NCBI RefSeq assembly: GCF_024502345.1 | Contig: NZ_JALDNN010000001.1 | From: Escherichia coli | Lineage (GTDB): Bacteria; Pseudomonadota; Gammaproteobacteria; Enterobacterales; Enterobacteriaceae | DNA: 64,000 nt | Strand: one strand, 5' to 3' | Shown here: in pieces, positions 1 to 64,000 of the stretch | How the letters are laid out: each line of letters opens with the position of its first letter | How positions within the stretch are numbered: the stretch's first letter is position 1 | Translations under genes and position numbers: made by a program | The notes under the pieces: generated by a model | The model's database searches: none | Seen by the model: only the letters and a program-made list of their open reading frames with translations | Told to the model about the DNA's origin: nothing

Positions 1-1
1 G

Positions 2-928
2 TGCGGTCCGGTGCAAATCTGCTGGCATAAATTCGCCCGCTACTGGGATGTGGAGCTGCGTGAGATCCCTATGCGCCCCGGTCAGTTGTTTATGGATCCG
101 AAACGCATGATTGAAGCCTGCGACGAAAATACCATCGGCGTGGTGCCGACTTTCGGCGTGACCTACACCGGTAACTATGAGTTCCCGCAACCGCTGCACG
201 ATGCGCTGGATAAATTCCAGGCCGACACCGGTATCGACATCGACATGCACATCGACGCCGCCAGCGGTGGCTTTCTGGCACCGTTCGTCGCCCCGGATAT
301 CGTCTGGGACTTCCGCCTGCCGCGTGTGAAATCGATCAGTGCTTCAGGCCATAAATTCGGTCTGGCTCCGCTGGGCTGCGGCTGGGTTATCTGGCGTGAC
401 GAAGAAGCGCTGCCGCAGGAACTGGTGTTCAACGTTGACTACCTGGGTGGTCAAATTGGTACTTTCGCCATCAACTTCTCCCGCCCGGCGGGTCAGGTAA
501 TTGCACAGTACTATGAATTCCTGCGCCTCGGTCGTGAAGGCTACACCAAAGTACAGAACGCCTCTTACCAGGTTGCCGCTTATCTGGCGGATGAAATCGC
601 CAAACTGGGGCCGTATGAGTTCATCTGTACGGGTCGCCCGGACGAAGGCATCCCGGCGGTTTGCTTCAAACTGAAAGATGGTGAAGATCCGGGATACACC
701 CTGTACGACCTCTCTGAACGTCTGCGTCTGCGCGGCTGGCAGGTTCCGGCCTTCACTCTCGGCGGTGAAGCCACCGACATCGTGGTGATGCGCATTATGT
801 GTCGTCGCGGCTTCGAAATGGACTTTGCTGAACTGTTGCTGGAAGACTACAAAGCCTCCCTGAAATATCTCAGCGATCACCCGAAACTGCAGGGTATTGC
901 CCAGCAGAACAGCTTTAAACATACCTGA
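2..928 (+). CDS. gadB: Glutamate decarboxylase beta, 3' portion (5' end lies before the window)
   Basis: Translation in frame from position 2 gives [23 protein letters not shown]... ending ...[16 protein letters not shown], with the PLP-lysine motif [10 protein letters not shown]. Adjacent to gadC, so gadB rather than gadA. Confidence 0.93.
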
Positions 929-1083
929 TAACGTTTAACGGTAACGGTGTCCCGAAACGAACCCGTTTCGGGACAATTTCCAAAGTCTGTTCACTGGCAT
1001 TAGCAACGGAAAATATTGTTCTGAATACGCTTCAGAACAAAACAGGTGCGGTTCCGACAGGAATACCGTTTTAGGGGGATAAT

Positions 1084-2619
1084 ATGGCTACATCAGTACA
1101 GACAGGTAAAGCTAAGCAGCTCACATTACTCGGATTCTTTGCCATAACGGCATCGATGGTAATGGCTGTTTATGAATACCCTACCTTCGCAACATCGGGC
1201 TTTTCATTAGTCTTCTTCCTGCTATTAGGCGGGATTTTATGGTTTATTCCCGTGGGACTTTGTGCTGCGGAAATGGCCACCGTCGACGGCTGGGAAGAAG
1301 GTGGTGTCTTCGCCTGGGTATCAAATACTCTGGGGCCGAGATGGGGATTTGCAGCGATCTCATTTGGCTATCTGCAAATCGCCATTGGTTTTATTCCGAT
1401 GCTCTATTTCGTGTTAGGGGCACTCTCCTACATCCTGAAATGGCCAGCGCTGAATGAAGACCCCATTACCAAAACTATTGCAGCACTCATCATTCTTTGG
1501 GCGCTGGCATTAACGCAGTTTGGTGGCACGAAATACACGGCGCGAATTGCTAAAGTTGGCTTCTTCGCCGGTATCCTGTTACCTGCATTTATTTTGATCG
1601 CATTAGCGGCTATTTATCTGCACTCCGGTGCCCCCGTTGCTATCGAAATGGATTCGAAGACCTTCTTCCCTGACTTCTCTAAAGTGGGCACCCTGGTTGT
1701 ATTTGTTGCCTTCATTTTGAGTTATATGGGCGTAGAAGCTTCCGCAACCCACGTCAATGAAATGAGTAACCCAGGGCGCGACTATCCACTGGCTATGTTA
1801 CTGCTGATGGTGGCGGCAATCTGCTTAAGCTCTGTTGGTGGTTTGTCTATTGCGATGGTCATTCCGGGTAATGAAATCAACCTCTCCGCAGGGGTAATGC
1901 AAACCTTTACCGTTCTGATGTCCCATGTGGCACCGGAAATTGAGTGGACGGTTCGCGTGATCTCCGCACTGCTGTTGCTGGGTGTTCTGGCGGAAATCGC
2001 CTCCTGGATTGTTGGTCCTTCTCGCGGGATGTATGTCACAGCGCAGAAAAACCTGCTGCCAGCGGCATTCGCTAAAATGAACAAAAATGGCGTACCGGTA
2101 ACGCTGGTCATTTCGCAGCTGGTGATTACTTCTATCGCGTTGATCATCCTCACCAATACCGGTGGCGGTAACAACATGTCCTTCCTGATCGCTCTGGCGC
2201 TGACGGTGGTGATTTATCTGTGTGCTTATTTCATGCTGTTTATTGGCTACATTGTGTTGGTTCTTAAACATCCTGACTTAAAACGCACATTTAATATCCC
2301 TGGTGGTAAAGGGGTGAAACTGGTCGTGGCAATTGTCGGTCTGCTGACTTCAATTATGGCGTTTATTGTTTCCTTCCTGCCGCCGGATAACATCCAGGGT
2401 GATTCTACCGATATGTATGTTGAATTACTGGTTGTTAGTTTCCTGGTGGTACTTGCCCTGCCCTTTATTCTCTATGCTGTTCATGATCGTAAAGGCAAAG
2501 CGAATACCGGCGTCACTCTGGAGCCAATCAACAGTCAGAACGCACCAAAAGGTCACTTCTTCCTGCACCCGCGTGCACGTTCACCACACTATATTGTGAT
2601 GAATGACAAGAAACACTAA
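1084..2619 (+). CDS. gadC: Glutamate:GABA antiporter (APC family)
   Basis: 511-aa polytopic membrane ORF directly downstream of gadB, matching the gadBC acid-resistance operon layout. Confidence 0.93.
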
Positions 2620-2644
2620 CCATGTCTGAATGGTTATAAGACAA

Positions 2645-2672
2645 GGGAGCGATAAGTCATCGCTCCCTTTTT
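2645..2672 (+). terminator. Rho-independent terminator after gadC
   Basis: GC-rich inverted repeat gggagcgat/atcgctccc followed by a TTTTT run, about 25 nt after the gadC stop. Confidence 0.7.
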
Positions 2673-2749
2673 CGTGCTTGCTGTCGTATTGACTTAACCG
2701 GGATAAGTACGAGAATGAGCGCACATCTGTTTACCGGAAACCAGCACAT

Positions 2750-4069
2750 ATGGATATCTGCTCCCGAAACAAGAAATTAACGATTAGAAGACCAGCGATA
2801 CTAGTTGCACTGGCACTTTTACTGTGTAGTTGTAAAAGCACGCCTCCAGAGTCCATGGTGACACCACCAGCAGGTTCAAAGCCACCAGCCACGACGCAAC
2901 AATCGTCACAACCGATGCGTGGCATCTGGCTGGCCACGGTTTCTCGGCTCGACTGGCCTCCGGTTTCCTCGGTTAACATTAGTAACCCCACCAGCCGGGC
3001 CCGTGTACAACAACAGGCGATGATCGACAAACTGGATCATCTGCAACGTCTCGGCATAAACACGGTCTTTTTCCAGGTCAAGCCGGACGGTACCGCCCTG
3101 TGGCCATCGAAAATTTTGCCGTGGTCCGATCTTATGACCGGTAAGATTGGTGAAAATCCGGGTTACGATCCGCTGCAATTTATGCTCGACGAAGCCCACA
3201 AGCGTGGGATGAAAGTACACGCCTGGTTTAACCCCTATCGCGTATCGGTTAATACGAAGCCCGGTACTATCAGGGAACTGAATAGCACTCTGCCTCAACA
3301 ACCGGCGAGCGTCTATGTGCAACACCGCGACTGGATCAGAACGTCTGGCGATCGCTTTGTCCTCGACCCGGGCATCCCTGAGGTTCAGGACTGGATCACA
3401 TCAATAGTCGCAGAAGTGGTTTCCCGCTATCCCGTAGATGGCGTGCAGTTTGACGACTATTTCTATACGGAGTCACCGGGTTCACGGCTAAATGATAACG
3501 AAACGTACCGTAAATACGGAGGCGCATTTGCGTCAAAAGCAGACTGGCGGCGCAACAATACTCAGCAGTTAATTGCAAAGGTATCGCACACCATTAAAAG
3601 CATTAAGCCGGGAGTCGAATTTGGTGTTAGCCCGGCAGGCGTGTGGCGTAACCGATCACACGATCCGCTCGGTTCCGATACCCGAGGCGCGGCAGCCTAT
3701 GACGAATCCTACGCTGACACCCGTCGATGGGTGGAACAAGGATTGCTGGATTACATTGCTCCCCAAATTTACTGGCCGTTCTCACGGAGTGCCGCGCGTT
3801 ATGACGTGTTGGCAAAATGGTGGGCGGATGTCGTTAAACCGACCAGGACCCGCCTGTATATCGGTATCGCCTTCTATAAAGTGGGTGAACCTTCAAAGAT
3901 AGAGCCAGACTGGATGATTAACGGCGGCGTACCGGAACTGAAAAAGCAGCTCGATCTTAACGATGCGGTACCAGAAATTAGCGGCACCATCTTGTTCCGT
4001 GAGGACTATCTGAATAAACCGCAGACTCAACAAGCGGTCAGCTATCTGCAAAGTCGTTGGGGCAGTTAA
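2750..4069 (+). CDS. yddW: Lipoprotein, glycoside-hydrolase-like family (YddW)
   Basis: 439-aa ORF with signal peptide and lipobox (LLLCSCKS); position between gadC and dosC as in K-12. Confidence 0.85.
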   Translation: MDICSRNKKLTIRRPAILVALALLLCSCKSTPPESMVTPPAGSKPPATTQQSSQPMRGIWLATVSRLDWPPVSSVNISNPTSRARVQQQAMIDKLDHLQRLGINTVFFQVKPDGTALWPSKILPWSDLMTGKIGENPGYDPLQFMLDEAHKRGMKVHAWFNPYRVSVNTKPGTIRELNSTLPQQPASVYVQHRDWIRTSGDRFVLDPGIPEVQDWITSIVAEVVSRYPVDGVQFDDYFYTESPGSRLNDNETYRKYGGAFASKADWRRNNTQQLIAKVSHTIKSIKPGVEFGVSPAGVWRNRSHDPLGSDTRGAAAYDESYADTRRWVEQGLLDYIAPQIYWPFSRSAARYDVLAKWWADVVKPTRTRLYIGIAFYKVGEPSKIEPDWMINGGVPELKKQLDLNDAVPEISGTILFREDYLNKPQTQQAVSYLQSRWGS

Positions 4070-4086
4070 ACTCCCATTCTTACTTT

Positions 4087-4121
4087 GTAACAAGCCGGTG
4101 CTTTACCCACTGGCTTGTTAC
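4087..4121 (+). terminator. Putative stem-loop terminator after yddW
   Basis: 10-bp inverted repeat gtaacaagcc/ggcttgttac; weak U-tract, so low confidence. Confidence 0.4.
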
Positions 4122-4440
4122 CCTCTTGAACTATCCCACCAGCAATCATGCTTACTAAAGTCAAATTAACCACGCAATTAACGACACTTAGTTAAATAGC
4201 CATAATCCCCCTAATAAAAATGTATGAATATGAAAAACCATACGATATTCGCAGTCACCGAAAAATAATTACGATGGGCTATACTCTTCTGAAGAACAGT
4301 AGCGTAGATTGAAACTGTCCTAAGTCGCTTATTTCTTTTCAGTATATCTTCATATTTCAGGAGAATATGGTGCAGTTAGTCGATCTCGCACGTTGCGTTT
4401 TGATTCCGTCTGATTTCCCAGCCTTATAAAGGTGTGAATT

Positions 4441-5823
4441 ATGGAGATGTATTTTAAAAGAATGAAAGATGAGTGGACCGGACTTGTCGAACAGGCAGAT
4501 CCGCCCATTCGTGCTAAAGCCGCGGAAATTGCCGTTGCGCATGCTCATTATCTGAGTATTGAGTTTTATCGAATTGTCCGCATCGACCCGCATGCCGAAG
4601 AATTCTTGAGTAATGAACAAGTTGAGCGGCAGTTGAAAAGTGCGATGGAACGCTGGATTATTAACGTGCTTTCTGCCCAGGTTGACGATGTCGAAAGGCT
4701 AATACAAATCCAGCATACCGTCGCGGAAGTGCATGCCCGCATAGGAATTCCGGTAGAAATTGTCGAGATGGGGTTTCGGGTGCTGAAAAAGATCCTCTAT
4801 CCGGTAATCTTCTCTTCGGATTATTCTGCCGCAGAAAAACTTCAGGTCTACCATTTCTCGATTAACAGTATTGATATCGCTATGGAAGTGATGACCCGCG
4901 CGTTTACCTTTAGTGACAGTAGTGCCTCAAAAGAAGATGAAAACTATCGTATCTTCTCGTTACTGGAAAACGCCGAAGAAGAAAAAGAACGGCAAATAGC
5001 CTCAATACTTTCATGGGAAATAGATATCATCTATAAAATCCTGCTGGATTCTGATTTAGGCAGTAGTTTGCCTTTAAGCCAGGCTGATTTTGGCCTGTGG
5101 TTTAACCATAAAGGTCGACATTATTTTAGCGGCATTGCCGAAGTAGGCCATATCTCCCGTCTGATTCAGGATTTCGACGGTATTTTCAATCAAACCATGC
5201 GTAACACCAGGAATTTGAATAACAGAAGTTTGCGGGTGAAATTTTTATTACAGATAAGAAATACTGTATCGCAAATTATTACCTTGCTGCGTGAATTGTT
5301 TGAAGAAGTATCGCGCCACGAAGTCGGTATGGATGTACTGACGAAATTACTTAACCGCCGTTTCCTGCCGACTATCTTCAAACGCGAAATTGCCCATGCC
5401 AACCGGACCGGTACACCGCTGTCAGTGCTGATTATTGACGTTGATAAATTCAAAGAGATCAACGATACGTGGGGCCATAACACTGGCGATGAAATTCTGC
5501 GTAAAGTCTCTCAGGCCTTTTATGACAACGTCCGCAGTAGTGATTATGTTTTCCGCTACGGGGGCGATGAATTTATCATTGTTTTGACTGAAGCTTCTGA
5601 AAACGAAACGTTACGTACCGCAGAACGTATTCGCAGTCGGGTGGAGAAAACCAAACTGAAAGCCGCAAACGGCGAAGATATTGCCCTCTCACTTTCCATC
5701 GGTGCCGCCATGTTTAATGGTCATCCTGACTATGAGCGCCTCATTCAAATAGCCGATGAAGCTCTGTATATCGCCAAAAGACGAGGTAGAAACCGTGTTG
5801 AACTCTGGAAAGCCAGTCTTTAG
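4441..5823 (+). CDS. dosC: Oxygen-sensing diguanylate cyclase (globin-coupled sensor, GGDEF)
   Basis: 460-aa ORF with a GGDEF motif (RYGGDEFII) in the C-terminal half; immediately precedes dosP. Confidence 0.9.
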   Translation: MEMYFKRMKDEWTGLVEQADPPIRAKAAEIAVAHAHYLSIEFYRIVRIDPHAEEFLSNEQVERQLKSAMERWIINVLSAQVDDVERLIQIQHTVAEVHARIGIPVEIVEMGFRVLKKILYPVIFSSDYSAAEKLQVYHFSINSIDIAMEVMTRAFTFSDSSASKEDENYRIFSLLENAEEEKERQIASILSWEIDIIYKILLDSDLGSSLPLSQADFGLWFNHKGRHYFSGIAEVGHISRLIQDFDGIFNQTMRNTRNLNNRSLRVKFLLQIRNTVSQIITLLRELFEEVSRHEVGMDVLTKLLNRRFLPTIFKREIAHANRTGTPLSVLIIDVDKFKEINDTWGHNTGDEILRKVSQAFYDNVRSSDYVFRYGGDEFIIVLTEASENETLRTAERIRSRVEKTKLKAANGEDIALSLSIGAAMFNGHPDYERLIQIADEALYIAKRRGRNRVELWKASL

Positions 5824-5847
5824 ATGCGCCAGGATGCAGAGGTAATC

Positions 5848-8247
5848 ATGAAGCTAACCGATGCGGATAATGCCGCTGATGGCATTTTTTTCCCCGCCCT
5901 TGAGCAAAATATGATGGGTGCGGTGTTAATTAACGAAAATGATGAAGTGATGTTTTTCAACCCCGCCGCAGAGAAGCTCTGGGGATACAAACGTGAAGAA
6001 GTCATTGGCAATAACATTGATATGCTGATTCCGCGGGATTTGCGTCCTGCGCATCCTGAATACATTCGTCACAACCGTGAAGGCGGTAAAGCGCGCGTCG
6101 AGGGGATGAGTCGGGAGCTGCAGCTGGAGAAAAAAGACGGCAGTAAAATCTGGACCCGTTTTGCGCTATCGAAAGTGAGCGCCGAGGGGAAAGTTTATTA
6201 CCTGGCGCTGGTACGGGATGCCAGCGTAGAAATGGCGCAAAAAGAACAGACCCGACAATTGATTATTGCCGTTGACCATCTCGACCGACCGGTGATTGTC
6301 CTCGATCCGGAACGCCATATTGTGCAGTGCAATCGCGCATTTACCGAAATGTTTGGTTACTGCATTAGCGAAGCCAGCGGTATGCAGCCCGATACACTCC
6401 TGAACATTCCTAAATTCCCTGCCGATAACCGCATTCGTTTACAACAGTTGCTATGGAAAACCGCCCGCGATCAGGACGAATTTCTGCTGCTGACGCGCAC
6501 CGGTGAAAAAATCTGGATTAAAGCCTCTATCAGCCCGGTTTATGACGTGCTCGCGCATCTGCAGAACCTGGTAATGACTTTCTCGGATATCACCGAAGAA
6601 CGGCAGATCCGCCAGCTTGAAGGCAATATTCTCGCCGCCATGTGCAGCAGCCCGCCATTTCATGAAATGGGGGAAATCATTTGTCGTAACATCGAATCTG
6701 TTCTCAACGAATCGCATGTTTCGCTGTTCGCACTGCGCAACGGGATGCCGATACACTGGGCGTCATCTTCCCACGGTGCAGAAGTTCAAAATGCGCAAAG
6801 CTGGTCAGCGACCATTCGTCAGCGTGATGGCGCGCCTGCGGGGATCCTGCAAATTAAAACCTCGTCAGGAGCAGAAACCAGCGCCTTTATCGAACGCGTG
6901 GCAGATATCAGCCAGCATATGGCCGCGCTGGCGCTGGAACAGGAAAAAAGCCGTCAGCATATTGAACAACTCATCCAATTTGATCCGATGACCGGTCTGC
7001 CAAATCGCAATAACCTGCACAATTACCTCGATGACCTTGTCGACAAAGCCGTCTCTCCGGTGGTGTATCTCATCGGTGTTGACCATATTCAGGATGTGAT
7101 TGATAGCCTTGGCTATGCGTGGGCCGATCAGGCATTGCTGGAAGTGGTCAATCGCTTTCGTGAAAAACTCAAACCGGATCAGTATCTCTGTCGTATCGAA
7201 GGTACGCAGTTTGTCCTCGTGAGCCTGGAAAACGACGTCAGTAACATTACCCAAATCGCCGATGAGCTACGGAATGTGGTCAGCAAGCCGATAATGATTG
7301 ACGATAAACCCTTCCCGCTTACCTTGAGTATTGGCATCAGCTACGACGTGGGTAAAAACCGCGATTACCTGCTCTCTACTGCTCACAATGCAATGGATTA
7401 TATTCGCAAGAATGGCGGTAACGGCTGGCAGTTCTTCAGCCCGGCGATGAACGAAATGGTAAAAGAGCGTTTGGTTTTAGGCGCAGCGCTGAAAGAAGCG
7501 ATTAGCAATAACCAACTGAAACTGGTTTACCAGCCGCAAATCTTCGCAGAAACGGGTGAACTGTACGGCATCGAAGCCCTTGCTCGCTGGCACGATCCCC
7601 AGCATGGTCATGTGCCCCCTTCACGGTTTATTCCTCTCGCAGAAGAGATTGGTGAAATCGAAAATATTGGGCGCTGGGTCATCGCGGAAGCTTGCCGTCA
7701 GTTAGCAGAATGGCGTAGCCAGAATATTCATATCCCGGCGCTTTCCGTTAACTTGTCGGCACTGCACTTTCGCAGTAATCAACTGCCTAATCAGGTGTCT
7801 GATGCAATGCAAGCCTGGGGTATTGACGGCCACCAGCTGACGGTGGAAATCACGGAAAGCATGATGATGGAACACGATACCGAAATCTTTAAGCGCATTC
7901 AGATCCTGCGTGATATGGGCGTGGGTTTATCGGTAGATGATTTTGGCACGGGCTTTTCCGGATTATCCCGCTTAGTCAGTCTTCCGGTAACGGAAATCAA
8001 AATTGACAAAAGTTTTGTCGATCGTTGTCTGACGGAAAAACGCATCCTTGCCTTACTTGAAGCCATTACCAGCATTGGGCAAAGCCTCAATTTAACCGTC
8101 GTGGCGGAAGGCGTCGAAACCAAAGAGCAATTTGAGATGCTACGCAAGATCCACTGTCGCGTTATTCAGGGATATTTCTTTTCCCGCCCCCTACCCGCCG
8201 AAGAAATTCCAGGCTGGATGAGCAGCGTGTTACCGCTGAAAATCTGA
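5848..8247 (+). CDS. dosP: Oxygen-sensing c-di-GMP phosphodiesterase (haem-PAS, GGDEF-like, EAL)
   Basis: Start taken at the internal ATG giving MKLTDADNAADGIFFPALEQ (799 aa). The track ORF begins 8 codons earlier, directly after the dosC stop. Confidence 0.9.
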   Translation: MKLTDADNAADGIFFPALEQNMMGAVLINENDEVMFFNPAAEKLWGYKREEVIGNNIDMLIPRDLRPAHPEYIRHNREGGKARVEGMSRELQLEKKDGSKIWTRFALSKVSAEGKVYYLALVRDASVEMAQKEQTRQLIIAVDHLDRPVIVLDPERHIVQCNRAFTEMFGYCISEASGMQPDTLLNIPKFPADNRIRLQQLLWKTARDQDEFLLLTRTGEKIWIKASISPVYDVLAHLQNLVMTFSDITEERQIRQLEGNILAAMCSSPPFHEMGEIICRNIESVLNESHVSLFALRNGMPIHWASSSHGAEVQNAQSWSATIRQRDGAPAGILQIKTSSGAETSAFIERVADISQHMAALALEQEKSRQHIEQLIQFDPMTGLPNRNNLHNYLDDLVDKAVSPVVYLIGVDHIQDVIDSLGYAWADQALLEVVNRFREKLKPDQYLCRIEGTQFVLVSLENDVSNITQIADELRNVVSKPIMIDDKPFPLTLSIGISYDVGKNRDYLLSTAHNAMDYIRKNGGNGWQFFSPAMNEMVKERLVLGAALKEAISNNQLKLVYQPQIFAETGELYGIEALARWHDPQHGHVPPSRFIPLAEEIGEIENIGRWVIAEACRQLAEWRSQNIHIPALSVNLSALHFRSNQLPNQVSDAMQAWGIDGHQLTVEITESMMMEHDTEIFKRIQILRDMGVGLSVDDFGTGFSGLSRLVSLPVTEIKIDKSFVDRCLTEKRILALLEAITSIGQSLNLTVVAEGVETKEQFEMLRKIHCRVIQGYFFSRPLPAEEIPGWMSSVLPLKI

Positions 8248-8260
8248 CAAATTCCTCTCG

Positions 8261-8278
8261 CCCGCACTCGCGGGTTTT
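8261..8278 (+). terminator. Putative Rho-independent terminator after dosP
   Basis: cccgc/gcggg stem followed by TTTT shortly after the dosP stop. Confidence 0.5.
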
Positions 8279-8504
8279 CATTTAACGTGACACTGTCACT
8301 TAAATACTGTGATTTCAGCTACGATTCCGGGAGATTCCTTCCTTAACTTCCCCTCTTGCACCAAAACTGCACTACGCTGCACAAATGTTGATCAAAAGTT
8401 AAAAAATATAACTTTAAGCTAGCATTCTGGCGCTTATCCCGGCATGGCATGAGATCTGCATAAGCGGAAAGCGCAGCAAATTTTGTCTTATACAGGAACC
8501 GTTT

Positions 8505-9086
8505 ATGTCGGATACCACCGAACTGGTTGATTTAGCCGTGATCTTCCCTGATCTGGAGATCGAATTGAAATACGCCTGCGCTGATAACATCACAGGTAAA
8601 GCTATTTATCAGCAAGCGCGTTGTCTGTTACACAAGGATGCGATTACCGCGCTGGCGAAAAGTATCAGTATCGCCCAGCTCTCAGGCTTACAACTGGTGA
8701 TTTACGATGCGTACCGCCCACAACAAGCACAGGCGATGTTGTGGCAAGCCTGCCCAGACCCGCAATATGTTGTTGATGTGACGGTCGGTTCTAATCACAG
8801 CCGTGGCACGGCGATCGACCTGACGCTTCGTGATGAGCACGGGAACATCCTCGATATGGGCGCAGGGTTCGATGAAATGCACGAGCGCTCCCATGCTTAC
8901 CATCCTTCCGTCCCGCCCGCCGCTCAGCGCAATCGCCTGTTGCTGAATGCGATAATGACTGGTGGCGGTTTTGTCGGTATCTCCAGCGAATGGTGGCACT
9001 TCGAATTACCCCAGGCAGCGAGTTACCCTCTGCTCGCTGATCAATTCTCTTGTTTTATATCCCCTGGCACGCAGCACGTCAGTTAA
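8505..9086 (+). CDS. ddpX: D-Ala-D-Ala dipeptidase (VanX homolog)
   Basis: 193-aa ORF with a VanX-like metal-binding motif (SNHSRGTAIDL); first gene of the ddp cluster. Confidence 0.9.
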   Translation: MSDTTELVDLAVIFPDLEIELKYACADNITGKAIYQQARCLLHKDAITALAKSISIAQLSGLQLVIYDAYRPQQAQAMLWQACPDPQYVVDVTVGSNHSRGTAIDLTLRDEHGNILDMGAGFDEMHERSHAYHPSVPPAAQRNRLLLNAIMTGGGFVGISSEWWHFELPQAASYPLLADQFSCFISPGTQHVS

Positions 9087-9099
9087 TCAGGAAACTGTC

Positions 9100-10650
9100 A
9101 TGAAGAGATCGATATCGTTTCGTCCAACATTGCTCGCGCTCGTCCTTGCCACAACTTTCCCGGTTGCGCACGCCGCCGTACCGAAAGATATGCTGGTGAT
9201 TGGTAAGGCCGCCGATCCACAAAACCTCGACCCGGCGGTAACAATAGATAATAACGACTGGACAGTGACCTACCCGTCTTATCAGCGGCTGGTTCAGTAC
9301 AAAACGGACGGTGATAAAGGCTCAACCGACGTTGAAGGCGATCTGGCAAGTAGCTGGAAAGCGTCTGACGAACAAAAAGACTGGACGTTCACCCTGAAGG
9401 ACAATGCTAAATTTGCCGATGGCACACCTGTCACTGCCGAAGCAGTAAAACTCTCTTTTGAGCGGTTACTAAAAATCGGCCAGGGGCCAGCAGAAGCATT
9501 TCCCAAAGATTTAAAGATTGATGCTCCCGACGAACATACGGTGAAGTTTACCCTTAGCCAACCATTCGCACCGTTCCTCTACACGCTGGCGAATGACGGT
9601 GCATCCATTATCAATCCGGCGGTCTTAAAGGAACATGCAGCGGATGATGCTCGCGGCTTCCTCGCGCAAAATACCGCCGGTTCCGGACCATTTATGCTGA
9701 AAAGCTGGCAAAAAGGTCAGCAATTAGTTCTGGTGCCAAATCCGCATTACCCCGGCAATAAACCGAACTTTAAGCGAGTATCGGTAAAAATTATCGGTGA
9801 AAGTGCCTCCCGTCGCCTGCAGCTCTCCCGTGGCGACATTGACATTGCCGATGCGCTGCCGGTGGATCAACTCAACGCCCTGAAGCAGGAAAATAAAGTC
9901 AATGTGGCAGAGTATCCGTCACTGCGCGTCACCTATCTGTATCTGAATAACAGCAAAGCGCCACTTAATCAGGCGGATCTGCGTCGGGCCATTTCCTGGT
10001 CTACGGATTATCAGGGAATGGTTAACGGCATTCTGAGTGGTAACGGAAAACAGATGCGCGGCCCGATTCCGGAAGGCATGTGGGGCTACGATGCGACGGC
10101 AATGCAATACAACCATGACGAAACGAAAGCCAAAGCCGAATGGGATAAAGTGAAGAGCAAACCCACCAGCCTGACGTTTCTCTACTCCGATAACGATCCG
10201 AACTGGGAGCCTATTGCTCTGGCGACACAATCCAGTCTCAACAAGCTGGGCATCAATGTGAAGCTGGAAAAGCTGGCGAACGCCACCATGCGCGACAGAG
10301 TGGGTAAAGGTGATTACGACATTGCGATTGGCAACTGGAGTCCGGATTTTGCCGACCCGTATATGTTTATGAATTACTGGTTTGAGTCAGATAAAAAAGG
10401 TCTGCCGGGTAACCGCTCGTTCTATGAAAACAGTGAGGTCGATAAGTTACTGCGCAATGCGCTTGCGACCACCGACCAGACGCAGCGTACCCGAGACTAC
10501 CAGCAGGCACAGAAAATCGTCATTGATGACGCTGCTTATGTGTACCTGTTCCAGAAAAACTACCAACTGGCGATGAACAAAGAGGTGAAAGGCTTTGTAT
10601 TCAATCCCATGCTGGAACAGGTCTTCAATATCAATACCATGAGTAAATAA
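9100..10650 (+). CDS. ddpA: Periplasmic dipeptide-binding protein of an ABC transporter
   Basis: Start chosen at MKRSISFRPTLLALVLATTFPVAHA (signal peptide). The track ORF extends upstream and overlaps the ddpX 3' end. Confidence 0.88.
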   Translation: MKRSISFRPTLLALVLATTFPVAHAAVPKDMLVIGKAADPQNLDPAVTIDNNDWTVTYPSYQRLVQYKTDGDKGSTDVEGDLASSWKASDEQKDWTFTLKDNAKFADGTPVTAEAVKLSFERLLKIGQGPAEAFPKDLKIDAPDEHTVKFTLSQPFAPFLYTLANDGASIINPAVLKEHAADDARGFLAQNTAGSGPFMLKSWQKGQQLVLVPNPHYPGNKPNFKRVSVKIIGESASRRLQLSRGDIDIADALPVDQLNALKQENKVNVAEYPSLRVTYLYLNNSKAPLNQADLRRAISWSTDYQGMVNGILSGNGKQMRGPIPEGMWGYDATAMQYNHDETKAKAEWDKVKSKPTSLTFLYSDNDPNWEPIALATQSSLNKLGINVKLEKLANATMRDRVGKGDYDIAIGNWSPDFADPYMFMNYWFESDKKGLPGNRSFYENSEVDKLLRNALATTDQTQRTRDYQQAQKIVIDDAAYVYLFQKNYQLAMNKEVKGFVFNPMLEQVFNINTMSK

Positions 10651-10651
10651 C

Positions 10652-11674
10652 GTGACCTTCTGGAGTATTTTACGCCAACGCTGCTGGGGGCTGGTGCTCG
10701 TGATGGCGGGGGTCTGTGTGATTACGTTTATTATCTCGCATCTGATCCCCGGCGATCCGGCGCGGTTATTGGCAGGTGACCGCGCCAGCGATGCTATCGT
10801 GGAAAATATTCGCCAGCAACTGGGACTGGACCAGCCACTGTATGTACAGTTTTACCGCTACGTCAGCGACCTGTTTCATGGTGACCTGGGAACATCCATT
10901 CGTACTGGGCGTCCGGTGTTGGAAGAGTTGCGTATATTTTTCCCGGCAACGCTGGAGCTGGCTTTTTGTGCCCTGCTGCTGGCACTCTTGATTGGCATCC
11001 CGCTGGGCATACTCTCTGCAGTCTGGCGAAATCGCTGGCTGGATCATCTGGTGCGAATAATGGCCATTACCGGAATCTCCACACCTGCGTTCTGGCTTGG
11101 GCTGGGCGTCATTGTGCTGTTTTATGGTCATCTGCAAATTCTTCCCGGCGGCGGAAGGCTTGATGACTGGCTGGATCCACCAACGCACGTTACCGGCTTT
11201 TATCTGCTCGATGCGCTGCTTGAAGGTAACGGTGAAGTCTTCTTCAATGCGCTGCAACATCTCATCTTACCGGCATTAACGCTGGCGTTCGTTCACCTGG
11301 GAATTGTCGCTCGCCAGATCCGCTCAGCGATGCTGGAACAATTGAGTGAAGACTACATTCGTACCGCCCGGGCCAGCGGCTTGCCTGGCTGGTATATCGT
11401 TTTATGTTATGCGCTACCCAATGCGTTGATCCCATCGATTACCGTATTAGGTCTGGCGCTGGGCGATTTGTTGTATGGCGCAGTGCTCACCGAAACCGTT
11501 TTTGCCTGGCCCGGAATGGGGGCATGGGTAGTAACATCAATACAGGCGCTCGACTTCCCGGCAGTGATGGGCTTTGCCGTCGTGGTTTCATTTGCTTATG
11601 TGCTGGTCAACCTGGTGGTGGATTTGCTCTATTTGTGGATTGATCCGCGTATCGGACGTCGAGGTGGTGAATGA
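10652..11674 (+). CDS. ddpB: ABC transporter permease
   Basis: 340-aa membrane protein; 1-nt gap after ddpA. Confidence 0.88.
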   Translation: MTFWSILRQRCWGLVLVMAGVCVITFIISHLIPGDPARLLAGDRASDAIVENIRQQLGLDQPLYVQFYRYVSDLFHGDLGTSIRTGRPVLEELRIFFPATLELAFCALLLALLIGIPLGILSAVWRNRWLDHLVRIMAITGISTPAFWLGLGVIVLFYGHLQILPGGGRLDDWLDPPTHVTGFYLLDALLEGNGEVFFNALQHLILPALTLAFVHLGIVARQIRSAMLEQLSEDYIRTARASGLPGWYIVLCYALPNALIPSITVLGLALGDLLYGAVLTETVFAWPGMGAWVVTSIQALDFPAVMGFAVVVSFAYVLVNLVVDLLYLWIDPRIGRRGGE

Positions 11675-12567
11675 TGCTAAGCGAGGAAACGTCCGCCGTA
11701 CGCCCACAAAAACAAACGCGATTTAACGGTGCAAAACTGGTATGGATGCTGAAAGGCAGTCCGCTCACCGTGACCGGCGCAGTCATCATTGTATTAATGC
11801 TACTGATGATGATTTTTTCACCGTGGTTGGCGACGCATGATCCCAACGCCATTGATTTATCCGCCCGCCTTTTGCCGCCTTCTGCGGCGCACTGGTTTGG
11901 CACCGATGAAGTGGGACGCGATCTGTTTAGCCGCGTACTGGTCGGCAGTCAGCAATCAATTCTCGCCGGATTAGTCGTGGTTGCCATTGCGGGTATGATT
12001 GGTTCGCTACTCGGATGTCTATCCGGTGTGCTTGGCGGACGCGCAGACGCCATCATCATGCGCATCATGGACATTATGCTGTCGATTCCTTCGTTGGTAC
12101 TGACAATGGCACTGGCTGCCGCTCTCGGGCCGAGTTTGTTTAACGCCATGCTGGCTATTGCTATTGTGCGAATTCCCTTTTATGTGCGCCTGGCGCGGGG
12201 GCAAGCATTAGTTGTACGCCAGTATACCTATGTTCAGGCGGCGAAAACCTTTGGCGCGTCTCGTTGGCATCTGATCAACTGGCATATTTTACGTAACTCC
12301 CTACCGCCGCTGATCGTGCAGGCATCGCTGGATATCGGTAGCGCGATTTTAATGGCCGCCACGTTGGGATTTATTGGCCTGGGTGCTCAACAACCGAGTG
12401 CTGAATGGGGCGCGATGGTAGCAAATGGTCGCAACTATGTACTCGATCAGTGGTGGTATTGCGCATTTCCGGGGGCAGCGATTTTGCTTACCGCCGTCGG
12501 GTTTAATCTCTTTGGTGATGGTATTCGCGATCTGCTTGACCCGAAATCAGGAGGAAAGCAGTCATGA
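11671..12567 (+). CDS. ddpC: ABC transporter permease
   Basis: 298-aa membrane protein; 4-nt overlap with ddpB. Confidence 0.88.
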   Translation: MMLSEETSAVRPQKQTRFNGAKLVWMLKGSPLTVTGAVIIVLMLLMMIFSPWLATHDPNAIDLSARLLPPSAAHWFGTDEVGRDLFSRVLVGSQQSILAGLVVVAIAGMIGSLLGCLSGVLGGRADAIIMRIMDIMLSIPSLVLTMALAAALGPSLFNAMLAIAIVRIPFYVRLARGQALVVRQYTYVQAAKTFGASRWHLINWHILRNSLPPLIVQASLDIGSAILMAATLGFIGLGAQQPSAEWGAMVANGRNYVLDQWWYCAFPGAAILLTAVGFNLFGDGIRDLLDPKSGGKQS

Positions 12568-13550
12568 CCCAACCCGTTCTGGACATTCAACAGCTGCATT
12601 TGAGTTTCCCCGGTTTTAACGGTGATGTTCACGCGCTCAACAATGTGTCCTTGCAGATTAACCGCAGTGAAATTGTCGGTCTGGTGGGAGAATCCGGCTC
12701 AGGTAAATCAGTCACCGCAATGCTGATTATGCGTCTGCTACCGACGGGCAGTTATTGCGTACATCGGGGGCAGATTTCACTGCTGGGAGAAGATGTTCTT
12801 AACGCTCGGGAAAAACAGCTTCGTCAGTGGCGCGGCGCACGAGTGGCGATGATCTTTCAGGAACCGATGACCGCTCTTAATCCGACACGTCGAATAGGTC
12901 TTCAGATGATGGACGTAATCCGCCATCATCAACCAATAAGTCGTCGGGAAGCCAGAGCTAAAGCGATTGCCCTGCTGGAAGAGATGCAAATCCCGGATGC
13001 CGTGGAAGTTATGTCGCGCTATCCGTTTGAGCTTTCAGGTGGTATGCGCCAGCGGGTTATGATTGCGCTGGCATTTTCCTGCGAGCCGCAATTGATTATT
13101 GCCGACGAACCGACTACGGCGCTGGACGTCACGGTACAGTTGCAGGTACTGCGTTTGCTTAAACATAAAGCCCGCGCCAGTGGAACTGCGGTACTGTTCA
13201 TCAGCCATGATATGGCCGTGGTGTCGCAACTGTGCGATAGCGTTTACGTGATGTATGCCGGAAGCGTAATTGAAAGCGGCGTGACGGCAGACGTTATCCA
13301 TCATCCCCGGCATCCGTATACCATTGGTTTGCTGCAATGCGCACCAGAACATGGAGTACCACGCCAGCCATTACCCGCCATTCCAGGGACGGTACCATAC
13401 CTCACCCATTTGCCTGACGGCTGCGCTTTTCGCGATCGTTGCTATGCGGCAGGTGCACAGTGTGAAAACGTCCCGGCGCTGACAGCGTGTGGTGACAACA
13501 ACCAGCGCTGCGCCTGTTGGTATCCGCAGCAGGAGGTCATAAGTGTCTGA
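12564..13550 (+). CDS. ddpD: ABC transporter ATP-binding protein
   Basis: Walker A (GESGSGKS), signature (LSGGMRQR) and Walker B motifs; 4-nt overlap with ddpC. Confidence 0.9.
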   Translation: MTQPVLDIQQLHLSFPGFNGDVHALNNVSLQINRSEIVGLVGESGSGKSVTAMLIMRLLPTGSYCVHRGQISLLGEDVLNAREKQLRQWRGARVAMIFQEPMTALNPTRRIGLQMMDVIRHHQPISRREARAKAIALLEEMQIPDAVEVMSRYPFELSGGMRQRVMIALAFSCEPQLIIADEPTTALDVTVQLQVLRLLKHKARASGTAVLFISHDMAVVSQLCDSVYVMYAGSVIESGVTADVIHHPRHPYTIGLLQCAPEHGVPRQPLPAIPGTVPYLTHLPDGCAFRDRCYAAGAQCENVPALTACGDNNQRCACWYPQQEVISV

Positions 13551-14469
13551 CACGTTATTAACGTTACGCGACGTCCATATCAATTTCCCGGCCCGTAAAA
13601 ACTGGCTTGGTAAAACTACGGAACATGTTCATGCCATTAATGGTATTGATTTACAGATCCGCCGTGGTGAAACCTTAGGGATCGTCGGCGAGTCAGGCTG
13701 CGGCAAAAGCACCCTCGCACAGCTTTTAATGGGCATGCTGCAACCGAGCCACGGGCAGTACATCCGTTCAGGCTCACAACGCATTATGCAGATGGTGTTT
13801 CAGGACCCGCTCTCTTCGCTTAATCCGCGCTTACCGGTGTGGCGCATCATCACAGAACCGCTCTGGATAGCTAAGCGTAGTAGTGAACAACAGCGGCGAG
13901 CGTTGGCAGAGGAGCTGGCTGTGCAGGTGGGTATTCGTCCGGAGTATCTCGACCGCCTGCCTCATGCGTTCTCCGGCGGGCAGCGGCAACGCATCGCCAT
14001 TGCCAGAGCACTCTCTTCGCAGCCTGACGTGATTGTGCTTGATGAGCCAACCTCGGCGCTGGATATCTCCGTGCAGGCGCAGATCCTCAATTTACTGGTA
14101 ACGCTACAGGAAAATCACGGGCTGACTTATGTGCTGATTTCACACAATGTCTCGGTGATACGTCATATGAGCGATCGGGTGGCGGTGATGTATCTCGGGC
14201 AGATTGTAGAACTGGGCGACGCGCAACAGGTGCTAACGGCTCCGGCACATCCATACACCCGATTATTGCTGGATTCCCTCCCCGCCATTGATAAACCGCT
14301 GGAGGAAGAATGGGCATTACGTAAAACGGAACTGCCAGGAAACCGCACGTTGCCGCAAGGCTGTTTTTTCTACGAACGTTGCCCTCTGGCAACCCACGGA
14401 TGTGAAGTCCGGCAATCATTAACAATAAGGGAGAACGGACGTGAGATCCGGTGCTGGCGGGCGCTGTAG
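13543..14469 (+). CDS. ddpF: ABC transporter ATP-binding protein
   Basis: Walker A (GESGCGKS) and signature (FSGGQRQR) motifs; 8-nt overlap with ddpD. Confidence 0.9.
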   Translation: MSDTLLTLRDVHINFPARKNWLGKTTEHVHAINGIDLQIRRGETLGIVGESGCGKSTLAQLLMGMLQPSHGQYIRSGSQRIMQMVFQDPLSSLNPRLPVWRIITEPLWIAKRSSEQQRRALAEELAVQVGIRPEYLDRLPHAFSGGQRQRIAIARALSSQPDVIVLDEPTSALDISVQAQILNLLVTLQENHGLTYVLISHNVSVIRHMSDRVAVMYLGQIVELGDAQQVLTAPAHPYTRLLLDSLPAIDKPLEEEWALRKTELPGNRTLPQGCFFYERCPLATHGCEVRQSLTIRENGREIRCWRAL

Positions 14470-14482
14470 AGATGCTAACAAC

Positions 14483-14515
14483 GCATCAGGCATTCACGCG
14501 CCTGACGCGTCATCC
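14483..14515. repeat. REP-like palindromic element between convergent ddpF and osmC
   Basis: Contains cgcatcaggc...gcctgacgcg...catccggca motifs typical of E. coli REP units. Confidence 0.45.
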
Positions 14516-14524
14516 GGCAATGCT

Positions 14525-14956
14525 TTACGATTTCAACTGGTAATCAAGCGTAATTTCCGCTTTCAGTACCTGAGAAACCGGGCATCCTGCTTTTGCTTTC
14601 TGGATGATGCCGTCAAAGGTAGAGGCATCAATACCCGGCACCGCAACTTCACTCTTCAGTGCGATTTTCGTAATCGCAAAACCGGCATCCACTTTATCCA
14701 GCGACACATCGGCGGTGGTATCAATCGATGTTGGCGTAAATCCCGCTTCCCCCAGCATTAATGAAAGCGCCATTGAGAAACATGCGGCATGCGCTGCGCC
14801 AATCAGTTCTTCAGGGTTAGTTCCTTTTTCGCCTTCAAAACGCGTGTTAAATCCATACGGCTGTTGGTTCAGCACGCCACTCTCGGTGGATACTGTTCCC
14901 TTCCCGCGTTTGATATCGCCTTCCCAGTGTGCCTGACCTTTCTTATGGATTGTCAT
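14525..14956 (-). CDS. osmC: Osmotically inducible peroxiredoxin (OsmC/Ohr family)
   Basis: 143-aa ORF MTIHKKGQAHWEGDIKRGKG...; position next to bdm and sra. Confidence 0.92.
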   Translation of the reverse strand: MTIHKKGQAHWEGDIKRGKGTVSTESGVLNQQPYGFNTRFEGEKGTNPEELIGAAHAACFSMALSLMLGEAGFTPTSIDTTADVSLDKVDAGFAITKIALKSEVAVPGIDASTFDGIIQKAKAGCPVSQVLKAEITLDYQLKS

Positions 14957-15067
14957 TGTTGCTCTCCTGTGGGCTTAAAAAGGAAATTATAGACTACGTG
15001 AGAAACAGCACGAGGATAAGCAGGATATTCCGAATAAAAATCCGGCAGAAATATTACTTCTGTACTT

Positions 15068-15104
15068 AAATTAAATTCCCACAATAAATTAAATTCCCAC
15101 AATA
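15068..15104. repeat. Tandem direct repeat (two 18-19 bp units) in the osmC upstream region
   Basis: aaattaaattcccacaata occurs twice back to back, about 110-150 bp upstream of the osmC start. Confidence 0.6.
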
Positions 15105-15319
15105 GATTACCGGGAATATATAACCCAAAAGATATTGTATCAATATTAATCGGATCATACCAATCACAATCCCTATGAATATCATGGAGTTAAAATATAA
15201 AAATCATCAACCAGGACTAATCTTAACAACGAAGCGGCAAATATTTGCCATGCTGAATGTGCTTTATAAATCTGCGATCCGTAGCAGACACCATAAATAC
15301 ACAGACACGGAGAATCACT

Positions 15320-15535
15320 ATGTTTACTTATTATCAGGCAGAAAATTCAACAGCAGAACCCGCTCTGGTTAATGCCATTGAGCAAGGCCTTCGGGCACAG
15401 CACGGTGTTGTCACTGAAGATGACATTCTCATGGAGCTGACCAAATGGGTGGAAGCTTCTGATAACGACATCCTCAGTGATATCTACCAGCAAACGATCA
15501 ATTATGTGGTCAGTGGCCAGCACCCTACGCTTTAA
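15320..15535 (+). CDS. bdm: Biofilm-dependent modulation protein
   Basis: 71-aa ORF MFTYYQAENSTAEPALVNAIEQGL... taken from the internal ATG of the track ORF. Confidence 0.88.
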   Translation: MFTYYQAENSTAEPALVNAIEQGLRAQHGVVTEDDILMELTKWVEASDNDILSDIYQQTINYVVSGQHPTL

Positions 15536-15636
15536 GGTGCTATGCTTGATCGGCAACCTAATTTAGGGGTTTAGCACGTGTTTCTTCGCTACGGCGATGT
15601 TGTCCTTAAAACTAGCTACAGGATTGAGGAGTTAAA

Positions 15637-15774
15637 ATGAAATCGAACCGTCAGGCACGTCATATTCTTGGACTGGACCATAAAATTTCTAACCAGCGCA
15701 AAATAGTTACCGAAGGTGACAAATCCAGCGTAGTAAATAACCCAACCGGCAGAAAACGCCCCGCTGAAAAGTAA
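15637..15774 (+). CDS. sra: Stationary-phase ribosome-associated protein (protein D)
   Basis: 45-aa [48 protein letters not shown] with an SD (ggag) upstream; too short for the track. Confidence 0.85.
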
Positions 15775-15804
15775 TTCATAACCATCAGTCCTCAATGACG
15801 ATTA

Positions 15805-15839
15805 AACACCATTGCCTGCGCAATGGTGTTTTTGTTTTT
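15805..15839 (+). terminator. Rho-independent terminator after sra
   Basis: Stem aacaccattg/caatggtgtt followed by a long T-run. Confidence 0.75.
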
Positions 15840-15930
15840 ATCTGCTTTATACTTGGGGCCGACGCCCTGGCGGTAAAGCAAAGACGATAAAAGCCCCCCA
15901 GGGATGGATATTCAAAAAAGAGTGAGTGAC

Positions 15931-17628
15931 ATGGAACCAAAAACAAAAAAACAGCGTTCGCTTTATATCCCTTACGCTGGCCCTGTACTGCTGGAATTTC
16001 CGTTGTTGAATAAAGGCAGTGCCTTCAGCATGGAAGAACGCCGTAACTTCAACCTGCTGGGGTTACTGCCGGAAGTGGTCGAAACCATCGAAGAACAAGC
16101 GGAACGAGCATGGATCCAGTATCAGGGATTCAAAACCGAAATCGACAAACACATCTACCTGCGTAACATCCAGGACACTAACGAAACCCTCTTCTACCGT
16201 CTGGTAAACAATCATCTTGATGAGATGATGCCTGTTATTTATACCCCAACCGTCGGCGCAGCCTGTGAGCGTTTTTCTGAGATCTACCGCCGTTCACGCG
16301 GCGTGTTTATCTCTTACCAGAACCGGCACAATATGGACGATATTCTGCAAAACGTGCCGAACCATAATATTAAAGTGATTGTGGTGACTGACGGTGAACG
16401 TATTCTGGGGCTTGGTGACCAGGGCATCGGTGGGATGGGCATTCCAATCGGTAAACTGTCGCTCTATACCGCCTGTGGCGGCATCAGCCCGGCGTATACC
16501 CTTCCGGTGGTGCTGGATGTCGGGACCAACAACCAGCAGCTGCTTAACGATCCGCTGTATATGGGCTGGCGTAATCCACGTATCACTGACGATGAATACT
16601 ATGAATTCGTTGATGAATTTATCCAGGCTGTGAAACAACGCTGGCCGGACGTGCTGTTGCAGTTTGAAGACTTTGCTCAAAAAAATGCGATGCCGTTACT
16701 TAACCGCTATCGCAATGAAATTTGTTCTTTTAACGATGACATTCAGGGCACTGCGGCGGTAACAGTCGGCACACTGATCGCAGCCAGCCGCGCGGCAGGT
16801 GGTCAGTTAAGCGAGAAAAAAATCGTCTTCCTTGGCGCAGGTTCAGCGGGATGCGGCATTGCCGAAATGATCATCGCCCAGACCCAGCGCGAAGGATTAA
16901 GCGAGGAAGCAGCGCGGCAGAAAGTCTTTATGGTCGATCGCTTTGGCTTGCTGACTGACAAGATGCCGAACCTGCTGCCTTTCCAGACCAAACTGGTGCA
17001 GAAACGCGAAAACCTCAGTGACTGGGATACCGACAGCGATGTGCTGTCACTGCTGGATGTGGTGCGCAATGTAAAACCAGATATTCTGATTGGCGTCTCA
17101 GGACAGACCGGGCTGTTTACGGAAGAGATCATCCGTGAGATGCATAAACACTGTCCGCGTCCGATCGTGATGCCGCTGTCTAACCCGACGTCACGCGTGG
17201 AAGCCACACCGCAGGACATTATCGCCTGGACCGAAGGTAACGCGCTGGTCGCCACTGGCAGCCCGTTTAATCCAGTGGTATGGAAAGATAAAATCTACCC
17301 TATCGCCCAGTGTAACAACGCCTTTATTTTCCCTGGCATCGGGCTGGGTGTTATTGCTTCCGGCGCGTCACGTATCACCGATGAGATGCTGATGTCAGCA
17401 AGTGAAACGCTTGCTCAGTATTCGCCGCTGGTGCTGAACGGCGAAGGTCTGGTACTACCGGAACTGAAAGATATTCAGAAAGTCTCCCGCGCAATTGCGT
17501 TTGCGGTTGGCAAAATGGCGCAGCAGCAAGGCGTGGCGGTGAAAACGTCTGCTGAAGCTTTGCAACAAGCCATTGACGATAATTTCTGGCAAGCCGAATA
17601 CCGCGACTACCGCCGTACCTCCATCTAA
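15931..17628 (+). CDS. maeA: NAD-dependent malic enzyme
   Basis: Start at [23 protein letters not shown] (565 aa); malic-enzyme and Rossmann motifs ([14 protein letters not shown]). Confidence 0.93.
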
Positions 17629-17761
17629 GCCTGCGCCCGGTAGTGAAGGCTACCGGGCTATTTCCCTCTCCCTTTTTCAGATCTCATCCATACTGGGTAG
17701 TGGCGAATAAATCTCATTTGCCTCACCTGCTATGCAGAACATCATCCGAAAAGGAGGAACT

Positions 17762-18772
17762 ATGAAGGCTGCAGTTGTTACGAAGGATCATCATGTTGAC
17801 GTTACGGATAAAACACTGCGCTCACTGAAACATGGCGAAGCCCTGCTGAAAATGGAGTGTTGTGGTGTATGTCATACCGATCTTCATGTTAAGAATGGCG
17901 ATTTTGGTGACAAAACCGGCGTAATTCTGGGCCATGAAGGCATCGGTGTGGTGGCAGAAGTTGGCCCAGGTGTCACCTCATTAAAACCAGGCGATCGTGC
18001 CAGCGTGGCGTGGTTTTACGAAGGATGCGGTCATTGCGAATACTGTAACAGTGGTAACGAAACGCTCTGCCGTTCAGTTAAAAATGCCGGATACAGCGTT
18101 GATGGCGGGATGGCGGAAGAGTGCATCGTGGTCGCCGATTACGCGGTAAAAGTGCCAGATGGTCTGGACTCAGCGGCGGCCAGCAGCATTACCTGTGCGG
18201 GCGTCACCACCTACAAAGCCGTTAAACTGTCAAAAATTCGTCCCGGTCAGTGGATTGCTATCTACGGTCTTGGCGGTCTGGGTAACCTCGCCCTGCAATA
18301 CGCGAAGAATGTCTTTAACGCGAAAGTGATCGCCATTGATGTCAATGATGAGCAGTTAAAACTGGCAACCGAAATGGGTGCAGATTTAGCGATTAACTCA
18401 CGCACCGAAGACGCCGCCAAAATTGTGCAGGAGAAAACCGGTGGCGCTCACGCTGCGGTGGTAACAGCAGTTGCTAAAGCTGCGTTTAACTCGGCAGTTG
18501 ATGCTGTCCGTGCAGGCGGTCGTGTTGTGGCTGTCGGTCTGCCGCCGGAGTCTATGAGCCTGGATATCCCACGTCTTGTGCTGGATGGTATTGAAGTGGT
18601 CGGTTCGCTGGTCGGCACGCGCCAGGATTTAACTGAAGCCTTCCAGTTTGCCGCCGAAGGCAAAGTGGTGCCGAAAGTCGCCCTGCGTCCGTTAGCGGAC
18701 ATCAACACCATCTTTACCGAGATGGAAGAAGGCAAAATCCGTGGCCGTATGGTGATTGATTTCCGCCGCTAA
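17762..18772 (+). CDS. adhP: Zn-dependent alcohol dehydrogenase, propanol-preferring
   Basis: 336-aa [14 protein letters not shown]... with the zinc-ADH GHEGIG motif and the catalytic and structural Zn cysteines. Confidence 0.93.
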
Positions 18773-18917
18773 GAGGCCTTTGCTGCGACTGCCATGTTCG
18801 GGTCGCAGCATCGCACACTCTCCAACATGAAATGGCTAAATGGATTATTGTTGCGTAGGAAGGAACAATAATGATAGTGTTCCCAGAGAAGGAACGCTAC
18901 TGAGAGTAAAGACACTA

Positions 18918-19202
18918 ATGAAAATGGCCAATCATCCCCGCCCGGGGGACATTATTCAGGAATCACTGGACGAACTTAATGTCAGCCTGCGCGAGTTTGC
19001 CAGAGCAATGGAAATTGCTCCCTCAACGGCAAGCCGATTGCTGACAGGAAAAGCAGCTTTGACGCCAGAAATGGCAATTAAACTTTCCGTGGTGATCGGC
19101 AGTTCGCCGCAAATGTGGCTGAATCTGCAAAACGCCTGGAGTCTGGCAGAGGCAGAAAAAACGGTGGATGTGTCGCGATTACGCCGTCTGGTTACGCAAT
19201 AA
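18918..19202 (+). CDS. yddM: HigA-like XRE-family HTH protein (orphan antitoxin-like)
   Basis: 94-aa [45 protein letters not shown]... with an HTH motif. Confidence 0.8.
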
Positions 19203-19253
19203 AAAAATGGCACCTTATAAAGCGCCATTTGAAACTGATGACAAATGCAACAT

Positions 19254-19370
19254 TGCCCGATGCGCTACGCTTATCAGGCCTACACGTTCACTGCAATCTA
19301 TTGGATTTGAACGGTTTGTAGGCCGGATAAGGCGTTCACGCCGCATCCGGCATGAACAAAGCCTACGTTG
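19254..19370. repeat. BIME/REP cluster between yddM and fdnI
   Basis: Two inverted REP units (tgcccgatgcgctacgcttatcaggcctaca and gtaggccggataaggcgttcacgccgcatccggca). Confidence 0.75.
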
Positions 19371-19430
19371 TCTACAATATGAAAATGACGCCTTTTACAG
19401 CGCCATTTTCAGCTTAAAGTTCAAAAGAGA

Positions 19431-20084
19431 TTATATCCCTTCTTCACTCTCTTTTTTCGCTTCTGCCTTCTCGATTTCACGATACCAGCGCGGATGGTGT
19501 TTCTTCGCCCAGCGACGGCTCACCTTCCCTTCGATCATCCCTTTAATCGATCCTTTCACCCAGAATGCCATATACATATGGATCAGGATGGCGTGGATCA
19601 GGATGATACCCGCAGCCGCGTGGATCAGCAGGCTATAACGGACAACCTGCATCGGGAAGTACTGCGCAAAGTACGGACGCCAGATAATCACCCCGGTCAC
19701 CAGCAGCACGAAAATCATGCTCATGATCGACCAGAACATCATCTTTTGCCCGGCGTTGTACTTACCGACATCCGCCACTTTGTGCTCATTGCCTTTCAAT
19801 ACTTCGACAATGTTCAACAGCCACGGAATATCTTTCTTATCCGGGATGTTGTGATGCACAAAACGCACAAACATAAACATCAGCGCGACGAAAATCGCAA
19901 TGCCGAAGAACGGGTGCAAAATGCGTCCCATCTGCGGCGTACCGAAGGTTTGCGTCAGCCATTGCAGCGTCGGGAAGAAGAACGAAATCCCGGACAGCGC
20001 CACCAGGAAGAAGCAAATCACCACGGTCCAGTGACAGGCGCGATCAATAAATTTGGTGCGCACAATCATTTTCGACTTACTCAT
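19431..20084 (-). CDS. fdnI: Formate dehydrogenase-N gamma subunit (cytochrome b556)
   Basis: Start at [22 protein letters not shown] (217 aa); polytopic haem-binding membrane subunit. Confidence 0.92.
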
Positions 20085-20961
20085 GATGATCCTCCTCGTC
20101 ATCGTCCACTTCCTTATTCGGGCCAATACCGATGTAGTGGAAAATCAACCCGGCAAAAGTGGCAATAAAGCCAGCCGCTGCCAGCGGTTTCAACGCGCCT
20201 TTCCACAGGCTTACCGAGGTGTCGATCTTCGGATCTTTCGGCAGACCGTGATACAGCTCCGGCTGATCGGCGTGATGCAGCACGTACATAACGTGCGTAC
20301 CACCGACCCCTTCCGGGTTGTAGACGCCAGCATGTTCGTAACCACGCGCTTTCAGTTTCGCCACGCGCTGTTCCGCCAGCTCCAGCATCTCCTTCTTGGT
20401 GCCGAAGTGGATAGCCCCGGTCGGACAGGTTTTCACACAAGCCGGTTCCTGGCCGACGCTGACGCGATCGACGCAGAGCGTGCATTTATATACCCGGTTA
20501 TCCTCTTTGTTGAGGCGCGGAATATTAAACGGACACCCGGCAATGCAGTAACCACAGCCGATGCAGTTTTCCGACTGGAAATCGACAATACCGTTAGCGT
20601 ACTGAATGATTGCACCAGCAGACGGGCACGCCTTCAGGCAGCCGGGATCTTCACAGTGCATACAGCCGTCTTTACGGATCAGCCACTCCAGCTTGCCGTT
20701 CTGTTCGGTTTCGCTAAAGCGCATCACCGTCCAGGACTTGGCGCTCAGATCGGCGGGGTTATCGTAAACCCCGACGCAGTGCCCCACTTCATCACGGATG
20801 TCGTTCCACTCCGAACACGCCACCTGACAGGCTTTACAGCCGATACAGGTGGAAACGTCGATAAGTTTTGCGACTTCTGCTTTGTAATCACGCACCTGAG
20901 AAGGCGGCGTGATGGAGTTAGTTGCGGACCTTTTGATAATGTCCTGCGTTTCCATAGCCAT
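20077..20961 (-). CDS. fdnH: Formate dehydrogenase-N beta subunit (4x[4Fe-4S])
   Basis: 294-aa ORF with several CxxCxxCxxxCP ferredoxin motifs and a C-terminal transmembrane anchor. Confidence 0.93.
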
Positions 20962-20973
20962 CTGTTCGCCCCC

Positions 20974-31800: not shown

Positions 31801-32572
31801 GGACGAGAAGATTCGCTTTCGCGATATTCAGGCGCAGCCGCGTAAAATTATCTCCAGCCCCACCTGGTCCGGTCTGGAAAGCGATCACGTATCCTATAAC
31901 GCGGGATACACCAACGTTCATGAGTTAATTCCGTGGCGCACGCTGTCGGGACGCCAGCAGCTCTATCAGGATCATCCGTGGATGCGTGCTTTTGGTGAAA
32001 GCCTGGTGGCTTATCGCCCGCCTATCGACACCCGTAGCGTCAGTGAGATGCGCCAGATACCGCCAAACGGCTTCCCGGAAAAAGCACTTAACTTCCTGAC
32101 GCCGCACCAGAAATGGGGCATTCACTCAACCTACAGTGAAAACCTGCTAATGCTGACGCTCTCTCGCGGTGGACCGATTGTCTGGATCAGCGAAACAGAT
32201 GCCCGAGAACTGACCATTGTCGATAACGACTGGGTGGAAGTATTCAACGCCAACGGCGCGCTGACTGCCCGCGCGGTGGTCAGCCAACGTGTACCGCCGG
32301 GCATGACCATGATGTATCACGCCCAGGAACGCATTATGAATATTCCTGGTTCGGAAGTAACTGGCATGCGCGGCGGCATTCATAACTCGGTCACCCGCGT
32401 TTGCCCGAAACCAACGCATATGATTGGCGGTTACGCGCAGCTGGCCTGGGGCTTTAACTACTACGGCACCGTCGGATCGAACCGCGATGAGTTCATCATG
32501 ATCCGCAAGATGAAGAACGTTAACTGGCTGGATGATGAAGGTCGCGATCAGGTACAGGAGGCGAAAAAATGA
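28832..32572 (+). CDS. narZ: Respiratory nitrate reductase 2 alpha subunit (molybdopterin)
   Basis: Start at MSKLLDRFRYFKQKGETFADGHGQ (1246 aa); Fe-S ligand motif HGVNCTGSCSWKIY near the N-terminus. Confidence 0.93.
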   Translation: MSKLLDRFRYFKQKGETFADGHGQVMHSNRDWEDSYRQRWQFDKIVRSTHGVNCTGSCSWKIYVKNGLVTWEIQQTDYPRTRPDLPNHEPRGCPRGASYSWYLYSANRLKYPLIRKRLIELWREALKQHSDPVLAWASIMNDPQKCLSYKQVRGRGGFIRSNWQELNQLIAAANVWTIKTYGPDRVAGFSPIPAMSMVSYAAGTRYLSLLGGTCLSFYDWYCDLPPASPMTWGEQTDVPESADWYNSSYIIAWGSNVPQTRTPDAHFFTEVRYKGTKTIAITPDYSEVAKLCDQWLAPKQGTDSALAMAMGHVILKEFHLDNPSDYFINYCRRYSDMPMLVMLEPRDDGSYVPGRMIRASDLVDGLGESNNPQWKTVAVNTAGELVVPNGSIGFRWGEKGKWNLESIAAGTETELSLTLLGQHDAVAGVAFPYFGGIENPHFRSVKHNPVLVRQLPVKNLTLVDGNTCPVVSVYDLVLANYGLDRGLEDENSAKDYAEIKPYTPAWGEQITGVPRQYIETIAREFADTAHKTHGRSMIILGAGVNHWYHMDMNYRGMINMLIFCGCVGQSGGGWAHYVGQEKLRPQTGWLPLAFALDWNRPPRQMNSTSFFYNHSSQWRYEKVSAQELLSPLADASKYSGHLIDFNVRAERMGWLPSAPQLGRNPLGIKAEADKAGLSPTEFTAQALKSGDLRMACEQPDSGSNHPRNLFVWRSNLLGSSGKGHEYMQKYLLGTESGIQGEELGASDGIKPEEVEWQTAAIEGKLDLLVTLDFRMSSTCLFSDIVLPTATWYEKDDMNTSDMHPFIHPLSAAVDPAWESRSDWEIYKGIAKAFSQVCVGHLGKETDVVLQPLLHDSPAELSQPCEVLDWRKGECDLIPGKTAPNIVAVERDYPATYERFTSLGPLMDKLGNGGKGISWNTQDEIDFLGKLNYTKRDGPAQGRPLIDTAIDASEVILALAPETNGHVAVKAWQALGEITGREHTHLALHKEDEKIRFRDIQAQPRKIISSPTWSGLESDHVSYNAGYTNVHELIPWRTLSGRQQLYQDHPWMRAFGESLVAYRPPIDTRSVSEMRQIPPNGFPEKALNFLTPHQKWGIHSTYSENLLMLTLSRGGPIVWISETDARELTIVDNDWVEVFNANGALTARAVVSQRVPPGMTMMYHAQERIMNIPGSEVTGMRGGIHNSVTRVCPKPTHMIGGYAQLAWGFNYYGTVGSNRDEFIMIRKMKNVNWLDDEGRDQVQEAKK

Positions 32573-34113
32573 AAATCCGTTCACAAGTCGGCATGGTGCT
32601 TAACCTCGACAAATGTATCGGCTGCCATACCTGTTCGGTGACCTGTAAAAACGTCTGGACCGGGCGCGAAGGCATGGAGTACGCATGGTTTAACAACGTC
32701 GAAACCAAACCGGGCATTGGTTATCCGAAAAACTGGGAAGATCAGGAAGAGTGGCAAGGCGGCTGGGTCCGCGATGTGAATGGCAAGATCCGTCCGCGTC
32801 TGGGCAGCAAGATGGGCGTAATAACCAAAATCTTCGCCAACCCGGTGGTGCCGCAGATTGATGATTACTACGAACCTTTCACCTTCGACTACGAACATTT
32901 GCATAGCGCACCGGAAGGCAAACATATCCCTACTGCTCGCCCGCGTTCACTGATTGACGGCAAACGGATGGACAAAGTGATCTGGGGCCCAAACTGGGAA
33001 GAACTGCTGGGCGGCGAGTTTGAAAAACGTGCCCGCGACCGCAACTTCGAGGCCATGCAAAAGGAGATGTACGGGCAGTTTGAAAACACCTTCATGATGT
33101 ACCTGCCGCGCCTGTGCGAACACTGCCTCAATCCCAGTTGCGTGGCGACCTGCCCAAGCGGCGCTATCTACAAACGCGAAGAAGACGGCATTGTGCTGAT
33201 TGATCAGGATAAATGCCGTGGCTGGCGTTTGTGCATTAGCGGTTGTCCGTACAAAAAAATCTACTTCAACTGGAAAAGCGGCAAGTCAGAAAAATGTATC
33301 TTCTGTTATCCGCGAATTGAGTCAGGCCAACCCACCGTGTGCTCAGAAACCTGCGTGGGTCGCATCCGGTATCTGGGCGTGCTGCTTTACGACGCCGACC
33401 GCATTGAGGAAGCGGCAAGCACCGAGCGCGAAGTTGACCTCTATGAGCGCCAGTGCGAAGTGTTCCTCGATCCACACGATCCCTCAGTGATCGAGGAAGC
33501 CCTGAAACAAGGTATTCCACAAAACGTGATTGAAGCTGCCCAGCGTTCGCCTGTCTACAAAATGGCGATGGACTGGAAACTGGCGCTACCGCTGCACCCT
33601 GAATATCGCACCCTGCCGATGGTCTGGTACGTTCCTCCGCTGTCGCCGATTCAGTCCTACGCAGATGCGGGCGGTTTGCCGAAAAGCGAAGGCGTGCTGC
33701 CCGCCATCGAAAGCCTGCGTATTCCGGTGCAATATCTCGCCAATATGTTGAGTGCCGGCGATACCGGTCCGGTACTGCGGGCGCTGAAACGGATGATGGC
33801 GATGCGCCACTATATGCGTTCACAAACCGTGGAAGGCGTTACTGATACTCGTGCCATCGACGAAGTAGGCCTGAGCGTCGCCCAGGTCGAAGAGATGTAT
33901 CGTTACCTCGCCATTGCCAACTATGAAGATCGTTTTGTCATCCCGACGAGCCATCGGGAAATGGCGGGCGATGCCTTCGCAGAACGCAACGGCTGCGGTT
34001 TTACCTTTGGCGACGGTTGTCACGGCTCGGACAGCAAATTCAACCTGTTCAACAGTAGCCGTATCGATGCCATCAACATCACCGAAGTGCGCGACAAAGC
34101 GGAGGGCGAATAA
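32569..34113 (+). CDS. narY: Respiratory nitrate reductase 2 beta subunit (Fe-S)
   Basis: 514-aa ORF with several cysteine clusters (CIGCHTCSVTCK, CEHCLNPSCVATCPSG); 4-nt overlap with narZ. Confidence 0.93.
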   Translation: MKIRSQVGMVLNLDKCIGCHTCSVTCKNVWTGREGMEYAWFNNVETKPGIGYPKNWEDQEEWQGGWVRDVNGKIRPRLGSKMGVITKIFANPVVPQIDDYYEPFTFDYEHLHSAPEGKHIPTARPRSLIDGKRMDKVIWGPNWEELLGGEFEKRARDRNFEAMQKEMYGQFENTFMMYLPRLCEHCLNPSCVATCPSGAIYKREEDGIVLIDQDKCRGWRLCISGCPYKKIYFNWKSGKSEKCIFCYPRIESGQPTVCSETCVGRIRYLGVLLYDADRIEEAASTEREVDLYERQCEVFLDPHDPSVIEEALKQGIPQNVIEAAQRSPVYKMAMDWKLALPLHPEYRTLPMVWYVPPLSPIQSYADAGGLPKSEGVLPAIESLRIPVQYLANMLSAGDTGPVLRALKRMMAMRHYMRSQTVEGVTDTRAIDEVGLSVAQVEEMYRYLAIANYEDRFVIPTSHREMAGDAFAERNGCGFTFGDGCHGSDSKFNLFNSSRIDAINITEVRDKAEGE

Positions 34114-34808
34114 TGCAGATCCTCAAAGTGATCGGCCTGTTGATGGAGTATCCGGACGAGCTGTTGTGGGAATGCAAGGAGGACGCGCTGGCGTTGATCC
34201 GCCGCGACGCGCCGATGCTTACGGATTTCACCCACAACCTGCTTAACGCGCCGCTGCTGGATAAACAGGCCGAATGGTGCGAAGTGTTTGACCGTGGACG
34301 TACCACATCGCTGCTGCTGTTCGAACATGTTCATGCCGAGTCCCGCGATCGCGGCCAGGCAATGGTGGACCTGCTGGCGGAGTATGAAAAGGTCGGCCTG
34401 CAGCTGGATTGTCGGGAACTGCCCGATTATCTACCGCTGTATCTGGAGTATTTAAGCGTACTGCCTGACGATCAGGCGAAAGAAGGATTGCTCAATGTTG
34501 CGCCGATCCTCGCCCTGCTTGGCGGTCGCTTAAAACAACGCGAGGCACCGTGGTACGCGTTGTTTGATGCTCTGCTGCAACTGGCGGGAAGTACACTTTC
34601 AAGTGACAGTGTCACAAAACAAGTAAACAGCGAAGAGCGCGATGACACCCGCCAGGCGCTTGATGCAGTGTGGGAAGAGGAACAGGTGAAGTTTATTGAA
34701 GATAACGCCACGGCGTGTGACAGCTCGCCGCTTAATCAATATCAGCGACGCTTTAGCCAGGATGTCGCGCCGCAATATGTCGACATCAGTGCGGGAGGTG
34801 GGAAATGA
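34113..34808 (+). CDS. narW: Nitrate reductase 2 assembly chaperone (NarJ-like)
   Basis: 231-aa ORF between the beta and gamma subunits. Confidence 0.9.
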
Positions 34809-35485
34809 TTCAGTATCTGAACGTCTTTTTTTACGATATCTACCCGTACATTTGTGCGACGGTGTTTTTCCTCGGCAGCTGGCTGCGCTACGACTACGGG
34901 CAGTACACCTGGCGCGCCTCCTCAAGTCAAATGCTCGATAAACGCGGGATGGTGATATGGTCGAATCTGTTCCATATCGGCATTTTGGGGATTTTCTTCG
35001 GGCACTTGTTCGGCATGTTAACGCCGCACTGGATGTACGCGTGGTTTTTGCCAGTGGCAGCGAAACAACTCATGGCGATGGTGCTCGGCGGTATTTGCGG
35101 TGTGTTGACGTTGATTGGCGGCGCAGGACTGCTGTGGCGCAGGCTGACAAATCAGCGCGTGCGTGCCACTTCCACTACGCCGGATATCATCATCATGAGC
35201 ATTTTGCTGATCCAGTGTCTGTTGGGGCTAAGTACCATACCGTTTTCAGCACAGTATCCTGATGGTAGCGAAATGATGAAGCTGGTGGGTTGGGCGCAAA
35301 GCATTGTCACTTTCCGTGGTGGATCGTCAGAGATGCTTAACGGTGTAGCGTTCGTTTTCCGCTTGCATCTGGTGTTGGGAATGACCATCTTCCTGCTCTT
35401 CCCGTTCACCCGACTGGTGCATGTGTGGAGCGCGCCGTTTGAGTACTTCACCCGCCGGTATCAGATTGTGCGCTCGCGGCGATAA
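34805..35485 (+). CDS. narV: Respiratory nitrate reductase 2 gamma subunit (cytochrome b)
   Basis: 226-aa polytopic membrane ORF, last gene of narZYWV. Confidence 0.92.
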
Positions 35486-35563
35486 TTTTCACCCTGGCCG
35501 GATAGCCCTTCGCTCTCCGGCCACTTGCAGGCTATGATAGTTCTCCAGCCCAGGAGAACGTTA

Positions 35564-36064
35564 ATGAAACCGCAGGTTTACCACGTCGATGCTTTTACCT
35601 CTCAACCATTTCGCGGCAATTCTGCCGGTGTTGTTTTCCCCGCCGATAATCTTAGCGAAGCGCAAATGCAGCTTATCGCCCGCGAATTAGGTCATTCGGA
35701 AACCACTTTTCTGCTGCACAGCGACGACAGCGATGTGCGCATCCGCTACTTTACGCCAACCGTTGAAGTTCCGATTTGTGGTCACGCGACAGTAGCTGCA
35801 CACTATGTACGTGCGAAGGTGTTAGGTTTAGGAAATTGCACGGTCTGGCAAACATCGCTGGCAGGAAAACATCGCGTGACTATCGAAAAGCACCACGATG
35901 GTTATCGTATTTCGCTGGAACAAGGTACGCCGGGCTTTGAGCCACCGCTGGAAGGTGAAACACGTGCGGCGATTATCAACGCGCTTCATCTCACTGAGGA
36001 CGATATTCTGCCAGGCTTGCCAATTCAGGTGGCAACAACAGGACACTCAAAAGGGCTTTGTTGA
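35564..36064 (+). pseudogene. yddE: PhzF-family isomerase-like gene, 3'-truncated by the IS903 insertion
   Basis: Start MKPQVYHVDAFTSQPFRGNSAGVVF. The reading frame runs into the IS left inverted repeat and ends at a stop inside the IS after about 166 codons; full-length YddE is about 297 aa. Confidence 0.8.
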
Positions 36065-37110
36065 ATAAATCGAACTTTTGCTGAGTTGAAGGATCAGATC
36101 ACGTATCTTCCCGACAACGCAGACCGTTCCGTGGCAAAGCAAAAGTTCAAAATCACCAACTGGCCCACCTACAATAAAGCCCTCATCAACCGTGGCTCCA
36201 TAACTTTCTGGCTGGATGATGAAGCTATTCAGGCCTGGTATGAGTCAGCAACACCTTCTTCACGAGGCAGACCTCAGCGCTATTCTGACCTTGCCATCAC
36301 GACTGTGCTGGTCATTAAACGCGTATTCAGGCTGACCCTGCGCGCTGCGCAGGGCTTTATTGATTCCATTTTTTCTCTGATGAACGTTCCGCTACGCTGC
36401 CCGGATTACAGCTGTGTCAGCAGGCGGGCAAAGTCGGTTAATGTCAGTTTCAAAACGCCCACCCGGGGTGAAATCGCACACCTGGTAATTGATTCCACCG
36501 GGCTGAAGGTCTTCGGTGAAGGCGAGTGGAAAGTCAAAAAGCATGGCCAGGAACGCCGCCGTATCTGGCGTAAGCTGCATCTCGCCGTTGACAGTAAAAC
36601 ACATGAAATCATCTGCGCTGACCTGTCGCTGAACAACGTTACGGACTCAGAGGCCTTCCCCGGGTTAATCCGGCAAACCCACCGGAAAATCAGGTCAGCC
36701 GCCGCCGATGGCGCTTACGATACCCGGCTATGTCACGATGAACTGCGGCGTAAGAAAATCAGCGCGCTTATCCCTCCCCGAAAAGGTGCGGGTTACTGGC
36801 CCGGTGAATATGCAGACCGTAACCGTGCAGTGGCTAATCAGCGAATGACCGGGAGTAATGCGCGGTGGAAATGGACAACAGATTACAACCGTCGCTCGAT
36901 AGCGGAAACGGCGATGTACCGGGTAAAACAGCTGTTCGGGGGTTCACTGACACTGCGTGACTACGATGGTCAGGTTGCAGAGGCTATGGCCCTGGTACGA
37001 GCGCTGAACAAAATGACGAAAGCAGGTATGCCTGAAAGCGTGCGTATTGCCTGAAAACACAACCCGCTACGGGGGAGACTTACCCGAAATCTGATTTATT
37101 CAACAAAGCC
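36056..37110 (+). mobile_element. IS903-group insertion sequence (IS5 family)
   Basis: Terminal inverted repeats GGCTTTGTTGAATAAATC at 36056..36073 and its reverse complement at 37093..37110; about 1.05 kb with a single transposase ORF. No matching 9-bp direct repeat flanks the element (actcaaaag on the left, tatgcaagg on the right). Confidence 0.9.
36086..37054 (+). CDS. IS903-family transposase
   Basis: ORF containing ...FKITNWPTYNKALINRGSITFWLDDEAIQAWY...WKVKKHGQERRRIWRKLHLAVDS...DGAYDTRLCHDELRRKKISALIPPRKGAGYWP..., matching my recollection of the IS903/IS102 transposase. The true start codon may be internal to the track ORF. Confidence 0.85.
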   Translation: MKDQITYLPDNADRSVAKQKFKITNWPTYNKALINRGSITFWLDDEAIQAWYESATPSSRGRPQRYSDLAITTVLVIKRVFRLTLRAAQGFIDSIFSLMNVPLRCPDYSCVSRRAKSVNVSFKTPTRGEIAHLVIDSTGLKVFGEGEWKVKKHGQERRRIWRKLHLAVDSKTHEIICADLSLNNVTDSEAFPGLIRQTHRKIRSAAADGAYDTRLCHDELRRKKISALIPPRKGAGYWPGEYADRNRAVANQRMTGSNARWKWTTDYNRRSIAETAMYRVKQLFGGSLTLRDYDGQVAEAMALVRALNKMTKAGMPESVRIA

Positions 37111-37483
37111 TATGCAAGGAGTATTTGATCATGTATAAGCAATAAAAACAGCTTCAGGAAATAAGGAATATCGCAATTTTTAAACATAAAATGCGAATCG
37201 TTCAATACAAAAAAGCAGCGTTGCGTAATCTTTCCCTGATTAAATACGCTACTGCCCTACCCTGATGACATGATCTGCACTGCACTATCATATAGACATG
37301 TTTCTCAACATGCGAAAAGATGTTTTATTTTCGGATTATATTAAATTGATATTTCATATAAAAAATGAAATTACATCAATCATATAAATAATTGTACCAA
37401 CTTTAATTACTATTCATAGCAAACAAATGGATATCCAGTTAACTACGCCAGTGATTCATTAACATTAACCTCCGGCATTATTG

Positions 37484-38101
37484 TTAAATAATGACATTCC
37501 TTTTTAATACTTCTTGTAATTTCGGTAACTGACATACAGCATCAGCAATCGCACTGATATTCGTGGCATTATCCTGAAACCATTCATGCCCAGGCCCCCA
37601 TGTACGCATAGTGCAAAGATAACAGTCCACCAGCGTTAGTTGCTCACCAAACGCATAAGGTTCAGCAGTGAGCTGCGAATTCAGCCAGATATAAAGCGAT
37701 TTTCGATATTCAATAACATTCTTCTTTAACTGTTCAGGTGCGTCAGGAGCCCAACGCTCAGGGTAATCGGCGAAAGTGAATGTTGGATAGATATTAGCAA
37801 CCAGCCAGACCAATAGCCGTTGAAACTGCTGGCGTTCGGTGCGCCCAACCGGTGGCGCAAGGTCCGGGCGACGATCGAGAACCATCAATGCAATCGCCGC
37901 TGTCTCCGTCATAATCTCGTCATTTTCCAATGCCAGTGTCGGAACCTGACACAACGGGTTCAGGGTTTTCAATAACTCGCGTGAAGCTCCCTCGTGGTCA
38001 AAACCACTGACATCAACGAACTGATAAGGAATATCAGCCAGTGTTAGCATCAGCTCACTGATTGTAGAGCCCCATCCGGGTACGCCATACACCTTAATCA
38101 T
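37484..38101 (-). CDS. yncG: Glutathione S-transferase homolog
   Basis: 205-aa ORF MIKVYGVPGWGSTISELMLTLADIPYQFVDV... with a GST thioredoxin-like N-terminal domain; next to ansP. Confidence 0.8.
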   Translation of the reverse strand: MIKVYGVPGWGSTISELMLTLADIPYQFVDVSGFDHEGASRELLKTLNPLCQVPTLALENDEIMTETAAIALMVLDRRPDLAPPVGRTERQQFQRLLVWLVANIYPTFTFADYPERWAPDAPEQLKKNVIEYRKSLYIWLNSQLTAEPYAFGEQLTLVDCYLCTMRTWGPGHEWFQDNATNISAIADAVCQLPKLQEVLKRNVII

Positions 38102-38367
38102 ATGCCCCTCACAATCTTTTAAAGATTAAGTGTAGGACAGTACACAGGTTAACCAGCAAAAGGATTTGTCATTTTTTCGTCAGTTGTATTATTCCCCTTC
38201 AGGATTGTAAGGGGATGTTTTGCATCGTTTATCGATAACGGGTAGGATGCTGCGCCGATAGTTTTATACCCATAAAGAATAATGGTGATAACTATCATCG
38301 CCAGGATGAATAAACATTGTTCATGGCAACTTATATGACTTTTTCATTAAAGCAATCAGGGAGAGCA

Positions 38368-39867
38368 ATGAGTAAACACGACACCGACACTTCAGATCAA
38401 CACGCCGCGAAACGCCGCTGGCTTAATGCCCACGAAGAGGGGTATCACAAAGCGATGGGCAATCGCCAGGTACAGATGATCGCCATTGGCGGCGCGATTG
38501 GCACCGGCTTGTTTTTAGGTGCAGGAGCCCGACTGCAAATGGCGGGGCCAGCACTGGCACTGGTCTATTTGATCTGCGGCCTGTTTTCATTTTTTATTCT
38601 GCGTGCATTGGGTGAGCTGGTGTTACACCGCCCTTCCAGTGGCAGTTTTGTCTCTTATGCCCGTGAGTTTTTGGGTGAGAAAGCCGCTTACGTTGCTGGC
38701 TGGATGTACTTCATCAACTGGGCGATGACAGGGATTGTCGATATCACCGCTGTAGCGCTGTATATGCATTACTGGGGTGCGTTTGGCGGCGTGCCGCAGT
38801 GGGTCTTTGCGCTCACTGCGCTGACCATCGTTGGCACCATGAATATGATCGGTGTGAAATGGTTTGCGGAGATGGAGTTCTGGTTTGCGCTTATTAAAGT
38901 GCTCGCCATTGTGACCTTTTTGGTCGTGGGTACAGTGTTCCTCGGTAGTGGTCAGCCGCTGGATGGCAACACGACTGGCTTTCATTTAATTACCGATAAC
39001 GGCGGCTTCTTCCCCCACGGTTTGCTGCCTGCTCTGGTATTGATTCAGGGCGTAGTGTTTGCTTTTGCCTCCATTGAAATGGTGGGTACAGCTGCCGGAG
39101 AATGTAAAGATCCGCAGACCATGGTGCCTAAAGCGATTAACAGTGTGATTTGGCGTATTGGCCTGTTTTACGTCGGCTCCGTGGTGTTGCTGGTTATGTT
39201 ATTGCCGTGGAGCGCGTATCAGGCGGGGCAAAGTCCGTTCGTGACGTTTTTCTCTAAACTGGGTGTGCCATATATCGGCAGCATTATGAACATTGTGGTG
39301 CTGACCGCTGCCCTCTCCAGCCTGAATTCAGGTCTGTACTGCACCGGACGTATTCTGCGCTCAATGGCGATGGGCGGTTCCGCACCGAGTTTTATGGCGA
39401 AAATGAGTCGTCAGCATGTGCCGTATGCCGGGATTCTGGCGACACTGGTTGTGTATGTCGTCGGCGTATTCCTCAACTATCTGGTGCCGTCGCGCGTATT
39501 TGAGATTGTGTTGAACTTCGCGTCGCTGGGAATCATCGCTTCATGGGCGTTTATCATCGTGTGCCAGATGCGCCTGCGTAAAGCGATTAAAGAAGGCAAA
39601 GCAGCGGATGTCAGTTTTAAACTGCCTGGCGCGCCCTTCACTTCCTGGCTGACATTACTGTTTTTACTGAGTGTCCTTGTGCTGATGGCGTTCGATTACC
39701 CGAACGGGACTTATACTATCGCGGCGCTGCCGATTATCGGTATTCTGCTGGTTATAGGCTGGTTTGGTGTGCGCAAACGCGTTGCTGAAATTCACAGCAC
39801 TGCGCCAGTCGTCGAGGAAGATGAAGAAAAACAGGAAATTGTGTTTAAGCCTGAAACGGCGAGCTAA
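38368..39867 (+). CDS. ansP: L-asparagine permease (APC family)
   Basis: Start at MSKHDTDTSDQHAAKRRWLNAHEEGYHKAMGNRQVQMIAIGG (499 aa). Confidence 0.9.
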   Translation: MSKHDTDTSDQHAAKRRWLNAHEEGYHKAMGNRQVQMIAIGGAIGTGLFLGAGARLQMAGPALALVYLICGLFSFFILRALGELVLHRPSSGSFVSYAREFLGEKAAYVAGWMYFINWAMTGIVDITAVALYMHYWGAFGGVPQWVFALTALTIVGTMNMIGVKWFAEMEFWFALIKVLAIVTFLVVGTVFLGSGQPLDGNTTGFHLITDNGGFFPHGLLPALVLIQGVVFAFASIEMVGTAAGECKDPQTMVPKAINSVIWRIGLFYVGSVVLLVMLLPWSAYQAGQSPFVTFFSKLGVPYIGSIMNIVVLTAALSSLNSGLYCTGRILRSMAMGGSAPSFMAKMSRQHVPYAGILATLVVYVVGVFLNYLVPSRVFEIVLNFASLGIIASWAFIIVCQMRLRKAIKEGKAADVSFKLPGAPFTSWLTLLFLLSVLVLMAFDYPNGTYTIAALPIIGILLVIGWFGVRKRVAEIHSTAPVVEEDEEKQEIVFKPETAS

Positions 39868-39872
39868 TTGCA

Positions 39873-39902
39873 AAATTGCCCGGCTACGTGCCGGGCAAAT
39901 TT
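39873..39902. terminator. Bidirectional Rho-independent terminator between ansP and yncE
   Basis: Stem aaattgcccggc/gccgggcaaattt flanked by A-run and T-run, between two convergent genes. Confidence 0.75.
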
Positions 39903-39979
39903 AGATTACTGACGAAGGTGCCGCATGCGGCGTGATAAAAGTCAGGCAAGTCTCTCCGTTTTCACCCTCGCCATATCTA

Positions 39980-41041
39980 TTACAGCGCAATACGAATCAC
40001 ATCGTCCGGCTGGGTAGCTTCCTGCTGTTTAGTGGATTTTTGTTTCACACTGACATACAGCGTTTTGCCATCGGCAGACAGCGCCAGGCTGTTCGGATGA
40101 GTCGGCGTATCGAACGTTTTCACCACTTTATAGCTTTTCGCGTCAATCACACTGACTTTACCTGCCTGACGATGCGTTACGTAGGCTTCATTACGCGCTG
40201 GGTTAAACAGCACAGCCAGTGATTCCGGTGCCGCAACCTTCGCCAGAATATTGCCATTACGGGTATCGACCACTAACACTTCTGCCGCTTTAGAATCGGT
40301 GATAAATGCACGCTGCCTGGCGGTATCAAGGCTAATGTTGATAAAGAAGTGCTCTTTGCCGTCATCCAGCAGCTTTTTACGGCTGAGGATTTTATTGTCG
40401 GCGGTGTCGATGGTAATCAATTCGCCGTCAGCGTTAGTGGTGTAAAGACGTTTGCCTTTGCTATCCAGCGCCAGACCAGTACTCATTTTACCGGTGTTCT
40501 GGATGGCGGTTTTCAGTTTGATATTCTCGCCATCAACGACCCAAATCACGCTCTCTTTACCAATACCACTGATGTAAACGGTGTTCGTGGCATCATCAGC
40601 TACCAGCTCACGCGGTTGCAGCGGGCGCACTTCTTCCGTGCGCTTACGATCATCCAGCACCAGACGGCCTTTCACCTCGCCAGTTTTGGCATCTATCGCC
40701 GTGACCGCGCTGTTTACGGTGTTACCAAACCACAACGTCTGAGTCGTGTTATTGATGGTGGCACCAAACGGCTTGAGATCGTTATGGATCGCCTGCGTCA
40801 CTTCCAGAGTGACCGGATCAAGACGATAAACCACGCCACCTTTATCCAGTTTGCGGCTTTGCGAAGTGGCGAGCCACAGTGCGTTTTCTTGCTGGCTATA
40901 AGCCATTTCGTAGGCACCTTTACCTACCGCTTTACGCAGCATTTCTTCTGCGGCCTGCGTACTGAATGATGAAGCAACAAGCAATGAACCTAACAGTAAT
41001 GAACCACGCAGGCGCGATGAAAACAGATGACGTAAATGCAT
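39980..41041 (-). CDS. yncE: Secreted beta-propeller protein (YncE)
   Basis: 353-aa ORF with signal peptide (MHLRHLFSSRLRGSLLLGSLLVASSFSTQA) and repeated propeller-like segments. Confidence 0.85.
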   Translation of the reverse strand: MHLRHLFSSRLRGSLLLGSLLVASSFSTQAAEEMLRKAVGKGAYEMAYSQQENALWLATSQSRKLDKGGVVYRLDPVTLEVTQAIHNDLKPFGATINNTTQTLWFGNTVNSAVTAIDAKTGEVKGRLVLDDRKRTEEVRPLQPRELVADDATNTVYISGIGKESVIWVVDGENIKLKTAIQNTGKMSTGLALDSKGKRLYTTNADGELITIDTADNKILSRKKLLDDGKEHFFINISLDTARQRAFITDSKAAEVLVVDTRNGNILAKVAAPESLAVLFNPARNEAYVTHRQAGKVSVIDAKSYKVVKTFDTPTHPNSLALSADGKTLYVSVKQKSTKQQEATQPDDVIRIAL

Positions 41042-41282
41042 GACGACTCCCTTTGATGAACCGATATTTTTGCTGCTTCACAATGCTTCGCTAAGCGTAA
41101 TCATCGTTACGCTCTTGTTATAAATGGGAATGGTAATCATTATTTTCTCAAATGTGGAGCATTTCTTGCCGTTACGACTACAATTTTCTCAATTACTTAA
41201 CGTATTGTGCCGTTTCATTTTCCATAAATTTACAATTTCATTACCATGACGGCGTTTTCCCATTCTTAACCTGGCTTTTTTC

Positions 41283-43385
41283 ATGAAGATTTTTTCCGTC
41301 CGACAGACCGTTTTGCCCGCACTGCTTGTCCTTTCCCCCGTTGTTTTTGCCGCTGATGAACAGACCATGATTGTCAGTGCCGCGCCGCAGGTGGTTTCAG
41401 AACTGGATACCCCTGCAGCAGTAAGCGTGGTGGATGGCGAGGAGATGCGCCTGGCAACACCGCGCATTAACTTGTCCGAATCACTGACCGGCGTGCCTGG
41501 TTTGCAGGTACAAAACCGGCAGAACTATGCGCAAGATTTACAGCTGTCGATTCGCGGATTTGGCTCCCGTTCCACTTACGGAATTCGCGGTATTCGCCTG
41601 TATGTGGACGGTATTCCCGCCACCATGCCCGACGGGCAAGGGCAAACATCCAACATCGATTTAAGCAGTGTGCAAAATGTGGAAGTGCTGCGTGGCCCCT
41701 TCTCTGCCCTGTATGGCAACGCGTCTGGCGGTGTAATGAATGTCACCACCCAGACCGGACAACAGCCACCAACCATTGAAGCCAGTAGTTACTACGGCAG
41801 TTTTGGCAGCTGGCGCTATGGGCTGAAAGCAACGGGCGCAACGGGAGACGGCACACAGCCCGGCGATGTCGATTACACTGTCTCAACCACGCGTTTTACG
41901 ACACACGGCTATCGTGACCATAGTGGCGCACAGAAAAATTTAGCCAATGCCAAACTGGGCGTACGCATTGATGAAGCCAGCAAATTAAGCCTGATTTTCA
42001 ATAGCGTGGATATCAAAGCAGATGACCCAGGTGGGCTAACCAAAGCAGAATGGAAGGCGAATCCACAACAAGCGCCTCGTGCAGAACAGTACGACACGCG
42101 AAAAACCATCAAGCAAACTCAGGCTGGGTTGCGCTATGAACGTAGCCTGAGTTCGCGGGATGATATGAGTATGATGATGTATGCCGGAGAGCGAGAAACG
42201 ACCCAGTACCAGTCAATACCCATGGCACCACAACTTAACCCGTCACATGCGGGCGGCGTGATTACCCTGCAACGCCATTACCAGGGAATAGACAGCCGCT
42301 GGACACACCGTGGTGAACTGGGCGTTCCGGTCACGTTCACTACCGGCCTGAACTACGAAAACATGAGTGAAAACCGCAAGGGCTACAATAACTTCCGCCT
42401 GAATAGCGGCATGCCGGAGTACGGGCAAAAAGGTGAGTTGCGTCGCGACGAACGCAATCTGATGTGGAACATCGATCCCTATTTACAGACGCAGTGGCAG
42501 CTGAGCGAAAAACTGTCGCTGGATGCTGGCGTGCGCTACAGCTCCGTGTGGTTTGATTCCAACGATTATTACGTTACTCCGGGTAACGGCGATGACAGCG
42601 GTGATGCCAGTTATCACAAATGGCTACCTGCCGGTTCGTTAAAATATGCAATGACCGATGCCTGGAATATCTATCTGGCAGCCGGGCGTGGTTTTGAAAC
42701 GCCGACGATTAATGAGCTGTCTTATCGTGCTGATGGGCAAAGCGGTATGAACTTTGGTTTAAAACCATCCACCAACGATACAATTGAGATCGGCAGTAAA
42801 ACGCGTATTGGTGATGGGCTGCTTAGTCTCGCATTGTTTCAGACCGACACCGATGATGAAATTGTTGTCGATAGCAGTAGCGGTGGGCGTACGACTTACA
42901 AAAATGCCGGAAAGACCCGTCGTCAAGGCGCTGAACTGGCATGGGATCAACGTTTCGCGGGAGATTTTCGCGTAAACGCGTCCTGGACCTGGCTTGATGC
43001 GACCTATCGCAGCAATGTTTGCAACGAACAGGATTGTAACGGTAATCGGATGCCAGGGATCGCCCGTAATATGGGCTTTGCGTCGATAGGTTATGTACCG
43101 GAAGATGGTTGGTATGCAGGCACGGAAGCGCGTTATATGGGCGATATTATGGCAGATGATGAAAATACGGCAAAAGCGCCGTCTTATACTCTCGTCGGCT
43201 TATTCACCGGGTATAAATACAATTACCACAATTTAACTGTGGATTTATTTGGTCGTGTCGATAATTTATTCGATAAAGAATACGTTGGTTCTGTCATTGT
43301 CAATGAGTCAAACGGGCGATATTACGAACCTGCGCCCGGACGAAATTATGGTGTCGGCATGAATATTGCGTGGAGATTTGAGTAA
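41283..43385 (+). CDS. yncD: TonB-dependent outer-membrane receptor
   Basis: 700-aa ORF with signal peptide, plug and barrel, ending in the C-terminal aromatic residue (…NIAWRFE). Confidence 0.88.
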   Translation: MKIFSVRQTVLPALLVLSPVVFAADEQTMIVSAAPQVVSELDTPAAVSVVDGEEMRLATPRINLSESLTGVPGLQVQNRQNYAQDLQLSIRGFGSRSTYGIRGIRLYVDGIPATMPDGQGQTSNIDLSSVQNVEVLRGPFSALYGNASGGVMNVTTQTGQQPPTIEASSYYGSFGSWRYGLKATGATGDGTQPGDVDYTVSTTRFTTHGYRDHSGAQKNLANAKLGVRIDEASKLSLIFNSVDIKADDPGGLTKAEWKANPQQAPRAEQYDTRKTIKQTQAGLRYERSLSSRDDMSMMMYAGERETTQYQSIPMAPQLNPSHAGGVITLQRHYQGIDSRWTHRGELGVPVTFTTGLNYENMSENRKGYNNFRLNSGMPEYGQKGELRRDERNLMWNIDPYLQTQWQLSEKLSLDAGVRYSSVWFDSNDYYVTPGNGDDSGDASYHKWLPAGSLKYAMTDAWNIYLAAGRGFETPTINELSYRADGQSGMNFGLKPSTNDTIEIGSKTRIGDGLLSLALFQTDTDDEIVVDSSSGGRTTYKNAGKTRRQGAELAWDQRFAGDFRVNASWTWLDATYRSNVCNEQDCNGNRMPGIARNMGFASIGYVPEDGWYAGTEARYMGDIMADDENTAKAPSYTLVGLFTGYKYNYHNLTVDLFGRVDNLFDKEYVGSVIVNESNGRYYEPAPGRNYGVGMNIAWRFE

Positions 43386-43394
43386 TTACCTTGA

Positions 43395-43412
43395 GGCCCG
43401 GTATTTGCCGGG
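43395..43412. terminator. Hairpin between convergent yncD and mcbR
   Basis: gcccgg-tatttg-ccgggc inverted repeat followed by a T-rich stretch. Confidence 0.55.
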
Positions 43413-43420
43413 CATTTACT

Positions 43421-44086
43421 TTAACGATTGTATTGCTGGTATAAAATAGCAATATTTTGTTGCATAATTTCAGCAAGACAATGTCTGCATCCCTCTTTGT
43501 CTTTTGCTTTTAACGCAGCGAGTAACAGATGATAGTTTTCTATATGCTCCCGTAATTCCGCTGGATTAATCGCTTCATAGAGATAATGTAAACCAGGCCC
43601 CATCCTGACCCACAGTTGCTCAATCATCTCACACAGGATGGGCATATTCGAGCGATGATAAATCGCTAAGCGAAATAGCCTGTTTACATTAATGATTTGT
43701 TCCATGTCGCCCTTTTCTTGCGCCTGCTGTAATTTCTCGAGCAATTCCTGGAGTTCCGCCAGGTCTGGCGGGGTGAGGTTTTCAACAGCCAGAGTAACTG
43801 CCATTAATTCCAGTTCGTAGCGGATCCGATTGATTTCGTCTAATTGACGTTTCCCCACTTCCGGAACTGTAAATGCTTGCGCTGGTGCGACAGAAAGCGC
43901 ATTCACCGAAACCAGACGTAATAATGCTTCACGCACAGGTGTAAAACTCATACCTAATTGCTCCGCCAGATTTTTAGTAATCAGGCGTGCGCCAGGTTTT
44001 AGTGCGCCAATACTAAGCTGATGTTTCAGGTCGTTCTCAACCTGCAGAGTCAAACTGACATGTTTCATTTTTTCCGTTCCAGGCAT
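43421..44086 (-). CDS. mcbR: GntR/FadR-family transcriptional regulator
   Basis: Start at MPGTEKMKHVSLTLQVENDL... (about 221 aa); N-terminal winged HTH. Confidence 0.85.
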   Translation of the reverse strand: MPGTEKMKHVSLTLQVENDLKHQLSIGALKPGARLITKNLAEQLGMSFTPVREALLRLVSVNALSVAPAQAFTVPEVGKRQLDEINRIRYELELMAVTLAVENLTPPDLAELQELLEKLQQAQEKGDMEQIINVNRLFRLAIYHRSNMPILCEMIEQLWVRMGPGLHYLYEAINPAELREHIENYHLLLAALKAKDKEGCRHCLAEIMQQNIAILYQQYNR

Positions 44087-44283
44087 TTTAATTCCTTCGC
44101 GTGTTTTCTGTCCAACCCTGCCTGCATGGCAGAAGGAATTCACCTGGTGTATTAAAGTGAATAATCATAAACCACTCACCTTTGTTGTTATTAACAGCAG
44201 AACAATGATGTGGTTAGTTAATTAAAGCTGAAAATAAGCTTTTTGCCTGGATTTTTATGGCGGCTTATGCCGCCGTTGAAACT

Positions 44284-45321
44284 TTAATCATCACCCGCCA
44301 CGCGGATCACCACTTTGCCGAAGTTTTTACCCTTCAGCAGGCCGATAAACGTCTGTGGCGCATTCTCTAAACCGTCAGTAATTTCTTCTCGGTAGTGGAT
44401 TTTATCCTCTTTCACCCATTGCCCCATCTCCTTCTGAAACTCATGGATGCGGTGACCATAATCCTGAGCGATAATAAACCCTTGCAAGCGAATACGTTTT
44501 TTCAGCACCGTTGCCATCAACAGGGGTAAACGATCCGGACCGGGTGGTAGCTCTGTAGCGTTATAGCTGCTCACTAAGCCACAAACGGGAATGCGCGCAG
44601 ATGTATTAAGTAATGGTAGCACTGCATCAAATACCTTACCGCCCACGTTTTCATAATAGATATCAATACCTTTTGGGCACGCTTTCGCCAGTTGTTCGGC
44701 AAAATCGTCCGCGTGGTGATCAAGGCAAACATCGAAGCCTAACACCTCGGTAGCATGGCGGCATTTTTCCGCGCCACCGGCTACCCCCACCACTCTGCAA
44801 CCTTTAAGTTTGCCGATTTGCCCCACCGTCGCCCCCACTGGTCCTGTCGCCGCAGCTACCACCAACGTTTCGCCCTCTTTAGGCTGACCGATATCCAGCA
44901 GCCCCATATAAGCGGTAAAGCCTGGCATCCCCAGCACACCCAGCGACCACGATGGATTTTGCGGATGATCGCCAAGTTTCACCAGATCATCACCACTGGA
45001 TATGTCATAGTCCTGCCATCCACTGTAGCCCAGCACCCAGTCGCCAGGCTGATAATCAGGATGATTCGACTCCACGACACGGCTCACCGTACCGCCGACC
45101 ATCACGCCGCCAATATCAACCGGCGGTGAATAAGATGGCTCATCGCTCATACGTCCACGCATATACGGGTCCAGGGACAAATAAACTGTGCGCAGTAACA
45201 CCTGTCCTTCACCCGGTGTGGCGACATCATCTTCTTCAAGACGGAAATTCTCCGGAACCGGTGCGCCATGCGGACGCGAGGCCAGAACCCAACGTCGATT
45301 ACGCTGCTTTTGTTGCCCCAT
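44284..45321 (-). CDS. curA: NADPH-dependent curcumin reductase / medium-chain dehydrogenase
   Basis: Start at MGQQKQRNRRWVLASRPHGAPVPENF (345 aa); Rossmann motif AAATGPVGATVGQI. Confidence 0.88.
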   Translation of the reverse strand: MGQQKQRNRRWVLASRPHGAPVPENFRLEEDDVATPGEGQVLLRTVYLSLDPYMRGRMSDEPSYSPPVDIGGVMVGGTVSRVVESNHPDYQPGDWVLGYSGWQDYDISSGDDLVKLGDHPQNPSWSLGVLGMPGFTAYMGLLDIGQPKEGETLVVAAATGPVGATVGQIGKLKGCRVVGVAGGAEKCRHATEVLGFDVCLDHHADDFAEQLAKACPKGIDIYYENVGGKVFDAVLPLLNTSARIPVCGLVSSYNATELPPGPDRLPLLMATVLKKRIRLQGFIIAQDYGHRIHEFQKEMGQWVKEDKIHYREEITDGLENAPQTFIGLLKGKNFGKVVIRVAGDD

Positions 45322-45501
45322 AATGCTCTCCTGTGCTTTTGGCATGAATCCATCAATAGTAGCAGGCTCACGGGATTGGTTTTGTTTGCAGCCGTCACAT
45401 CCCCTCTGCAACACGCAATAATTTCATCGAGGAATCCGTTGCTTCGGGCTGTTTTCGATAGTATTGATAACATCATCATCATTATTTTATTGAGGCCAGA
45501 C

Positions 45502-46020
45502 ATGTCCATCCGTTTTGCCCGCAAAGCCGACTGTGCTGCCATTGCGGAAATTTATAACCACGCCGTGTTGTATACGGCGGCTATCTGGAATGACCAAACG
45601 GTGGATGCAGATAACCGCATTGCCTGGTTTGAAGCGCGGACCATAGCAGGTTATCCGGTGCTGGTAAGTGAAGAAGATGGCGTAGTGACGGGATATGCCT
45701 CATTTGGCGACTGGCGTAGTTTCGATGGTTTTCGCCATACCGTGGAACATTCGGTTTATGTCCATCCCGATCATCAGGGCAAAGGTCTGGGGCGTAAATT
45801 GTTAAGCCGATTGATTGATGAAGCGCGGGATTGCGGGAAGCATGTCATGGTCGCCGGGATCGAATCGCAAAATCAGGCCTCGCTGCATCTGCACCAGTCG
45901 CTGGGATTTGTCGTCACCGCACAAATGCCGCAGGTGGGCACTAAATTTGGGCGCTGGCTGGATCTGACATTTATGCAGTTGCAACTCGACGAACGCACTG
46001 AACCGGACGCGATTGGATGA
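45502..46020 (+). CDS. mnaT: GNAT N-acetyltransferase (L-amino-acid N-acyltransferase)
   Basis: 172-aa ORF MSIRFARKADCAAIAEIYNHAVLYTAAIWN... with a GNAT motif (QGKGLGRKLL). Confidence 0.85.
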   Translation: MSIRFARKADCAAIAEIYNHAVLYTAAIWNDQTVDADNRIAWFEARTIAGYPVLVSEEDGVVTGYASFGDWRSFDGFRHTVEHSVYVHPDHQGKGLGRKLLSRLIDEARDCGKHVMVAGIESQNQASLHLHQSLGFVVTAQMPQVGTKFGRWLDLTFMQLQLDERTEPDAIG

Positions 46021-46466
46021 ATCAGTCGCTCACCCTTGCCTTTTTGATTGCCGCCGGAATTGGTCTGGTAGTCCAGAACACGCTGATGGTGCGCATCACC
46101 CAGACCTCCTCTATCATTCTCATCGCCATGTTGCTGAACTCACTGGTGGGGATTGTGCTCTTTGTTTCTATTTTATGGTTTAAACAAGGTATGGCGGGGT
46201 TTGGCGAACTGGTGTCCAGCGTGCGCTGGTGGACACTTATACCTGGCTTGCTGGGATCGTTTTTTGTCTTCGCCAGTATCAGCGGATATCAGAATGTGGG
46301 AGCGGCGACAACTATTGCAGTACTGGTCGCCAGCCAGCTGATTGGCGGTCTGGTTCTGGATATCTTCCGCAGTCATGGCGTACCACTACGGGCGTTGTTC
46401 GGCCCAATTTGTGGCGCAATTTTACTTGTGGTTGGCGCCTGGTTGGTAGCCAGACGCTCATTTTAA
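46017..46466 (+). CDS. ydcZ: DMT-superfamily inner-membrane protein
   Basis: 149-aa hydrophobic ORF overlapping the mnaT stop by 4 nt. Confidence 0.8.
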   Translation: MNQSLTLAFLIAAGIGLVVQNTLMVRITQTSSIILIAMLLNSLVGIVLFVSILWFKQGMAGFGELVSSVRWWTLIPGLLGSFFVFASISGYQNVGAATTIAVLVASQLIGGLVLDIFRSHGVPLRALFGPICGAILLVVGAWLVARRSF

Positions 46467-46700
46467 TCACAGGATGGTGCCGCCTTTGGTTAACTGTTCA
46501 TGGCGCGCTTCCATATCTTCTTTATGCTTGCGACCGTGATGAGCAATAGCGGTGCGCAAACGCTGCTGCTGGGTGTAGCGATCTTCCCGACTTAACTCCG
46601 CGTCATCGCTCAGGGCGATTAATAATTCGTTCATATGGGCAATGACGCTCTCTTCAATCGCGGCATCCACGCGCGCGATGACTTCATCCAGATGCGACAT
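46467..46700 (-). CDS. ydcY: Small conserved protein YdcY
   Basis: 77-aa ORF MSHLDEVIARVDAAIEESVIAHMNELLIAL... Confidence 0.75.
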   Translation of the reverse strand: MSHLDEVIARVDAAIEESVIAHMNELLIALSDDAELSREDRYTQQQRLRTAIAHHGRKHKEDMEARHEQLTKGGTIL

Positions 46701-46785
46701 ACTTTCTCCTTAGCCACTTGTGAAATTTATCGATTCATCCAAATGATATAAGTCTGCGTGGTGCCGTCAAGCCAGTGAGTAAGAT

Positions 46786-46959
46786 TTAAAACAGTGAAAA
46801 CAACAGCGCCACCGGGAAACTCATCGGCCATGTGGCCCCCACCAGAAAGGCGCTTAAGAAACGGATGCGTTTCTTATCGTGAGAAAGAAACCAGGTGATA
46901 AGAAATGCGATTGCTGCCATAACCGCATAAAAAACAAGCATGTGTTGATAGAGAGACAT
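46786..46959 (-). CDS. ortT: Small membrane toxin OrtT (orphan toxin, GhoT-like)
   Basis: 57-aa ORF MSLYQHMLVFYAVMAAIAFLITWFLSHDKKRIRFLSAFLVGATWPMSFPVALLFSLF from the internal ATG of the track ORF. Confidence 0.8.
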   Translation of the reverse strand: MSLYQHMLVFYAVMAAIAFLITWFLSHDKKRIRFLSAFLVGATWPMSFPVALLFSLF

Positions 46960-47153
46960 GTACGGGCGTCCAGCCAGATGAATAAAACGCGCGCAAATAT
47001 GCGTCATTTTTTGACGTGCATCAAGTTTTTTCACCAGTTAGAGAAAAAATCATCAAACAGCAACTTGCCCTTATCCATCTTCAGAATGAGTATTATTGCG
47101 GATTTTCTTAACCCGTACTATACACATAGGGGCAATGATAAAAGGTGGCAAAA

Positions 47154-47249
47154 ATGAATGTTTCCAGTAGAACTGTAGTACTGATAAATGTCTTTGCTGC
47201 TGTTGGTTTGTTTACTCTTATCTCTATGAGATTTGGCTGGTTTATTTGA
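47154..47249 (+). CDS. yncL: Small membrane protein YncL (31 aa)
   Basis: ATG preceded by SD aaaggtgg; translation MNVSSRTVVLINVFAAVGLFTLISMRFGWFI; too short for the ORF track. Confidence 0.7.
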   Translation: MNVSSRTVVLINVFAAVGLFTLISMRFGWFI

Positions 47250-47270
47250 TGTAGTGATTTTGCACGCAGC

Positions 47271-47308
47271 ACGTACTGTCAGAGAAATCAACTCTCTGAC
47301 AGTACGCA
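47271..47308. repeat. Perfect 12-13 bp inverted repeat (hairpin) just downstream of yncL
   Basis: acgtactgtcagag ... ctctgacagtacg with an 8-10 nt loop; no clear U-tract. Confidence 0.6.
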
Positions 47309-47650
47309 AGATCTTCTCATACTCTCCAGGTTTACAACATTATCCTTAATATTTACTTCTTTTTGCTGGCATCTACATTGAAATGAGTAGAAAACATCCC
47401 CCTACTGTCGTCTATACAAACAGCTTACTGATTCAAAGGGAATCTTGTTTTCACATTTTTCTATCATGAATACTTTATACGCGCGGGAGTCTATAAATGC
47501 TTTATACTTTCAAGGAATAACGCAAATATAAAAAGATGGCGTAAAGTATATGCATGGCAGGATGTTTGCAACCTCCTTCATGACGCTGCCCCATTGAAAT
47601 TGCAAACCCCGCCCTGGTTATCTTGCCCATTTATCATGCAAAACAGATAA

Positions 47651-48460
47651 TTATAGGCCTCTGAATACCTCAGAAAGATTGAATTTTTTATAGTCCCTCT
47701 CTTGAATATTTCCATTTGAAATCAATCGATTCATCTCTTCAACAAAATAATTTATATCATCACACTTGTTATTATCCGGAAGATCTGAGTAGTTATAATT
47801 CCACCATTTTATTCTCAACAGTTCATCAATAACATTTGAATCAAACCTAAATCTGATTATTTTTGCAGGAACTCCTGCAACTATGGCATATGGGGGCACA
47901 TCTTTGGTAACAACGGAATTGGCAGCAATAACAGCACCATCACCTATTGTGATGCCACCTTTCAATACAACATCATTTCCTATCCAGACATCATTTCCTA
48001 TAATCGGATTTTCAGGTTTTGTAATGAATGGTTTCAATGTCCAGCTACGTTCAAACTCACTCATAGCAAACTTATCAAATTCACCGTTATAAGTCATCAT
48101 GTGAGTAGTAAAACGATTCAAAGAATGATTTCCACCCATTATTTTTACATTTGATGCAATACTACAAAATCGACCTATACGTATATTCCCTGAAAAATGA
48201 CAGGTCGGAAATGAAAAAGCGCCGACACTGGAGAAATTTTTTACAGGCATTGTTGAATATTCTTCAGCAATAACATTATCTTCAATTGTTATCTTGTCAC
48301 CTTTTGAGAAAAGAAATAAATTCCTTTCTTTATACGACTTCTTCCCCTTATGATTTAAAAAGATTTTATTATCCATACAAAACTCAAAGTGTTTTTTCGT
48401 CCATCTGAAGGTAAGGGGTTTATTTTTATCTTCCGTGAATTTGTACAATTGAACTTTCAT
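47651..48460 (-). CDS. Hexapeptide-repeat acetyltransferase, XAT family (CatB/Vat-like)
   Basis: 269-aa ORF; the C-terminal half (…GRFCSIASNVKIMGGNHSLNRF…IGNDVWIGNDVVLKGGITIGDGAVIAANSVVTKDVPPYAIVAGVPAKIIRFRFDSNVIDELLRIKWWNY…) closely resembles the conserved core of CatB chloramphenicol and Vat streptogramin-A acetyltransferases. Markedly AT-rich. Confidence 0.75.
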   Translation of the reverse strand: MKVQLYKFTEDKNKPLTFRWTKKHFEFCMDNKIFLNHKGKKSYKERNLFLFSKGDKITIEDNVIAEEYSTMPVKNFSSVGAFSFPTCHFSGNIRIGRFCSIASNVKIMGGNHSLNRFTTHMMTYNGEFDKFAMSEFERSWTLKPFITKPENPIIGNDVWIGNDVVLKGGITIGDGAVIAANSVVTKDVPPYAIVAGVPAKIIRFRFDSNVIDELLRIKWWNYNYSDLPDNNKCDDINYFVEEMNRLISNGNIQERDYKKFNLSEVFRGL

Positions 48461-48633
48461 TGTTAATACTTCTACTTATAAAGTATTAGTTTAATAACGA
48501 TACTCTAAAGCCTTATGCTAATCAACTGTGACAGGATGAAAAATCGCCATCAAACATTTAGCCTAATTTTTACGCTAGTTATTAATGTAATCATTCTAAT
48601 ACTTAACCGCCATTAAACTCAGAACCGAAAACG

Positions 48634-48660
48634 ATAGTGGCCGTCCTATAACAGCCACTA
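48634..48660 (-). terminator. Putative terminator after patD
   Basis: agtggc/gccact hairpin just downstream of the patD stop on the minus strand. Confidence 0.45.
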
Positions 48661-48669
48661 ACATCTAAC

Positions 48670-50094
48670 TTAATGTTTAACCATGACGTGGCGGACGACG
48701 GTGTAATCCTCCAGCCCATAAAGTGACATATCCTTGCCGTAACCAGAAAGTTTCTGCCCACCGTGCGGCATTTCACTTACCAGCATGAAATGGGTATTGA
48801 CCCAGGTACAACCATATTGCAGTCGTGCGCTGACGCGATGCGCCCTGCCCACATCTTTCGTCCATACCGAAGATGCAAGTCCGTACTGGCTGTCATTCGC
48901 CCAGTTCACCACCTGTTCTTCGTTGTCGAAGAGCGTAACACTCACTACTGGACCAAATACCTCTTTTTGCACGATGGCATCGTCCTGTAATGCGCCAGCC
49001 AGCAGCGTCGGCTCATAGTAATAGCCATTACCCTTGCGCTTTTCACCGCCAGTGATCACTTTGATGTGCCCTGTCGCTTTCGCCTCTTCTACTGCCTTGC
49101 TGACGCGTTCGAGATGCGCCAGCGAGCTTAAAGGTCCAAGCTCCGTAGACTCGTCATCCGGCGCACCAGATTTTAACGTTGCCACTGCAGCACCGAGTTT
49201 TTCCACCAACGTATCGTAAATGCCTTTTTGCGCGTAGATCCGACAAGCCGCAGTACAATCCTGTCCGGCATTGTAATAGCCAAATGTACGTACACCTTCG
49301 ACCACTGCTTCAATATCCGCATCATCAAAAACAATCACTGGCGCTTTGCCACCAAGTTCCATATGAGTTCGCTTAATGGACGGCGCGGTATGGCTGATGA
49401 TGTGCTCGCCGGTGGCGATAGAGCCCGTCAGCGACACCATCCGCACTTTGGGATGACCGGTCAGCGGATCGCCCACCGTTTTGCCTCTGCCAAACAGCAC
49501 ATTAATCACGCCTGCCGGGAAGATATCTTTCGCCAGCCCTGCCAACTTCAACGCGGTCAGCGGGGTAATTTCTGATGGTTTAAGCACTACGCAGTTCCCT
49601 GCCGCCAGCGCCGGAGCAAGTTTCCACGCTGCCATCATCAGCGGATAATTCCACGGTGCGATAGAAGCCACGACCCCCAACGGATCGCGACGGATCATCG
49701 AAGTATGACCTTCAAGATATTCACCTGCCGCCAGACCATTCAGACAGCGCGCCGCACCCGCGAAAAAGCGAAAAACATCGACAATCGCCGGGATTTCATC
49801 ATTGAACGCACTATGCAGCGGTTTGCCACAATTACGGGACTCCAGTTCGGCAAAAACCTGACCATTTTCTTCGATTACATCAGCCAGTTTCAGCAGACAT
49901 TCCGCACGCACTTTCGGCGTGGTTTGCCCCCATTCGGCAAATGCTGCATCTGCCGCGCGCACAGCAGCATCGACCTGCTCTGCGGATGCCTCGGCAATCT
50001 CCAGTAAAACGTCCCCCGTTGCCGGACTATAGACAGGCTGTTTTTCCCCTTCGCCGCTAACCAGTTCTCCGTTAATCAGTAACTTATGTTGCAT
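48670..50094 (-). CDS. patD: Gamma-aminobutyraldehyde dehydrogenase (aldehyde dehydrogenase family)
   Basis: 474-aa ORF with ALDH catalytic region (…ELGGKAP…, …GQDCTAACR…); downstream of ydcSTUV. Confidence 0.9.
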
Positions 50095-50115
50095 AGCATA
50101 TTCCTGTATCAGTGG

Positions 50116-50910
50116 TTATTGACCATTGTCGCCTTCGCGGGTTAGCCACCAGGCCCCCAGGATCGGCAAGGTTGTTACCAACATAACCAGCAGTGCCACC
50201 ACGTTAGTTACCGGTACATCACGCGGTCGCCCAAGCTGATTGAGCAACCACAACGGTAACGTTCGTTCATGACCTGCCGTAAAGGTCGTAACGATGATTT
50301 CATCGAACGACAAGGCAAACGCCAGCATTCCTCCTGCCAGTAACGCCGAACTGAGATTCGGCAACACTACGTAGCGGAAGGTTTGCCAGCCATTGGCCCC
50401 AAGATCCATTGACGCCTCAACCAGACTCCATGAGGTGCGGCGAAAACGGGCGATGACATTGTTAAACACCACAACTACACAAAAAGTCGCATGACCGACC
50501 ACGATGGTGAAAAATCCCGGCTCCAGATTGATGGTTTTAAAGGCGGTTAATAACGCCAGACCAGTGACAATGCCCGGCAGCGCAATGGGCAGCAGCAGTA
50601 ACAGCGAAATGGCGTTTTTGCCGAAAAAGTCTCGTCGCCACAGCGCGCCAGCTGCCAGCGTCCCTAACACCAGCGCCATTAATGTCGCCAGCGCCGCCAC
50701 TTTAAGTGACAGTGTCACGGCATCAAGAATATCACTACGCTGTGCTGCCACGCTAAACCAGCGCAGCGTCAGGCCCTGCGGTGGAAAACTAAACGCCGCA
50801 TCTTCAGTGTTAAACGCATAGGCGGCGATTATCAGGATGGGAAAATGTAGGAAAACAACGCCGCCCCAGGCCGCCAGTTTGAGGAAAAACGGTGCGCGTT
50901 CAGAGTGCAT
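50116..50910 (-). CDS. ydcV: ABC transporter permease (polyamine-type)
   Basis: 264-aa membrane ORF. Confidence 0.85.
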
Positions 50911-51841
50911 CGAACGCTCCCAGACGTTTCACGAACGCCAGGTACAGTGCGATGAGAACAATCGGCACCAGGGTGAATGCCGCCGCCATCGGCATATTGC
51001 CAATCGCCCCCTGCTGGGAATAAACCATATTGCCGATAAAATATCCTGGCGGGCCAACCAGCTGCGGGACGATAAAATCGCCCAGTGTGAGTGAGAAGGT
51101 AAAGATAGAGCCAGCGGCAATGCCCGGGATCGCCAGCGGCAGCACCACATAGCGAAAGGTTTGTCGTGGACGTGCGCCGAGATCAGCCGACGCCTGCAAC
51201 AATGACGGCGGCAAACGCTCAAGCGCCGCCTGCACGGGCAGGATCATGAACGGCAGCCAGATATAGAGAAACACCAGAAAGCGCCCCAGCCCGGAAGTTG
51301 ACAGCGTATTGCCGCCCACCGCAGGTAATGTAAGGAACGCAGTCAGCAGTGGTTCCAGCCCAAGATGTTGTAAAAACCACTGAGCCACGCCATCTTTTGC
51401 CAGCAATAACGTCCAGGCATAGGCTTTAACAATGTAGCTCGCCCACATCGGCAACATTACCGCAATATAAAAAAACGCTTTCATTTTCCCGCTGGTATAG
51501 CGCGCCATATACCACGCCATTGGAAAAGCCAGAATGGCGCTGGCGATAGTGACTGCCACAGCCATAGTCAGCGTGCGGAGAATGATGTCGTAATTTGCCG
51601 GATTAAACAGCGCACGGATGTTCGCCAGCGTCCGTTCCGGCGTTACCGACATGGTGAAATCGTCAAAGGTATAAAAGCCCTGCCATAACAGCGTTAGCAG
51701 CGAGCCGAAATAGACAATGCCAAACCACATTAGCGGGCCAAGCAGCAGCAAAAACAGCCCCAGCCCCGGATTCCGCCAGAAGAAACCGGACACCTTACCC
51801 AGACCTGGACGTGAAGGTGATTGCAATACGTTCATCGCCAT
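50900..51841 (-). CDS. ydcU: ABC transporter permease (polyamine-type)
   Basis: 313-aa membrane ORF; overlaps ydcV by 11 nt. Confidence 0.85.

Positions 51842-64000: not shown

Follow-up and report, generated by a model that had tools for sequence, protein, structure and literature searches.

A conserved initiation site ahead of an unconserved peptide: the yddY allele in the probable dosC-dosP leader of Escherichia coli

We have identified the short open reading frame (ORF) immediately 5' of dosC, in a 64,000-nt stretch of Escherichia coli DNA (hereafter the window), as a common variant allele of yddY, a gene already known from E. coli. The ORF probably serves as a translated upstream ORF (uORF) in the leader of the dosC-dosP (dosCP) mRNA, with action in cis as its most likely mode, and a translated leader element is more likely than a functional protein. 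Documented as a "small protein", YddY has a peptide that is unconserved even within the species, whereas the ribosome-binding site (RBS) that heads it is conserved genus-wide; the peptide itself is probably evolutionarily unstable and functionless. Since the RBS and not the peptide is conserved, yddY is better studied as a cis leader of dosCP than for a protein function.

Identity of the ORF and its allelic forms

The gene call is already known, as yddY has been annotated and experimentally verified in K-12. The locus of the window is the digH-dosC-dosP locus of E. coli/Shigella; it shares 99.1-99.3% identity over 5.5 kb with complete E. coli genomes, and its genes lie on the same strand in the order digH/yddW (2750-4069), the ORF (4367-4429), dosC (4441-5823) and dosP. 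K-12 MG1655 carries annotated yddY (b4746; 1567178-1567219; 13 aa) at the same spot. The alignment of the two is identical from 58 nt 5' of the ATG to codon 11, after which K-12 yddY has five extra bases (TTTCA) and a stop 37 nt before dosC. Past residue 11, the C-terminus reads LIPSDFPAL in the window (20 codons) versus SF in K-12 (13 codons). The window ORF thus fails full-length identity with K-12 YddY and matches residues 1-11 alone; because these residues are the same and the C-terminus is frameshifted, it is an allelic variant that encodes a different protein. Database records list the exact 20-aa peptide as "hypothetical protein [Escherichia coli]" from at least 1000 contigs, and the 20-codon ORF was without RefSeq/PGAP annotation in the non-K-12 genomes examined. 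Pfam searches gave no match for the 20-aa peptide, for two antisense ORFs (4350-4508 and 4357-4620, minus strand) or for an upstream 30-aa ORF.

The sequence matches exactly the ORF described in the initial annotation, with its Shine-Dalgarno sequence (SD), ATG at 4367, 20 codons and stop 11 nt before the dosC ATG at 4441 (Table 1). The SD that had been assigned to dosC itself, aaaggtg, was found at 4428-4434, where it is weak and overlaps the yddY stop. The spacing of the yddY SD, which had been called good, is instead short and suboptimal, with just 3 nt (AAT) between AGGAG and ATG; an in-frame GTG at 4370 lies 6 nt from AGGAG, a more typical spacing. The duplex of the yddY SD with the 3' end of 16S rRNA is stronger than that of 78% of 36 long ORFs in the window, and dosC's own SD reaches -3.9 kcal/mol versus -7.4 kcal/mol for yddY. 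Among the 1130 plus-strand ATGs of the window, 2.6% score at least as high as the yddY SD-ATG, which by sequence alone is within chance and statistically unremarkable. It is raised above chance by its conservation across E. coli genomes and four other Escherichia lineages.

Table 1. Features of the digH-dosC interval in window coordinates; percentages are identities between the window and the four outgroup lineages
Feature	Positions	Strand	Remarks
dosC 4-fold degenerate sites			43-55%; neutral baseline
digH-proximal spacer	4070-4223		49-54%
Conserved promoter and 5' leader block 5' of yddY	4224-4357	+	134 bp; 84-93%
Putative sigma-S-type extended -10, GCTATACT	4278-4285	+	predicted transcription start site (TSS) near 4292
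Predicted long-range helix, 5' arm	4325-4359	+	pairs with 4435-4476
SD+ATG+GTG	4358-4372		93-100%
yddY SD core, AGGAG	4359-4363	+	duplex with 16S 3' end, -7.4 kcal/mol; invariant across Escherichia
yddY, 20-codon allele	4367-4429	+	start ATG 4367-4369; stop TAA 4427-4429
yddY codons 3-9	4373-4393		48-57%, equal to neutral level
Remainder up to dosC	4394-4440		77-87%, gaps skipped
Site of the derived 5-bp deletion (TTTCA/TTTCG gone)	4397-4400	+	frameshift after codon 11
yddY TAA overlapping weak dosC SD (AAAGGTG, 4428-4434)	4427-4434	+	read from sequence
Predicted long-range helix, 3' arm	4435-4476	+	spans dosC AUG and first codons
dosC, diguanylate cyclase DosC	4441-5823	+	window ORF and RefSeq annotation; homologous loci

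The initial annotation had stated that neither conservation nor expression evidence was available for the ORF. Both exist, in the comparison of genomes presented here and in published work on SPA-tagged K-12 YddY. The K-12 protein was detected via chromosomal SPA tagging (PMC6001520, Table 1 therein) and is among the least abundant of the small proteins compared (bioRxiv 10.1101/511675). Low Mg2+ induces it through a regulatory region upstream that depends on PhoQ; the protein is not associated with the membrane, and neither deletion nor overexpression of yddY gave a phenotype (PMC11429745).

Alleles were typed in a sample of 5426 complete E. coli genomes, approximately 5412 of which carry the locus, using junction-spanning queries. 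Matches needed to share an exact 28-mer across the indel, and the resulting counts are estimates. The 20-codon junction of the window type was present in 1209 of the 5426 genomes (22%) and the 13-codon form in approximately 3043, divided between TTTCA (1479) and TTTCG (1564) junctions. A third type, in 1048 genomes (19%), has a dosC deletion with its breakpoint inside yddY. The 5' breakpoint of this deletion falls after approximately codon 11 of yddY, adjoining the site of the 5-bp indel (locus L003, 4298-4471, and also L091 and L092; window ~4367-4400 onward). In this type dosP is kept, and the intact yddY SD-ATG heads a 57-codon ORF that runs out of frame through the dosC remnant; the exact 57-codon fusion peptide had no match in the protein collection searched. 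Frequent loss of DosC is already documented (PMC5635171, citing Povolotsky & Hengge 2016). At least 4787 of the ~5412 locus-bearing genomes have an SD-ATG region with essentially no change, and codons 1-11 are identical between the sampled 13- and 20-codon alleles. Amino-acid variants within the species comprise C10R (O157) and, in dosC-deleted strains, L7P alone or together with V5A and D6N. The 13-codon alleles also have three synonymous SNPs (GAT/GAC, TGC/TGT and TCA/TCG).

Two single records stood out during this survey. One isolate (L090, NZ_LR536430.1, locus ~280-300) has an IS1 directly after the ATGG of yddY, which parts the leader from dosC. A 398-bp contig assigned to "Oceanospirillum linum" (NZ_MTSD02000211.1, L036) contains a K-12-type yddY and the start of dosC, with a DosC match that covers residues 1-79 at 100% identity; it is almost certainly E. 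coli contamination of that assembly.

Conservation of the leader and its initiation site

Four other Escherichia lineages, found by searching species-representative genomes with DosC, served as outgroups. All four retain caggagaatATG at approximately 80 nt 5' of dosC, where it heads an ORF of only 2-3 codons: MVP-stop in "E. coli" SCPM-O-B-8794 (L011), MVL-stop in E. whittamii (L012), MVR-stop in "E. coli" E69 (L013) and MM-stop in E. albertii (L019), the last possibly of a single codon if the second ATG is used. The stop of this mini-ORF is 69-71 nt from the dosC ATG. The position of codon 4 holds TAA in all four outgroups versus TTA in E. coli, from which we conclude that the E. coli ORF arose by stop-loss. 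All four also contain GTTGCGTTTCG..., and K-12, O157, other E. coli and the outgroups alike carry GTTGCGTTTC(G/A)..., relative to which the window is 5 bp shorter. Because the five bases are found in every outgroup, they are ancestral, and the 20-codon form of the window is a derived deletion. A homologous SD-ATG 5' of dosC was not found in the Citrobacter, Kluyvera, Phytobacter, Enterobacter and Trabulsiella examined.

Selection was assessed by comparing the window with the four outgroups region by region, with the 4-fold degenerate sites of dosC as the neutral baseline (Table 1). The leader and the SD-ATG are well above this baseline and yddY codons 3-9 are at the neutral level, from which we conclude that purifying selection acts on the leader and the initiation site and not on the YddY peptide. 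Among the outgroups themselves, the segment following the start is moderately conserved (62-86% identity); it lies after their stop, and so this is not conservation of a peptide. The check on conservation proposed in the initial annotation thus gave a divided answer: the SD-ATG is conserved, whereas the peptide is frameshifted into forms of 13, 20 and 57 codons and is stopped at codon 3-4 in the sister species.

We propose that the selected element is the leader together with the yddY RBS (AGGAG-N3-AUG-GUG) at the 3' margin of a strongly conserved promoter/5'-UTR block. On the E. coli branch, the change from TAA to TTA opened a mini-ORF of 2-3 codons to 13 codons, and in the lineage of the window the further 5-bp deletion extended it to 20 codons, setting its stop atop the weak dosC SD. 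Ribosome loading or translation in the leader would then influence, in cis, either the fate of the dosCP mRNA or initiation at dosC.

The SD-ATG forms the 3' edge of a uniformly conserved block, and for this reason its conservation is inseparable from that of its neighbors. This leaves room for a different account, rather unlikely in our judgment, under which translation is incidental: CAGGAGAAUAUG would be kept as a site for CsrA or another GGA-type binder (with the GGA in the dosC start, AUGGAGAUG), as leader RNA structure or as a DNA operator, and ribosomes would merely exploit an SD-like sequence next to an AUG. The whole 134-bp block is as conserved as the SD-ATG, so that the RBS is not singled out. 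yddV/dosC mRNA is raised in a csrA51 mutant (PMC4844966), GGA occurs both at the yddY SD (4360-4362) and at dosC codon 2 (4443-4445), the ORF of the sister species is non-productive, and the abundance of YddY is very low, all of which would fit incidental translation. Against this, conservation stops right after ATG-GTG, as expected of an initiation site, direct binding of CsrA to the dosC leader was undocumented in the literature searched, and the leader matched no Rfam family. Presentation of the GGA in a loop is inconsistent between the predicted folds of the two alleles.

In the predicted RNA structure, the sequence immediately 5' of the SD pairs with the region around the dosC start. The resulting long-range helix occurs in the minimum free energy structure of each allele (-47.8 and -48.2 kcal/mol, with z of -2.45 and -2.0) and is retained in the consensus fold. 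As predicted, the dosC AUG lies in a 14-bp stem and yddY inside the enclosed loop. Such a helix would favor selection for structure over selection for an initiation site, but it is without covariation support: no compensatory changes were seen in it, and the substitutions in its 5' arm (3 compatible versus 6 breaking) approximate the neutral expectation. The helix burying the dosC AUG is a purely thermodynamic prediction.

More improbable still is that YddY is a young, E. coli-specific small protein acting in trans, for example on DosC/DosP or in Mg2+ stress, with an active N-terminal segment of 11 residues shared by its 13- and 20-residue isoforms. The tagged protein is detectable and induced by low Mg2+, the first 11 codons are the same in the sampled 13- and 20-codon alleles, and the three SNPs in the 13-codon alleles are synonymous, each of which such a protein would explain. 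However, the early stop at codon 3-4 in the sister species leaves the peptide without a homologue outside E. coli, and codons 3-9 diverge from the sister species at the neutral rate. Within E. coli, the C-terminus is frameshifted in 22% of genomes and replaced by unrelated sequence in 19%, and the variants V5A, D6N, L7P and C10R occur. The very low abundance, the non-membrane location, the absence of a phenotype upon deletion or overexpression and the lack of a Pfam match also speak against it.

Leader transcription and possible coupling to dosC

The sequence GCTATACT within the conserved block is presumably a sigma-S-type extended -10 element, judging by its match to the sigma-S -10 consensus. 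Its CTATACT is invariant in 8 of 8 aligned Escherichia sequences, and yddY and dosC would be co-transcribed from a promoter of this type near 4278-4285. The TSS predicted near 4292 corresponds to about 1567294 on the minus strand of K-12. Literature searches, of incomplete coverage, returned no usable mapped TSS for dosC/yddV, operon map or sigma-S ChIP data. The equivalent region of K-12 drives PhoQ-dependent reporter activity that is induced by low Mg2+ (PMC11429745). Direct control by PhoP was considered and is unsupported: the PhoP box (T/G)GTTTA-N5-(T/G)GTTTA had 2 sites at ≤3 mismatches in 4070-4445 versus 1.7 expected, approximately the chance level, and both sites fall in the non-conserved part. 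Mg2+ starvation is reported to stabilize RpoS via PhoQP and IraM (PMC10948607). We favor an indirect PhoQP-IraM-RpoS route onto the sigma-S-like -10; the reported PhoQ dependence would then be compatible with a promoter of the sigma-S type.

A sigma-70 scan found one weak promoter-like site (4178-4206), located in the non-conserved spacer and degraded in K-12. K-12 is without 12 bp of the digH-yddY spacer (window ~4174-4185) that other E. coli keep, and this segment overlaps the sole sigma-70-like match.

The interval 4060-4480 contains no intrinsic-terminator-like site, hence none between yddY and dosC. Classical attenuation, in which stalling at specific codons of a yddY leader peptide would switch a terminator and antiterminator for dosCP, was rejected as very improbable despite the presence of a short translated leader ORF near a regulated gene, since no terminator-like hairpin was found in 4060-4480, there is no run of regulatory codons, neither the length nor the sequence of the ORF is conserved, and no Rfam leader family was matched.

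Coupling of dosC to translation of yddY was examined by modeling. For the dosC initiation region the predicted opening cost is 16.0 kcal/mol; ranked among 35 long ORFs of the window, this is near the 86th percentile, elevated but not exceptional. A ribosome positioned at the yddY start was rejected as an "opener" of dosC, its modeled effect being weak and inconsistent (ddG of -0.9 to +3.9 kcal/mol with the start forced single-stranded). A modeled ribosome terminating at the yddY stop of the 20-codon allele has a footprint that ends 2 nt before the dosC AUG, and it lowers the remaining cost of opening dosC from 16.0 to 7.5 kcal/mol (about 8.6 lower). This effect is confined to the 20-codon allele and was absent from the 13-codon and 2-3-codon forms in the model. 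In the same way, a stop that overlaps the downstream SD, 11 nt from the ATG, is the geometry expected for coupling and is found in the 20-codon allele, and not in the 13-codon allele (37 nt) or the sister species (69-71 nt).

Translational coupling to dosC is therefore geometrically plausible for the 20-codon allele only, in which the terminating ribosome would sit on the dosC initiation region and unwind it. As the stops of the 13-codon and 2-3-codon forms are too far from dosC (37 and 69-71 nt), coupling cannot explain the genus-wide conservation. The initial annotation had offered two readings, a small protein or a translationally coupled leader. The first agrees poorly with the unconserved peptide; the second is plausible for the 20-codon allele only. 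The identity with yddY and the pattern of conservation are shown by the sequences, and translation in K-12 by the literature; any effect of yddY on dosC, and the coupling itself, are inferred.

The fullest version of our proposal is correspondingly tentative. It is possible that a genus-wide leader mini-ORF or ribosome-loading site controls dosCP in cis, that YddY is a de novo by-product remodeled by the 5-bp and dosC deletions, and that the 20-codon allele is newly coupled. If this is true, natural E. coli lineages would differ in how they translate an O2-sensing c-di-GMP module. The three common alleles (13, 20 and 57 codons) constitute a natural experiment on the position of a uORF stop versus expression of a c-di-GMP operon, and the comparative picture should be of modest use to the small-protein field.

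Comparison with known leader ORFs and observations on neighboring sequence

In the leader smORFs pssL-pssA, yoaL-yoaE, baxL-baxA and argL-argF, start-codon mutants raise or lower downstream expression (Weaver et al. 2019). yddY resembles these in being short and translated, in having its own SD and in lying, probably within the 5' UTR, immediately 5' of a larger gene. It differs in that those smORFs overlap the downstream coding sequence, whereas yddY ends 11 nt (window) or 37 nt (K-12) before dosC. In Sinorhizobium meliloti, an upstream SD and start codon close to the main RBS can couple to it or occlude it (Dietz et al. 2026). The stop of 20-codon yddY overlaps the main (dosC) SD; however, the organism is a different one, and the yddY RBS is 74 nt 5' of the dosC ATG, a distance that precludes direct occlusion. 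A third likeness is to Start-Stops (Meydan et al. 2019), as the SD-ATG of the sister Escherichia heads a non-productive ORF of 2-3 codons. An ORF of that length cannot give a functional protein, which by analogy suggests a regulatory or neutralized initiation site. This is a resemblance only: Start-Stops are intragenic and have no codon between start and stop, whereas the yddY site lies in a probable 5' leader and heads 20 codons in the window, 2-3 in the sister species and 13-57 in E. coli.

Several further features of the interval were recorded. Just 3' of the digH stop is a long hairpin with a perfect stem (4085-4125, plus strand; GTAACAAGCCGGTG...CACTGGCTTGTTAC), which is probably the digH terminator; it went uncalled by the terminator scan because no T-run follows it. 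Rfam assigned no family, its single hit being a sub-threshold chance match (rli61, E 0.33) over this hairpin, and no tandem repeats were found. Within the conserved block are two mini-ORFs without an SD, MNMKNHTIFAVTEK and MGYTLLKNSSVD (window 4224-4268 and 4274-4312, plus strand), which remain open in every Escherichia lineage examined, the second overlapping the putative -10. Both probably reflect conservation of the DNA and not translation.

The four outgroups have TAA-N3-CTGTCC in common right after the mini-ORF. It echoes ACTGTCC at window 4313-4319, approximately 55 nt 5' of the yddY ATG, and the downstream copy of CTGTCC was lost in E. coli, where the ORF lengthened. CTGTCC may be a repeated protein- or RNA-binding motif. 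In E. albertii NBRC 107761 (L019, locus 3001-4056), the DosC match stops at residue 352 of 460, which suggests that dosC is truncated or disrupted there. Four Enterobacter spp. (L020, L021, L022 and L024) have, at approximately 100 nt 5' of dosC (locus ~2897-3024), a non-homologous ORF that spans 27-42 codons and reads M[SC]Y[HY]SFL.KKA...DFAIV. It is without an obvious SD, and its end falls within -11 to +24 of the dosC start; either an independent leader ORF for dosC or mere DNA conservation could account for it.

At the other end of dosC, the stop is followed without a gap by an ATG at 5824 (TAGATG; window 5820-5850, plus strand), which opens an 807-codon dosP frame. The RefSeq start of dosP is 8 codons (MKLTDADN) 3' of this ATG, and dosC and dosP may be more tightly coupled than annotated.

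Follow-up and report, generated by a model that had tools for sequence, protein, structure and literature searches.

The ddpXABCDF operon of an Escherichia coli chromosome: a VanX-type D-Ala-D-Ala dipeptidase gene followed by the genes of a Dpp/Opp-type ABC importer

Introduction

A homologue of the vancomycin-resistance dipeptidase VanX, encoded ahead of five ABC transporter genes on an E. coli chromosome, raises the question of whether the locus confers glycopeptide resistance or serves in scavenging D-Ala-D-Ala as a nutrient, the latter being the original prediction for this stretch of DNA (64 kb, analysed as a whole and referred to here as the window). The dipeptidase, DdpX, has a complete VanX active site, and naive similarity searches can therefore call it a vancomycin-resistance gene. 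The region is an ordinary, previously described and already known E. coli ddpXABCDF operon, which very probably acts as a nitrogen-starvation and stationary-phase scavenging unit.

Results

Gene content, order and coupling

Six intact ORFs with zero internal stops were read from the plus strand at 8505-14469: ddpX (8505-9086; ATG start, 193 aa), encoding a Zn-dependent D-Ala-D-Ala dipeptidase of peptidase family M15, VanX-type; ddpA (9100-10650; ATG start, 516 aa), a periplasmic family-5 substrate-binding protein; ddpB (10652-11674; GTG start, 340 aa) and ddpC (11671-12567; ATG start, 298 aa), ABC permeases of the DppB/OppB and DppC/OppC types, respectively; and the ABC ATPase genes ddpD (12564-13550; ATG start, 328 aa) and ddpF (13543-14469; GTG start, 308 aa). 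Compared side by side, these coordinates equal the RefSeq annotation of K-12 DH5alpha base for base, and the region is colinear with the K-12 operon (formerly vanX/yddSRQPO) at 98.7% DNA identity, so the gene identities, order and positions originally assigned all stand. The X-A-B-C-D-F series lies between the end of dosP, at 8247, and osmC (14525-14956, minus strand). DdpX is identical to its K-12 counterpart (193/193), and DdpA, B, C, D and F each carry 2-6 substitutions.

The genes are closely packed (X/A, +13; A/B, +1; B/C, -4; C/D, -4; D/F, -8 nt), with the ddpC start overlapping the ddpB stop in an ATGA. The 1-nt gaps or 4-8 nt overlaps put forward at the outset hold for four of the five junctions and fail at the one that the title of that prediction refers to, ddpX/ddpA, which is the loosest of the five and whose 13-nt spacer contains a separate Shine-Dalgarno, AGGAA. 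Short overlaps of this kind suggest translational coupling, which would be weakest at ddpX/ddpA. Under nitrogen starvation, RT-qPCR recorded a 104.5-fold induction of ddpX versus 2.2-fold for ddpF (PMC8743547), which argues against simple stoichiometric co-expression.

Promoter and operon boundaries

Just 3' of the dosP stop, a terminator scan detected an intrinsic-terminator-like hairpin at 8260..8275 on the plus strand (GCCCGC-ACTC-GCGGGT, then TTTTCATTT; fold, -10.9 kcal/mol; z = -2.2), an upstream boundary that makes ddp a separate transcription unit. A pattern search placed a sigma-54 -24/-12 promoter at 8444..8460 on the same strand (ATGGCATGAGATCTGCA; GG at 8446-8447 and GC at 8458-8459); such a pattern match is by itself not above chance (30 matches versus 43 expected), and the 8444-8460 sequence is identical to the sigma-54 ChIP-seq site OS16 upstream of ddpX (PMC4591121). 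Three direct TGCAC half-sites read from the plus strand (8357, 8368 and 8378; spacing, 11 and 10 bp), which lie ~90-115 nt upstream of the inferred start site, form a candidate NtrC enhancer at 8357..8382. NtrC has been found by ChIP-seq at the K-12 ddpX promoter region, with a peak at ddpXABCDF (PMC4066584), and its binding to the ddpX promoter region has been seen by gel shift, induction being dependent on RpoN and NtrC (PMC8743547); the contacts may fall on these particular TGCAC bases. In strain EDL933, ddpXA are among the RpoS-dependent genes.

Between the convergent ddpF and osmC, a REP-like inverted repeat (14481..14510) folds into a stable hairpin on both strands (plus strand, -20.5 kcal/mol, z = -2.6; minus strand, -27.8 kcal/mol, z = -3.8). 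It has no U-tract on the ddp strand, and the terminator scan made no plus-strand call here.

The dipeptidase

DdpX scores 265.9 bits against Peptidase_M15 (PF01427; Pfam gathering cutoff, 27). Among the NCBIfam equivalogs, it clears the one for D-Ala-D-Ala dipeptidase (NF007557; 334.7 bits; cutoff, 176) and falls short of the one for VanX (NF033115; 93.9 bits; cutoff, 320). A comparison with the VanX active site had been proposed as a check, and alignment with PDB 1R44 found all nine compared residues kept: VanX Y21, D68, R71, S114 and H116 are DdpX Y23, D68, R71, S96 and H98, and VanX D123, D142, E181 and H184 are DdpX D105, D123, E162 and H165. The set takes in the zinc ligands (His116/Asp123/His184 in VanX numbering; H98, D105 and H165 in DdpX) and the catalytic Glu181 (E162). 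Lessard et al. are said to have described, in 1998, the D-Ala-D-Ala dipeptidase activity of K-12 DdpX, a protein identical to that of the window. DdpX possesses neither a hydrophobic segment nor a signal peptide, the latter occurring on DdpA only.

Distribution across Enterobacterales and within E. coli

Of 80 species-level Enterobacterales loci, 67 have a same-strand ddpA immediately after ddpX (62 with all of ddpABCDF and five cut off by the locus end), and 13 of the 80 species have a ddpX homologue without the transporter. A gene for an RpiR/MurR-family, SapR-like regulator lies directly upstream in 64 of the 67 operon loci; these regulators are nearest to NF046014 SapR at 376-429 bits, below its cutoff of 500. 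A tblastn search returned no match to an RpiR-family regulator anywhere in the window, nor any remnant in 8240-8520. The regulator is also absent, with no remnant, from the two other Escherichia loci, which like the window carry the sigma-54 motif instead, and among the operon loci outside Escherichia a sigma-54 motif-like match occurs in one only, 171 nt upstream, at the scan threshold used. For Burkholderia pseudomallei, the ddpX-transporter cluster is described as co-regulated, with SapR activating the adjacent cluster. It is tentatively suggested that the Escherichia ddp might descend from a widespread seven-gene module and have become rewired and dispensable, having lost the regulator without a remnant and gained NtrC/sigma-54 control. 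Were the ancestral regulator a sensor of a sugar phosphate derived from the cell wall, the module would originally have served peptidoglycan recycling, not nitrogen scavenging.

The region was matched in 5410 of 5426 complete E. coli genomes, with the full operon in 4270, counts that denote real homology and not chance. The presence/absence block (8324..14480, plus strand; 6157 bp) comprises the promoter region and ddpXABCDF and is all-or-none among E. coli genomes. In strain 2/0, homology to the window ends at 8323 and restarts at 14481, with 69 unrelated bp between, and approximately one fifth of complete E. coli genomes match the osmC end only, the 6.16-kb cassette being cleanly absent. Since ddpX stands without the transporter in the 13 species and roughly one in five E. 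coli genomes lacks the operon, both the pairing and the function are dispensable.

The importer and its ligand

By Pfam, the Opp/Dpp-type importer set is complete, with an SBP_bac_5 protein, two BPD_transp_1 permeases and two ABC_tran plus oligo_HPY ATPases. DdpA (PF00496, 335.4 bits) has a predicted signal peptide, MKRSISFRPTLLALVLATTFPVAHA/AV, recognised in the sequence by its basic N-terminus and AHA/A cleavage motif, and a single hydrophobic stretch (residues 9-27). The permeases match PF00528 together with PF19300 (DdpB, with several hydrophobic segments) or PF12911 (DdpC), and DdpC passes NF007376, 'D,D-dipeptide ABC transporter permease' (624 bits; cutoff, 434), a model named after the ddp operon and passed by DdpC only. 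Both ATPases match PF00005 and PF08352 and possess a Walker A (DdpD, GESGSGKS at residues 42-49; DdpF, GESGCGKS), a signature (LSGGM; FSGGQ) and a Walker B (LIIADEP; VIVLDEP). The C-terminal oligo_HPY region of DdpD contains C287-X5-C293-X6-C300, and DdpF has C274-X5-C280-X6-C287, then C304.

D-Ala-D-Ala is the putative substrate imported by DdpABCDF, a label that derives from gene linkage. The original prediction took the system to be established for E. coli, which is correct for the enzyme and its regulation and too strong for transport, as DdpABCDF is still termed a 'putative' permease in the literature, reviews included (PMC3173086). Alternatively, the importer might carry something else, be it general L-dipeptides that supply nitrogen, different peptides of D-amino acids, a metal chelate or an opine-like ligand, with DdpX acting on D-Ala-D-Ala from another route or made intracellularly. 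Such a ligand would be in keeping with DdpA, which passes the cutoff of no NCBIfam equivalog and gives similar partial scores for the best two, NikA (181.8 bits; cutoff, 393) and DppA (170.5 bits; cutoff, 1005), and whose nearest solved structures are binding proteins for peptide, opine and 'heme', the ligands being dipeptides, agropinic acid and 'heme'/AI-2. In a sequence-only alignment, DppA Arg355, the carboxylate anchor, falls on a Ser in DdpA, so that this position is not basic, and DppA Asp408, the anchor of the peptide alpha-amino group, is conserved as D416. Against another ligand stand this retained Asp, the Dpp/Opp type of the ATPases and permeases, and the tight linkage of a D-Ala-D-Ala-specific hydrolase to this transporter in 67 of the 80 species loci and in Burkholderia, all of which make it unlikely.

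Proposed role and alternatives

For the scavenging unit favoured here, transcription starts from the sigma-54 promoter (8444-8460) and requires NtrC bound upstream, so the operon is silent unless nitrogen is limiting. Exported to the periplasm, DdpA would bind a small peptide and deliver it to a channel formed by DdpB and DdpC, for which DdpD and DdpF, the ATPases, would supply the energy. The cytoplasmic zinc enzyme DdpX cleaves D-Ala-D-Ala to two D-alanines, whose deamination can yield nitrogen and carbon. As DdpX is able to deplete the pool of cell-wall precursors, control by a promoter type that has almost no basal activity would be sensible.

DdpX could instead mainly control the cell's own D-Ala-D-Ala/peptidoglycan precursor pool in growth arrest, with roles in envelope remodelling, autolysis or phage resistance and with nutrient gain secondary. 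The activity of DdpX has been termed potentially lethal in a review (PMC6403190), cells with ddpX fragments in multicopy resist phage N4 (PMC7553319), ddpX is induced far above ddpF, and stand-alone homologues without a transporter exist. A multicopy phage phenotype is, however, no evidence of a native role, and nutrient scavenging is the better fit both for a place in the NtrC regulon, which includes other scavenging transporters, and for the conserved linkage to the importer genes, leaving precursor control as the primary function very unlikely. That the operon is a decaying remnant that does nothing in this strain is highly improbable: ddpB is interrupted by an internal stop in the closest genome (FDAARGOS_943, 99.0% identical), and roughly one in five E. 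coli genomes dispenses with the operon, but all six ORFs of the window are full length with 0-6 substitutions each relative to K-12, and the sigma-54 promoter motif is intact.

A glycopeptide-resistance determinant, in which a true VanX removes D-Ala-D-Ala so that D-Ala-D-Lac precursors dominate, is scarcely credible despite the shared Peptidase_M15 fold family and full VanX catalytic residue set, since DdpX scores far short of the threshold of the VanX equivalog and the locus lies on the chromosome of a Gram-negative bacterium. In addition, no vanH, vanA, ddl, vanR or vanS was seen among the genes that K-12 annotation gives for the colinear stretches of the window, among the main ORFs of its window-specific parts when scanned with Pfam, or at the 13 sampled transporter-less ddpX homologue loci. 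Neighbouring vanA/vanH-type genes were the observation that the original prediction had said would change its interpretation, and with neither a D-Ala-D-Lac ligase (vanA type) nor a dehydrogenase (vanH type) among the window genes so examined, a vancomycin-resistance cassette was rejected and scavenging, not resistance, is upheld. The locus is of practical value for annotation, as the cutoff of the curated model and the neighbouring genes alike show DdpX not to be a resistance gene.

Comparison with known systems

The closest known system is K-12 ddpXABCDF (b1488-b1483), which shares gene content, order, chromosomal site, sigma-54 motif and DdpX with the window and differs by allelic changes only (16 amino acid substitutions, summed over DdpA, B, C, D and F). 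VanX of the enterococcal vanHAX (PDB 1R44) is 41% identical to DdpX over 153 aligned residues and has in common with it the Peptidase M15 fold family, the His-Asp-His zinc site, the catalytic Glu and Arg71; the VanX cassette has vanH/vanA partners and VanRS, whereas DdpX has an ABC importer as its partner and is expressed from an NtrC/sigma-54 promoter. DppABCDF of E. coli (PDB 1DPP, 8Z1Y) is of the same transporter class and subunit composition as DdpABCDF, and DdpA aligns with DppA over its full length (E = 2e-45), though regulation and gene partners differ.

Among enteric Gram-negatives, the VanX homologue PcgL likewise serves D-Ala-D-Ala utilisation, not resistance, and, being exported, needs no dedicated importer, whereas DdpX lacks a signal peptide and is paired with one; the Salmonella protein was reportedly characterised as a periplasmic D-Ala-D-Ala dipeptidase by Hilbert et al. 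in 1999 (a study cited in PMC9884982). The sapR-ddpX-ABC cluster of Burkholderia pseudomallei (BP1026B_II1045-1040) encodes a dipeptidase, binding protein, two permeases and two ATPases, as in the window, and an equivalent seven-gene module occurs in Citrobacter, Enterobacter, Serratia, Pantoea and others, with an RpiR/MurR regulator gene directly upstream that the window lacks. Relative to this wider family, the E. coli ddp is atypical in having no SapR-like regulator, in its sigma-54 promoter and in being missing from ~1/5 of strains; neither this nor the linkage-based import label alters the classification of the locus as an ordinary E. coli ddp operon.

Operon structure and genomic context

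The locus is the well-known ddpXABCDF operon, and the original prediction was correct in both its location and its interpretation, with minor corrections. The ORF listing and translation recover exactly the six coordinates first proposed, all on the plus strand and all as uninterrupted frames: ddpX (8505-9086; ATG start, 193 aa), ddpA (9100-10650; ATG, 516 aa), ddpB (10652-11674; GTG, 340 aa), ddpC (11671-12567; ATG, 298 aa), ddpD (12564-13550; ATG, 328 aa), and ddpF (13543-14469; GTG, 308 aa), in base-for-base agreement with the RefSeq genes of K-12 DH5alpha. Based on a megablast search, the region is matched in 5410 of 5426 complete E. coli genomes, with the highest nucleotide identity to FDAARGOS_943 (99.0%) and 98.7% identity to DH5alpha. 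The flanks are the same as in K-12, with gadBC, digH, dosC, and dosP upstream and osmC, bdm, sra, and maeA downstream. DdpX is identical to its K-12 counterpart (193/193 residues), and the other five proteins differ by 2-6 residues each. The ddpB of the window is intact, unlike that of FDAARGOS_943 (NZ_CP065615.1), which has an internal stop; ddpB, digH, and maeA are annotated as pseudogenes in that genome and an IS1 insertion lies beside sra.

The junctions from ddpX/ddpA to ddpD/ddpF measure +13, +1, -4, -4, and -8 nt, such that the tight packing described for the operon applies to four junctions but not to ddpX/ddpA, the loosest, where the 13-nt spacer contains its own AGGAA ribosome-binding site. 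Translational coupling of the ddp genes is best regarded as putative, and the junction for which it had been named is the one where the genes are least closely spaced.

Several differences from K-12 occur elsewhere in the window. About 12 kb of K-12 sequence (part of yddE, nhoA, yddH, pptA, ydcC, an RHS element, vgrG, and yncH) is replaced at 36053-37486 by an insert of about 1.4 kb that carries a DDE transposase ORF (36086-37054) and truncates the PhzF-family gene yddE (35525-36064). A 1.3-kb segment beside patD (47355-48669), not in K-12, contains a 269-aa minus-strand ORF (47651-48460) with hexapeptide-repeat acyltransferase motifs. At yddM/fdnI, about 145 bp (19230-19375) cannot be aligned to K-12, the same area in which a RelE/ParE-family toxin gene beside yddM is frameshifted in E. 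coli UTI strain 2/0.

DdpX, a D-Ala-D-Ala dipeptidase that fails the VanX resistance model

DdpX has a Peptidase_M15 domain (Pfam) and passes the NCBIfam equivalog covering D-alanyl-D-alanine dipeptidase (NF007557; 334.7 bits, cutoff 176). VanX (1R44), with 41% identity across 153 aligned positions (E = 1e-20), is the sole solved structure with sequence similarity to DdpX. In this alignment DdpX H98, D105, and H165 occupy the positions of the VanX zinc ligands (H116, D123, and H184), E162 that of the catalytic base (E181), and R71 that of R71; Y21, D68, S114, and D142 of VanX are likewise kept, so that all VanX residues to which we ascribe a catalytic or ligand-binding role are conserved. Dipeptidase activity was reportedly shown by Lessard et al. 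in 1998 for a protein identical to the DdpX of the window.

The possibility that ddpX marks a vancomycin-resistance cassette can be rejected: on the curated VanX equivalog (NF033115) DdpX scores 93.9 bits, short of the cutoff of 320, and neither the RefSeq annotation of the stretches colinear with K-12 nor a Pfam scan of the main ORFs of the remaining parts shows a D-Ala-D-X ligase, a D-2-hydroxyacid dehydrogenase, or a VanRS pair. Within that coverage, there is no neighboring vanH or vanA of the kind expected of such a cassette. In a Dub-seq screen, cells became resistant to phage N4 when they carried multicopy genomic fragments with ddpX or, separately, with the neighboring dosP (PMC7553319).

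The importer and its proposed role

The remaining genes encode the parts of an ABC importer: a SBP_bac_5 substrate-binding protein (DdpA), two BPD_transp_1 permeases (DdpB and DdpC), and two ATPases with ABC_tran and oligo_HPY domains (DdpD and DdpF), both of which possess Walker A, signature, and Walker B motifs. An N-terminal signal sequence is present in DdpA alone among the six proteins, and several hydrophobic segments occur in each of DdpB and DdpC and none in DdpX. The best-supported picture of ddp is that DdpA would capture the substrate in the periplasm, DdpBCDF would import it driven by ATP, and DdpX would hydrolyze D-Ala-D-Ala in the cytoplasm, with all three steps predicted to be under starvation control. 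Scavenging had been described as established for E. coli, which holds for the enzyme activity, shown for an identical protein, but not for D-Ala-D-Ala import by DdpABCDF, which we infer.

DdpC passes the NCBIfam model 'D,D-dipeptide ABC transporter permease', and DdpA falls below every equivalog cutoff (NikA, 181.8/393; DppA, 170.5/1005). When aligned by sequence with E. coli DppA (8Z1Y chain F), DdpA retains the conserved Asp (D416), presumably the anchor of the peptide amino group, and has Ser in place of the Arg that we take to anchor the carboxylate; at this level of identity, the pattern is no more than a hint. The oligo_HPY C-terminal regions of DdpD (C287-C318; 13422-13517) and DdpF (C274-C304; 14362-14454) contain a C-X5-C-X6-C motif followed by one more Cys, a candidate counterpart of the Fe-S cluster site that related Opp/Dpp ATPases are reported to have.

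Promoter, expression, and operon boundaries

A terminator-like hairpin behind dosP (8260-8275), found by terminator scan and folding, indicates that ddp has a promoter of its own. A sigma-54 -24/-12 element, ATGGCATGAGATCTGCA (8444-8460), has exactly the sequence of OS16, a sigma-54 site that ChIP-seq work in K-12 attributed to ddpX (PMC4591121). As the bare pattern shows no enrichment, occurring 30 times in the window where 43 matches would be expected, the weight of this call comes from the published site and not from the pattern. No sigma-70 promoter-like site was detected upstream of ddpX, the only two matches of the scan being in the osmC/bdm intergenic region. Three TGCAC half-sites (8357, 8368, and 8378; intervals of 11 and 10 bp) occur at the expected location of an NtrC enhancer and constitute a candidate enhancer by motif and position. 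In K-12, there is an NtrC ChIP-seq peak at ddpXABCDF (PMC4066584) and in gel shifts NtrC and the RpoN holoenzyme bind the ddp promoter (PMC8743547). In O157:H7 EDL933, ddpXA is listed as RpoS-dependent (PMC2907692).

Under nitrogen depletion in K-12, RT-qPCR revealed an increase of 104.5-fold for ddpX and 2.2-fold for ddpF, with both RpoN and NtrC needed (PMC8743547), a disparity which implies that the operon is subject to strong polarity or attenuation or has internal promoters, possibly constitutive ones. The terminator scan gave no convincing candidate inside the operon. Between ddpF and the convergent osmC, a hairpin at 14481-14510 is stable on both strands; it was rejected as an intrinsic ddp terminator and is better called REP-like, due to the lack of a U-tract on the plus (ddp) strand. 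An Rfam scan of 7500-16000 (E<=1) returned no RNA families.

Presence and absence within E. coli

The operon is carried by 4270 of the 5410 matching complete E. coli genomes, and the remaining fifth or so (1140 genomes below 80% coverage), where sampled, align with the query at its osmC end alone. In UTI strain 2/0 dosP directly adjoins osmC: homology to the window stops at 8323 and restarts at 14481, with 6157 bp (the promoter and all six genes; window 8324-14480) missing and 69 unrelated bp (11932-12000 of the strain 2/0 locus) in their place. The promoter and operon thus form a clean presence/absence block, and this absence, together with the ddpB stop in the nearest genome, shows that the operon is dispensable. 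The absence may stem from a single lineage-specific loss, perhaps in phylogroup B2, or from losses that recurred. A search of the literature found nothing relevant tying ddp absence to particular E. coli phylogroups. The comparative observations, none of which was found in the searchable literature, are small additions and do not make the locus novel.

Conservation across the Enterobacterales

A single DdpX scan of species-representative genomes yielded 80 Enterobacterales loci (61-94% identity). Based on tblastn with the six proteins of the window, ddpA directly follows ddpX on the same strand in 67 loci, 62 with the full ddpABCDF and five that end at the locus edge, a linkage that lends independent support to a functional tie between the dipeptidase and this transporter. 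The other 13 loci have a stand-alone ddpX homolog and no transporter (among them L043, L047, L049, L054, L071, L078, and L083, around 8001-8570; also L059, L070, L079, and L082), most of them located between thyA and the ppd/recC genes of Erwinia, Pantoea, and Mixta, with no van-like genes among the flanking genes sampled. Erwinia sp. JUb26 possesses both forms, an operon (L081) and a stand-alone copy (L083), and in Mixta tenebrionis (L042) short remnants of ddpA and of the regulator gene described below remain.

In 64 of the 67 operon loci (L008-L085; e.g., 7117-7986 in L008), ddpX is preceded at a distance of 11-125 nt by a same-strand RpiR-family HTH gene of 284-298 aa, an unexpected arrangement that is nearly constant outside Escherichia. 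The model nearest to these proteins is that of SapR (NF046014), an RpiR/MurR-family regulator, at 376-429 bits, below its cutoff of 500. The gene is lacking in the window and in L006, L007, and L051, and permissive tblastn and blastn searches of the E. coli ddp promoter region detected no remnant above chance. Among the operon loci, a sigma-54 motif at the position seen upstream of the window ddpX occurs in the Escherichia loci only. The window and two other Escherichia loci, without a regulator gene or a detectable remnant of one, differ from the cluster of Burkholderia pseudomallei, in which SapR activates the adjoining dipeptidase/ABC genes (PMC9884982).

Follow-up and report, generated by a model that had tools for sequence, protein, structure and literature searches.

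The stretch of DNA analyzed here, hereafter the window, comprises 64,000 nucleotides of an Escherichia coli contig and carries osmC together with the divergently oriented bdm and, beyond it, sra (Table 1). A spacer of 364 nt separates osmC from bdm, and it contains a tandem direct repeat that ends 219 nt from the bdm ATG. The first-pass annotation had placed this repeat upstream of osmC, between osmC and the bdm-sra genes, and the positions of the open reading frames, the RefSeq annotation of homologous loci, and the Pfam families assigned on near-identical contigs all bear that placement out.

Table 1. Features of the osmC-bdm region and its surroundings, in window coordinates; negative numbers are counted from the osmC transcription start.
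Feature	Position	Strand	Basis and remarks
osmC CDS, 143-aa peroxiredoxin	14525..14956	minus	ORF list; RefSeq annotation of homologous loci; Pfam OsmC on near-identical contigs
osmC core promoter: overlapping -10 hexamers TAGTCT (14996-14991) and TATAAT (14991-14986), +1 at 14984	14984..14996	minus	K-12 start site; conservation
RcsB-like box TTCGGAATATCCTG	15021..15034	minus	-37 to -50; first 14 nt of the published -50 to +1 sequence
Repeat copy 1	15067..15084		-83 to -100; position common to single-copy genomes in the alignment
Repeat copy 2	15085..15102		Identical to copy 1; -101 to -118; extra 18 bp absent in K-12 and ~99.4% of complete E. coli genomes
Partial third copy, TAGATTA	15103..15109		6 of 7 bases match TAAATTA (unit start); Tandem Repeats Finder array extension and direct reading
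Promoter-like TTGATA-17-TATATT (predicted)	15115..15143	minus	Directed towards osmC, just upstream of the repeat; promoter scan, 10/12 consensus positions
Best RcsB-consensus match of the spacer, TAAGATTAGTCCTG, 1 mismatch	15212..15225	minus	Motif scan; 20 bp upstream of the predicted bdm -35; 110 bp from the repeat
Predicted bdm -35, TTGCCA	15245..15250		~143 bp (>140 bp) from the repeat
bdm CDS, divergent from osmC	15321..15536	plus	ORF list; RefSeq annotation of homologous loci; Pfam BDM
sra CDS	15637..15774	plus	ORF list; RefSeq annotation of homologous loci; Pfam SRA_like
SECIS_3 selenocysteine insertion element	23381..23439	minus	Rfam, 84 bits; the expected fdnG element, ordinary

The wider surroundings differ among strains. 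The neighborhood downstream of osmC is variable among phylogroups, because in FDAARGOS_1266 (L008) and O166:H15 JNE21-003 (L010) the ddp operon does not adjoin osmC (positions 1-1034 of these loci) and its place is taken by dosP or by a GntP permease and a 3-hydroxybutyrate dehydrogenase. Across window positions 8000-23000, the closest complete E. coli genome is FDAARGOS_943, with 99.5% identity over 15 kb, and all others reach at most 98.6%. FDAARGOS_943 carries an IS1 element between sra and maeA as well as a frameshifted maeA, and the window has neither. As judged from these identities, the window may belong to a lineage with few representatives among complete E. coli genomes, possibly a Shigella-like one.

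The repeat occupies positions 15067-15102 and consists of two exact head-to-tail copies of TAAATTAAATTCCCACAA, each 18 nt long. It had been described earlier as spanning 15068-15104 with a unit, aaattaaattcccacaata, of 18-19 bp; the tract is the same one, shifted by one base, and the period is 18 rather than 19. Two repeat-finding tools agree on the two exact copies. Tandem Repeats Finder reports an array at 15067-15109 with a period of 18, 2.4 copies, and 96% matches, and a second repeat search returns the two copies (15067-15084 and 15085-15102) as a family of its own, D1, at 100% identity. Read on the osmC-sense strand, TATTGTGGGAATTTAATT is a rotation of the same 18-bp unit, which has an AT content of 78% and includes a T-A step. 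The tandem repeat is not a chance match: by our own calculation, 64 kb of DNA with 65% AT should contain about 4e-6 exact 18-nt tandem repeats, and the unit with up to three mismatches occurs three times in the window (the two copies and one site with three mismatches) against 0.06 occurrences expected from shuffled sequence. Only two tandem arrays were detected in the whole 64-kb window, and the array upstream of osmC has the higher score. The other, at 24940-24978 (period 20, 1.9 copies, 89% matches), lies within a 293-aa open reading frame on the plus strand (24253-25134). The duplication is not an assembly artifact either, because it is also found in 35 complete genomes and in independent draft and metagenome contigs.

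To see how widely the two copies occur, we compared the same region across 5,426 complete E. coli genomes. The spacer has a counterpart in 5,406 of them, and the matching stretch measures 343-346 nt in almost all genomes and 363-364 nt in a small group only. With a 65-nt query laid across the repeat junction and a required coverage of at least 80%, the two-copy allele is present in 35 of the 5,426 genomes (0.65%), several of these carriers being resequenced or sister isolates, whereas the other matching genomes, K-12 included, align over about half of the query. Only one or two copies were seen, and none of the complete E. coli matches has three. An alignment of the window with ten representatives (11 E. 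coli sequences in all) gives the same picture. K-12 MG1655, 21EVA, STW0522-31, O157:H7 Z1813, FDAARGOS_1266, and O166:H15 JNE21-003 have a clean 18-nt gap, which can be aligned over either copy, and both copies are kept in the window, FDAARGOS_943, 05-3629, 2014C-3011, and RM11911. The two-copy state is a rare, lineage-restricted length polymorphism and not a conserved architecture.

For a view beyond E. coli, we used a degenerate pattern for the OsmC N terminus to retrieve the osmC loci of GTDB species representatives. A single copy of the unit, at the same distance from the ATG, is found in Escherichia sp. MOD1-EC7003, E69, SCPM-O-B-8794, E. whittamii, and E1V33, the non-coli loci with a recognizable single unit (labeled L105, L037, L017, L057, and L113), and the unit is recognized there at 14-18 of 18 positions. 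No recognizable unit is present in the E. albertii, Salmonella, and Citrobacter osmC loci examined. Because K-12, nearly all E. coli, and the other Escherichia representatives with a recognizable unit have one copy, comparison of these sequences indicates that one copy is ancestral and two copies are derived. The first-pass annotation had allowed for a small duplication as an alternative to regulator binding sites, and of its two proposals this is the correct one. The unit itself, at 13-16 of 18 positions in non-coli Escherichia, is also better conserved than parts of its surroundings, namely the segment from -51 to -81 in E. whittamii and E1V33 (16-17 of 31 positions) and the stretch from -118 to -185. 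In the E. coli alignment, it falls within an osmC-proximal block conserved among phylogroups, and positions 15121-15188 are variable. Since the unit is conserved across Escherichia and lies inside this conserved block, it may be a real binding element, and its doubling could matter.

The ancestral sequence suggests how the second copy could have arisen. Written on the osmC-sense strand, the sequence with one copy is GGTAATCTA-TTGTGGGAATT-TAATTTA-AGT, and K-12 and the other single-copy sequences thus contain TAATCTA and TAATTTA (TAATCTA-N11-TAATTTA), a direct repeat that matches at six of seven positions and whose two starts are 18 bp apart. A 7-bp near-repeat of this kind is likely a typical substrate for replication slippage. 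From this sequence anatomy we infer slipped-strand mispairing, in which the nascent strand would mispair between TAATCTA and TAATTTA during replication and exactly 18 bp would be copied, giving the TAATCTA...TAATTTA...TAATTTA arrangement of the window. The tract has the hallmarks of a slippage-type polymorphism, that is, exact head-to-tail copies, a single-copy ancestor, a flanking short direct repeat, and a copy number that varies among close relatives.

Once formed, the two-copy allele is inherited stably enough to gather SNPs, yet can revert to one copy. As relatives of the window we took contigs encoding a DdpF protein identical to its own and compared them over 6.9 kb (window 10543-17469); they lie 1-21 SNPs from the window and up to 37 from each other. 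Two copies are present in seven of the eight DdpF-identical contigs shown (L125-L131), one of which (L131, GCA_032324195.1) carries a C-to-T substitution in one of its copies (window position 15097), and the two-copy allele is old enough to have diversified. In L132 (GCA_049547745.1) there is one copy, at a distance of 4 SNPs from the window, and two are present in L128 and L129, which are farther from the window; these sequences are most economically explained by a secondary loss of one of the copies. Because L132 has one copy at so small a distance, copy number changes even within a very tight lineage.

The duplication occurs on at least four spacer haplotypes among complete genomes, defined as identity classes, and in the lineage of the window the haplotype switches at the duplication itself (about 15060-15110, with flanks taken over 14525-15320). 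On the osmC side, the gene and the proximal spacer each have one difference from STW0522-31; the bdm-proximal spacer is identical to that of 05-3629 and has one difference from K-12 and 16 from STW0522-31. Among complete E. coli genomes, this mosaic spacer was not found with one copy (best identity 98.8%); one draft genome, L132, does have it, and its spacer differs from that of the window by the 18 bp only. The presence of the duplication on several spacer haplotypes, together with the haplotype switch in the window, raises the question of whether a single origin was spread by recombination or the duplication had several independent, recurrent origins, and we are undecided between the two.

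To relate the repeat to the promoter of osmC, we carried over the transcription start mapped in K-12. Among the entries of Table S1 in Kim et al. 2012 (PMC3415461), the osmC start is given as NC_000913.2 1554621, plus strand, with 3 reads and a 28-nt 5'UTR, and the -50 to +1 sequence listed with it is TTCGGAATATCCTGCTTATCCTCGTGCTGTTTCTCACGTAGTCTATAATTT (TTCGGAATATCCTG...TCTATAATTT). Because the K-12 start has this 28-nt 5'UTR and the upstream sequence TTCGGAATATCCTG...TCTATAATTT, the +1 of the window falls at 14984, a position based on the same 3 reads. The two -10 hexamers immediately upstream overlap, which fits the published description of osmC as having two overlapping promoters (PMC7285182), and TAGTCT and TATAAT would be allotted to osmCp1 and osmCp2. 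Conservation of TCTATAAT/TCTATACT extends to Salmonella and Citrobacter, which would be expected of a sigma-S-type -10.

Upstream of these hexamers lies the RcsB-like box, which is conserved at 13-14 of 14 positions across Escherichia, E. albertii included, and is not conserved in Salmonella. A 14-mer overlapping it (15020-15033) has two mismatches to the RcsB consensus TN(G/A)GAN4TC(T/C)NA (PMC7913699), and the usual position of RcsB sites is directly upstream of the -35 (PMC5651002). The box is the probable RcsB/NhaR activator site of osmCp1. This role is presumably the one described in the work of Davalos-Garcia in 2001 and of Sturny in 2003. According to the latter, RcsB and NhaR reportedly protect overlapping DNA near the osmCp1 -35, and activation is said in both to need only short sequences adjoining the -35.

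Set against these elements, with the start site of PMC3415461 Table S1 as reference, the RcsB-like box covers -37 to -50 and the repeat -83 to -118 (about -82 to -101 for its K-12 counterpart), so that the repeat begins 33 bp beyond the box and outside the core promoter. Its 18-bp period corresponds to 1.7 helical turns, which puts the two copies out of phase, on different faces of the helix, and, seen from the core promoter, the 18-bp insertion rotates all DNA farther upstream by about 1.7 turns. A repeat that is exact and in tandem, in the AT-rich regulatory spacer of a much-regulated gene, does invite the reading put forward in the first-pass annotation, in which a dimeric or oligomeric osmC regulator such as Lrp, H-NS, NhaR, or RcsB would bind the copies as the paired half-sites of its operator. 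We find that reading hardly tenable, given that copy 2 is missing from K-12 MG1655, the strain in which osmC regulation was characterized, and from 5,391 of the 5,426 complete E. coli genomes, that the repeat lies 33 bp beyond the activator box, that its period does not amount to complete turns of the helix, and that it contains no RcsB or Lrp consensus. The same annotation had named absence from other strains, or a location outside any mapped promoter or footprint, as what would tell against its proposal. The paired-operator reading fails on the first count because copy 2 is absent from more than 99% of genomes, and on the second as far as the mapped core promoter and the RcsB-like box are concerned, since the tract lies outside both.

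A different arrangement would place the repeat within the transcribed leader of osmC. If the predicted TTGATA-17-TATATT promoter were used, transcription would start near 15108 and the leader, of about 150 nt, would be lengthened by 18 nt. This promoter-like site matches the consensus at 10 of 12 positions, its hexamers are those listed for osmC by Shimada 2014 (PMC3946193), and the spacer binds RpoD holoenzyme alone in vitro. We nevertheless consider a leader location very unlikely. The listed TTGATA/TATATT hexamers are best-match "constitutive promoter" predictions and not mapped starts (PMC3946193), the only osmC start listed in the part of the PMC3415461 table covered here is 28 nt from the ATG, with none listed at 15115-15163, promoter-like sites are no commoner in the spacer than in shuffled sequence (2 found against 2.3 expected), and the -35 region of TTGATA-17-TATATT is variable among phylogroups. 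The scan also found an overlapping sigma-70-like site, TTGGTA-18-TACAAT, that points to osmC as well (both sites within 15115-15163). A distal layout, in which TTGATA-17-TATATT was combined with an RcsB site at 15150-15163 so that the repeat would lie in the leader or over osmCp2, was considered and rejected: the +1 lies 28 nt from the ATG, and the RcsB site at 15150-15163 is not conserved among phylogroups.

We also scanned the repeat for sites of known regulators. No RcsB box with up to two mismatches lies within 15067-15109, the matches in the spacer being at 15020-15033, 15135-15168, 15212-15225, and 15264-15277. A search of the whole spacer, with one copy and with two, gave no match of 12 or more of 15 positions to the Lrp SELEX consensus YAGHAWATTWTDCTR; Lrp binding is poorly predicted from the motif alone (bioRxiv 10.1101/276808). 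Neither the repeat nor its junction was hit in the promoter scan, no Rfam family was found in the osmC-bdm spacer, and a full-text literature search for the unit sequence and the RcsB-like box sequence returned no relevant paper. For H-NS, whose nucleation motif is tCG(t/a)TA(a/t)ATT (Lang et al. 2007, PMC2094087), the junction between the copies, ACAATAAATT, matches the template at 8 of 10 positions and is the fourth such match in the spacer. In genomic SELEX, an in vitro method, an H-NS binding site was assigned to the bdm-osmC spacer (PMC3946193), and H-NS represses both osmC promoters by a mechanism described as unknown (PMC7285182). An overlap of the repeat with an Lrp or H-NS site is possible.

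On the bdm side, the best RcsB match of the spacer, TAAGATTAGTCCTG, is invariant in all 11 aligned E. coli sequences and is the probable bdm RcsB box, its function being predicted from its sequence. Another RcsB box with one mismatch, TTGGTATGATCCGA (15163-15150), is probably not functional, because it is variable among phylogroups. Overlapping the predicted bdm -35 is a perfect 14-bp palindrome, GGCAAATATTTGCC (15236-15249), likewise invariant in the 11 sequences; in a scan it was reported as a terminator-like element of the minus strand, and to us it looks more operator-like. In Salmonella enterica SL1344, one RcsB box, TGAGATTTATCCTA, is assigned both to osmC, at -21 to -35, and to yddX, its divergent neighbor, at -9 to +5 (PMC7913699 Table 2); the distance of this box from the start codon of osmC is 243 nt. 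This shared-box layout differs from that of E. coli, whose RcsB-like box is not conserved in Salmonella.

Taken together, we think it highly likely that the two copies are a derived, lineage-restricted 18-bp duplication in AT-rich DNA upstream of the osmC promoters and not a conserved two-site operator. Because the insertion lies upstream of the RcsB/NhaR site and is separated from the predicted bdm promoter by more than 140 bp, we expect it to leave the osmC core promoter and its control by activators as they are. If there is an effect, it would be that H-NS or Lrp occupancy, or the geometry of the upstream silencing region, shifts modestly, and from the layout of the locus the regulatory effect on osmC and bdm is probably small or absent.

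A more consequential role can be imagined, in which the unit binds Lrp, H-NS, or another factor, its doubling or the accompanying rotation alters expression of osmC, bdm, or both, and the change from one copy to two acts as a slow, reversible tuning switch. Several observations point in this direction: the unit is 72-89% conserved across Escherichia species, above some neighboring segments; the spacer is an H-NS SELEX target, to which the junction adds a further 8/10 template site; the allele persists across diverse hosts and haplotypes; and both gain and loss of a copy are seen. We still regard an adaptive cis-regulatory variant of this kind as unlikely. The allele reaches a frequency of only 0.65% among complete genomes, the repeat has no consensus match to a known osmC regulator, and AT-rich DNA commonly yields 8/10 matches to the H-NS template, this spacer alone having three others. 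In addition, activation, as the 2003 and 2001 studies of Sturny and Davalos-Garcia are said to have found, needs only short sequences at the -35. We give still less credence to the stronger form of the idea, according to which the 18-bp unit would be an upstream osmC control element conserved across Escherichia and the change from one copy to two would reset H-NS/Lrp silencing of the divergent osmC and bdm-sra promoters in certain lineages.

Returning to the reading that we favor, a derived duplication is an ordinary kind of variation and matters little in itself. The comparison of strains does, however, correct a tempting misreading, in that a pair of perfect direct repeats near a promoter is easily taken for an operator, and here one copy is the norm. 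The two-copy allele could serve as a minor lineage marker, and the one-copy and two-copy alleles form a natural pair for testing the part played by the DNA from -80 to -120 in H-NS and Lrp control of osmC.

Among known systems, the tract resembles the H-NS nucleation motif in its 78% AT content, its T-A step, and the 8/10 match at its junction, within a spacer that is an H-NS SELEX target, but the match is a weak one of the kind common in AT-rich DNA. The likeness to direct-repeat operators and iterons is superficial, consisting of two identical direct repeats in a promoter-proximal spacer. In direct-repeat operators both repeats are conserved and are spaced by about whole helical turns (about 10.5 or 21 bp), whereas here the second copy is missing from nearly all strains and the period is 1.7 turns. 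The well-studied K-12 osmCp1/osmCp2 region, with its sigma-S-type -10, its RcsB/NhaR site beside the -35, and its repression by H-NS and Lrp, is the same locus, and the core promoter, 5'UTR, and RcsB-like box are identical from the ATG to -50; the window differs by the extra 18-bp unit at -101 to -118 and by one extra T in a T-run. Small VNTRs differ from the tract in forming longer arrays, whereas only the one-copy and two-copy states occur here; the MLVA locus CVN002, of the 18-bp class, was set aside as a counterpart, having alleles of 0-18 copies against only 1 or 2 at the osmC tract (PMC3407997). In its exact head-to-tail copies, the flanking 7-bp near-repeat of its ancestor, its variation among close relatives, and the divergence of one copy, the tract is otherwise like the short tandem duplications and VNTRs that slippage makes.

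Follow-up and report, generated by a model that had tools for sequence, protein, structure and literature searches.

How a gene for a HigA-type antitoxin, yddM, comes to stand between adhP and fdnI of Escherichia coli with no toxin gene beside it is the question that this locus raises. We examined it in a 64-kb stretch of E. coli DNA (the window), in which the gene order of the segment is maeA-adhP-yddM-fdnI-fdnH-fdnG. An earlier, sequence-only reading of this DNA had put yddM about 145 bp past the adhP stop codon and just ahead of a REP cluster. The gap is 145 bp exactly (positions 18773-18917, adhP ending at 18772 and yddM starting at 18918), and the cluster was borne out by the recurrence of a 35-nt piece of it (19318-19352, a median of 38 occurrences per E. 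coli genome) and by a match, below threshold, to naRNA4, a REP-derived family, at 19321-19357. A search for RNA families across 18600-19600 gave only such sub-threshold, REP-related matches. The genes and hairpins of the interval are the following:

17762..18772, plus strand: adhP, alcohol dehydrogenase, the upstream neighbour (open reading frame and RefSeq annotation of matching loci).
18781..18810, plus strand: hairpin 3' of adhP with a 9-bp stem and a 12-nt loop (inverted repeat and alignments).
18918..19202, plus strand: yddM, a 94-aa HigA-family antitoxin and XRE-HTH DNA-binding protein (open reading frame, family matches and PDB identity).
19197..19236, no strand given: terminator-like hairpin directly 3' of yddM, copy 1 of a duplicated hairpin; one analysis places the hairpin at 19205-19230.
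19251..19357: REP cluster (BIME) between yddM and fdnI, absent in some alleles.
19375..19413: terminator hairpin, copy 2.
19431..20084, minus strand: fdnI, formate dehydrogenase-N gamma subunit, the convergent downstream neighbour (open reading frame and annotation).

The REP cluster is flanked by the two ~38-nt hairpin copies, and yddM and fdnI converge on copy 2. Alleles without the cluster (E20, M11, A12 and AVS0662) have that single hairpin only, so the cluster looks like an insertion accompanied by target duplication. Its presence is independent of that of the toxin gene described below; the K-12 cluster is longer, and some strains carry an IS200 at this site. Two further features of the yddM reading frame were noted. 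A 90-aa open reading frame runs antisense to it (18956-19228, minus strand) and has no Pfam match; in strain CFT073, an ORF annotated antisense to yddM (c1908) was reported to undergo sigma-S-dependent transcription in vitro (PMC3141248). An in-frame ATG at 18840 would add 26 residues to YddM and give a protein of 120 aa; this start falls within the operator region, the longer form does not improve the domain match, and the crystallised form has 94 aa.

The protein had been read as an XRE-HTH protein of the HigA type, and we found it to lie well inside that family. YddM scores 93.7 bits against the NCBIfam HigA equivalog TIGR02607 (cutoff 47.7), covering model positions 1-80 of 81, and 39 bits against Pfam HTH_3 (cutoff 23). 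It is identical in all 94 residues to the structures 2ICP/2ICT, deposited in the PDB as "antitoxin HigA" of E. coli CFT073 and named in a review as YddM from that strain (PMC3968373). Its next-best solved relatives are the HigA structures of the Rts1 HigB-HigA system of Proteus vulgaris (PDB 4MCT/4MCX and 6CHV; 4MCX, E 1e-18), with YddM aligning to P. vulgaris HigA over residues 7-87. The TIGR02607 score, the identity to 2ICP/2ICT and the matches to Rts1 HigA together make the classification secure. The dimer and its likeness to other HigA structures, with a compact all-helical HTH dimer fold, have been described (PMC6987408, PMC3968373), and both the structure of the protein and the orphan status of its gene have already been published. 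Among the PADLOC models of anti-phage defence, YddM gave weak matches at the level of the HTH only.

The reading had also held that no HigB/RelE-like toxin ORF lies on either side of yddM, and had proposed a tblastn search of both flanks for decayed remnants. Using the cognate HigB of another E. coli strain (see below) as query, a permissive tblastn against the whole window returned chance matches only (best E 0.5), none of them near yddM and none within 18773-18917 or 19203-19430. None of the five small open reading frames that flank yddM or run antisense to it matched a Pfam family. A decayed toxin remnant next to yddM is rejected on these two results, and the ORF list, the tblastn search and the Pfam scan all agree with the original claim. 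The window thus holds a HigA gene with no adjoining upstream gene for a HigB/RelE-fold toxin, that is, an incomplete type II toxin-antitoxin module.

Two other HigA-like systems of E. coli K-12 offer points of comparison. YbaQ (PDB 2EBY) is a second XRE-HTH HigA-like protein of K-12 without a toxin and matches YddM at E 6e-9, although it is encoded at another locus, is longer (113 aa) and is only distantly related; its PF05015-type partner, parE-1, is present in strain NRG857c and missing from K-12 and HS (PMC7232551). The K-12 HigB-HigA pair (YgjN-YgjM) has the family name and the toxin-first order in common with the yddM locus, but YgjM carries its HTH at the HigA C-terminus (PMC6987408) and is absent from the structure matches of YddM. 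The lost partner of YddM is not to be sought in this pair.

A partner gene is found at the same site in other strains. When positions 18500-19500 of the window were compared by megablast with 5426 complete E. coli genomes, adhP and yddM proved to be separated in some strains by an additional gene, here called higB, that carries the annotation "RelE/ParE family toxin". It occurs in 1331 of the 5426 genomes, in single copy every time, and lies directly 5' of yddM in all eight loci that were fetched. The toxin-less allele of the K-12/O157 type makes up ~75% of sequenced E. coli, and about a quarter keep the toxin. An intact coding sequence of 92 aa is present in NRG857C, A10, E20 and 746, where it ends in a stop codon that overlaps with the start of yddM (TGATGAAAATGG). 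The NRG857C product (WP_000605675; locus L004, 1201-1479) scores 63 bits against PF05015, the HigB-like toxin family (cutoff 27), has no match among the PADLOC models, and aligns from end to end with P. vulgaris HigB (4MCT_B, E 1e-31), with H54, D90, Y91 and H92 kept, the last three forming a C-terminal DYH. The YddM encoded beside this toxin has the same protein accession as that of K-12 and is identical to the YddM of the window.

This pair is known as parE-2/higA-2 (TA20), located by Bustamante and Vidal (2020, PMC7232551) at 1,526,229-1,526,791 of NRG857c, coordinates that are those of the NRG857C locus examined here. The pair belongs to the adherent-invasive strain NRG857c (AIEC) and the uropathogenic strain CFT073 (UPEC); the locus is the same, and the YddM is 100% identical to ours. 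These two strains keep the 92-aa toxin, whereas the window does not. The same source gives K-12 and HS as encoding the antitoxin only, so the central point is already known; as far as its accessible text extends, the deletion junction, the outgroup state and the divergent upstream region described below go beyond it.

The toxin gene has been damaged in several ways within E. coli. Four kinds of lesion were seen: two 1-nt frameshift deletions, the loss of 9 nt in frame (strain A3), and deletion of the whole gene. The two frameshifts lie five bases apart (columns 93 and 98 of alignment A4) and occur in different lineages (L001 1959-2236 and L002 1959-2236). The match length of 278 nt that marks the frameshifted alleles was found in 18 of 39 rows of an evenly spaced sample, which suggests, as an estimate only, that higB is a pseudogene in roughly half of the genomes that have it. 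The intact alleles differ mostly synonymously, with nine synonymous changes to one nonsynonymous relative to E. albertii, and by this substitution pattern HigB appears to be functional in the lineages that retain an intact gene.

We then considered which state is ancestral. A scan for YddM in one genome per species gave 41 loci, on which HigB, AdhP and FdnI were located by tblastn. Within Escherichia, higB abuts the yddM homologue in E. albertii, in Escherichia sp. MOD1-EC7003 and in two divergent genomes labelled E. coli; beyond it, the same holds for ~13 Citrobacter species and for genomes of Cedecea, Buttiauxella, Enterobacter, Pluralibacter, Chimaeribacter and Erwinia. The downstream neighbour is fdnI in Escherichia, in Citrobacter and in three more distant loci (L027, L029 and L031), the pair lying between adhP and fdnI in Escherichia and beside fdnI in Citrobacter. 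Even the distant YddM matches, of 30-40% identity, have a HigB-like open reading frame just 5'. These outgroup loci indicate that the toxin-bearing operon is ancestral at the site and the state of the window derived. The suggestion that yddM is a solitary antitoxin left behind after toxin loss therefore held up, as an intact higB precedes yddM elsewhere and the window is without exactly that open reading frame: the yddM of the window is a derived orphan antitoxin.

Some loci outside E. coli show independent decay or loss of higB next to an intact yddM homologue. In Citrobacter sp. FP75 (L012) the toxin gene is internally deleted, in C. portucalensis (L018) it gives two matches that overlap, which suggests a frameshift, and in Chimaeribacter californicus (L035) none was detectable by tblastn. 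The same scan returned a 214-nt contig labelled Clostridium sp. CMCC3677 (L039) that is 99% identical to the K-12-type upstream region and 5' end of yddM; E. coli DNA has almost certainly contaminated this assembly.

The elements between adhP and yddM that bear on the loss of the toxin gene and on the control of yddM are these:

18811..18917, plus strand: remnant hig promoter and 5'UTR region (alignments).
18851..18867: candidate operator O1, GTTGC-N7-GGAAC, an imperfect palindrome.
18862..18883, no strand given: 22-nt conserved core GGAACAATAATGATAGTGTTCC, identical at 21 of 22 positions to toxin-bearing alleles.
18879..18895: candidate operator O2, GTTCC-N7-GGAAC, with perfect palindromic half-sites.
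18918..18922, plus strand: deletion junction, the 5-nt repeat ATGAA (alignment A1).

In toxin-bearing alleles, ATGAA is common to the start of higB (taATGAAttt) and the start of yddM (tgATGAAaatgg). Alignment A1 shows the window and K-12 to be without exactly the higB open reading frame, with the junction falling in this repeat. The sequence immediately upstream is a different matter. The adhP hairpin marks, on the left, where toxin-less and toxin-bearing alleles begin to differ, and positions 18811-18917 are only ~60% identical to the NRG857C allele, compared with 93-100% for the adhP, yddM and fdnI flanks. Short-word blastn against the toxin-bearing allele aligned the 22-nt core and nothing else of the upstream region, and on this result the presence there of rearranged or inverted fragments of such an allele was rejected as well. 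The upstream sequence of E. albertii and the cryptic Escherichia is of the NRG857C type, leaving the K-12 type as the odd one out.

The two upstream types do not mix. A chimeric query joining K-12-type upstream sequence to higB found that combination in none of the 5426 E. coli genomes, and one with NRG857C (B2)-type sequence fused directly to yddM matched toxin-bearing genomes only: it was mostly covered in 1330 genomes, the same as the higB carriers, and among the matches listed it aligned as two segments, one on each side of higB. Linkage between upstream type and the presence or absence of the toxin is thus complete. Two scans of metagenome contigs for a higB start preceded by a 5'UTR of the K-12 type gave 0 matches, which is weak negative evidence because exact patterns were required. 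A blastn search for distant matches among plasmids, as a possible source of the upstream segment, returned matches of the E. coli chromosomal type only. As 105 bp upstream cannot be aligned outside the 22-nt core, a single deletion in any of the toxin-bearing alleles sampled would not, judged by these alignments, produce the toxin-less allele; its history involves at least two events or a donor outside the sample. The 105-bp segment would either have been donated by an unsampled, diverged hig locus joined at ATGAA or have been remodelled after the toxin was lost.

Variation also exists among toxin-less alleles. A second type (M11, A12 and H240) is ~88% identical to the window in the upstream segment. 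These three strains (L053, L054 and L050, respectively) have GTTCCTTCCTACGCAAC where the window has GTTGCGTAGGAAGGAAC at 18851-18867; as the one is the exact reverse complement of the other, candidate operator O1 has undergone a 17-bp inversion, and the loop of the adhP hairpin differs in this haplotype too. Strain 21AH006 (L055) has a 29-bp deletion between GAAGGAAC direct repeats (about 18860-18888 of the window) that removes the core palindrome and any -10 element and leaves one hybrid operator; its yddM is still intact, and a gene for an IS200/IS605 transposase lies 3' of it.

Conservation across genera, by contrast with the otherwise variable upstream sequence, is confined to the pattern GTTGCG - N - GGAACA - N10 - TGTTCC - N7 - GGAAC. 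Searched as a regular expression with one mismatch allowed per element, GGAACA-N9-10-TGTTCC-N7-GGAAC is present in the window and in 27 of 27 hig loci from Escherichia to Erwinia, and its end lies 11-14 nt ahead of the start of higB in most loci that have the toxin. We infer that the pattern represents two 17-bp palindromes, O1 and O2, serving as operators, by analogy with O1/O2 of the P. vulgaris promoter Phig (PMC12266136), each of which is bound by a HigA dimer via inverted repeats. At Phig, HigA alone robustly represses, and addition of the toxin brings no extra repression (PMC12266136); an orphan YddM could by the same token still shut down its own promoter and is most likely an autorepressor. 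A simple scan of 18700-19500 found no sigma-70 consensus promoter, and yddM is preceded by a weak Shine-Dalgarno sequence; support for expression from the yddM promoter comes from the K-12 literature and not from the sequence of the window.

The yddM gene itself has been maintained. It is matched in 5411 of 5426 E. coli genomes, and its open reading frame is annotated as intact in every toxin-less locus inspected. Across nine toxin-less alleles (the window, K-12, O157:H7, O78, M11, A12, 21AH006, THB42 and H240), eight segregating sites are synonymous and two nonsynonymous (P = 3e-4 under neutrality, 76% of sites being nonsynonymous), both replacements occurring in O157:H7 near the C-terminus. 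Compared with NRG857C there are nine silent and no replacement changes, and compared with E. albertii 13 silent and none. These substitution counts indicate that yddM is under purifying selection, a direction that is clear even though the sample is nine alleles and conserved sequence could have spread between lineages by recombination, which could also blur the assignment of alleles to lineages.

Taken together, yddM is very probably the antitoxin half of an ancestral higB-higA operon from which the toxin has been deleted, the operators and a selected yddM having been kept and YddM repressing its own gene. The ancestral operon would have been chromosomal, with the toxin gene first, and a close relative of Rts1 HigB-HigA; it would have occupied the adhP-fdnI interval in the ancestor of Escherichia and a place next to fdnI in Citrobacter. 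The likeness to Rts1 extends to the toxin-first order, the overlap of toxin stop and antitoxin start, the two candidate operators upstream and the full-length alignment of the lost toxin to P. vulgaris HigB. The yddM locus differs from Rts1 in being chromosomal and not plasmid-borne and in the absence of the toxin from the window, and its operator sequence (GTTCC-N7-GGAAC) and 28-bp spacing are deduced from sequence. In the K-12/O157-type lineage the whole 92-codon higB frame would have been lost and the hig promoter region joined to the yddM start at ATGAA. YddM most likely still dimerises, binds the two operator candidates and represses its own transcription. Since strains that retain HigB have this very protein as their antitoxin, YddM should also neutralise a re-acquired toxin, possibly providing anti-addiction or immunity as the benefit of keeping the gene, and some of its binding activity may be co-opted for other targets.

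Other histories would account for part of these data. The toxin-less arrangement could be ancestral and higB a later insertion before yddM in some lineages; the upstream region, wholly different between the allele classes and perfectly linked to the toxin, would fit the arrival of a promoter-plus-higB cassette. In every outgroup, however, from E. albertii through Citrobacter, Enterobacter and Erwinia to distant Proteobacteria, higB adjoins the HigA gene with the same overlap, the toxin-less upstream region keeps the hig operator set, and HigA-family genes normally arise as pairs, which leaves this rival close to refuted. Once the toxin loss is accepted, yddM might be a functionless, neutral relic that has simply not decayed so far. 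Toxin loss followed by slow decay of the antitoxin is the expected fate of chromosomal toxin-antitoxin loci, 21AH006 has lost the 29-bp promoter/operator core, and O157:H7 has its two C-terminal substitutions. We consider such neutrality improbable in view of the intact frame in all toxin-less loci inspected, the near-universal presence of the gene and the excess of synonymous over nonsynonymous sites reported above; moreover, the toxin-less haplotype is old enough for ~12% upstream divergence, yet the protein is unchanged.

A more serious contender, although still an unlikely one, is that YddM is no longer a functional antitoxin and has been domesticated as a transcription factor for other chromosomal genes, for which role it is kept; the earlier reading had named a regulator of something else as its alternative. 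In K-12, ChIP-exo gave binding sites for YddM, one of ten factors confirmed to bind DNA, together with a motif reported to be palindromic and a reconstructed regulon (Gao et al. 2018, PMC6237786). Elsewhere in the K-12 literature yddM figures as an orphan transcription factor, and genetic-interaction profiling ties it to stress regulators (PMC9283627). Purifying selection that continues without the toxin, and a promoter and 5'UTR remodelled in the toxin-less allele, would also suit such a role. The protein is nevertheless the same with and without the toxin and so bears no sequence sign of a new function; the ChIP-exo peaks of these factors are mostly intragenic in that study, which contains no case study of YddM; and the conserved operators at the yddM promoter point to autoregulation there as the primary site.

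For the upstream segment we offer a fuller scenario tentatively, and doubt that all of it will hold. The toxin-less allele would be a separate haplotype of long standing, in which only the operator core of the promoter and 5'UTR escaped replacement or remodelling. Selection would then be maintaining a YddM circuit that works on its own, whether for immunity to the HigB still present in a quarter of E. coli or because YddM has been co-opted for regulation. The 105 bp would have come from a hig locus outside the sample, and one illegitimate recombination at the ATGAA microhomology would have fused it to the native yddM.

The case of yddM opens no new question, its one loose end being the origin of the divergent promoter segment. 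It does provide a clean and datable example of the decay of a chromosomal toxin-antitoxin locus, in which the toxin goes first while the antitoxin and its operators persist under selection, and it displays several routes of toxin loss within one species: whole-gene deletion, two independent frameshifts and an in-frame deletion. For K-12, it means that the primary site of the "orphan transcription factor" YddM is probably its own promoter, and that its natural ligand is HigB, a protein absent from K-12.

Follow-up and report, generated by a model that had tools for sequence, protein, structure and literature searches.

A BIME-1 element between two diverged copies of a putative terminator palindrome at the yddM-fdnI junction of Escherichia coli

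The short interval between the convergent genes yddM and fdnI of Escherichia coli most likely holds one BIME-1, placed between two diverged copies of what was formerly a single 28-nt palindromic intrinsic terminator common to the fdnGHI operon and yddM. The two palindrome copies are named here H1 (yddM-side hairpin; 19204-19230) and H2 (fdnI-side hairpin; 19382-19409), and all positions refer to the analyzed stretch of 64,000 nucleotides (the window) unless another genome or locus is named.

The gene order in the window is maeA, adhP and yddM (the last on the plus strand), followed by fdnI, fdnH and fdnG on the minus strand (list of open reading frames and RefSeq annotation), and the flanking genes, yddM and fdnI, were confirmed by the RefSeq annotation of near-identical E. 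coli genomes. The stop codons of these two convergent genes are 228 nt apart, and that of yddM (TAA; 19200-19202) starts the A-run of H1. Scanning of positions 18700-19700 yielded no sigma-70-like promoter, and an Rfam scan of the region detected no curated RNA family, the sub-threshold hits being naRNA4 (REPs) and ES036 (linker). A literature search for fdnI and yddM together returned nothing relevant. Within the coding region of yddM, published Term-seq data (Adams et al., 2021) place a strong 3' end at MG1655 position 1552652 (minus strand), 31 nt into the ORF and directly after a GC hairpin, CCCCGCCCGGGGG, equivalent to window positions 18933-18948 at the 5' end of yddM. This 3' end may be that of adhP transcripts, which would then overlap the start of yddM.

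A repeat search distinguished a 34-nt direct repeat (19197-19230 and 19375-19408; 82% identity, spacing 178 nt), each copy of which is itself a hairpin (inverted repeats 19205-19230 and 19380-19411). H1 and H2 differ at 4 of 26 positions. The pattern AAAATGGCGC-N8-GCGCCATTT, with up to three mismatches allowed, matches both hairpins on both strands and has one further weak site in the 64 kb (chance expectation 0.04); none of 100 shuffles reached 5 matches. The features of the interval and of the flanking genes are collected in Table 1.

Table 1. Features of the yddM-fdnI interval and the flanking genes (window coordinates).
Feature	Position	Strand	Basis
yddM CDS, HigA-family antitoxin, 94 aa	18918-19202	+	ORF list; RefSeq annotation of matching genomes; tblastn
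H1, yddM-proximal palindrome copy, A7-TGGCACCTTATAAAGCGCCA-TTT	19201-19230	both	repeat search, terminator scan, RNA fold
BIME-1 (RIP/RIB-type), 144 nt: terminus, Y REP, L linker, Z-type REP, terminus	19231-19374		alignment to other copies
Left non-REP terminus, GAAACTGATGACAAATGCAACAT	19231-19253	+	kept across BIME-1 copies; inverted-repeat-like with right terminus
Y-type REP (palindromic unit; presumed type), oriented to end in CCTACA	19254-19284	+	inverted repeats, alignment
L linker, 32 nt, homologous to linkers of other BIME-1 copies	19285-19316		alignment
Z-type REP, TGTAGGCCGGATAAGGCGTTCACGCCGCATCCGGCA, inverted relative to the Y REP	19317-19352	+	inverted repeats, exact match, alignment
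Right non-REP terminus, TGAACAAAGCCTACGTTGTCTACAAT..	19353-19378	+	alignment to other copies
H2, fdnI-proximal palindrome copy, GAAAATGACGCCTTTTACAGCGCCATTTTC	19379-19410	both	sequence, repeat search, RNA fold
fdnI, formate dehydrogenase-N gamma subunit, last gene of the fdnGHI operon	19431-20084	-	ORF list, annotation

On sequence grounds, the insert is an ordinary, complete BIME-1, whose composition, size and long linker match the published descriptions (PMC3333891; PMC1187871). It occurs as one copy of 144 nt, extragenic and at the 3' end of an operon, the size of BIME-1 being quoted as 140 bp (PMC1187871). Column-by-column alignment with three other copies revealed inverted Y and presumed Z1 units, the inverted REP doublet of the REPIN layout, where Z1 is assigned by the long-linker context. 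The Z-type REP begins with TGTAGG and contains an exact GTAGGCCGGATAAGGCG at 19318, while the REP at its other side is presumably of the Y type, judged by the consensus of Bachellier and Ton-Hoang. The two halves of the element are mutual inverted repeats out to the TG..GACAAA termini. Alignment with the copies located at uvrB-yvcK, at entD-fepA and beside an rpn gene defined the conserved non-REP ends of the family, GA(A/G)ACTGATGACAAAYGCAA... and ...CACTTTGTCTNCAAT. Among 5426 complete E. coli genomes, those without this insert at the yddM-fdnI junction contain full-length matches (positions 1-143; ~85% identity) elsewhere.

The boundary between the right terminus and H2 is ambiguous by ~4 nt, because CAAT(A) is also present at the yddM end. 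The inclusion of CAATA in the duplication was considered and rejected as ambiguous, CAAT being the BIME-1 right terminus in other copies; in Escherichia albertii the family terminus CAGATTG is retained beside H2. The linker carries an IHF-like core, ATCCAATAGATTG (19294-19306, minus strand), with 2 mismatches to WATCAANNNNTTR, and this core is more degenerate here than in other BIME-1 copies (at least 2 mismatches versus 1). The binding of IHF at this copy is uncertain, and the supplements of a 2021 IHF study do not mention the yddM-fdnI locus. The one-unit allele of E. coli OkiPb01705 (L004:615-625) has lost the 5' half of the Z-type REP through an 18-nt deletion (TGTAGGCCGGATAAGGCGT); BIME-1 is decaying in some lineages.

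The locus exists in E. coli as an allelic series of zero, one or two units. Among the 5426 complete genomes, the empty allele is present in 2273 (~42%; junction-specific query), the one-unit allele, as in the window, in ~2069 (~38%), and the two-unit allele, including that of K-12, in ~977 (~18%); these are counts of genomes, not of gains and losses. The empty allele is exactly 178 bp shorter than the one-unit allele and reads CAATAAAAAAATGGCGCTTCTTAAAGCGCCATTTTCAGC between yddM and fdnI, which is a single perfect 28-nt palindrome (hairpin AAAATGGCGCTTCTTAAAGCGCCATTTT). The allele of K-12 consists of two tandem 178-nt units, 95% identical, and thus of three hairpins and two BIME-1 copies. The locus is still polymorphic, both the occupied and the empty state persisting in E. 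coli. Empty alleles with a disrupted sequence to the left of the hairpin made up ~13% of the rows sampled. In E. coli strain 405 (L003:504-1216), IS200C is inserted in the A-run between the stop codon of yddM and a single hairpin, and the hairpin and its T7 run are intact on the fdnI side.

The polarity of this change was read from the fdnI loci of 80 enterobacterial species. A single hairpin follows fdnI in Salmonella arizonae, Salmonella diarizonae and many Citrobacter species, several of these hairpins sharing the stem AATGGCGC...GCGCCATT. The convergent arrangement of yddM and fdnI is found in Citrobacter too, and in Citrobacter sp. FP75 fdnI is followed by a single hairpin and then directly by yddM. 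Closer to E. coli, the lone hairpin of Escherichia sp. MOD1-EC7003 matches that of the E. coli empty site exactly, and E. albertii and a further Escherichia lineage (L011) have one unit, with an orthologous BIME-1. No more than 4 substitutions separate any of the eight distinct hairpin variants from the empty-site hairpin. The core of the latter (GGCGCTTCTTAAAGCGCC) is shared without change by four E. coli strains and MOD1-EC7003, and is no chimera of H1 and H2, from each of which it has at least 3 differences. Because the outgroups are single-hairpin, the variants stay close to the empty hairpin and the empty hairpin is not an H1/H2 chimera, the comparison establishes the single hairpin, at the level of sequence, as the ancestral state, and shows that the arrival of BIME-1 was accompanied by the duplication of precisely this palindrome. 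The presence of the same arrangement in E. albertii and the differences between H1 and H2 (4/26 positions) demonstrate that the event is old.

An earlier note, made from the window sequence alone, had described two similar segments bracketing a pair of inverted REP units, and suggested that the BIME had inserted into, or duplicated, a pre-existing terminator. On careful comparison the segments do align (82% over 34 nt), its coordinates are right to within 1-2 nt, and the REPs lie between them as described (Table 1). The suggested origin is strongly supported by the 2273 empty sites and the single outgroup hairpins; in the strains without the REP units, which the note had proposed for comparison, a single perfect hairpin and exactly 178 bp less were found.

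Several other rearrangements were observed around the fdnI hairpin. REPs, single or paired, were independently acquired just downstream of it, with no duplication, in S. diarizonae, C. sedlakii, C. braakii, C. youngae and C. gillenii (L010, L014, L019, L023, L025 and L026; about 2700-2800). In MOD1-EC7003 (L007:2720-3210), ~500 nt with an apparent ORF starting ATGCGTATACGCCCT... separate the single fdnI hairpin from yddM; remodelling of the fdnI-yddM junction has therefore taken several forms. Enterobacter sp. R1 (L078:2875-3140) carries just downstream of fdnI a short array that looks like a CRISPR, in which 29-nt repeats (ATTTCTAAGCTGCCTGTACGGCAGTGAAC) recur at spacings of 60 or 87 nt. In a metagenome-assembled genome labelled uncultured Raoultella (L027:2680-2700), unrelated sequence apparently interrupts the loop of the fdnI hairpin, possibly as another insertion into the same hairpin.

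Flanking repeats were searched for at 3 other E. coli BIME-1 copies and at 9 distinct metagenomic loci, with mismatched flanks as the null, and were absent (best score among the 12 loci 9; 99th percentile of the null 8.3). The duplication of a hairpin as a general feature of BIME-1 was rejected, 0/12 other loci having a flanking repeat above the null. Among the 80 enterobacterial fdnI loci, only one other duplicated terminator was found, in C. amalonaticus AUH_CA_2023_1 (L012:2676-2861). Downstream of fdnI, this strain has the hairpin CAGGCGCTACTCCGGTAGCGCCT twice, as a perfect repeat of 22-23 nt around a 140-nt insert; in a related strain (L013) the hairpin is single and the insert absent. 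The 140-nt element lacks a canonical REP, has the termini of BIME-1 at both ends (CAGAYTGYTGACAAAG ... GTTTGTCATCASTCTC) and carries an IHF core that fits the consensus perfectly. It has no match in E. coli and no further copy among the loci searched. The insertion in C. amalonaticus is an event independent of that in Escherichia, and in both cases the duplicated host segment is the palindrome, of 28 nt in Escherichia and of 22-23 nt in Citrobacter (a few end bases are ambiguous).

The duplication may also have arisen apart from the insertion itself, either as a tandem terminator into which BIME-1 came later, or through two one-side insertions that recombined within the element. The lack of flanking duplications at the 12 other BIME-1 loci and the REPs beside an undoubled fdnI hairpin in the Salmonella and Citrobacter species named above argue for such a course, as does the fact that IS200/IS605-type Y1 transposition, a suspected relative of REP mobilization, makes no target duplication (PMC3333891). 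We nevertheless regard it as unlikely, since no hairpin-hairpin allele and no one-sided BIME allele was met among the sampled E. coli, and the same end-state in C. amalonaticus, with its perfect 23-nt repeat, suggests a single recent event.

If the insertion did duplicate the palindrome, the course that we would guess at is a cut at each foot of the palindrome and subsequent fill-in. Because the duplicated segment equals the palindrome in both Escherichia and Citrobacter, a more specific model can be proposed tentatively, although we hold it to be rather improbable: the hairpin-length duplication would be the footprint of a BIME-1-type insertion through a structure-directed nuclease. A hairpin-recognizing HUH/Y1 enzyme, e.g., TnpA-REP, would cut the same hairpin foot on both strands, leaving a stagger as long as the palindrome that would then be filled in. 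If this holds, REP/BIME insertion would genuinely target terminator palindromes, and the locus would provide a natural comparison of the states before and after insertion, relevant to the still unsolved spread of BIMEs.

Traces of exchange between the hairpin copies were found in several strains. In E. coli O157:H7 F6321 (L089:254-290), H1 has an H2-type core (GGCGCCTTTTACAGCGCC), which is consistent, as a sequence pattern, with gene conversion between the two copies; in the same strain the A-run is shorter and the penultimate codon of yddM is changed from ACG to GCG. O99:H6-type strains have the left (A7) flank of H1 in front of H2, and the middle hairpin of K-12 is of the H2 type, as unequal H1/H2 exchange predicts. 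H1 and H2 would thus serve as short direct repeats for unequal recombination and gene conversion, and their exchange would give both the series of zero, one and two units and the mixed hairpin variants.

Recombination of this kind could equally be imagined to run in the opposite direction, the occupied arrangement being ancestral and the empty allele a deletion of one unit between H1 and H2. Direct repeats of ~30 nt can mediate deletions, copy number does vary at the locus (1 and 2 units) and E. albertii has the occupied allele. This course is nonetheless very unlikely: the empty hairpin core, being at least 3 positions away from H1 and from H2, is not the chimera of the two, it is identical in the four E. 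coli strains and MOD1-EC7003, and Citrobacter and Salmonella as a rule have a single hairpin, in one case adjoining yddM directly.

Two further explanations can hardly be upheld. Convergent genes often have a terminator each, and A-tract/GC-stem/T-tract designs look alike, but independent yddM and fdnI terminators that became similar by convergence would scarcely share 82% identity over 34 nt, loops included and in direct orientation (chance expectation 0.04), or show gene conversion and an empty allele exactly 178 bp shorter. That the hairpins are the terminal repeats of a longer composite BIME moved in one piece would fit the tandem repetition of the hairpin and BIME unit in K-12, but is almost precluded by the other full-length BIME-1 copies, which end at the same termini without such a hairpin, and by the hairpin standing by itself both at the empty site and in other genera.

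The insertion of BIME-1 between two hairpin copies bears on transcription termination in both directions. The ancestral (empty-site) hairpin is equally stable when folded from either strand (-16.2 and -17.6 kcal/mol), has a U4 tract at one side and a U7 tract at the other, and on these predicted folds is a plausible bidirectional terminator shared by fdnGHI and yddM. In the allele of the window, H1 folds with -13.6 kcal/mol (z -5.4) in the fdn sense (minus strand) versus -8.2 kcal/mol in the yddM sense (plus strand), and H2 with -18.1 versus -11.5 kcal/mol, respectively. On the minus strand, H1 forms an 11-pair stem, including two G.U pairs, followed by U7; the stem of H2 has 13 pairs, G.U pairs among them, and is followed by UUUUCAUAUU. 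In the yddM sense, both stems contain A.C mismatches, the core stems reach -4.2 and -2.4 kcal/mol, and the tails are UUUGAAAC and UUUUCAGC. A GC-rich stem-loop followed by a U tract, the hallmark of intrinsic terminators, is therefore present in the fdn sense and absent in the yddM sense. The sole match of a terminator scan was H1 on the minus strand (19230..19205; T7), and none was obtained on the plus strand. Terminator scores, calculated with a rough formula and modern energy parameters, were positive in the fdn sense only (H1 +24; the common H2 variant +5, borderline) and strongly negative in the yddM sense.

The same asymmetry was observed among the hairpin variants. Every stem change is a transition, read as G·U in fdn-sense RNA and as A·C in yddM-sense RNA, and over the eight variants 93.2% of the stem cells are paired in the fdn sense versus 83.0% in the yddM sense. 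All variation is confined to one arm of the hairpin. The asymmetry is based on three columns of the stem among related sequences, in which no compensatory double change occurs, and could have its source in a mutational bias.

For this allele, the duplicated pair H1/H2 is predicted to be the terminator of the fdnGHI operon. The hairpins would still terminate fdnGHI transcripts, H2 being met first and H1, with its U7, acting as a strong back-stop, and BIME-1 would lie in the 3' untranslated region of fdn read-through RNA. In the yddM sense they would be poor terminators, so that transcription would run on antisense to fdnI, where Rho would stop it. The fdnGHI operon is anaerobic and nitrate-induced. 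In published data, no Term-seq 3' end is present in the intergenic region of K-12 (searched over MG1655 positions 1551990-1552499) under three aerobic conditions, fdnGHI being unexpressed aerobically (Adams et al., 2021; PMC7815308). The same study contains a region of Rho termination at K-12 position 1551885, on the yddM-sense strand and inside fdnI, where the reads fell from 71 upstream to 10 downstream in the absence of bicyclomycin and numbered 89 and 116, respectively, in its presence; the Rho score is 9.25, though it is computed from 800-nt windows and bicyclomycin can unmask other transcripts (PMC7815308). As no 3' end lies at the hairpins and the Rho region is within fdnI, these data suggest that yddM-sense transcripts of K-12 pass the hairpins and depend on Rho.

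The earlier note had read the hairpins as a bidirectional terminator for yddM and fdnGHI. The part concerning H1, a hairpin plus TTTTTTT on the minus strand, agrees with the terminator scan, and bidirectionality is credible for the ancestral hairpin, but it would not extend to the yddM sense of this allele. The RNA folding of both strands and the 3'-end mapping that it had named as checks gave strong folds in the fdn sense and weakened ones, with A.C mismatches, in the yddM sense, and the published K-12 data speak against termination at the hairpins in the yddM direction, an outcome of the kind that the note had counted as refuting.

In comparison with known systems, the insert resembles the BIME-1/RIP/RIB elements of the literature (Gilson, Bachellier and Hofnung; Oppenheim, 1993; Boccard and Prentki, 1993; summarized in PMC3333891 and PMC1187871) in its inverted Y and Z-type REPs, long conserved linker, length of ~140 bp and end-to-end alignment, as well as in being extragenic, located at the 3' end of transcription units and present or absent between isolates. 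BIME-1 elements are described as single copies with no target repeats, whereas here a duplicated 28-nt host palindrome flanks the element and, in K-12, the hairpin and BIME-1 unit is in tandem. The empty-site hairpin, A7-GGCGCTT-CTTA-AAGCGCC-T4, with its equal folds on both strands, is like a bidirectional intrinsic terminator; the allele of the window differs in being split and asymmetric, both copies being fully paired only in the fdn sense, with the U7 tract staying with H1 and the U4 tract with H2, and in the apparent Rho dependence of yddM-sense termination in K-12. With MITEs, BIME-1 shares TIR-like termini (TG..GACAAA) and, at this locus, a flanking host direct repeat. The target duplications of MITEs are typically short, whereas the repeat here is a whole 28-nt palindrome and the 12 other copies have none. 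A MITE-type insertion was rejected (0/12 other loci repeat-flanked; lengths of 28 versus 22-23 nt), and reviews state that REPs lack MITE signatures (PMC3184786). As in the amplification of BIME-2 (Ton-Hoang, 2012; PMC3333891), the number of tandem units varies by strain and the copies are near-identical (95% in K-12). Unlike in BIME-2, the 178-nt unit includes a non-REP host terminator and joins in the hairpin rather than in a REP or linker; because the joins lie in the hairpin, this points to recombination between hairpin copies, and not to TnpA(REP)-type amplification, behind the tandem units.

The element is a known kind of E. coli repeat in a typical place, the 3' end of an operon, with an unusually clear history of insertion. 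The features specific to this locus are the palindrome-length duplication, the polymorphism of zero, one and two units and the parallel in Citrobacter. The natural series at one convergent gene pair can serve in studies of how a BIME-1 and a duplicated terminator affect termination, read-through, mRNA stability and the antisense transcription of fdnI. The locus also indicates that a once-bidirectional terminator can turn effectively one-directional after duplication, the other direction apparently being left to Rho. The rare duplication of a whole hairpin, which occurred independently again in Citrobacter, is a possible clue to the mechanism of REP/BIME insertion.

Follow-up and report, generated by a model that had tools for sequence, protein, structure and literature searches.

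IS903B is an insertion sequence (IS) of 1057 bp that is found in Tn903-related elements and in many enterobacterial chromosomes and plasmids. On insertion, elements of the IS903 group normally produce a 9-bp duplication of the target (PMC8431375). Adjacent deletions are common for IS903, and the absence of a duplication usually means either an adjacent deletion or recombination between two IS copies (PMC11708052). In the Lenski long-term lines, each of the 14 duplication-less IS-associated deletions was traced to an adjacent deletion by an IS that had inserted beforehand (PMC11708052).

A 64-kb stretch of Escherichia coli DNA was analysed. It is called the window below, positions are counted from its first nucleotide, and it was the part of the genome visible for the deletion analysis. 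An IS903B copy without target-site duplication was found in it between a truncated yddE gene and yncG. The exact breakpoints, the missing DNA and the intact IS were observed directly, and we conclude with high confidence that this copy bounds a genuine chromosomal deletion of 8,442 bp.

The element belongs to the IS5 family, IS903 group. Its boundaries, ends and gene are as follows.

36054–37110, + strand: complete IS903B of 1057 bp, defined by its inverted-repeat pair and by a match to the MSB1_9D copy at all but 1 of 1057 nt.
36054–36071, + strand: left terminal inverted repeat GGCTTTGTTGAATAAATC (exact match).
37093–37110, − strand: right terminal inverted repeat, identical to the left repeat throughout (exact match).
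36131–37054, + strand: transposase gene with a GTG start, encoding 307 aa; intact, and the single ORF of IS903B.

The 18-bp terminal inverted repeats are perfect. The 64-kb window holds two exact matches to their sequence, inverted relative to each other, whereas chance would give 0.1 matches, and the number of matches was still two when up to 3 mismatches were allowed. The transposase was aligned with the NCBIfam profile NF033579 (IS5-family transposase) over profile positions 1–289 of 289, with a score of 357.6 bits (cut-off, 140 bits). Residues D121, D193 and E259, which we take to be the catalytic DDE triad of IS903, are present in the 307-aa protein. For comparison, the chromosomal copy of strain MSB1_9D was used, which is named 'IS5-like element IS903B family transposase' by RefSeq/PGAP. 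The nucleotide identity between the two copies is 99.9%; the sole differing base, at position 36103, is synonymous in the extended ORF, and the transposase amino acids are identical to those of the RefSeq-annotated IS903B-family transposase of MSB1_9D. Perfect ends, a single full-length transposase ORF and 99.9% identity indicate that the element is an intact IS903B, that is, an already known insertion sequence. With its ends and its ORF intact, the copy may still be mobile. A preliminary description of the locus, made from the letters of the sequence, had reported intact IS903-type inverted repeats and an intact transposase ORF, and both were recovered here. The range that it gave to the element (36056–37483) started 2 bp late and, at its end, took in a 373-bp spacer that lies outside the IS.

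The flanking DNA was then compared over 9 bp on each side of the IS.

36045–36053, no strand: left flank ACTCAAAAG, the final yddE sequence ahead of the IS; TGATGATCC comes immediately after it in IS-free relatives.
37111–37119, no strand: right flank TATGCAAGG; in IS-free relatives it is preceded directly by a sequence ending in TTCTCCTTAAT.

The two flanks match at 4 of 9 positions and differ at the other 5, so no target-site duplication surrounds the IS over these 9 bp. Re-inspection of the exact ends therefore left standing the earlier statement that the 9 bp differ on the two sides. The absence of the duplication is a property of the insertion event and not of IS903B, and it is explained by the associated deletion.

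On the left, the IS interrupts a gene encoding a PhzF-family isomerase.

35564–36064, + strand: truncated yddE, delimited by its ORF and by NCBIfam profiles.

Intact yddE encodes 297 aa in relatives. Here, as the preliminary description had recognized, the element cuts into the gene, and the break was placed after codon 163 of 297. Native codons 1–163 are followed by Gly-Leu-Cys and a TGA stop codon (36062–36064) that are supplied by the IS end. Residues 1–163 were aligned with positions 1–165 of 301 of the NCBIfam profiles PRK10281/TIGR00654. The remnant carries a single private substitution (A48T) and hence shows no trace of prolonged decay. The 166-aa fusion product (the YddE remnant ending in GLC) is on record, in exactly this form, in 3–4 other contigs of 20–50 kb from NCBI and ENA assemblies; these contigs reach no further than the IS, and sequence past it is not shown by them. 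Over 10.6 kb, the ERZ27268145 contig among them shows 99.89% identity to the window; it agrees with the window at every base across the left junction, and its end lies 133 bp into the IS. From the recorded fusion product and this junction match, it follows that the yddE::IS903B junction is not a one-off confined to one sample and is present in other samples of a slightly diverged lineage.

On the right, three features were delimited.

37111–37245, − strand: relic of the 5' untranslated end of an ISAs1-family element (H-repeat, ydcC-like), 128–135 bp, recognized by 86% identity over 129 bp to TC24.
37246–37483, no strand: rest of a native AT-rich intergenic spacer, adjoining the yncG stop codon; recognized by its contiguity with yncG in relatives.
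37484–38101, − strand: yncG (glutathione S-transferase family), intact and convergent with the transposase gene; recognized by its ORF, a profile match and the RefSeq annotation of relatives.

The right end of the IS is separated from the yncG stop codon by 373 bp with 31% G+C (37111–37483), in agreement with the approximately 370 bp of AT-rich DNA described earlier. The yncG gene is followed by ansP and then by the usual downstream genes, and the exact YncG protein was found in many assemblies. The spacer is contiguous with yncG at 98–100% identity in A30, 042, O145 and the closest IS-free relative (L017, see below). It was found at full length in 695 of the 5,426 complete E. coli genomes (e.g. 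042, O145:H28 and A30). In every spacer-bearing genome that was opened (A30, 042, 2018-05-2CC, A16 and O145:H28 RM9872), it forms the intergenic region between yncG and the PAAR gene. Judged by these relatives, the 373-bp AT-rich stretch is the native yncG–PAAR intergenic spacer. The homology to yncH or to rhs flanks for which the preliminary description had proposed to inspect 37111–37483 was sought there and none was found; in the K-12-type strains MSB1_9D and M15, the alignment begins only at the yncG stop codon.

The ISAs1 relic inside the spacer is 86% identical over 129 bp to the DNA directly upstream of ydcC in TC24, and paralogous copies in A30 and M15 share 83–85% identity with it. 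An E. coli genome contains a median of 3 matches to the 373-bp spacer in which it lies. The relic copy of the IS-free relatives lies between the PAAR gene and yncG and is 25 bp longer leftward, where it enters the first codons of the ISAs1 transposase gene. Because the relic extends past the junction in these relatives, it predates the IS903B event, and the junction with the IS falls within the relic. An ORF across the right junction that could be used for protein look-up was also sought; only a 31-aa ORF was present, and its product is independent of the IS. Strain DLI.6n was considered as a possible carrier of the same right junction and was rejected, as its IS903-like element (93% identical) lies 11 bp away in a paralogous ISAs1-end repeat.

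The missing DNA was defined by comparison with IS-free relatives. The closest one (L017; contig DADKVO010000032.1, GCA_017173755.1) was reached by exact-protein look-up with the YncG sequence of the window. Its identity to the window is 100.000% for the 10,121 bp rightward from 37111 and 99.83% for the 1.2 kb that leads up to 36053. No IS is present in it, and exactly 8,442 bp lie between its two breakpoints (L017 10122–18563). In an ENA metagenome contig (L016), the right flank is 99.98% identical to the window, and the intervening segment (8,443 bp by coordinates) is 99.95% identical to that of L017. Alignments of the window to L017, L016, A30, 042 and O145 stop at 36053 and resume at 37111, which are the exact IS termini. 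Both flanks of IS903B are collinear with those of the IS-free relatives and have kept the ancestral orientation. No part of the 8,442-bp segment was found elsewhere in the 64-kb window. Among the 5,426 complete E. coli genomes, neither the arrangement of truncated yddE next to the spacer nor either IS junction was found. The DNA between the breakpoints measures 12.9 kb in A30, 9.1 kb in 042, 11.2 kb in 2018-05-2CC, 15.2 kb in A16 and 7.5 kb in O145:H28 RM9872. The order past the spacer in these five opened genomes is PAAR–VgrG island, ISAs1 fragments, pptA, yddH, nhoA and yddE (pptA is not annotated in 042). The preliminary reading that the duplication-less IS marks a deletion between yddE and yncG, and not a simple insertion, is thus upheld, since 8,442 bp of near-identical relatives are absent. 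The size of the loss, which had been put at about 10 kb, was corrected to 8.4 kb (8,442 bp relative to L017).

The 8,442-bp segment contains the last 134 codons of yddE, nhoA, yddH, pptA, an ISAs1 fragment, small ORFs, a peptidase-M35-like gene, a Tox-PAAR-like/C39 effector gene, a DUF2169 gene and a fused PAAR'/VgrG' remnant. In this remnant, a 48-aa PAAR fragment runs into a 111-aa C-terminal fragment of VgrG (L016 10429–10907; L017 ~10122–10870). The pptA–yncG island is wholly gone from the window. As this island is already decayed in the closest IS-free relatives, the deleted orphan T6SS island was probably non-functional before its loss. In the closest relatives, the missing segment carries neither yncH, rhsE, ydcD and yncI nor an intact ydcC. 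The earlier list of lost genes, based on K-12 gene order, was therefore right for nhoA, yddH and pptA, which are in the segment of the relatives, and wrong for yncH, rhsE, ydcD, yncI and ydcC. The K-12 gene content does not apply to this lineage, in which the lost island is, by comparison with those relatives, of an already decayed PAAR type; four genes of housekeeping type went with it.

Among the routes to this structure, a classical IS903 adjacent deletion appears the most likely, and we give it about an even chance of being the true one. One IS903B would first have entered one of two sites, the interior of yddE or a point 166 bp upstream of the remnant of the PAAR gene. A later transposition, intramolecular and of the replicative type, would have directed the distal end of this IS against the second site of that chromosome. 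The DNA in between would have been excised as a circle that was then lost, and what remained would have been one IS with flanks from two different places. With flanks of such different origin, no 9-bp duplication would be expected. We infer both the order of these events and the involvement of the transposase. The hypothetical intermediate, with an intact duplication, would have the junctions CAACAAAGCC+ACTCAAAAGTGATGATCC if the IS had been in yddE, and TTCTCCTTAATTATGCAAGG+GGCTTTGTTG if it had been upstream of the PAAR remnant. A single-IS intermediate of this kind at either site was absent from the 5,426 complete E. coli genomes, and the left junction had no matches in the GTDB species representatives. 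The yddE 3' products predicted for a simple-insertion intermediate were not on record in the exact-protein look-up, which is a weak negative.

A possible but less probable route is a RecA-dependent crossover between two direct IS903B copies, by which 8.4 kb and one IS would have been removed. One copy would have been in yddE, where it duplicated ACTCAAAAG, and the other upstream of the PAAR remnant, where it duplicated TATGCAAGG; the predicted product is exactly the observed structure. Adjacent deletion and this recombination are expected to leave identical sequence and are inseparable by sequence. E. coli genomes can be rich in IS903B, with matches at 33 places in MSB1_9D and at as many as 47 in a single genome, and IS903-group elements occupy other sites of the yddE–yncG interval in other strains. 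The short-read metagenome contig carrying the left junction breaks off 133 bp into the IS, and this break suggests that the IS was repeated in that sample. A crossover would, however, require two independent insertions in the same orientation within 8.4 kb, and no strain with either single insertion was found (5,426 complete genomes; protein look-up). An adjacent deletion requires one insertion and one intramolecular event. Adjacent deletion is favoured over recombination by this parsimony (one insertion against two) and by the documented habit of IS903.

It is improbable that the structure arose in one step, with IS903B captured into a deletion break without staggered cuts made by the transposase, so that a duplication never formed. 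Such a capture was proposed in E. coli C for an IS5-family element of the IS903 subgroup that appeared, without duplication, at the centre of a deletion of 62 kb; the mechanism has the status of a hypothesis, and its authors concede that an adjacent deletion could account for the 62-kb case (PMC11708052). At the present locus, both IS ends are base-precise, as in normal transposition. The absence of any intermediate is compatible with a single step, but the search for intermediates was shallow.

Slighter still is the probability of an assembly artefact, in which two IS903B copies flanking the 8.4 kb were collapsed into one and the deletion is false. A repeat collapse would give exactly the observed structure, and the contigs that independently carry the left junction end within the IS and show nothing past it. 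Yet the 64-kb window runs unbroken through the IS, whereas short-read assemblers usually break at such repeats, as happened in the ENA contig, and none of the 8.4 kb is in the window.

A simple insertion into a chromosome whose natural gene order places yddE beside yncG, the duplication having decayed afterwards, was rejected: IS-free relatives hold 8,442 bp between the breakpoints, 7.5–15.2 kb separates the two points in every relative examined, and truncated yddE adjoins the spacer in 0 of 5,426 complete E. coli genomes. The flanks disagree at 5 of 9 positions, yet the right flank is otherwise 100% identical to a relative over 10 kb. An inversion across the yddE–yncG interval was also excluded, as was simple insertion again, by the position of the breaks exactly at the IS termini and by the ancestral order and orientation of the flanks.

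Several observations were made on the surroundings. IS903-group elements are present elsewhere in the yddE–yncG interval in MSB1_9D (L001, 9001–10057), M15 (L002, 9001–10057), DLI.6n (L005, ~11094–12150) and TC24 (L006, ~12008–13064). They lie within pptA, beside copies of ISAs1 or in the interval from vgrG to yncH, and some adjoin truncated genes; this sample is biased, the query having contained the IS, and no hotspot is claimed. The ancestry of the window is mosaic. Its 27–35 kb part is 99–100% identical to TC24, a strain with a K-12-type rhsE island, and the stretch comparable with a15, another strain with an island of this type, is 99–100% identical over 32.6–35 kb. The yddE fragment and the right flank (37111–52000) are closest to PAAR-type strains. 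The change of ancestry is located near 35000 and not at the IS. An ancestry switch at the IS, i.e. an imported segment, was rejected, as the identities per kb are those of ordinary mosaicism and show no switch there. Approximately 1.5 kb with most of a porin gene (ompC-like in A16 and O145) is missing at window positions ~25668–25673, between yddG and a leucine-rich-repeat gene. In the yncL–patD interval, a 1.3-kb segment (47355–48669) carries a gene for a CatB-related O-acetyltransferase (47651–48460, − strand); the segment is present in the window, 042, 2018-05-2CC and a15, and absent in A30.

By this deletion, YddE was truncated, and nhoA, yddH, pptA and the decayed orphan T6SS effector island were lost. 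The lineage has lost yddE function through an IS903B-bounded deletion. The IS903B copy at the scar retains all it needs to move; it is apparently active and could drive deletions toward narV or yncG. The importance of the event is small outside strain bookkeeping. It provides a clean worked example of an IS without target duplication signalling a rearrangement, and it warns against relying on the gene order of K-12 for the variable pptA–yncG island.

Compared with known systems, the element has the reference features of IS903B: a length of ~1057 bp, 18-bp inverted repeats and one DDE transposase of ~307 aa. Elements of the IS903 group usually have a 9-bp duplication, whereas the copy in the window has none. 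The lost DNA resembles the E. coli rhsE/orphan vgrG island between pptA and yncG in its position, its T6SS spike and effector genes and its ISAs1 (H-repeat) fragments. In contrast to the K-12 yncH–rhsE type, the ancestor of this lineage had the decayed PAAR type, with no yncH and no Rhs core. The IS-associated deletion process itself is of an already known, textbook kind. Unlike the deletions of the Lenski lines, this one is in a natural isolate, and its pre-deletion intermediate was not observed. Like the IS-mediated deletions known from IS903 genetics and those of IS150 and IS1 in the Lenski lines, it combines a single IS without duplication, breaks at the IS ends, collinear flanks and a loss of several kb (PMC11708052).

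Follow-up and report, generated by a model that had tools for sequence, protein, structure and literature searches.

A literature search for yddE together with PhzF found nothing relevant. Full-length YddE, a member of the PhzF family, has 297 residues (PDB 1qy9), and in E. coli K-12 its gene lies downstream of narZYWV. The insertion sequence met in this work belongs to the IS903 group, and IS903 insertion makes 9-bp duplications of the target. Adjacent deletions occur commonly with IS903, where they require both ends of the element and follow the replicative pathway; together with inter-IS recombination, they are the usual causes of missing target-site duplications (TSDs) (PMC11708052). Those described for IS903, IS1 and IS150 in the Lenski long-term lines leave an intact IS at the junction and no TSD, and remove a contiguous block of DNA (PMC11708052). 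The locus presented here resembles them in these three respects. It differs from them in one: evolution experiments have documented the insertion that preceded the deletion (PMC11708052), whereas for this locus we found none in complete E. coli genomes or in JGI metagenome contigs.

We analysed a 64-kb stretch of the E. coli chromosome, called the window below. In it yddE occupies the same place as in K-12 and its first 163 residues are nearly those of K-12 YddE (159 of 163 identical to 1qy9, 1qya and 1sdj, the differences in the window being A48T, I94V, N111H and D113G), but after residue 163 only a foreign GLC tail follows before the stop. Taking all the evidence together, we are highly confident that this yddE is a pseudogene produced by an IS903B-associated deletion in which about 8.4 kb were lost, adjacent deletion being the most likely route.

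The truncated yddE reading frame

The gene order of the window, fdn ... narU-narZYWV-yddE ... yncG-ansP-yncE-pqqU, is that of an E. coli chromosome segment. Immediately upstream of yddE and on the same strand lies an intact narV (34805–35485, + strand, an ORF of 226 aa), which codes for the gamma subunit of nitrate reductase Z; at the corresponding place, MSB1_9D, TC24 and 21EVA have a gene annotated narI/narV. Two further features of the segment may be mentioned. An Rfam SECIS_3 element (23381–23439, − strand, 84 bits) has a position that fits fdnG, the formate dehydrogenase-N gene, and is expected here. The alignments of many complete E. coli genomes to the window break off near position 47356, a sign of another junction that varies between strains, close to ortT/yncL and to a gene for a CatB-like acetyltransferase.

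The truncated frame, yddE′, extends on the + strand from an ATG at 35564–35566 to a TGA at 36062–36064 and ends in ...VATTGHSKGLC. Its 166 codons specify 163 YddE residues followed by G-L-C. The original prediction took this frame for a PhzF-family yddE, and the profile search agrees: Pfam PF02567 (PhzC-PhzF) was matched with E=2.4e-54 and 185 bits, for a cut-off of 27, and PDB 1qy9 with E=5.9e-107. Residues 1–163 align without a gap to the 297-aa YddE of MSB1_9D and TC24 and to the PDB entries 1qy9, 1sdj and 1qya. The frame had also been described as intact for about 165 codons before running into an IS. It does run intact and then into the IS, but the native part really comprises 163 codons and the initial base of the 164th, nucleotides 1–490 of yddE (35564–36053, + strand).

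Alignment of the DNA places the change from yddE to the IS exactly between 36053 and 36054, where nucleotide 490 of yddE is followed by nucleotide 1 of the IS. The native ...ACTCAAAAG followed by TGATGATCC is replaced in the window by ...ACTCAAAAG followed by GGCTTTGTTGAATAAATCG; in the longer context, the native ...ACACTCAAAAG followed by TGATGATCCC... gives way after base 36053 to GGCTTTGTTGAATAAATCG... The junction, which had been expected to place the left breakpoint to within a few nucleotides, places it to the base. The frame also ends as anticipated, a few codons into the IS and with an IS-encoded tail: G-L-C is followed by a TGA that lies inside the terminal repeat of IS903B.

The loss amounts to 134 of the 297 residues (45%, residues 164–297). 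The profile match places yddE′ in the family, whereas the complete two-domain fold of about 260–310 residues is absent, the match covering only positions 1–156 of the 281 of PF02567. The solved YddE/PhzF homologues are 262–310 aa long and all align across the half that is missing from yddE′; none of them ends near residue 165–180. This, with the Pfam coverage, rules out a naturally short isoform of YddE. The N-terminal domain, including the SET motif, is kept. The conserved C-terminal RMFSPA-G-VED-TG block (residues 211–226 of YddE, 197–212 of PhzF) lies 3′ of the breakpoint and is absent; in the alignment of the solved homologues, the region of this RMFSPA..EDPVTG block is the most conserved of the family, and it holds what we take to be the active-site residues D208 and S213 of PhzF. 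On the strength of its sequence, yddE′ should be unable to form the two-domain cleft of the PhzF/DapF-like fold and, given the missing domain, its product is almost certainly inactive. The earlier view that the C-terminal half of the fold is lost is therefore confirmed by an alignment in which only residues 1–163 of 297 find a partner, and the non-functional product that had been proposed is supported by the absence of that domain. We suggest that the 166-codon ORF be labelled a yddE pseudogene and not a PhzF-family protein in annotation.

Two observations concern the retained part. Among the differences from K-12 YddE, A48T (codon 48, 35705–35707) adjoins the conserved HSET motif; it is also found in the intact yddE of the closest relatives and thus predates the truncation. 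Short PhzF proteins named 'partial' are present in the same 90% cluster as the yddE′ product.

The IS903B element and its surroundings

The element that interrupts yddE is a complete IS903B (IS5 family, IS903 group) of 1057 bp, located at 36054–37110 on the + strand. It shares 99.9% identity over 1057 bp with the annotated copy of MSB1_9D, which RefSeq labels 'IS5-like element IS903B family transposase', and 99.7% with the copy of C3728. Its left inverted repeat, GGCTTTGTTGAATAAATC (36054–36071, + strand), provides codons L165 and C166 and the TGA stop of yddE′; its right inverted repeat (37093–37110, − strand) is a perfect inverted copy, with 0 mismatches. The window contains just two exact copies of these 18 nt, in inverted orientation and delimiting 1057 bp, where chance would give 0.01, so that they do not represent a chance pattern. 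The junction strings observed in the window are AACAGGACACTCAAAAGGGCTTTGTTGAATAAATCG and TTATTCAACAAAGCCTATGCAAGGAGTATTTG. The single transposase ORF is intact (36086–37054, + strand, 322 aa when started, as in RefSeq, at the TTG) and reads away from the end that abuts yddE, so that this end is the left end of the IS, as had been proposed. Its product carries the Pfam domains DDE_Tnp_1_5 (3.4e-40) and DDE_Tnp_1 (6.6e-33) and is identical at 322 of 322 positions to the translated transposase ORF of the MSB1_9D IS903B, annotated WP_000654812.1. The published IS903B transposase, which we take to be 307 aa long, would fit the GTG at 36131.

In its size of about 1057 bp, its perfect 18-bp inverted repeats and its single intact DDE transposase gene, the element is as the known IS903B; it is complete and, to judge from its sequence, presumably active. 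It differs from a simple IS903 insertion in lacking the 9-bp duplication. Rather than speaking against its identity as IS903B, this difference points to a secondary rearrangement.

The yddE′ and transposase ORFs lie on the same strand and in the same frame, and in the interval 36062–36086 a single TGA is the only stop that separates them. This codon, at positions 9–11 of the IS in the left inverted repeat, blocks in-frame translation from yddE′ into the transposase. A promoter and terminator consensus scan, uninformative as to expression, gave counts that were not above shuffled-sequence expectation, and no convincing terminator emerged from it in the stretch from narV through yddE′ to the IS. 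Together with the shared frame and strand, this makes read-through transcription into the IS plausible. Going further, one could imagine that read-through from narZYWV/yddE, or a rare read-through of the TGA giving a YddE(1–163)-transposase fusion, couples IS903B activity to upstream expression, or that the N-terminal YddE fragment persists with a dominant-negative or new role; we consider any such function most improbable.

Other strains also carry IS903-group elements between yddE and yncG. In MSB1_9D (NZ_LR890349.1; L001, 6001–7057), yncH and a remnant of ISEc1 flank a copy with 99.9% identity; copies with 93% identity split pptA in TC24 (L002, 8008–9064) and adjoin vgrG in M15 (L003, 6001–7057). 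From these positions, the yddE-yncG island looks like a recurrent landing or rearrangement site for the IS903 group. The MSB1_9D copy is the same element, in the same orientation, likewise placed between yncG and the yddE side, and it too abuts a truncated gene, the ISEc1 transposase. However, neither of its junctions is that of the window, the strain keeps yddE, nhoA, yddH and pptA intact, and its right flank belongs to a yncH-type allele; on these differences, the MSB1_9D insertion is an independent event.

The right flank and the deleted DNA

The right breakpoint lies between 37110 and 37111, and the two 9-mers that flank the IS, ACTCAAAAG on the left and TATGCAAGG on the right, are identical at 4 of 9 positions; the window was tested for a 9-bp target duplication around the IS and has none. 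Beyond the IS comes intergenic DNA (37111–37483), which in intact relatives is found between yncG and a PAAR/vgrG T6SS islet, and then an intact yncG (glutathione S-transferase family, 37484–38101, − strand, 205 aa), the first gene beyond the deletion. This right flank has contiguous 98–99% matches in 695 complete genomes, just past the end of yncG. In A30 and 042, the stretch starts 166 bp beyond the PAAR gene start and is followed by the PAAR-VgrG T6SS islet, and in 042 then by yddH, nhoA and yddE.

The first 128 bp to the right of the IS (37111–37238) are also 86–91% similar to DNA that adjoins ISAs1/H-repeat elements in other Rhs/vgrG loci, at 10418–10546 of the TC24 locus L002 and at 6001–6129 of the locus L004; this is a dispersed, island-associated repeat. 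A reading of the right flank as ISAs1/ydcC-adjacent DNA, suggested by these 86–91% matches, was rejected: they reflect a repeat upstream of several Rhs/vgrG loci, and the contiguous match of the flank is the yncG-PAAR intergenic region.

The exact 205-aa YncG of the window also occurs in relatives that keep the island, and it was through this protein that we found four draft or metagenome contigs (L010, L012, L013 and L014) that match the right flank with 100% identity across 3,890 bp. In two of them, L013 and L014, the left flank is also 99.7–99.8% identical to that of the window, and the DNA between both breakpoints measures 8,443 bp in L013 and 8,442 bp in L014. This 8.4-kb segment codes for DUF2169, Tox-PAAR-like and C39-like peptidase proteins, small ORFs, pptA, yddH, nhoA and the 297-aa yddE, of which the window has lost the 3′ 404 nt. 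When the L014 segment was searched for in the 64-kb window, no match was found beyond two repeats of 32–36 bp; nhoA, yddH and pptA are absent from the window, which holds a single IS903 copy. An inversion within the 64 kb or a local relocation was discarded on these two grounds, the missing DNA being nowhere else in the window and the IS903 copy being single. As yddE does not continue beyond the right end of the IS, and as 8.4 kb separate the two flanks in the relatives, we are dealing with an IS-associated deletion and not with a simple insertion. The rearrangement, judged against the closest intact relatives, consists in the loss of about 8.4 kb, and IS903B marks the centre of the deletion.

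Route, reality and meaning of the deletion

Breakpoints that coincide with the IS termini (36053/36054 and 37110/37111), an intact IS and the lack of a TSD are the hallmarks of an adjacent deletion, and all of them are observed here. In such an event, an IS903B resident at one of the two sites would have attacked a nearby target on the same molecule by intramolecular replicative transposition; the intervening DNA, about 8.4 kb, would have left as a circle, and one IS903B would have stayed in the chromosome, with its old flank on one side, a new one on the other and no TSD. Translation of yddE′ would since then end at the TGA in the left repeat, giving YddE 1–163 plus GLC. While the junctions, the integrity of the IS, the missing TSD and the content of the lost segment are read directly from the DNA, this order of events and the transposition mechanism are what we infer from them.

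The final product would be the same if two directly repeated copies of IS903B had recombined. In this scheme, one copy would have been inserted at codon 164 of yddE and another, in the same orientation, in the yncG-PAAR intergenic region, and RecA-dependent homologous recombination between them would have removed the 8.4 kb and left a hybrid IS. One intact IS with non-matching 9-bp flanks, as observed, is what this process yields, and since the yddE-yncG island harbours IS903-group elements in several other strains, two insertions are not far-fetched; inter-IS recombination is furthermore a recognised cause of missing TSDs (PMC11708052). However, it requires two independent insertions in the same orientation, 8.4 kb apart, and then a third event, whereas adjacent deletion, which the literature calls common for IS903, starts from a single earlier insertion. 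Nor was either single insertion found in the 5,426 complete E. coli genomes or in JGI metagenome contigs. The hypothetical ancestral junctions would read TCAACAAAGCCACTCAAAAGTGATGA and TCCTTAATTATGCAAGGGGCTTTGTTGAAT. In the JGI contigs, exact-pattern scans for the right inverted repeat with ACTCAAAAG and yddE-distal DNA, and for PAAR-side DNA with TATGCAAGG and the left inverted repeat, gave 0 matches; an IS903B at only one of the sites with its 9-bp duplication was seen in no genome. Because it needs fewer events, adjacent deletion is somewhat favoured; recombination between two copies stays a serious if less probable contender, and only a small remainder falls to capture of the IS at a break.

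This last process, proposed for an element of the IS5/IS903 subgroup in E. coli C (PMC11708052), would consist here of a single step, a spontaneous deletion or double-strand break between yddE and yncG that was repaired with capture of IS903B, in the absence of staggered cuts by the transposase. The missing TSD and the location of the IS exactly at the centre of the deletion match the reported pattern (PMC11708052), and nothing in the present data separates it from adjacent deletion. The mechanism is itself hypothetical, however, and neither end of the IS lacks a single base, as expected of ends processed by the transposase, so that we regard it as improbable.

IS elements being classic sites of mis-assembly, one may also ask whether the contig was mis-joined through the repeated IS903B, in which case the two flanks would not be truly adjacent. 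Neither junction was found among the 5,426 complete RefSeq E. coli genomes, where a shared junction would give 70–78% query coverage and the best seen was 54%. Against this, the left junction is repeated exactly in an independent ENA metagenome contig (ERZ27268145 k141_71467, L008), which extends 122 bp into the IS; the left junction is thus not an artefact of the assembly of the window, although what this contig supports is the truncation and not the linkage to the right flank. Four public contigs of 20–50 kb encode exactly this 166-aa protein, with both NCBI and ENA among the sources. A private 1-bp deletion upstream of yddE, shared by the window and L008, also fits a real lineage. We hold a mis-join to be very unlikely. 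Least likely of all is an insertion into an intact or naturally short yddE with no deletion, which we can practically dismiss: the left junction alone would look identical, but yncG-proximal intergenic DNA and not yddE follows the IS, the 9-bp duplication is lacking, nhoA, yddH and pptA are absent from the window, and the solved homologues, at 262–310 aa, span the missing half.

The IS903B-associated deletion looks recent. Over the retained 490 nt, the yddE of the window is identical to the intact copies in L013 and L014, and no decay subsequent to the truncation was detected relative to these genes; it is this lack of change that makes the event appear young. The private deletion removed an A at 35551 (between 35550 and 35552), 13 nt upstream of the yddE ATG and immediately before the AGGAG Shine-Dalgarno sequence. 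Only the window and L008 have this deletion, the A being kept in 5 of 5 aligned relatives with an intact yddE, and it may be either a lineage marker or an early sign of relaxed constraint. Over 6.6 kb, the window and L008 are identical save for 10 transitions and 1 indel within about 150 bp (35338–35486) at the 3′ end of narV; at the indel, just past the narV stop, L008 has the variant of 21EVA and of the contig L011. Such clustering points to a short tract of recombination or to a chimera made by strain mixing when the metagenome was assembled.

In conclusion, a known gene, a known IS and a textbook process are combined here, and the case is, on the sequence comparisons above, one of routine gene loss and not a new biological system; its importance is modest and it raises no new mechanistic question. 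Exact to the nucleotide, the junction is a clean marker by which the lineage of one E. coli clone can be recognised. A single event removed nhoA (arylamine N-acetyltransferase), yddH, pptA, in all likelihood the function of yddE, and a small islet of T6SS effectors, and it adds a further example of elements of the IS903 group reshaping the hypervariable yddE-yncG (Rhs/vgrG) island.

Follow-up and report, generated by a model that had tools for sequence, protein, structure and literature searches.

An AT-rich single-gene islet between yncL and patD of Escherichia coli encodes a predicted XAT-branch acetyltransferase that may modify surface glycans

Acetyltransferases of the XAT class carry their catalytic histidine on an extended loop, as in VatD (His82) and PaXAT (His79). 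The class includes the antibiotic acetyltransferases Vat and CatB, as well as ApmA, which has extra N-terminal parts and takes an unexpected drug substrate. Other hexapeptide acetyltransferases act on surface glycans. The polysialic acid O-acetyltransferase gene neuO is a cargo gene of prophage CUS-3 that adjoins the tailspike gene, and the site after tail-fibre genes is the usual place for receptor-modifying genes such as this one. WbbJ, WcaF and Cap5H-type enzymes are cytoplasmic polysaccharide O-acetyltransferases encoded in glycan clusters. The name "CatB-related O-acetyltransferase" appears in one E. coli paper, for a different protein located in a capsule operon. Here, we describe an E. 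coli gene under the same generic name, on which we found no paper in the literature.

The gene lies between yncL and patD in a 64,000-nt stretch of an E. coli genome, hereafter the window (Table 1). In an alignment with K-12 MG1655, exactly the 1313-nt insert is missing from K-12 (1324 nt if one copy of an 11-nt flanking direct repeat is counted). The reading frame is present just as the earlier note had given it, and its product is identical to RefSeq WP_060659526.1, annotated "CatB-related O-acetyltransferase". Measured over 300 nt at a time, GC content drops to 0.29-0.38 from about 46900 to 48700, compared with 0.50-0.57 in patD and the genes beyond. The ORF has 33.1% GC (28.5% at third codon positions), against 49.9% for the whole window, and the Citrobacter and Cedecea homologues are as AT-rich as the E. 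coli gene. The islet occurs in 1158 of 5426 complete E. coli genomes (~21%; 1148 genomes with at least 80% of its length), at a median of one copy each and always at the yncL-patD site. It is an accessory element, present or absent at a fixed site; the suspicion that K-12 has no such gene between these neighbours was correct, and the gene is not common to all E. coli. S. flexneri also carries the protein. Among 72,556 records, no true plasmid held a close full-length copy; the sole match above 45% identity was a 4.9-Mb record.

Table 1. Features of the islet and its borders (positions in the window).
Feature	Position	Strand	Description
Perfect inverted repeat	47272..47306	.	Arms 47272-47285 and 47293-47306, 14 nt, 100% complementary, 7-nt loop; downstream of yncL
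Islet-plus-specific segment	47326..47355	.	30 nt; 22/30 match to the 30 nt preceding patD in islet-minus strains
Left direct-repeat copy	47345-47355	.	Last 11 nt of the 47326..47355 segment, CTTAATATTTA
Insert proper	47356..48668	.	1313 nt, 34.3% GC, missing in K-12; between yncL and patD
Non-coding DNA 3' of the ORF	47356..47650	-	295 nt
XAT-branch hexapeptide acetyltransferase (predicted)	47651..48460	-	269 aa, ATG start; candidate catalytic residue His112
Putative promoter and 5' leader	48461..48541	-	~80 nt 5' of the start codon; blastn homology to the Citrobacter locus
Weak candidate promoter	TTGATT 48526-48521, TATCGT 48503-48498	-	17-nt spacer; picked by eye
Terminator-like hairpin	48635..48660	-	11 pairs, then TCGTTTTCGG; 10 nt past the patD stop codon, inside the insert
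Right direct-repeat copy	48669..48679	.	11 nt, CTTAATGTTTA; patD stop codon inside (48670-48672, minus strand)

The perfect inverted repeat near yncL had been taken as one edge of the AT-rich segment. The repeat exists and is indeed perfect, but it belongs to the core DNA; K-12 and every islet-minus strain examined, from several lineages, carry the same hairpin, and we therefore rejected it as an end of the islet. Two versions of its loop occur (AACTC or AGTGC), irrespective of the islet state; no T-run lies 3' of the hairpin on either strand, and the terminator scan made no call there. The 30-nt segment directly left of the insert is identical between the two allele classes of islet-plus strains, while all four islet-minus strains examined have TACGATCTGCAATATTATCCTTAATGTTTA in its place. 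The two copies of the 11-nt direct repeat that flank the insert differ by one mismatch and could represent either a duplication or microhomology used for deletion. Simple deletion between them was rejected as the origin of the K-12 state, since it leaves eight extra differences in the 30 nt left of the insert unexplained. The islet has no integrase or transposase gene. Terminal inverted repeats and an attC-like site are missing too, and on these grounds a transposon or an integron cassette was rejected.

The hairpin beside patD is the sole terminator-like site that the scan found within 47000-48800. It would stop transcription from patD short of the acetyltransferase gene in islet-plus strains; the latter gene probably has its own promoter. 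The region conserved with Citrobacter is likely to be this promoter and a 5' leader; the candidate hexamers within it agree with the consensus at 8 of 12 positions, under the threshold of the promoter scanner. Beyond the other end of the gene, the non-coding DNA has no Rfam match at E ≤ 1 and no blastn counterpart in Citrobacter, Cedecea or Enterobacter, whose loci cease to be similar at the 3' end of the ORF. Rfam was likewise blank at this threshold for the rest of the islet and its surroundings; in the whole window, its sole match was the fdnG SECIS element.

The encoded protein matches Pfam Hexapep, with the tandem hexapeptide repeats of a left-handed beta-helix, and its best NCBIfam matches (TIGR03308, Vat and CatB) cover residues ~59-232. 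An AlphaFold monomer model has a pLDDT of 91.8, and its top Foldseek matches in the PDB are VatD, VatA and CatB. In a phmmer search of the PDB, VatD was matched at E = 5e-30, with its His82 (...GANHRM...) aligned to GGNH112SL; residues 198-222 aligned to VatD 160-185 with high posterior probability, setting RF..LL.IKWWN against the VatD C-terminal segment. Among 47 relatives, His112 is kept in at least 90% and R205, W219 and W220 are invariant, and the E. coli protein retains all invariant family residues. The protein thus combines the hexapeptide beta-helix, the loop histidine and the C-terminal segment typical of the XAT class. By sequence and predicted structure, it is a member of the XAT (Vat/CatB) branch and not of the LacA/Maa sugar O-acetyltransferases, whose profiles align over residues 153-203 only (~50 residues) and give 63 (LacA) and 52 bits (Maa) against cut-offs of 347 and 314. 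These searches bear out the XAT assignment of the earlier note, which had weighed LacA/Maa as the alternative.

The protein falls short of the following curated family cut-offs. The Vat profile NF000311 gives 126.8 bits against a cut-off of 300 and the CatB profile NF000490 gives 107.3 against 350, with both alignments spanning ~150-170 residues; ApmA (NF000084) gives 84 against 550, with the core alone aligned, and TIGR03308, nominally the top NCBIfam match, gives 128.2 against 201.65. An N-terminal extension of about 70 residues had also been described. There is extra N-terminal sequence, but its size was overstated; the Vat and CatB alignments begin at residues 58-76 opposite residues 25-46 of those enzymes, so the net excess is ~30-36 residues, with ~20 more at the C-terminus. 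The N-terminal segment is conserved across a wide subfamily with its own motif (FRWTKxHxEFCxDNxIFL). When a profile of its first 62 residues was run against 1.84 billion representatives, only 36 proteins came up, nearly all from the same family or fragments of it; the segment is therefore no separate domain from which a function could be read. PADLOC found no defence-system match, PHROGs matched families of unknown function only, and 50,697 isolated phage genomes contained no close homologue (best 35-42% identity over the core).

The islet occurs in E. coli as two allele classes ~5% apart, the divergent one in 152 genomes, and the neighbouring patD has diverged by 4.1%. The 269-codon frame is intact in both classes, with a dN/dS of 0.15 between the E. 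coli alleles and 0.08 against Citrobacter (dS above 1). These ratios show that the gene is under purifying selection and, as far as sequence comparison goes, functional. Because the divergence of the allele classes tracks that of patD, the islet does not look recently acquired, and by this comparison it is an old presence/absence polymorphism. The earlier note had proposed a horizontally acquired accessory gene; its variable presence at a fixed site and its 34% GC against 50% agree with this, but the divergence in step with patD speaks against a recent arrival. IS1 insertions interrupt the gene in some strains (H84, H87, H95). A contig search with back-translated conserved-core patterns, its results saturated by generic XAT genes, gave one close relative, in Enterobacter sp. 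Ag1.

We also investigated the gene neighbourhoods of relatives. Orthologues in Pectobacterium brasiliense and P. fontis (51% identity, aligned over residues 15-269) occupy the same slot in the waa LPS-core cluster, flanked to one side by GT9, GT4, GT8, GT8 and GT2 genes and to the other by waaA, coaD and mutM. An exact-sequence look-up for a Pectobacterium parmentieri entry (P0048) had no match. In Vibrio bivalvicida, the homologue has waaA and a heptosyltransferase gene as its neighbours on either side, a Roseivirga homologue sits in a polysaccharide cluster with wecE-like, wzx, wecF-like and GT4 genes, and a Lysobacter homologue adjoins a TagD-like cytidylyltransferase gene. Five further contexts adjoin tail-fibre genes; in Providencia prophages, the homologue and a GT52 glycosyltransferase gene form a pair that comes right after a tail-fibre gene, and in Kluyvera and the viral contigs L109, L111 and L114 it lies directly 3' of tail-fibre or tail-fibre-assembly genes. 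Stand-alone copies are found in Citrobacter, Cedecea, Rahnella, Apirhabdus and Symbiopectobacterium, together with an icd-adjacent copy. Two distant homologues (in Pseudomonas and Clostridia) have no glycan genes nearby, none of the ~15 contexts examined contains phn genes, and the adjacency to patD is not kept outside E. coli. Taken together, the contexts of these relatives suggest surface-glycan modification rather than xenobiotic detoxification.

To see how the islet is distributed relative to the R3 LPS core, we scored R3 by its waaL-waaD genes in the same E. coli genomes. R3 was found in 1363 genomes, and 1615 genomes have the islet, R3 or both; the two occur together in 906 genomes compared with 291 expected by chance, although these counts ignore kinship among genomes that share ancestry. 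The islet is present in 252 of 4063 non-R3 genomes, and ~143 of the 152 genomes with the divergent allele are also R3. In a spread sample, R3 was found in 12 of 13 islet-plus and 4 of 46 islet-minus genomes. The association has exceptions, such as O157:H7, which is R3 without the islet. It is also confounded by ancestry, since R3 predominates in phylogroups B1, D and E (PMC8715443). S. flexneri also has the R3 core (PMC11813082). We found no report in the literature of O-acetyl groups on this core. Classical core-structure work used de-O-acylated material, and so acetylation of the R3 core would have escaped it.

Starting from the fold, the conserved histidine, the purifying selection and the accessory status described above, we consider there to be an even chance that the gene product is a surface-glycan O-acetyltransferase that works on the LPS core from within the cytoplasm. 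Like VatD, CatB and PaXAT, it would be a soluble left-handed beta-helix trimer in which His112, on its extended loop, serves as general base and abstracts a proton from the acceptor hydroxyl, which would then receive the acetyl group from acetyl-CoA at the subunit interface. The acceptor would most probably be a cell-surface glycan sugar. In E. coli, this would most likely belong to the LPS core oligosaccharide, which would be acetylated on the cytoplasmic side, prior to export. Such acetylation may alter a structure recognised by phages, antibodies or complement. The family could then be seen as a self-contained "moron" that modifies receptors. Some genera would keep it within their LPS-core cluster, in others prophages would bear it beside their tail-fibre genes, and in E. 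coli, Citrobacter, Cedecea and Rahnella it would have stayed behind on its own as a chromosomal islet. In addition to this enzyme, the insert provides patD, which lies upstream of the gene, with the terminator-like hairpin. A more specific version, in which an LPS-core enzyme of phage origin has the R3-type core of E. coli and S. flexneri as its substrate and alters susceptibility to core-binding phages, and possibly recognition by antibodies or complement, is a tentative proposal that we consider possible but doubtful.

Several observations argue against a role in glycan modification. The E. coli gene and several other enterobacterial copies are singletons without glycan-synthesis neighbours, the Pseudomonas and Clostridia homologues likewise lack such neighbours, the R3 association has the limits given above, the literature held no report of an O-acetylated R3 core, and the nearest characterised proteins in both sequence and fold are antibiotic acetyltransferases. 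The main rival is a xenobiotic or antibiotic O-acetyltransferase acting as a single-gene resistance determinant, with candidate substrates such as chloramphenicol-like, streptogramin-A-like or aminocyclitol drugs or some unknown natural product with a hydroxyl. The best matches (Vat, CatB and ApmA), the conserved catalytic histidine and XAT C-terminal segment, the stand-alone setting of most enterobacterial copies, as expected for a one-gene phenotype, and the precedent of ApmA are all in keeping with this. However, the scores lie far under the resistance-family cut-offs, a close full-length plasmid copy of the kind known for catB and vat was not found among the 72,556 records, and orthologues in LPS-core clusters and next to prophage tail-fibre genes are hard to reconcile with drug detoxification. 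We regard this reading as unlikely.

It is improbable that the enzyme instead acts on an endogenous or environmental metabolite outside the antibiotics and surface glycans, such as a phosphonate-related compound. TIGR03308, its nominal best match, is a phosphonate metabolism family, and the E. coli neighbours are putrescine/aminobutyraldehyde genes (patD, ydcSTUV). But that score is under its cut-off, phn genes are absent from the contexts examined, the patD adjacency is not shared by other species, and a terminator-like hairpin parts the two genes. The gene could also be an inert passenger that has no function in E. coli any more, left over from an old transfer and silenced or decaying. It is very AT-rich, the scan detected no consensus promoter, IS1 disrupts it in some strains, truncated versions exist in protein databases, and it has been lost from ~79% of genomes. 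An intact frame in both allele classes, the low dN/dS ratios, the retention of every invariant family residue and the many genomes with a near-complete islet nevertheless make this explanation very improbable.

As matters stand, the islet gene is an ordinary one: small, accessory and already under a generic annotation in RefSeq. Homology alone does not justify calling it an antibiotic-resistance gene, since it stays under every curated resistance-family threshold (Vat, CatB and ApmA alike) and no true plasmid among the records searched bears a close copy; the earlier note had urged the same caution. If the glycan reading is true, the gene would add an enzyme to the LPS-core pathway of E. coli and Shigella and give a function to a widespread subfamily of 250-290-aa "CatB-related" proteins carried beside prophage tail-fibre genes. 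It would also be a strain-variable determinant of phage host range in STEC-rich lineages, with a bearing on phage therapy and typing. If the R3 core is the substrate, the B1 and D lineages would be affected, including non-O157 STEC (O26, O111, O121).

Compared with known systems, the protein is most like Vat (VatD 1khr, VatA 4hur), CatB, PaXAT (1xat) and VCA0300 (3eev), with which it shares the left-handed beta-helix core at ~33-35% identity over ~170-190 residues. His112 corresponds to VatD His82 on the projecting loop, and the Vat/CatB class shares its ...PAK.I..RF....I..LL...WWN... C-terminal segment. Unlike these enzymes, it has additional sequence at both ends, with its own N-terminal motif, scores well under half of the Vat and CatB cut-offs, is not plasmid- or integron-borne, and has relatives in LPS and prophage tail-fibre contexts. 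ApmA (7jm0, 7uuj) aligns in the beta-helix core only (residues 70-230 opposite profile positions 94-257), and so the N-terminal segments of the two proteins appear unrelated by the tests run. WbbJ matches residues 79-205 (E = 5e-20, 72 bits against a cut-off of 243), but the WbbJ, WcaF and Cap5H families are without the XAT loop and C-terminal features that the islet protein shares with Vat and CatB. One Pectobacterium relative is labelled "Cap5H" by its source. NeuO (3jqy) and OatWY (2wlc) are likewise hexapeptide acetyltransferases, and act on surface glycans; CUS-3 gives a weak tblastn match to the islet protein, and the placement of neuO is of the same kind as that of the homologues in Kluyvera, Providencia, L109 and L111.

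The window, an E. coli chromosome segment, matches K-12 MG1655 1,499,925-1,571,572 colinearly but in the opposite orientation, and the gene order around the insert is mcbR, curA, mnaT, ydcZ, ydcY, ortT, yncL, insert, patD and ydcV-ydcS. The 269-aa ORF proposed in the earlier note was confirmed as real, and its absence from K-12 was borne out by an alignment that leaves the whole insert, or islet, unmatched. The AT-richness also held, with a GC of 0.29-0.38 over ~46900-48700 against 0.50-0.57 in patD and beyond (ORF 33.1%, insert 34.3%, window 49.9%). The K-12 alignment blocks on either side of the insert overlap by 11 nt in K-12 coordinates, because it is flanked by two repeat copies; no mobility gene or terminal inverted repeats were found within it.

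Features of the islet, its edges and other parts of the window
Feature	Coordinates	Strand	Remark
Inverted repeat, 14-nt arms	47272-47285, 47293-47306		Downstream of yncL
Left flanking repeat copy CTTAATATTTA	47345-47355		
Insert	47356..48668		1313 nt
Acetyltransferase ORF	47651..48460	minus	269 aa
Upstream segment similar to Citrobacter	48461-48541		~80 nt
Terminator-like hairpin	48660..48635	minus	T-rich tail; 10 nt past patD stop
Right flanking repeat copy CTTAATGTTTA	48669-48679		Includes patD stop codon
REP/BIME-like palindromic units	19197-19408		Between fdnI and yddM
SECIS_3 element	23381-23439	minus	84 bits; in stretch equivalent to K-12 fdnG
Truncated yddE	35525..36064		
IS5-family region	36054-37485		
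IS5-family transposase ORF	36086..37054	plus	NF033579, 357 bits
Empty site of K-12 IS609	60763/60764		insQ, K-12 1503161-1504908

The 30 nt left of the insert (47326-47355) are the same in both islet-plus allele classes but differ at 8/30 positions from the sequence common to four islet-minus strains of different lineages, while the remaining flanks differ by just 1-2%. Simple insertion with a duplicated target would not produce these differences, nor would simple deletion between the two repeat copies. We infer instead that a diverged donor already carried the insert and that the whole block was imported by homologous recombination, which would account for the 30-nt block. The perfect inverted repeat downstream of yncL exists as the earlier note described it, but not as an edge of the islet; it is found in K-12 and every islet-minus strain examined, and is thus core DNA. 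The loop of this hairpin (47285-47293) has two forms, …AATCAACTC… and …AATCAGTGC…, both seen among islet-plus and islet-minus strains alike, indicating recombination between hairpin and insert.

The hairpin just past patD is the sole terminator-like site found by a scan of 47000-48800. The stretch that resembles the Citrobacter locus at the DNA level comprises the ORF and ~80 nt upstream and ends at the ORF 3' end, so the upstream segment probably serves the gene as its own promoter and leader. The scanner passed no consensus promoter, with one weak 8/12 candidate visible by eye, and the 295 nt 3' of the ORF had no match in Rfam or other loci. Elsewhere in the window, the IS5-family gene replaces 8.5 kb of K-12 (1526863-1535368; yncH, rhsE, ydcD, yncI, ydcC, pptA, yddH, nhoA and the yddE 3' end) and leaves yddE truncated; the rhsE region appears to have been lost in an IS-associated deletion. 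The window lacks IS609, and the REP/BIME-like stretch, where alignment blocks overlap, has ~178 additional bases compared with K-12. The SECIS_3 element is the window's sole match at the Rfam gathering threshold.

The insert occurs in 1158 of 5426 complete E. coli genomes (at least 80% of it in 1148), essentially as a single copy at this locus. The protein encoded in the window matches WP_060659526.1 exactly, is named 'CatB-related O-acetyltransferase' in RefSeq and is also carried by Shigella flexneri. A major allele class (~1006 genomes, 95-99% or more identity to the window) accompanies a divergent one (152 genomes, 90-95%). The divergent-allele strain eco-241, which has 13 additional nt upstream of the ORF, differs from the window at 58/1425 nt of patD (4.1%), compared with only 1.4% for K-12, so the islet and the core gene beside it have diverged in parallel. 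The islet is thus a long-standing presence/absence polymorphism and not a recent acquisition. A dN/dS of 0.15 between the two allele classes, and of 0.08 against the Citrobacter copy (dS above 1), shows that the gene is under purifying selection. IS1 insertions interrupt it, or have removed part of it, in a few strains, showing occasional loss of function. The Citrobacter and Cedecea homologous genes also have merely 33-37% GC, in host genomes of ~50-55%; given the dS above 1 between Citrobacter and E. coli, their low GC is apparently a maintained trait and not a mere leftover of recent transfer.

Islet distribution tracks the R3 type of LPS core, scored with R3-type waaL-waaD from Sakai. By inclusion-exclusion (insert 1158 genomes, R3 1363, either 1615), 906 genomes have both, against 291 expected if independent. 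R3 thus makes up 78% of islet-plus genomes (~143/152 for the divergent allele, from identity bands), and the islet is present in 66% of R3 but 6.2% of non-R3 genomes. Among 60 genomes sampled at even spacing, R3 was found in 12/13 islet-plus and 4/46 islet-minus genomes, three of these four being O157:H7 or O157:H7-like by flank identity. All ten islet-minus genomes with flanks closest to the window were non-R3. S. flexneri also has an R3 core (PMC11813082). R3 predominates in phylogroups B1, D and E, and D has clade structure of its own (PMC8715443), so shared ancestry could yield much of this signal. The main exception to the co-occurrence is E. coli O157:H7, which lacks the islet despite its R3 core and a flank identity of 99.0% to the window. 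Together with 252 islet-plus non-R3 genomes, it indicates that the link is not obligatory.

Relatives in other genomes occupy several kinds of context. Copies in P. brasiliense and P. fontis (the latter aligning end to end at 51% identity) share an identical slot in the waa LPS-core cluster, the Vibrio bivalvicida copy is flanked by waaA and a heptosyltransferase gene, and the Roseivirga copy lies amid wecE-like, wzx, wecF-like and GT4 genes. The Lysobacter copy, adjoined by a TagD-like cytidylyltransferase gene, was grouped with these. In prophages of Providencia (55% identity, with an adjoining GT52 glycosyltransferase gene) and Kluyvera (53%), and in viral contigs L109, L111 and L114, the gene comes right after a tail-fibre or tail-fibre-assembly gene; the order in L109 is P2-like, with tail-fibre genes H and G on one side and sheath gene FI on the other. 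Next to the homologue and its GT52 partner, prophages of Providencia rettgeri carry variable cargo of a defence-like kind: one has a DarT/DarG pair, and others have a retron-like reverse transcriptase and AAA ATPase pair beside the integrase gene. The Citrobacter (77%), Cedecea (71%), Rahnella, icd-adjacent and Apirhabdus homologues are singletons with uninformative neighbours. The Candidatus Symbiopectobacterium singleton sits between two permease genes (a sapB/sapC-like pair), splitting a sapABCDF-like peptide ABC transporter operon downstream of pspF-pspABC. Nothing glycan-related lies near the homologue in Pseudomonas and one Clostridia genome, no close copy was found on a true plasmid among 72,556 records, and PADLOC gave no match.

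These data show an accessory, selectively maintained acetyltransferase gene of the xenobiotic-acetyltransferase (XAT) branch. There is perhaps an even chance that it acetylates a surface glycan, with the LPS core as the likeliest acceptor in E. coli. This reading is favoured because three independent genera hold the gene in clusters of core or polysaccharide genes, it takes the usual position of receptor-modifying genes in five prophage contexts, and its distribution within E. coli follows a core type. If a lone enzyme modifies a glycan that is already in place, this would also account for the gene working alone. The main rival, acetylation of a small molecule or antibiotic, draws on the closest characterised homologues and the singleton contexts, but seems unlikely beside the cluster and prophage positions. 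Another metabolite as substrate is improbable, and an inert remnant very improbable. The surface-glycan reading yields a testable claim, that R3-core E. coli and Shigella carry an unrecognised, phage-type core O-acetyltransferase, which would be of some moderate importance to the understanding of LPS and of the host range of phages.

The gene already has a generic annotation and falls within a known enzyme class, of which this member is uncharacterised. Pfam detects Hexapep alone, and NCBIfam models match residues ~59-232 below their cut-offs: TIGR03308 (128 bits, cut-off 202), Vat (127, 300), CatB (107, 350) and ApmA (84, 550). The proposed CatB/Vat-like assignment thus stands for the XAT branch but not for Vat, CatB or ApmA themselves; LacA and Maa models match residues 153-203 only. 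The full 269-residue fold recurs (TM ~0.8) in many 250-290-aa 'CatB-related' proteins from many phyla in AFDB50, some fused to a glycerophosphodiester phosphodiesterase or ATP-grasp domain. Only 36 of 1.84 billion representative proteins match a profile built on the first 62 residues, nearly all of them from the same family, and an alignment of 47 relatives conserves an N-terminal motif (FRWTKxHxEFCxDNxIFL), the C-terminal tail and a nearly invariant His112. The supposed N-terminal extension of ~70 residues shrinks to a net excess of ~33 over VatD, and is the defining mark of a separate subfamily that is as yet uncharacterised. VatD itself is a 5e-30 match (phmmer against PDB); its His82 aligns with His112, which would assist acetyl transfer from acetyl-CoA to an acceptor hydroxyl, and its C-terminal RF..LL..WWN segment is likewise aligned in the E. 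coli protein.

Follow-up and report, generated by a model that had tools for sequence, protein, structure and literature searches.

In Escherichia coli, Rho-dependent transcripts have been found to end sharply right after stable stem-loops that have no U-tract (Dar and Sorek, 2018, NAR, PMC6061677). These stem-loops protect the RNA against PNPase and RNase II, and C exceeds G in the sequence downstream of them (PMC6061677). Protective stem-loops of this class are also credited to Wang et al. (2019, PNAS), as relayed by Adams et al. (2021, eLife, PMC7815308). The canonical intrinsic terminator is characterized by a GC-rich stem followed by a U-tract of 7–8 nt, an RNA end 7–9 nt after the stem, and independence of Rho. 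Two other kinds of element are pertinent where genes converge. REP/BIME elements are intergenic palindromes that can lie between convergent genes and are able to stabilize the upstream mRNA. Bidirectional terminators of convergent gene pairs were reportedly described by Ju and co-workers in 2019.

The inverted repeat considered here lies 3′ of yncL, which encodes a small membrane protein. It is a real element, is under selection, and is of a known RNA kind. It is probably the stem-loop that defines the 3′ end of a Rho-terminated, short, sigma-S-dependent yncL mRNA and blocks exonucleases there. The particular case of the yncL hairpin is seemingly undiscussed in the searchable literature, though the 3′ end itself stands unlabelled in a published table.

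The locus was analysed in a stretch of 64 000 nucleotides of E. coli DNA, here termed the window, and positions refer to the window unless another source is named. The local gene order on the E. coli chromosome is mnaT, ydcZ (+), ydcY, ortT (−), yncL (+), the islet, patD (−). The features are as follows.

47154–47249, + strand: yncL coding sequence, 31 amino acids (MNVSSRTVVLINVFAAVGLFTLISMRFGWFI), from the open reading frame list and the sequence; E. coli records that match it carry the yncL annotation.
47272–47285, + strand: left (5′) hairpin arm, CGTACTGTCAGAGA, identical in the six E. coli sequences compared and covarying with the right arm across genera.
47286–47292, + strand: hairpin loop, AATCAAC, the part that varies among E. 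coli sequences; K-12 has AAATCAGTG in its place and a stem of 13 bp.
47293–47306, + strand: right (3′) arm of the hairpin, TCTCTGACAGTACG, from the repeat finder, our own scan and covariation.
47309, + strand: inferred mature 3′ end of yncL mRNA, the equivalent of MG1655 1517039 (−), transferred through the K-12 alignment.
47307–47348, + strand: conserved C-rich, G-poor block ending in ATTATCCTTA, with 12 C and 3 G, a candidate Rho loading (rut-like) region.
47346–48679, no strand assigned: AT-rich islet of ∼1.32 kb, delimited by comparing K-12 with the window at both junctions; it is context and lies outside the hairpin element.
47651–48460, − strand: gene for a CatB-related O-acetyltransferase, carried by the islet as its cargo and convergent with yncL in this strain.
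48670–50094, − strand: patD, encoding aminobutyraldehyde dehydrogenase; only 39 nt separate its stop codon from the hairpin in K-12.

The two arms, as reported by the repeat finder, are 14 nt long, 100% complementary and separated by 7 nt, and the stem begins 22 nt past the yncL stop codon. An earlier note on this DNA had described a perfect palindrome of 12–13 bp about 20 nt after the stop and without a U-tract. The palindrome, its place and the missing U-tract are borne out, and only the length needs amending, as the stem has 14 bp in the window and 13 bp in K-12. The stem is followed by CAAGAUCUUCUC (next bases CAAGATCTTCTC). Our own scan shows this to be the longest perfect inverted repeat with a 3–12 nt loop in the 64 kb window, and arms of 12 nt or more were seen in none of 30 locally shuffled windows. 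The GC content of the stem is 50%. The RNA of the yncL (+) strand folds with −28.5 kcal/mol (z = −4.45; none of 200 shuffles as good), and the stem forms in both the minimum free energy and the centroid fold of the modelled full-length yncL transcript. The opposite strand of the palindrome folds with −29.5 kcal/mol (z = −3.3). As the Escherichia stem is perfectly palindromic, sequence alone does not tell which strand is used. No match overlapping the hairpin was found among the covariance models of Rfam 15, with E values up to 10. A promoter-like match that extends over the right arm, CTGACA-16-CATACT, was judged to be fortuitous: such sites are more numerous in shuffled sequences than in the region itself, and the match is not conserved in Citrobacter.

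The second-longest perfect hairpin of the window, at 15804–15831 (AAACACCATTGC/GCAATGGTGTTT), is a separate case. It is followed by a T-rich run in K-12 and matches a very strong Term-seq end listed as 'orphan' (MG1655 1555765; 535,854 reads at OD 2.0). It is the canonical intrinsic terminator of an abundant stationary-phase transcript.

The distribution of the hairpin in the species was determined with a 55 nt query centred on the palindrome, matched at full length and at least 90% identity in 5426 complete E. coli genomes. The hairpin is found at one locus in 5411 of these, K-12 included. The median of two 'places' per genome returned by this query reflects the palindrome matching itself on both strands, and the locus is single. 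Within the 64 kb window, a search that allowed up to two mismatches gave no second copy of the arm sequence. The proposal in the earlier note that the palindrome might represent a repeat family is thus not upheld, and REP/BIME or any other dispersed family is ruled out by the single locus per genome. The yncL hairpin resembles REP/BIME elements in being an intergenic palindrome between convergent genes that may stabilize the upstream mRNA, but it bears no similarity to the REP consensus, nor is it rich in GC. Genuine REP-like elements do fill the equivalent patD–ortT spacer in some genera that have no yncL.

In K-12 the hairpin has a 13 bp stem and a 9 nt loop and lies inside the 96 nt spacer between the convergent genes yncL and patD. 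This settles the question raised previously of whether K-12 carries the palindrome at the yncL 3′ end. Six E. coli sequences, chosen to span 91–100% identity, differ in the loop and flanks only, and the stem is unchanged. The two main loop alleles, AATCAAC with a 14 bp stem and AAATCAGTG with a 13 bp stem, are three adjacent substitutions apart (window 47286–47292 compared with positions 1745–1753 of locus L001 of the comparative set described below). The loop allele is not linked to the islet: strain 1585m1 has the loop of the window and no islet.

The islet has a GC content of 29–38%, starts ∼40 nt beyond the stem, and is bounded by an imperfect 11 bp direct repeat, CTTAATATTTA at 47346–47356 and CTTAATGTTTA at 48669–48679. 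The right copy includes the patD stop codon. As judged from its sequence, this repeat could be a target-site duplication, or it could be a substrate for short-repeat deletion. A 661 nt query over yncL and the islet edge finds a match in 5415 of the 5426 genomes, and the islet is present in only 1154. In islet-free genomes, K-12 among them, the match passes the hairpin up to query position 316 (window 47355) and is then followed directly by patD. Roughly 4,260 E. coli genomes other than K-12 also carry the hairpin and have no islet.

These counts bear on a DNA-level explanation, in which a protein binds the palindrome, or the palindrome serves as a recombination or junction signal of the islet. 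The palindrome does contain TACTGT...ACAGTA, which is similar to LexA half-sites, and several lineages have different cargo DNA ∼40 nt away. The SOS box has CTGT and ACAG spaced by 8 nt. In the hairpin this spacing is 19 nt, however, and the site is at the 3′ end of a gene and occurs as a single copy. Furthermore, the arms covary to maintain pairing and do not keep a half-site sequence (see below), so that a palindromic operator such as a LexA box was rejected. An islet junction, att site or terminal inverted repeat was likewise rejected on the basis of 5411 genomes with the hairpin compared with 1154 with the islet, and of an islet boundary that lies at 47346–47356. The suggestion of a junction feature made in the earlier note therefore fails by the comparison that the note itself had proposed, and its suggestion of a protein-binding palindrome finds no support, given arms that change together with no fixed half-site. 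A DNA-level role is considered very improbable.

The position between the ATTATCCTTA block and patD holds different cargo in other lineages (L004, 1759–2091; L014, 1316–2077; L026, 1306–2091; L011, about 1700–2215). In Citrobacter amalonaticus it has a 110 amino acid open reading frame, and in Citrobacter werkmanii and Citrobacter youngae an AraC-like regulator, with patD not found within 2.2 kb. A genome of an Escherichia cryptic clade has other DNA there, together with the left junction sequence of the window. A remnant that resembles the patD 3′ end (TTAATATGTAAC) is found beside the block in Citrobacter. On these sequence comparisons the position looks like a small insertion hot spot. A terminator-like hairpin of 11 pairs with the tail TCGTTTTCGG is also present in the right end of the islet, just past the patD stop (48635–48660, − strand). 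Thus patD appears to have its own 3′ hairpin, from the inserted DNA, in islet-bearing strains.

Phylogenetic comparisons were made with 80 loci fetched via the neighbouring OrtT protein, since YncL, at 31 amino acids, is too short for a protein search. Among these loci, those of Escherichia, Citrobacter, Salmonella and Intestinirhabdus carry yncL, and Pluralibacter has a distant form of it; the gene is absent from Enterobacter, Kosakonia, Lelliottia and others. Escherichia, Citrobacter and Salmonella have the hairpin at equal distance 3′ of yncL. The arm pairs are TGTCAGAGA/TCTCTGACA in Escherichia, TGGCAGAGAG/CTCTCTGCCA in Citrobacter and TGGCGGGGAGG/CCTCTCCGCCA in Salmonella, and the pairing is kept in each. 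Paired changes at the base of the stem are found even within Escherichia (CGTAC/GTACG, CGCAC/GTGCG and CATAC/GTATG). RNAalifold gives a consensus core of 9 bp with both-side changes in three pairs. When a 15-pair model is applied, 83.9% of cells pair, as opposed to 35–52% with the partners slid. Both-side changes occur in eight pairs of this model, a number reached by 3 of 500 shuffles, and the covariation score of 0.225 (0.125 in shuffles) is reached by none of 500. A comparison of G-U pairs with A-C mismatches, made as a test of strand, gave 13 against 22 cells, mostly in poorly aligned basal pairs.

The hairpin also remains adjacent to yncL in loci where patD has been displaced or is not found within 2.2 kb. 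In genera where patD neighbours ortT and yncL is lacking, the spacer contains unrelated GC hairpins or REP-like elements, and the yncL hairpin is missing. Since the arms covary with complementarity kept, and since the hairpin follows yncL, the structure appears to be selected in the yncL transcript and not as a protein half-site.

At the RNA level, a 3′ end has been mapped in K-12. Supplementary file 1 of Adams et al. lists a Term-seq 3′ end at MG1655 1517039 (−) in all three conditions, with 75,265 reads in LB at OD 0.4 and 536,300 in LB at OD 2.0, and gives the flanking sequence TTTGCACGCAGCACGTACTGTCAGAGAAATCAGTGCTCTGACAGTACGCAAGATCATCTCA (PMC7815308). The 3′ end is position 51 of the 61 nt strings in that file, a register that was checked on the sgrS and thrL rows. 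When placed on the K-12 alignment, the yncL RNA ends ...CUCUGACAGUACGCAA-3′, 3 nt past the last paired base, which corresponds to 47309 of the window. The peak is labelled only 'antisense to patD' (PMC7815308). It lies 37 nt from patD and, at 60 nt from the yncL stop codon, outside the 50 nt within which that study calls an end 'primary'. Between 1516900 and 1517299 no further curated 3′ end is listed on either strand in the three Term-seq conditions. Mapped transcript ends, which the earlier note had proposed as a check, thus place an end at the hairpin, and of its two suggestions of a terminator or an RNA-stabilizing hairpin it is the stabilizing, end-defining form that is supported.

The seven-fold higher count at OD 2.0 fits expression in stationary phase. 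The yncL transcript of Salmonella is a discrete small RNA that depends on sigma-S and was originally annotated as an sRNA, STnc1110 (PMC5437024). Upstream of yncL, the sequence CGTACTATACACATAG at 47110–47130 resembles an extended −10 element of the sigma-S type (CTATACT-like). This putative element fits both the reported sigma-S dependence and the count at OD 2.0. Adams et al. also list a weak 'orphan' 3′ end of 848 reads at MG1655 1517357 (+), 32 nt upstream of the ortT start and in the ortT 5′ UTR (PMC7815308). It corresponds to about 46990–47000 on the − strand of the window, and a terminator-like hairpin is flagged nearby on the opposite (+) strand at 46987–47004. This end could represent attenuation of the toxin gene ortT.

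A Rho termination region is found further down the same strand as yncL. Supplementary file 2 of Adams et al. places it at 1516753 (−), with a Rho score of 16.6 and p = 5e-21; reads upstream and downstream were 220 and 9 in untreated cells and 106 and 72 with bicyclomycin (PMC7815308). The downstream/upstream ratio thereby goes from 0.04 to 0.68, a 16.6-fold rise. The region is 286 nt downstream of the yncL 3′ end, a distance that is approximate; the position given is the most significant one per 800 nt window, and it applies to K-12 only. We infer that this region reflects read-through from yncL. The sequence immediately downstream of the hairpin is also biased in composition: the 100 nt from 47307 to 47406 have a C/G ratio of 2.4, which ranks at the 99.4th percentile among 100 nt windows of the 64 kb. 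The excess of C over G is displayed by all Escherichia and Citrobacter rows and is lost in Salmonella.

The transcript data are all from K-12, from which the window strain differs beyond about 47349, in the islet. The K-12 3′ end and Rho behaviour presumably hold in the islet-bearing strain as well.

The features of the yncL hairpin can be compared with the two kinds of transcript end described above. At the sequence level it has the properties listed by Dar and Sorek, namely a stable stem with no U-tract, an RNA end at +3 and an excess of C over G in the sequence that follows; downstream Rho termination sensitive to bicyclomycin is seen as well, in K-12 only. The likeness to the protective stem-loops of Dar and Sorek (2018) and, as relayed by Adams et al., of Wang et al. 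(2019, PNAS) extends to the stem without a U-tract, the adjacent RNA end, the downstream C bias, and the bicyclomycin-sensitive region further down the same strand. The hairpin differs in that its stem is unusually long and perfect (14 bp) and that the transcript is a very short small-protein mRNA (about 180 nt); exonuclease protection is ascribed to it here by analogy. Because of the stem-loop, the +3 end, the lack of a U-tract, the excess of C over G and the Rho region, it is read as a protective 3′ stem-loop.

The following sequence of events can be proposed. RNA polymerase would transcribe past the hairpin into untranslated, C-rich and G-poor sequence. Rho would load on this sequence and terminate transcription within a few hundred nucleotides. 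The 3′-to-5′ exonucleases PNPase and RNase II would then trim the tail until blocked by the 14 bp stem, and trimming would leave a sharp and stable end ∼3 nt beyond it. The hairpin would set the mRNA end and protect the message, and release of the polymerase would not be effected by the hairpin itself. By analogy with the described class, trimming and protection, as opposed to hairpin-driven release, probably make the end.

A different possibility is that the hairpin, perhaps with NusA/NusG or an outer helix, pauses and releases the polymerase as a non-canonical intrinsic terminator, and that Rho mops up the read-through. The location just past the stop codon and a stem energy within the range of intrinsic terminators are in keeping with this, and an outer helix, GAUUUUGC/GCAAGAUC, is predicted that can stack on the stem in E. 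coli. However, in other Escherichia lineages a change of GCAAGATC to GTTAGATC disrupts this helix and is not compensated, and the helix was dropped as a functional part because of this lack of conservation. The homologous hairpin of Salmonella (L008 and L012) has an extra GCG/CGC clamp followed by a tract of U5–U6, and Pluralibacter has a canonical terminator at the equivalent position, with an A-tract, hairpin and U-tract. In sequence, the Salmonella hairpin thus looks like an intrinsic terminator, with an apparent switch towards intrinsic termination. Mixed or transitional termination cases are also discussed by Dar and Sorek (PMC6061677). In contrast, the hairpins of Escherichia and Citrobacter have neither a U-tract nor an upstream A-tract. 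Among the 8 nt that follow the E. coli stem only 2 are U, and a terminator scan that looks for at least five T in eight bases gave no hit at this site. The end was mapped to +3 and not to +7 to +9 within a U-tract, and bicyclomycin increases the downstream/upstream ratio as described above. A canonical intrinsic terminator is rejected on these grounds, and the non-canonical form is considered unlikely.

Another explanation is that the palindrome is shared by the two strands and caps the transcripts of yncL as well as those of patD or the acetyltransferase gene, and that the patD–yncL pair is an excludon node, with coupling by antisense pairing and RNase III. The perfect palindrome, with its equally good fold on the − strand, would suit such a function, as would the location in K-12, 39 nt past the patD stop. 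ExcludonFinder lists patD–yncL among the convergent excludons of MG1655 (2025, PMC12288877), and overlapping transcription is thus reported for a pair with a 96 nt spacer. In addition, yncL mRNA is one of the transcripts that were followed up in arrays of RNase E/RNase III mutants. Nevertheless, the end is mapped on one strand only, with no patD-sense 3′ end between 1516900 and 1517299 in three Term-seq conditions, and the hairpin does not have the A-tract/U-tract symmetry of bidirectional terminators. It follows yncL and not patD, the patD genera without yncL using unrelated hairpins or REP elements, and G-U pairs of the Salmonella stem would be A-C mismatches on the patD-sense strand. A bidirectional role therefore appears quite unlikely.

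In Escherichia and Citrobacter, at least four different cargo segments are found at the patD stop, and every one has left a short copy that resembles the patD 3′ end. One may speculate that the symmetric hairpin and the conserved ATTATCCTTA block together form a two-strand element that terminates the two convergent transcripts and couples yncL to patD or the islet as an excludon node, or that they signal a hot spot of repeated insertion at the patD stop, but we consider this doubtful.

The protective 3′ stem-loop remains the preferred reading, and a specialist would find no surprise in it: the yncL hairpin most likely represents a common form of bacterial transcript end that has been described before. 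Its significance is in part one of annotation. A strong Term-seq peak in published E. coli data, labelled antisense to patD and lying outside the 50 nt rule for a 'primary' end, can be assigned to the mRNA of yncL. With respect to the acetyltransferase islet, insertion took place beyond the end of the yncL transcript, and the structure of the mRNA should therefore be unaltered, though the sequence on which Rho acts is replaced. In terms of terminator evolution, one homologous hairpin supported by covariation has a U-tract in Salmonella and lacks it in Escherichia and Citrobacter. These variants agree with the notion of a drift of terminators between the Rho-dependent and the intrinsic mode.
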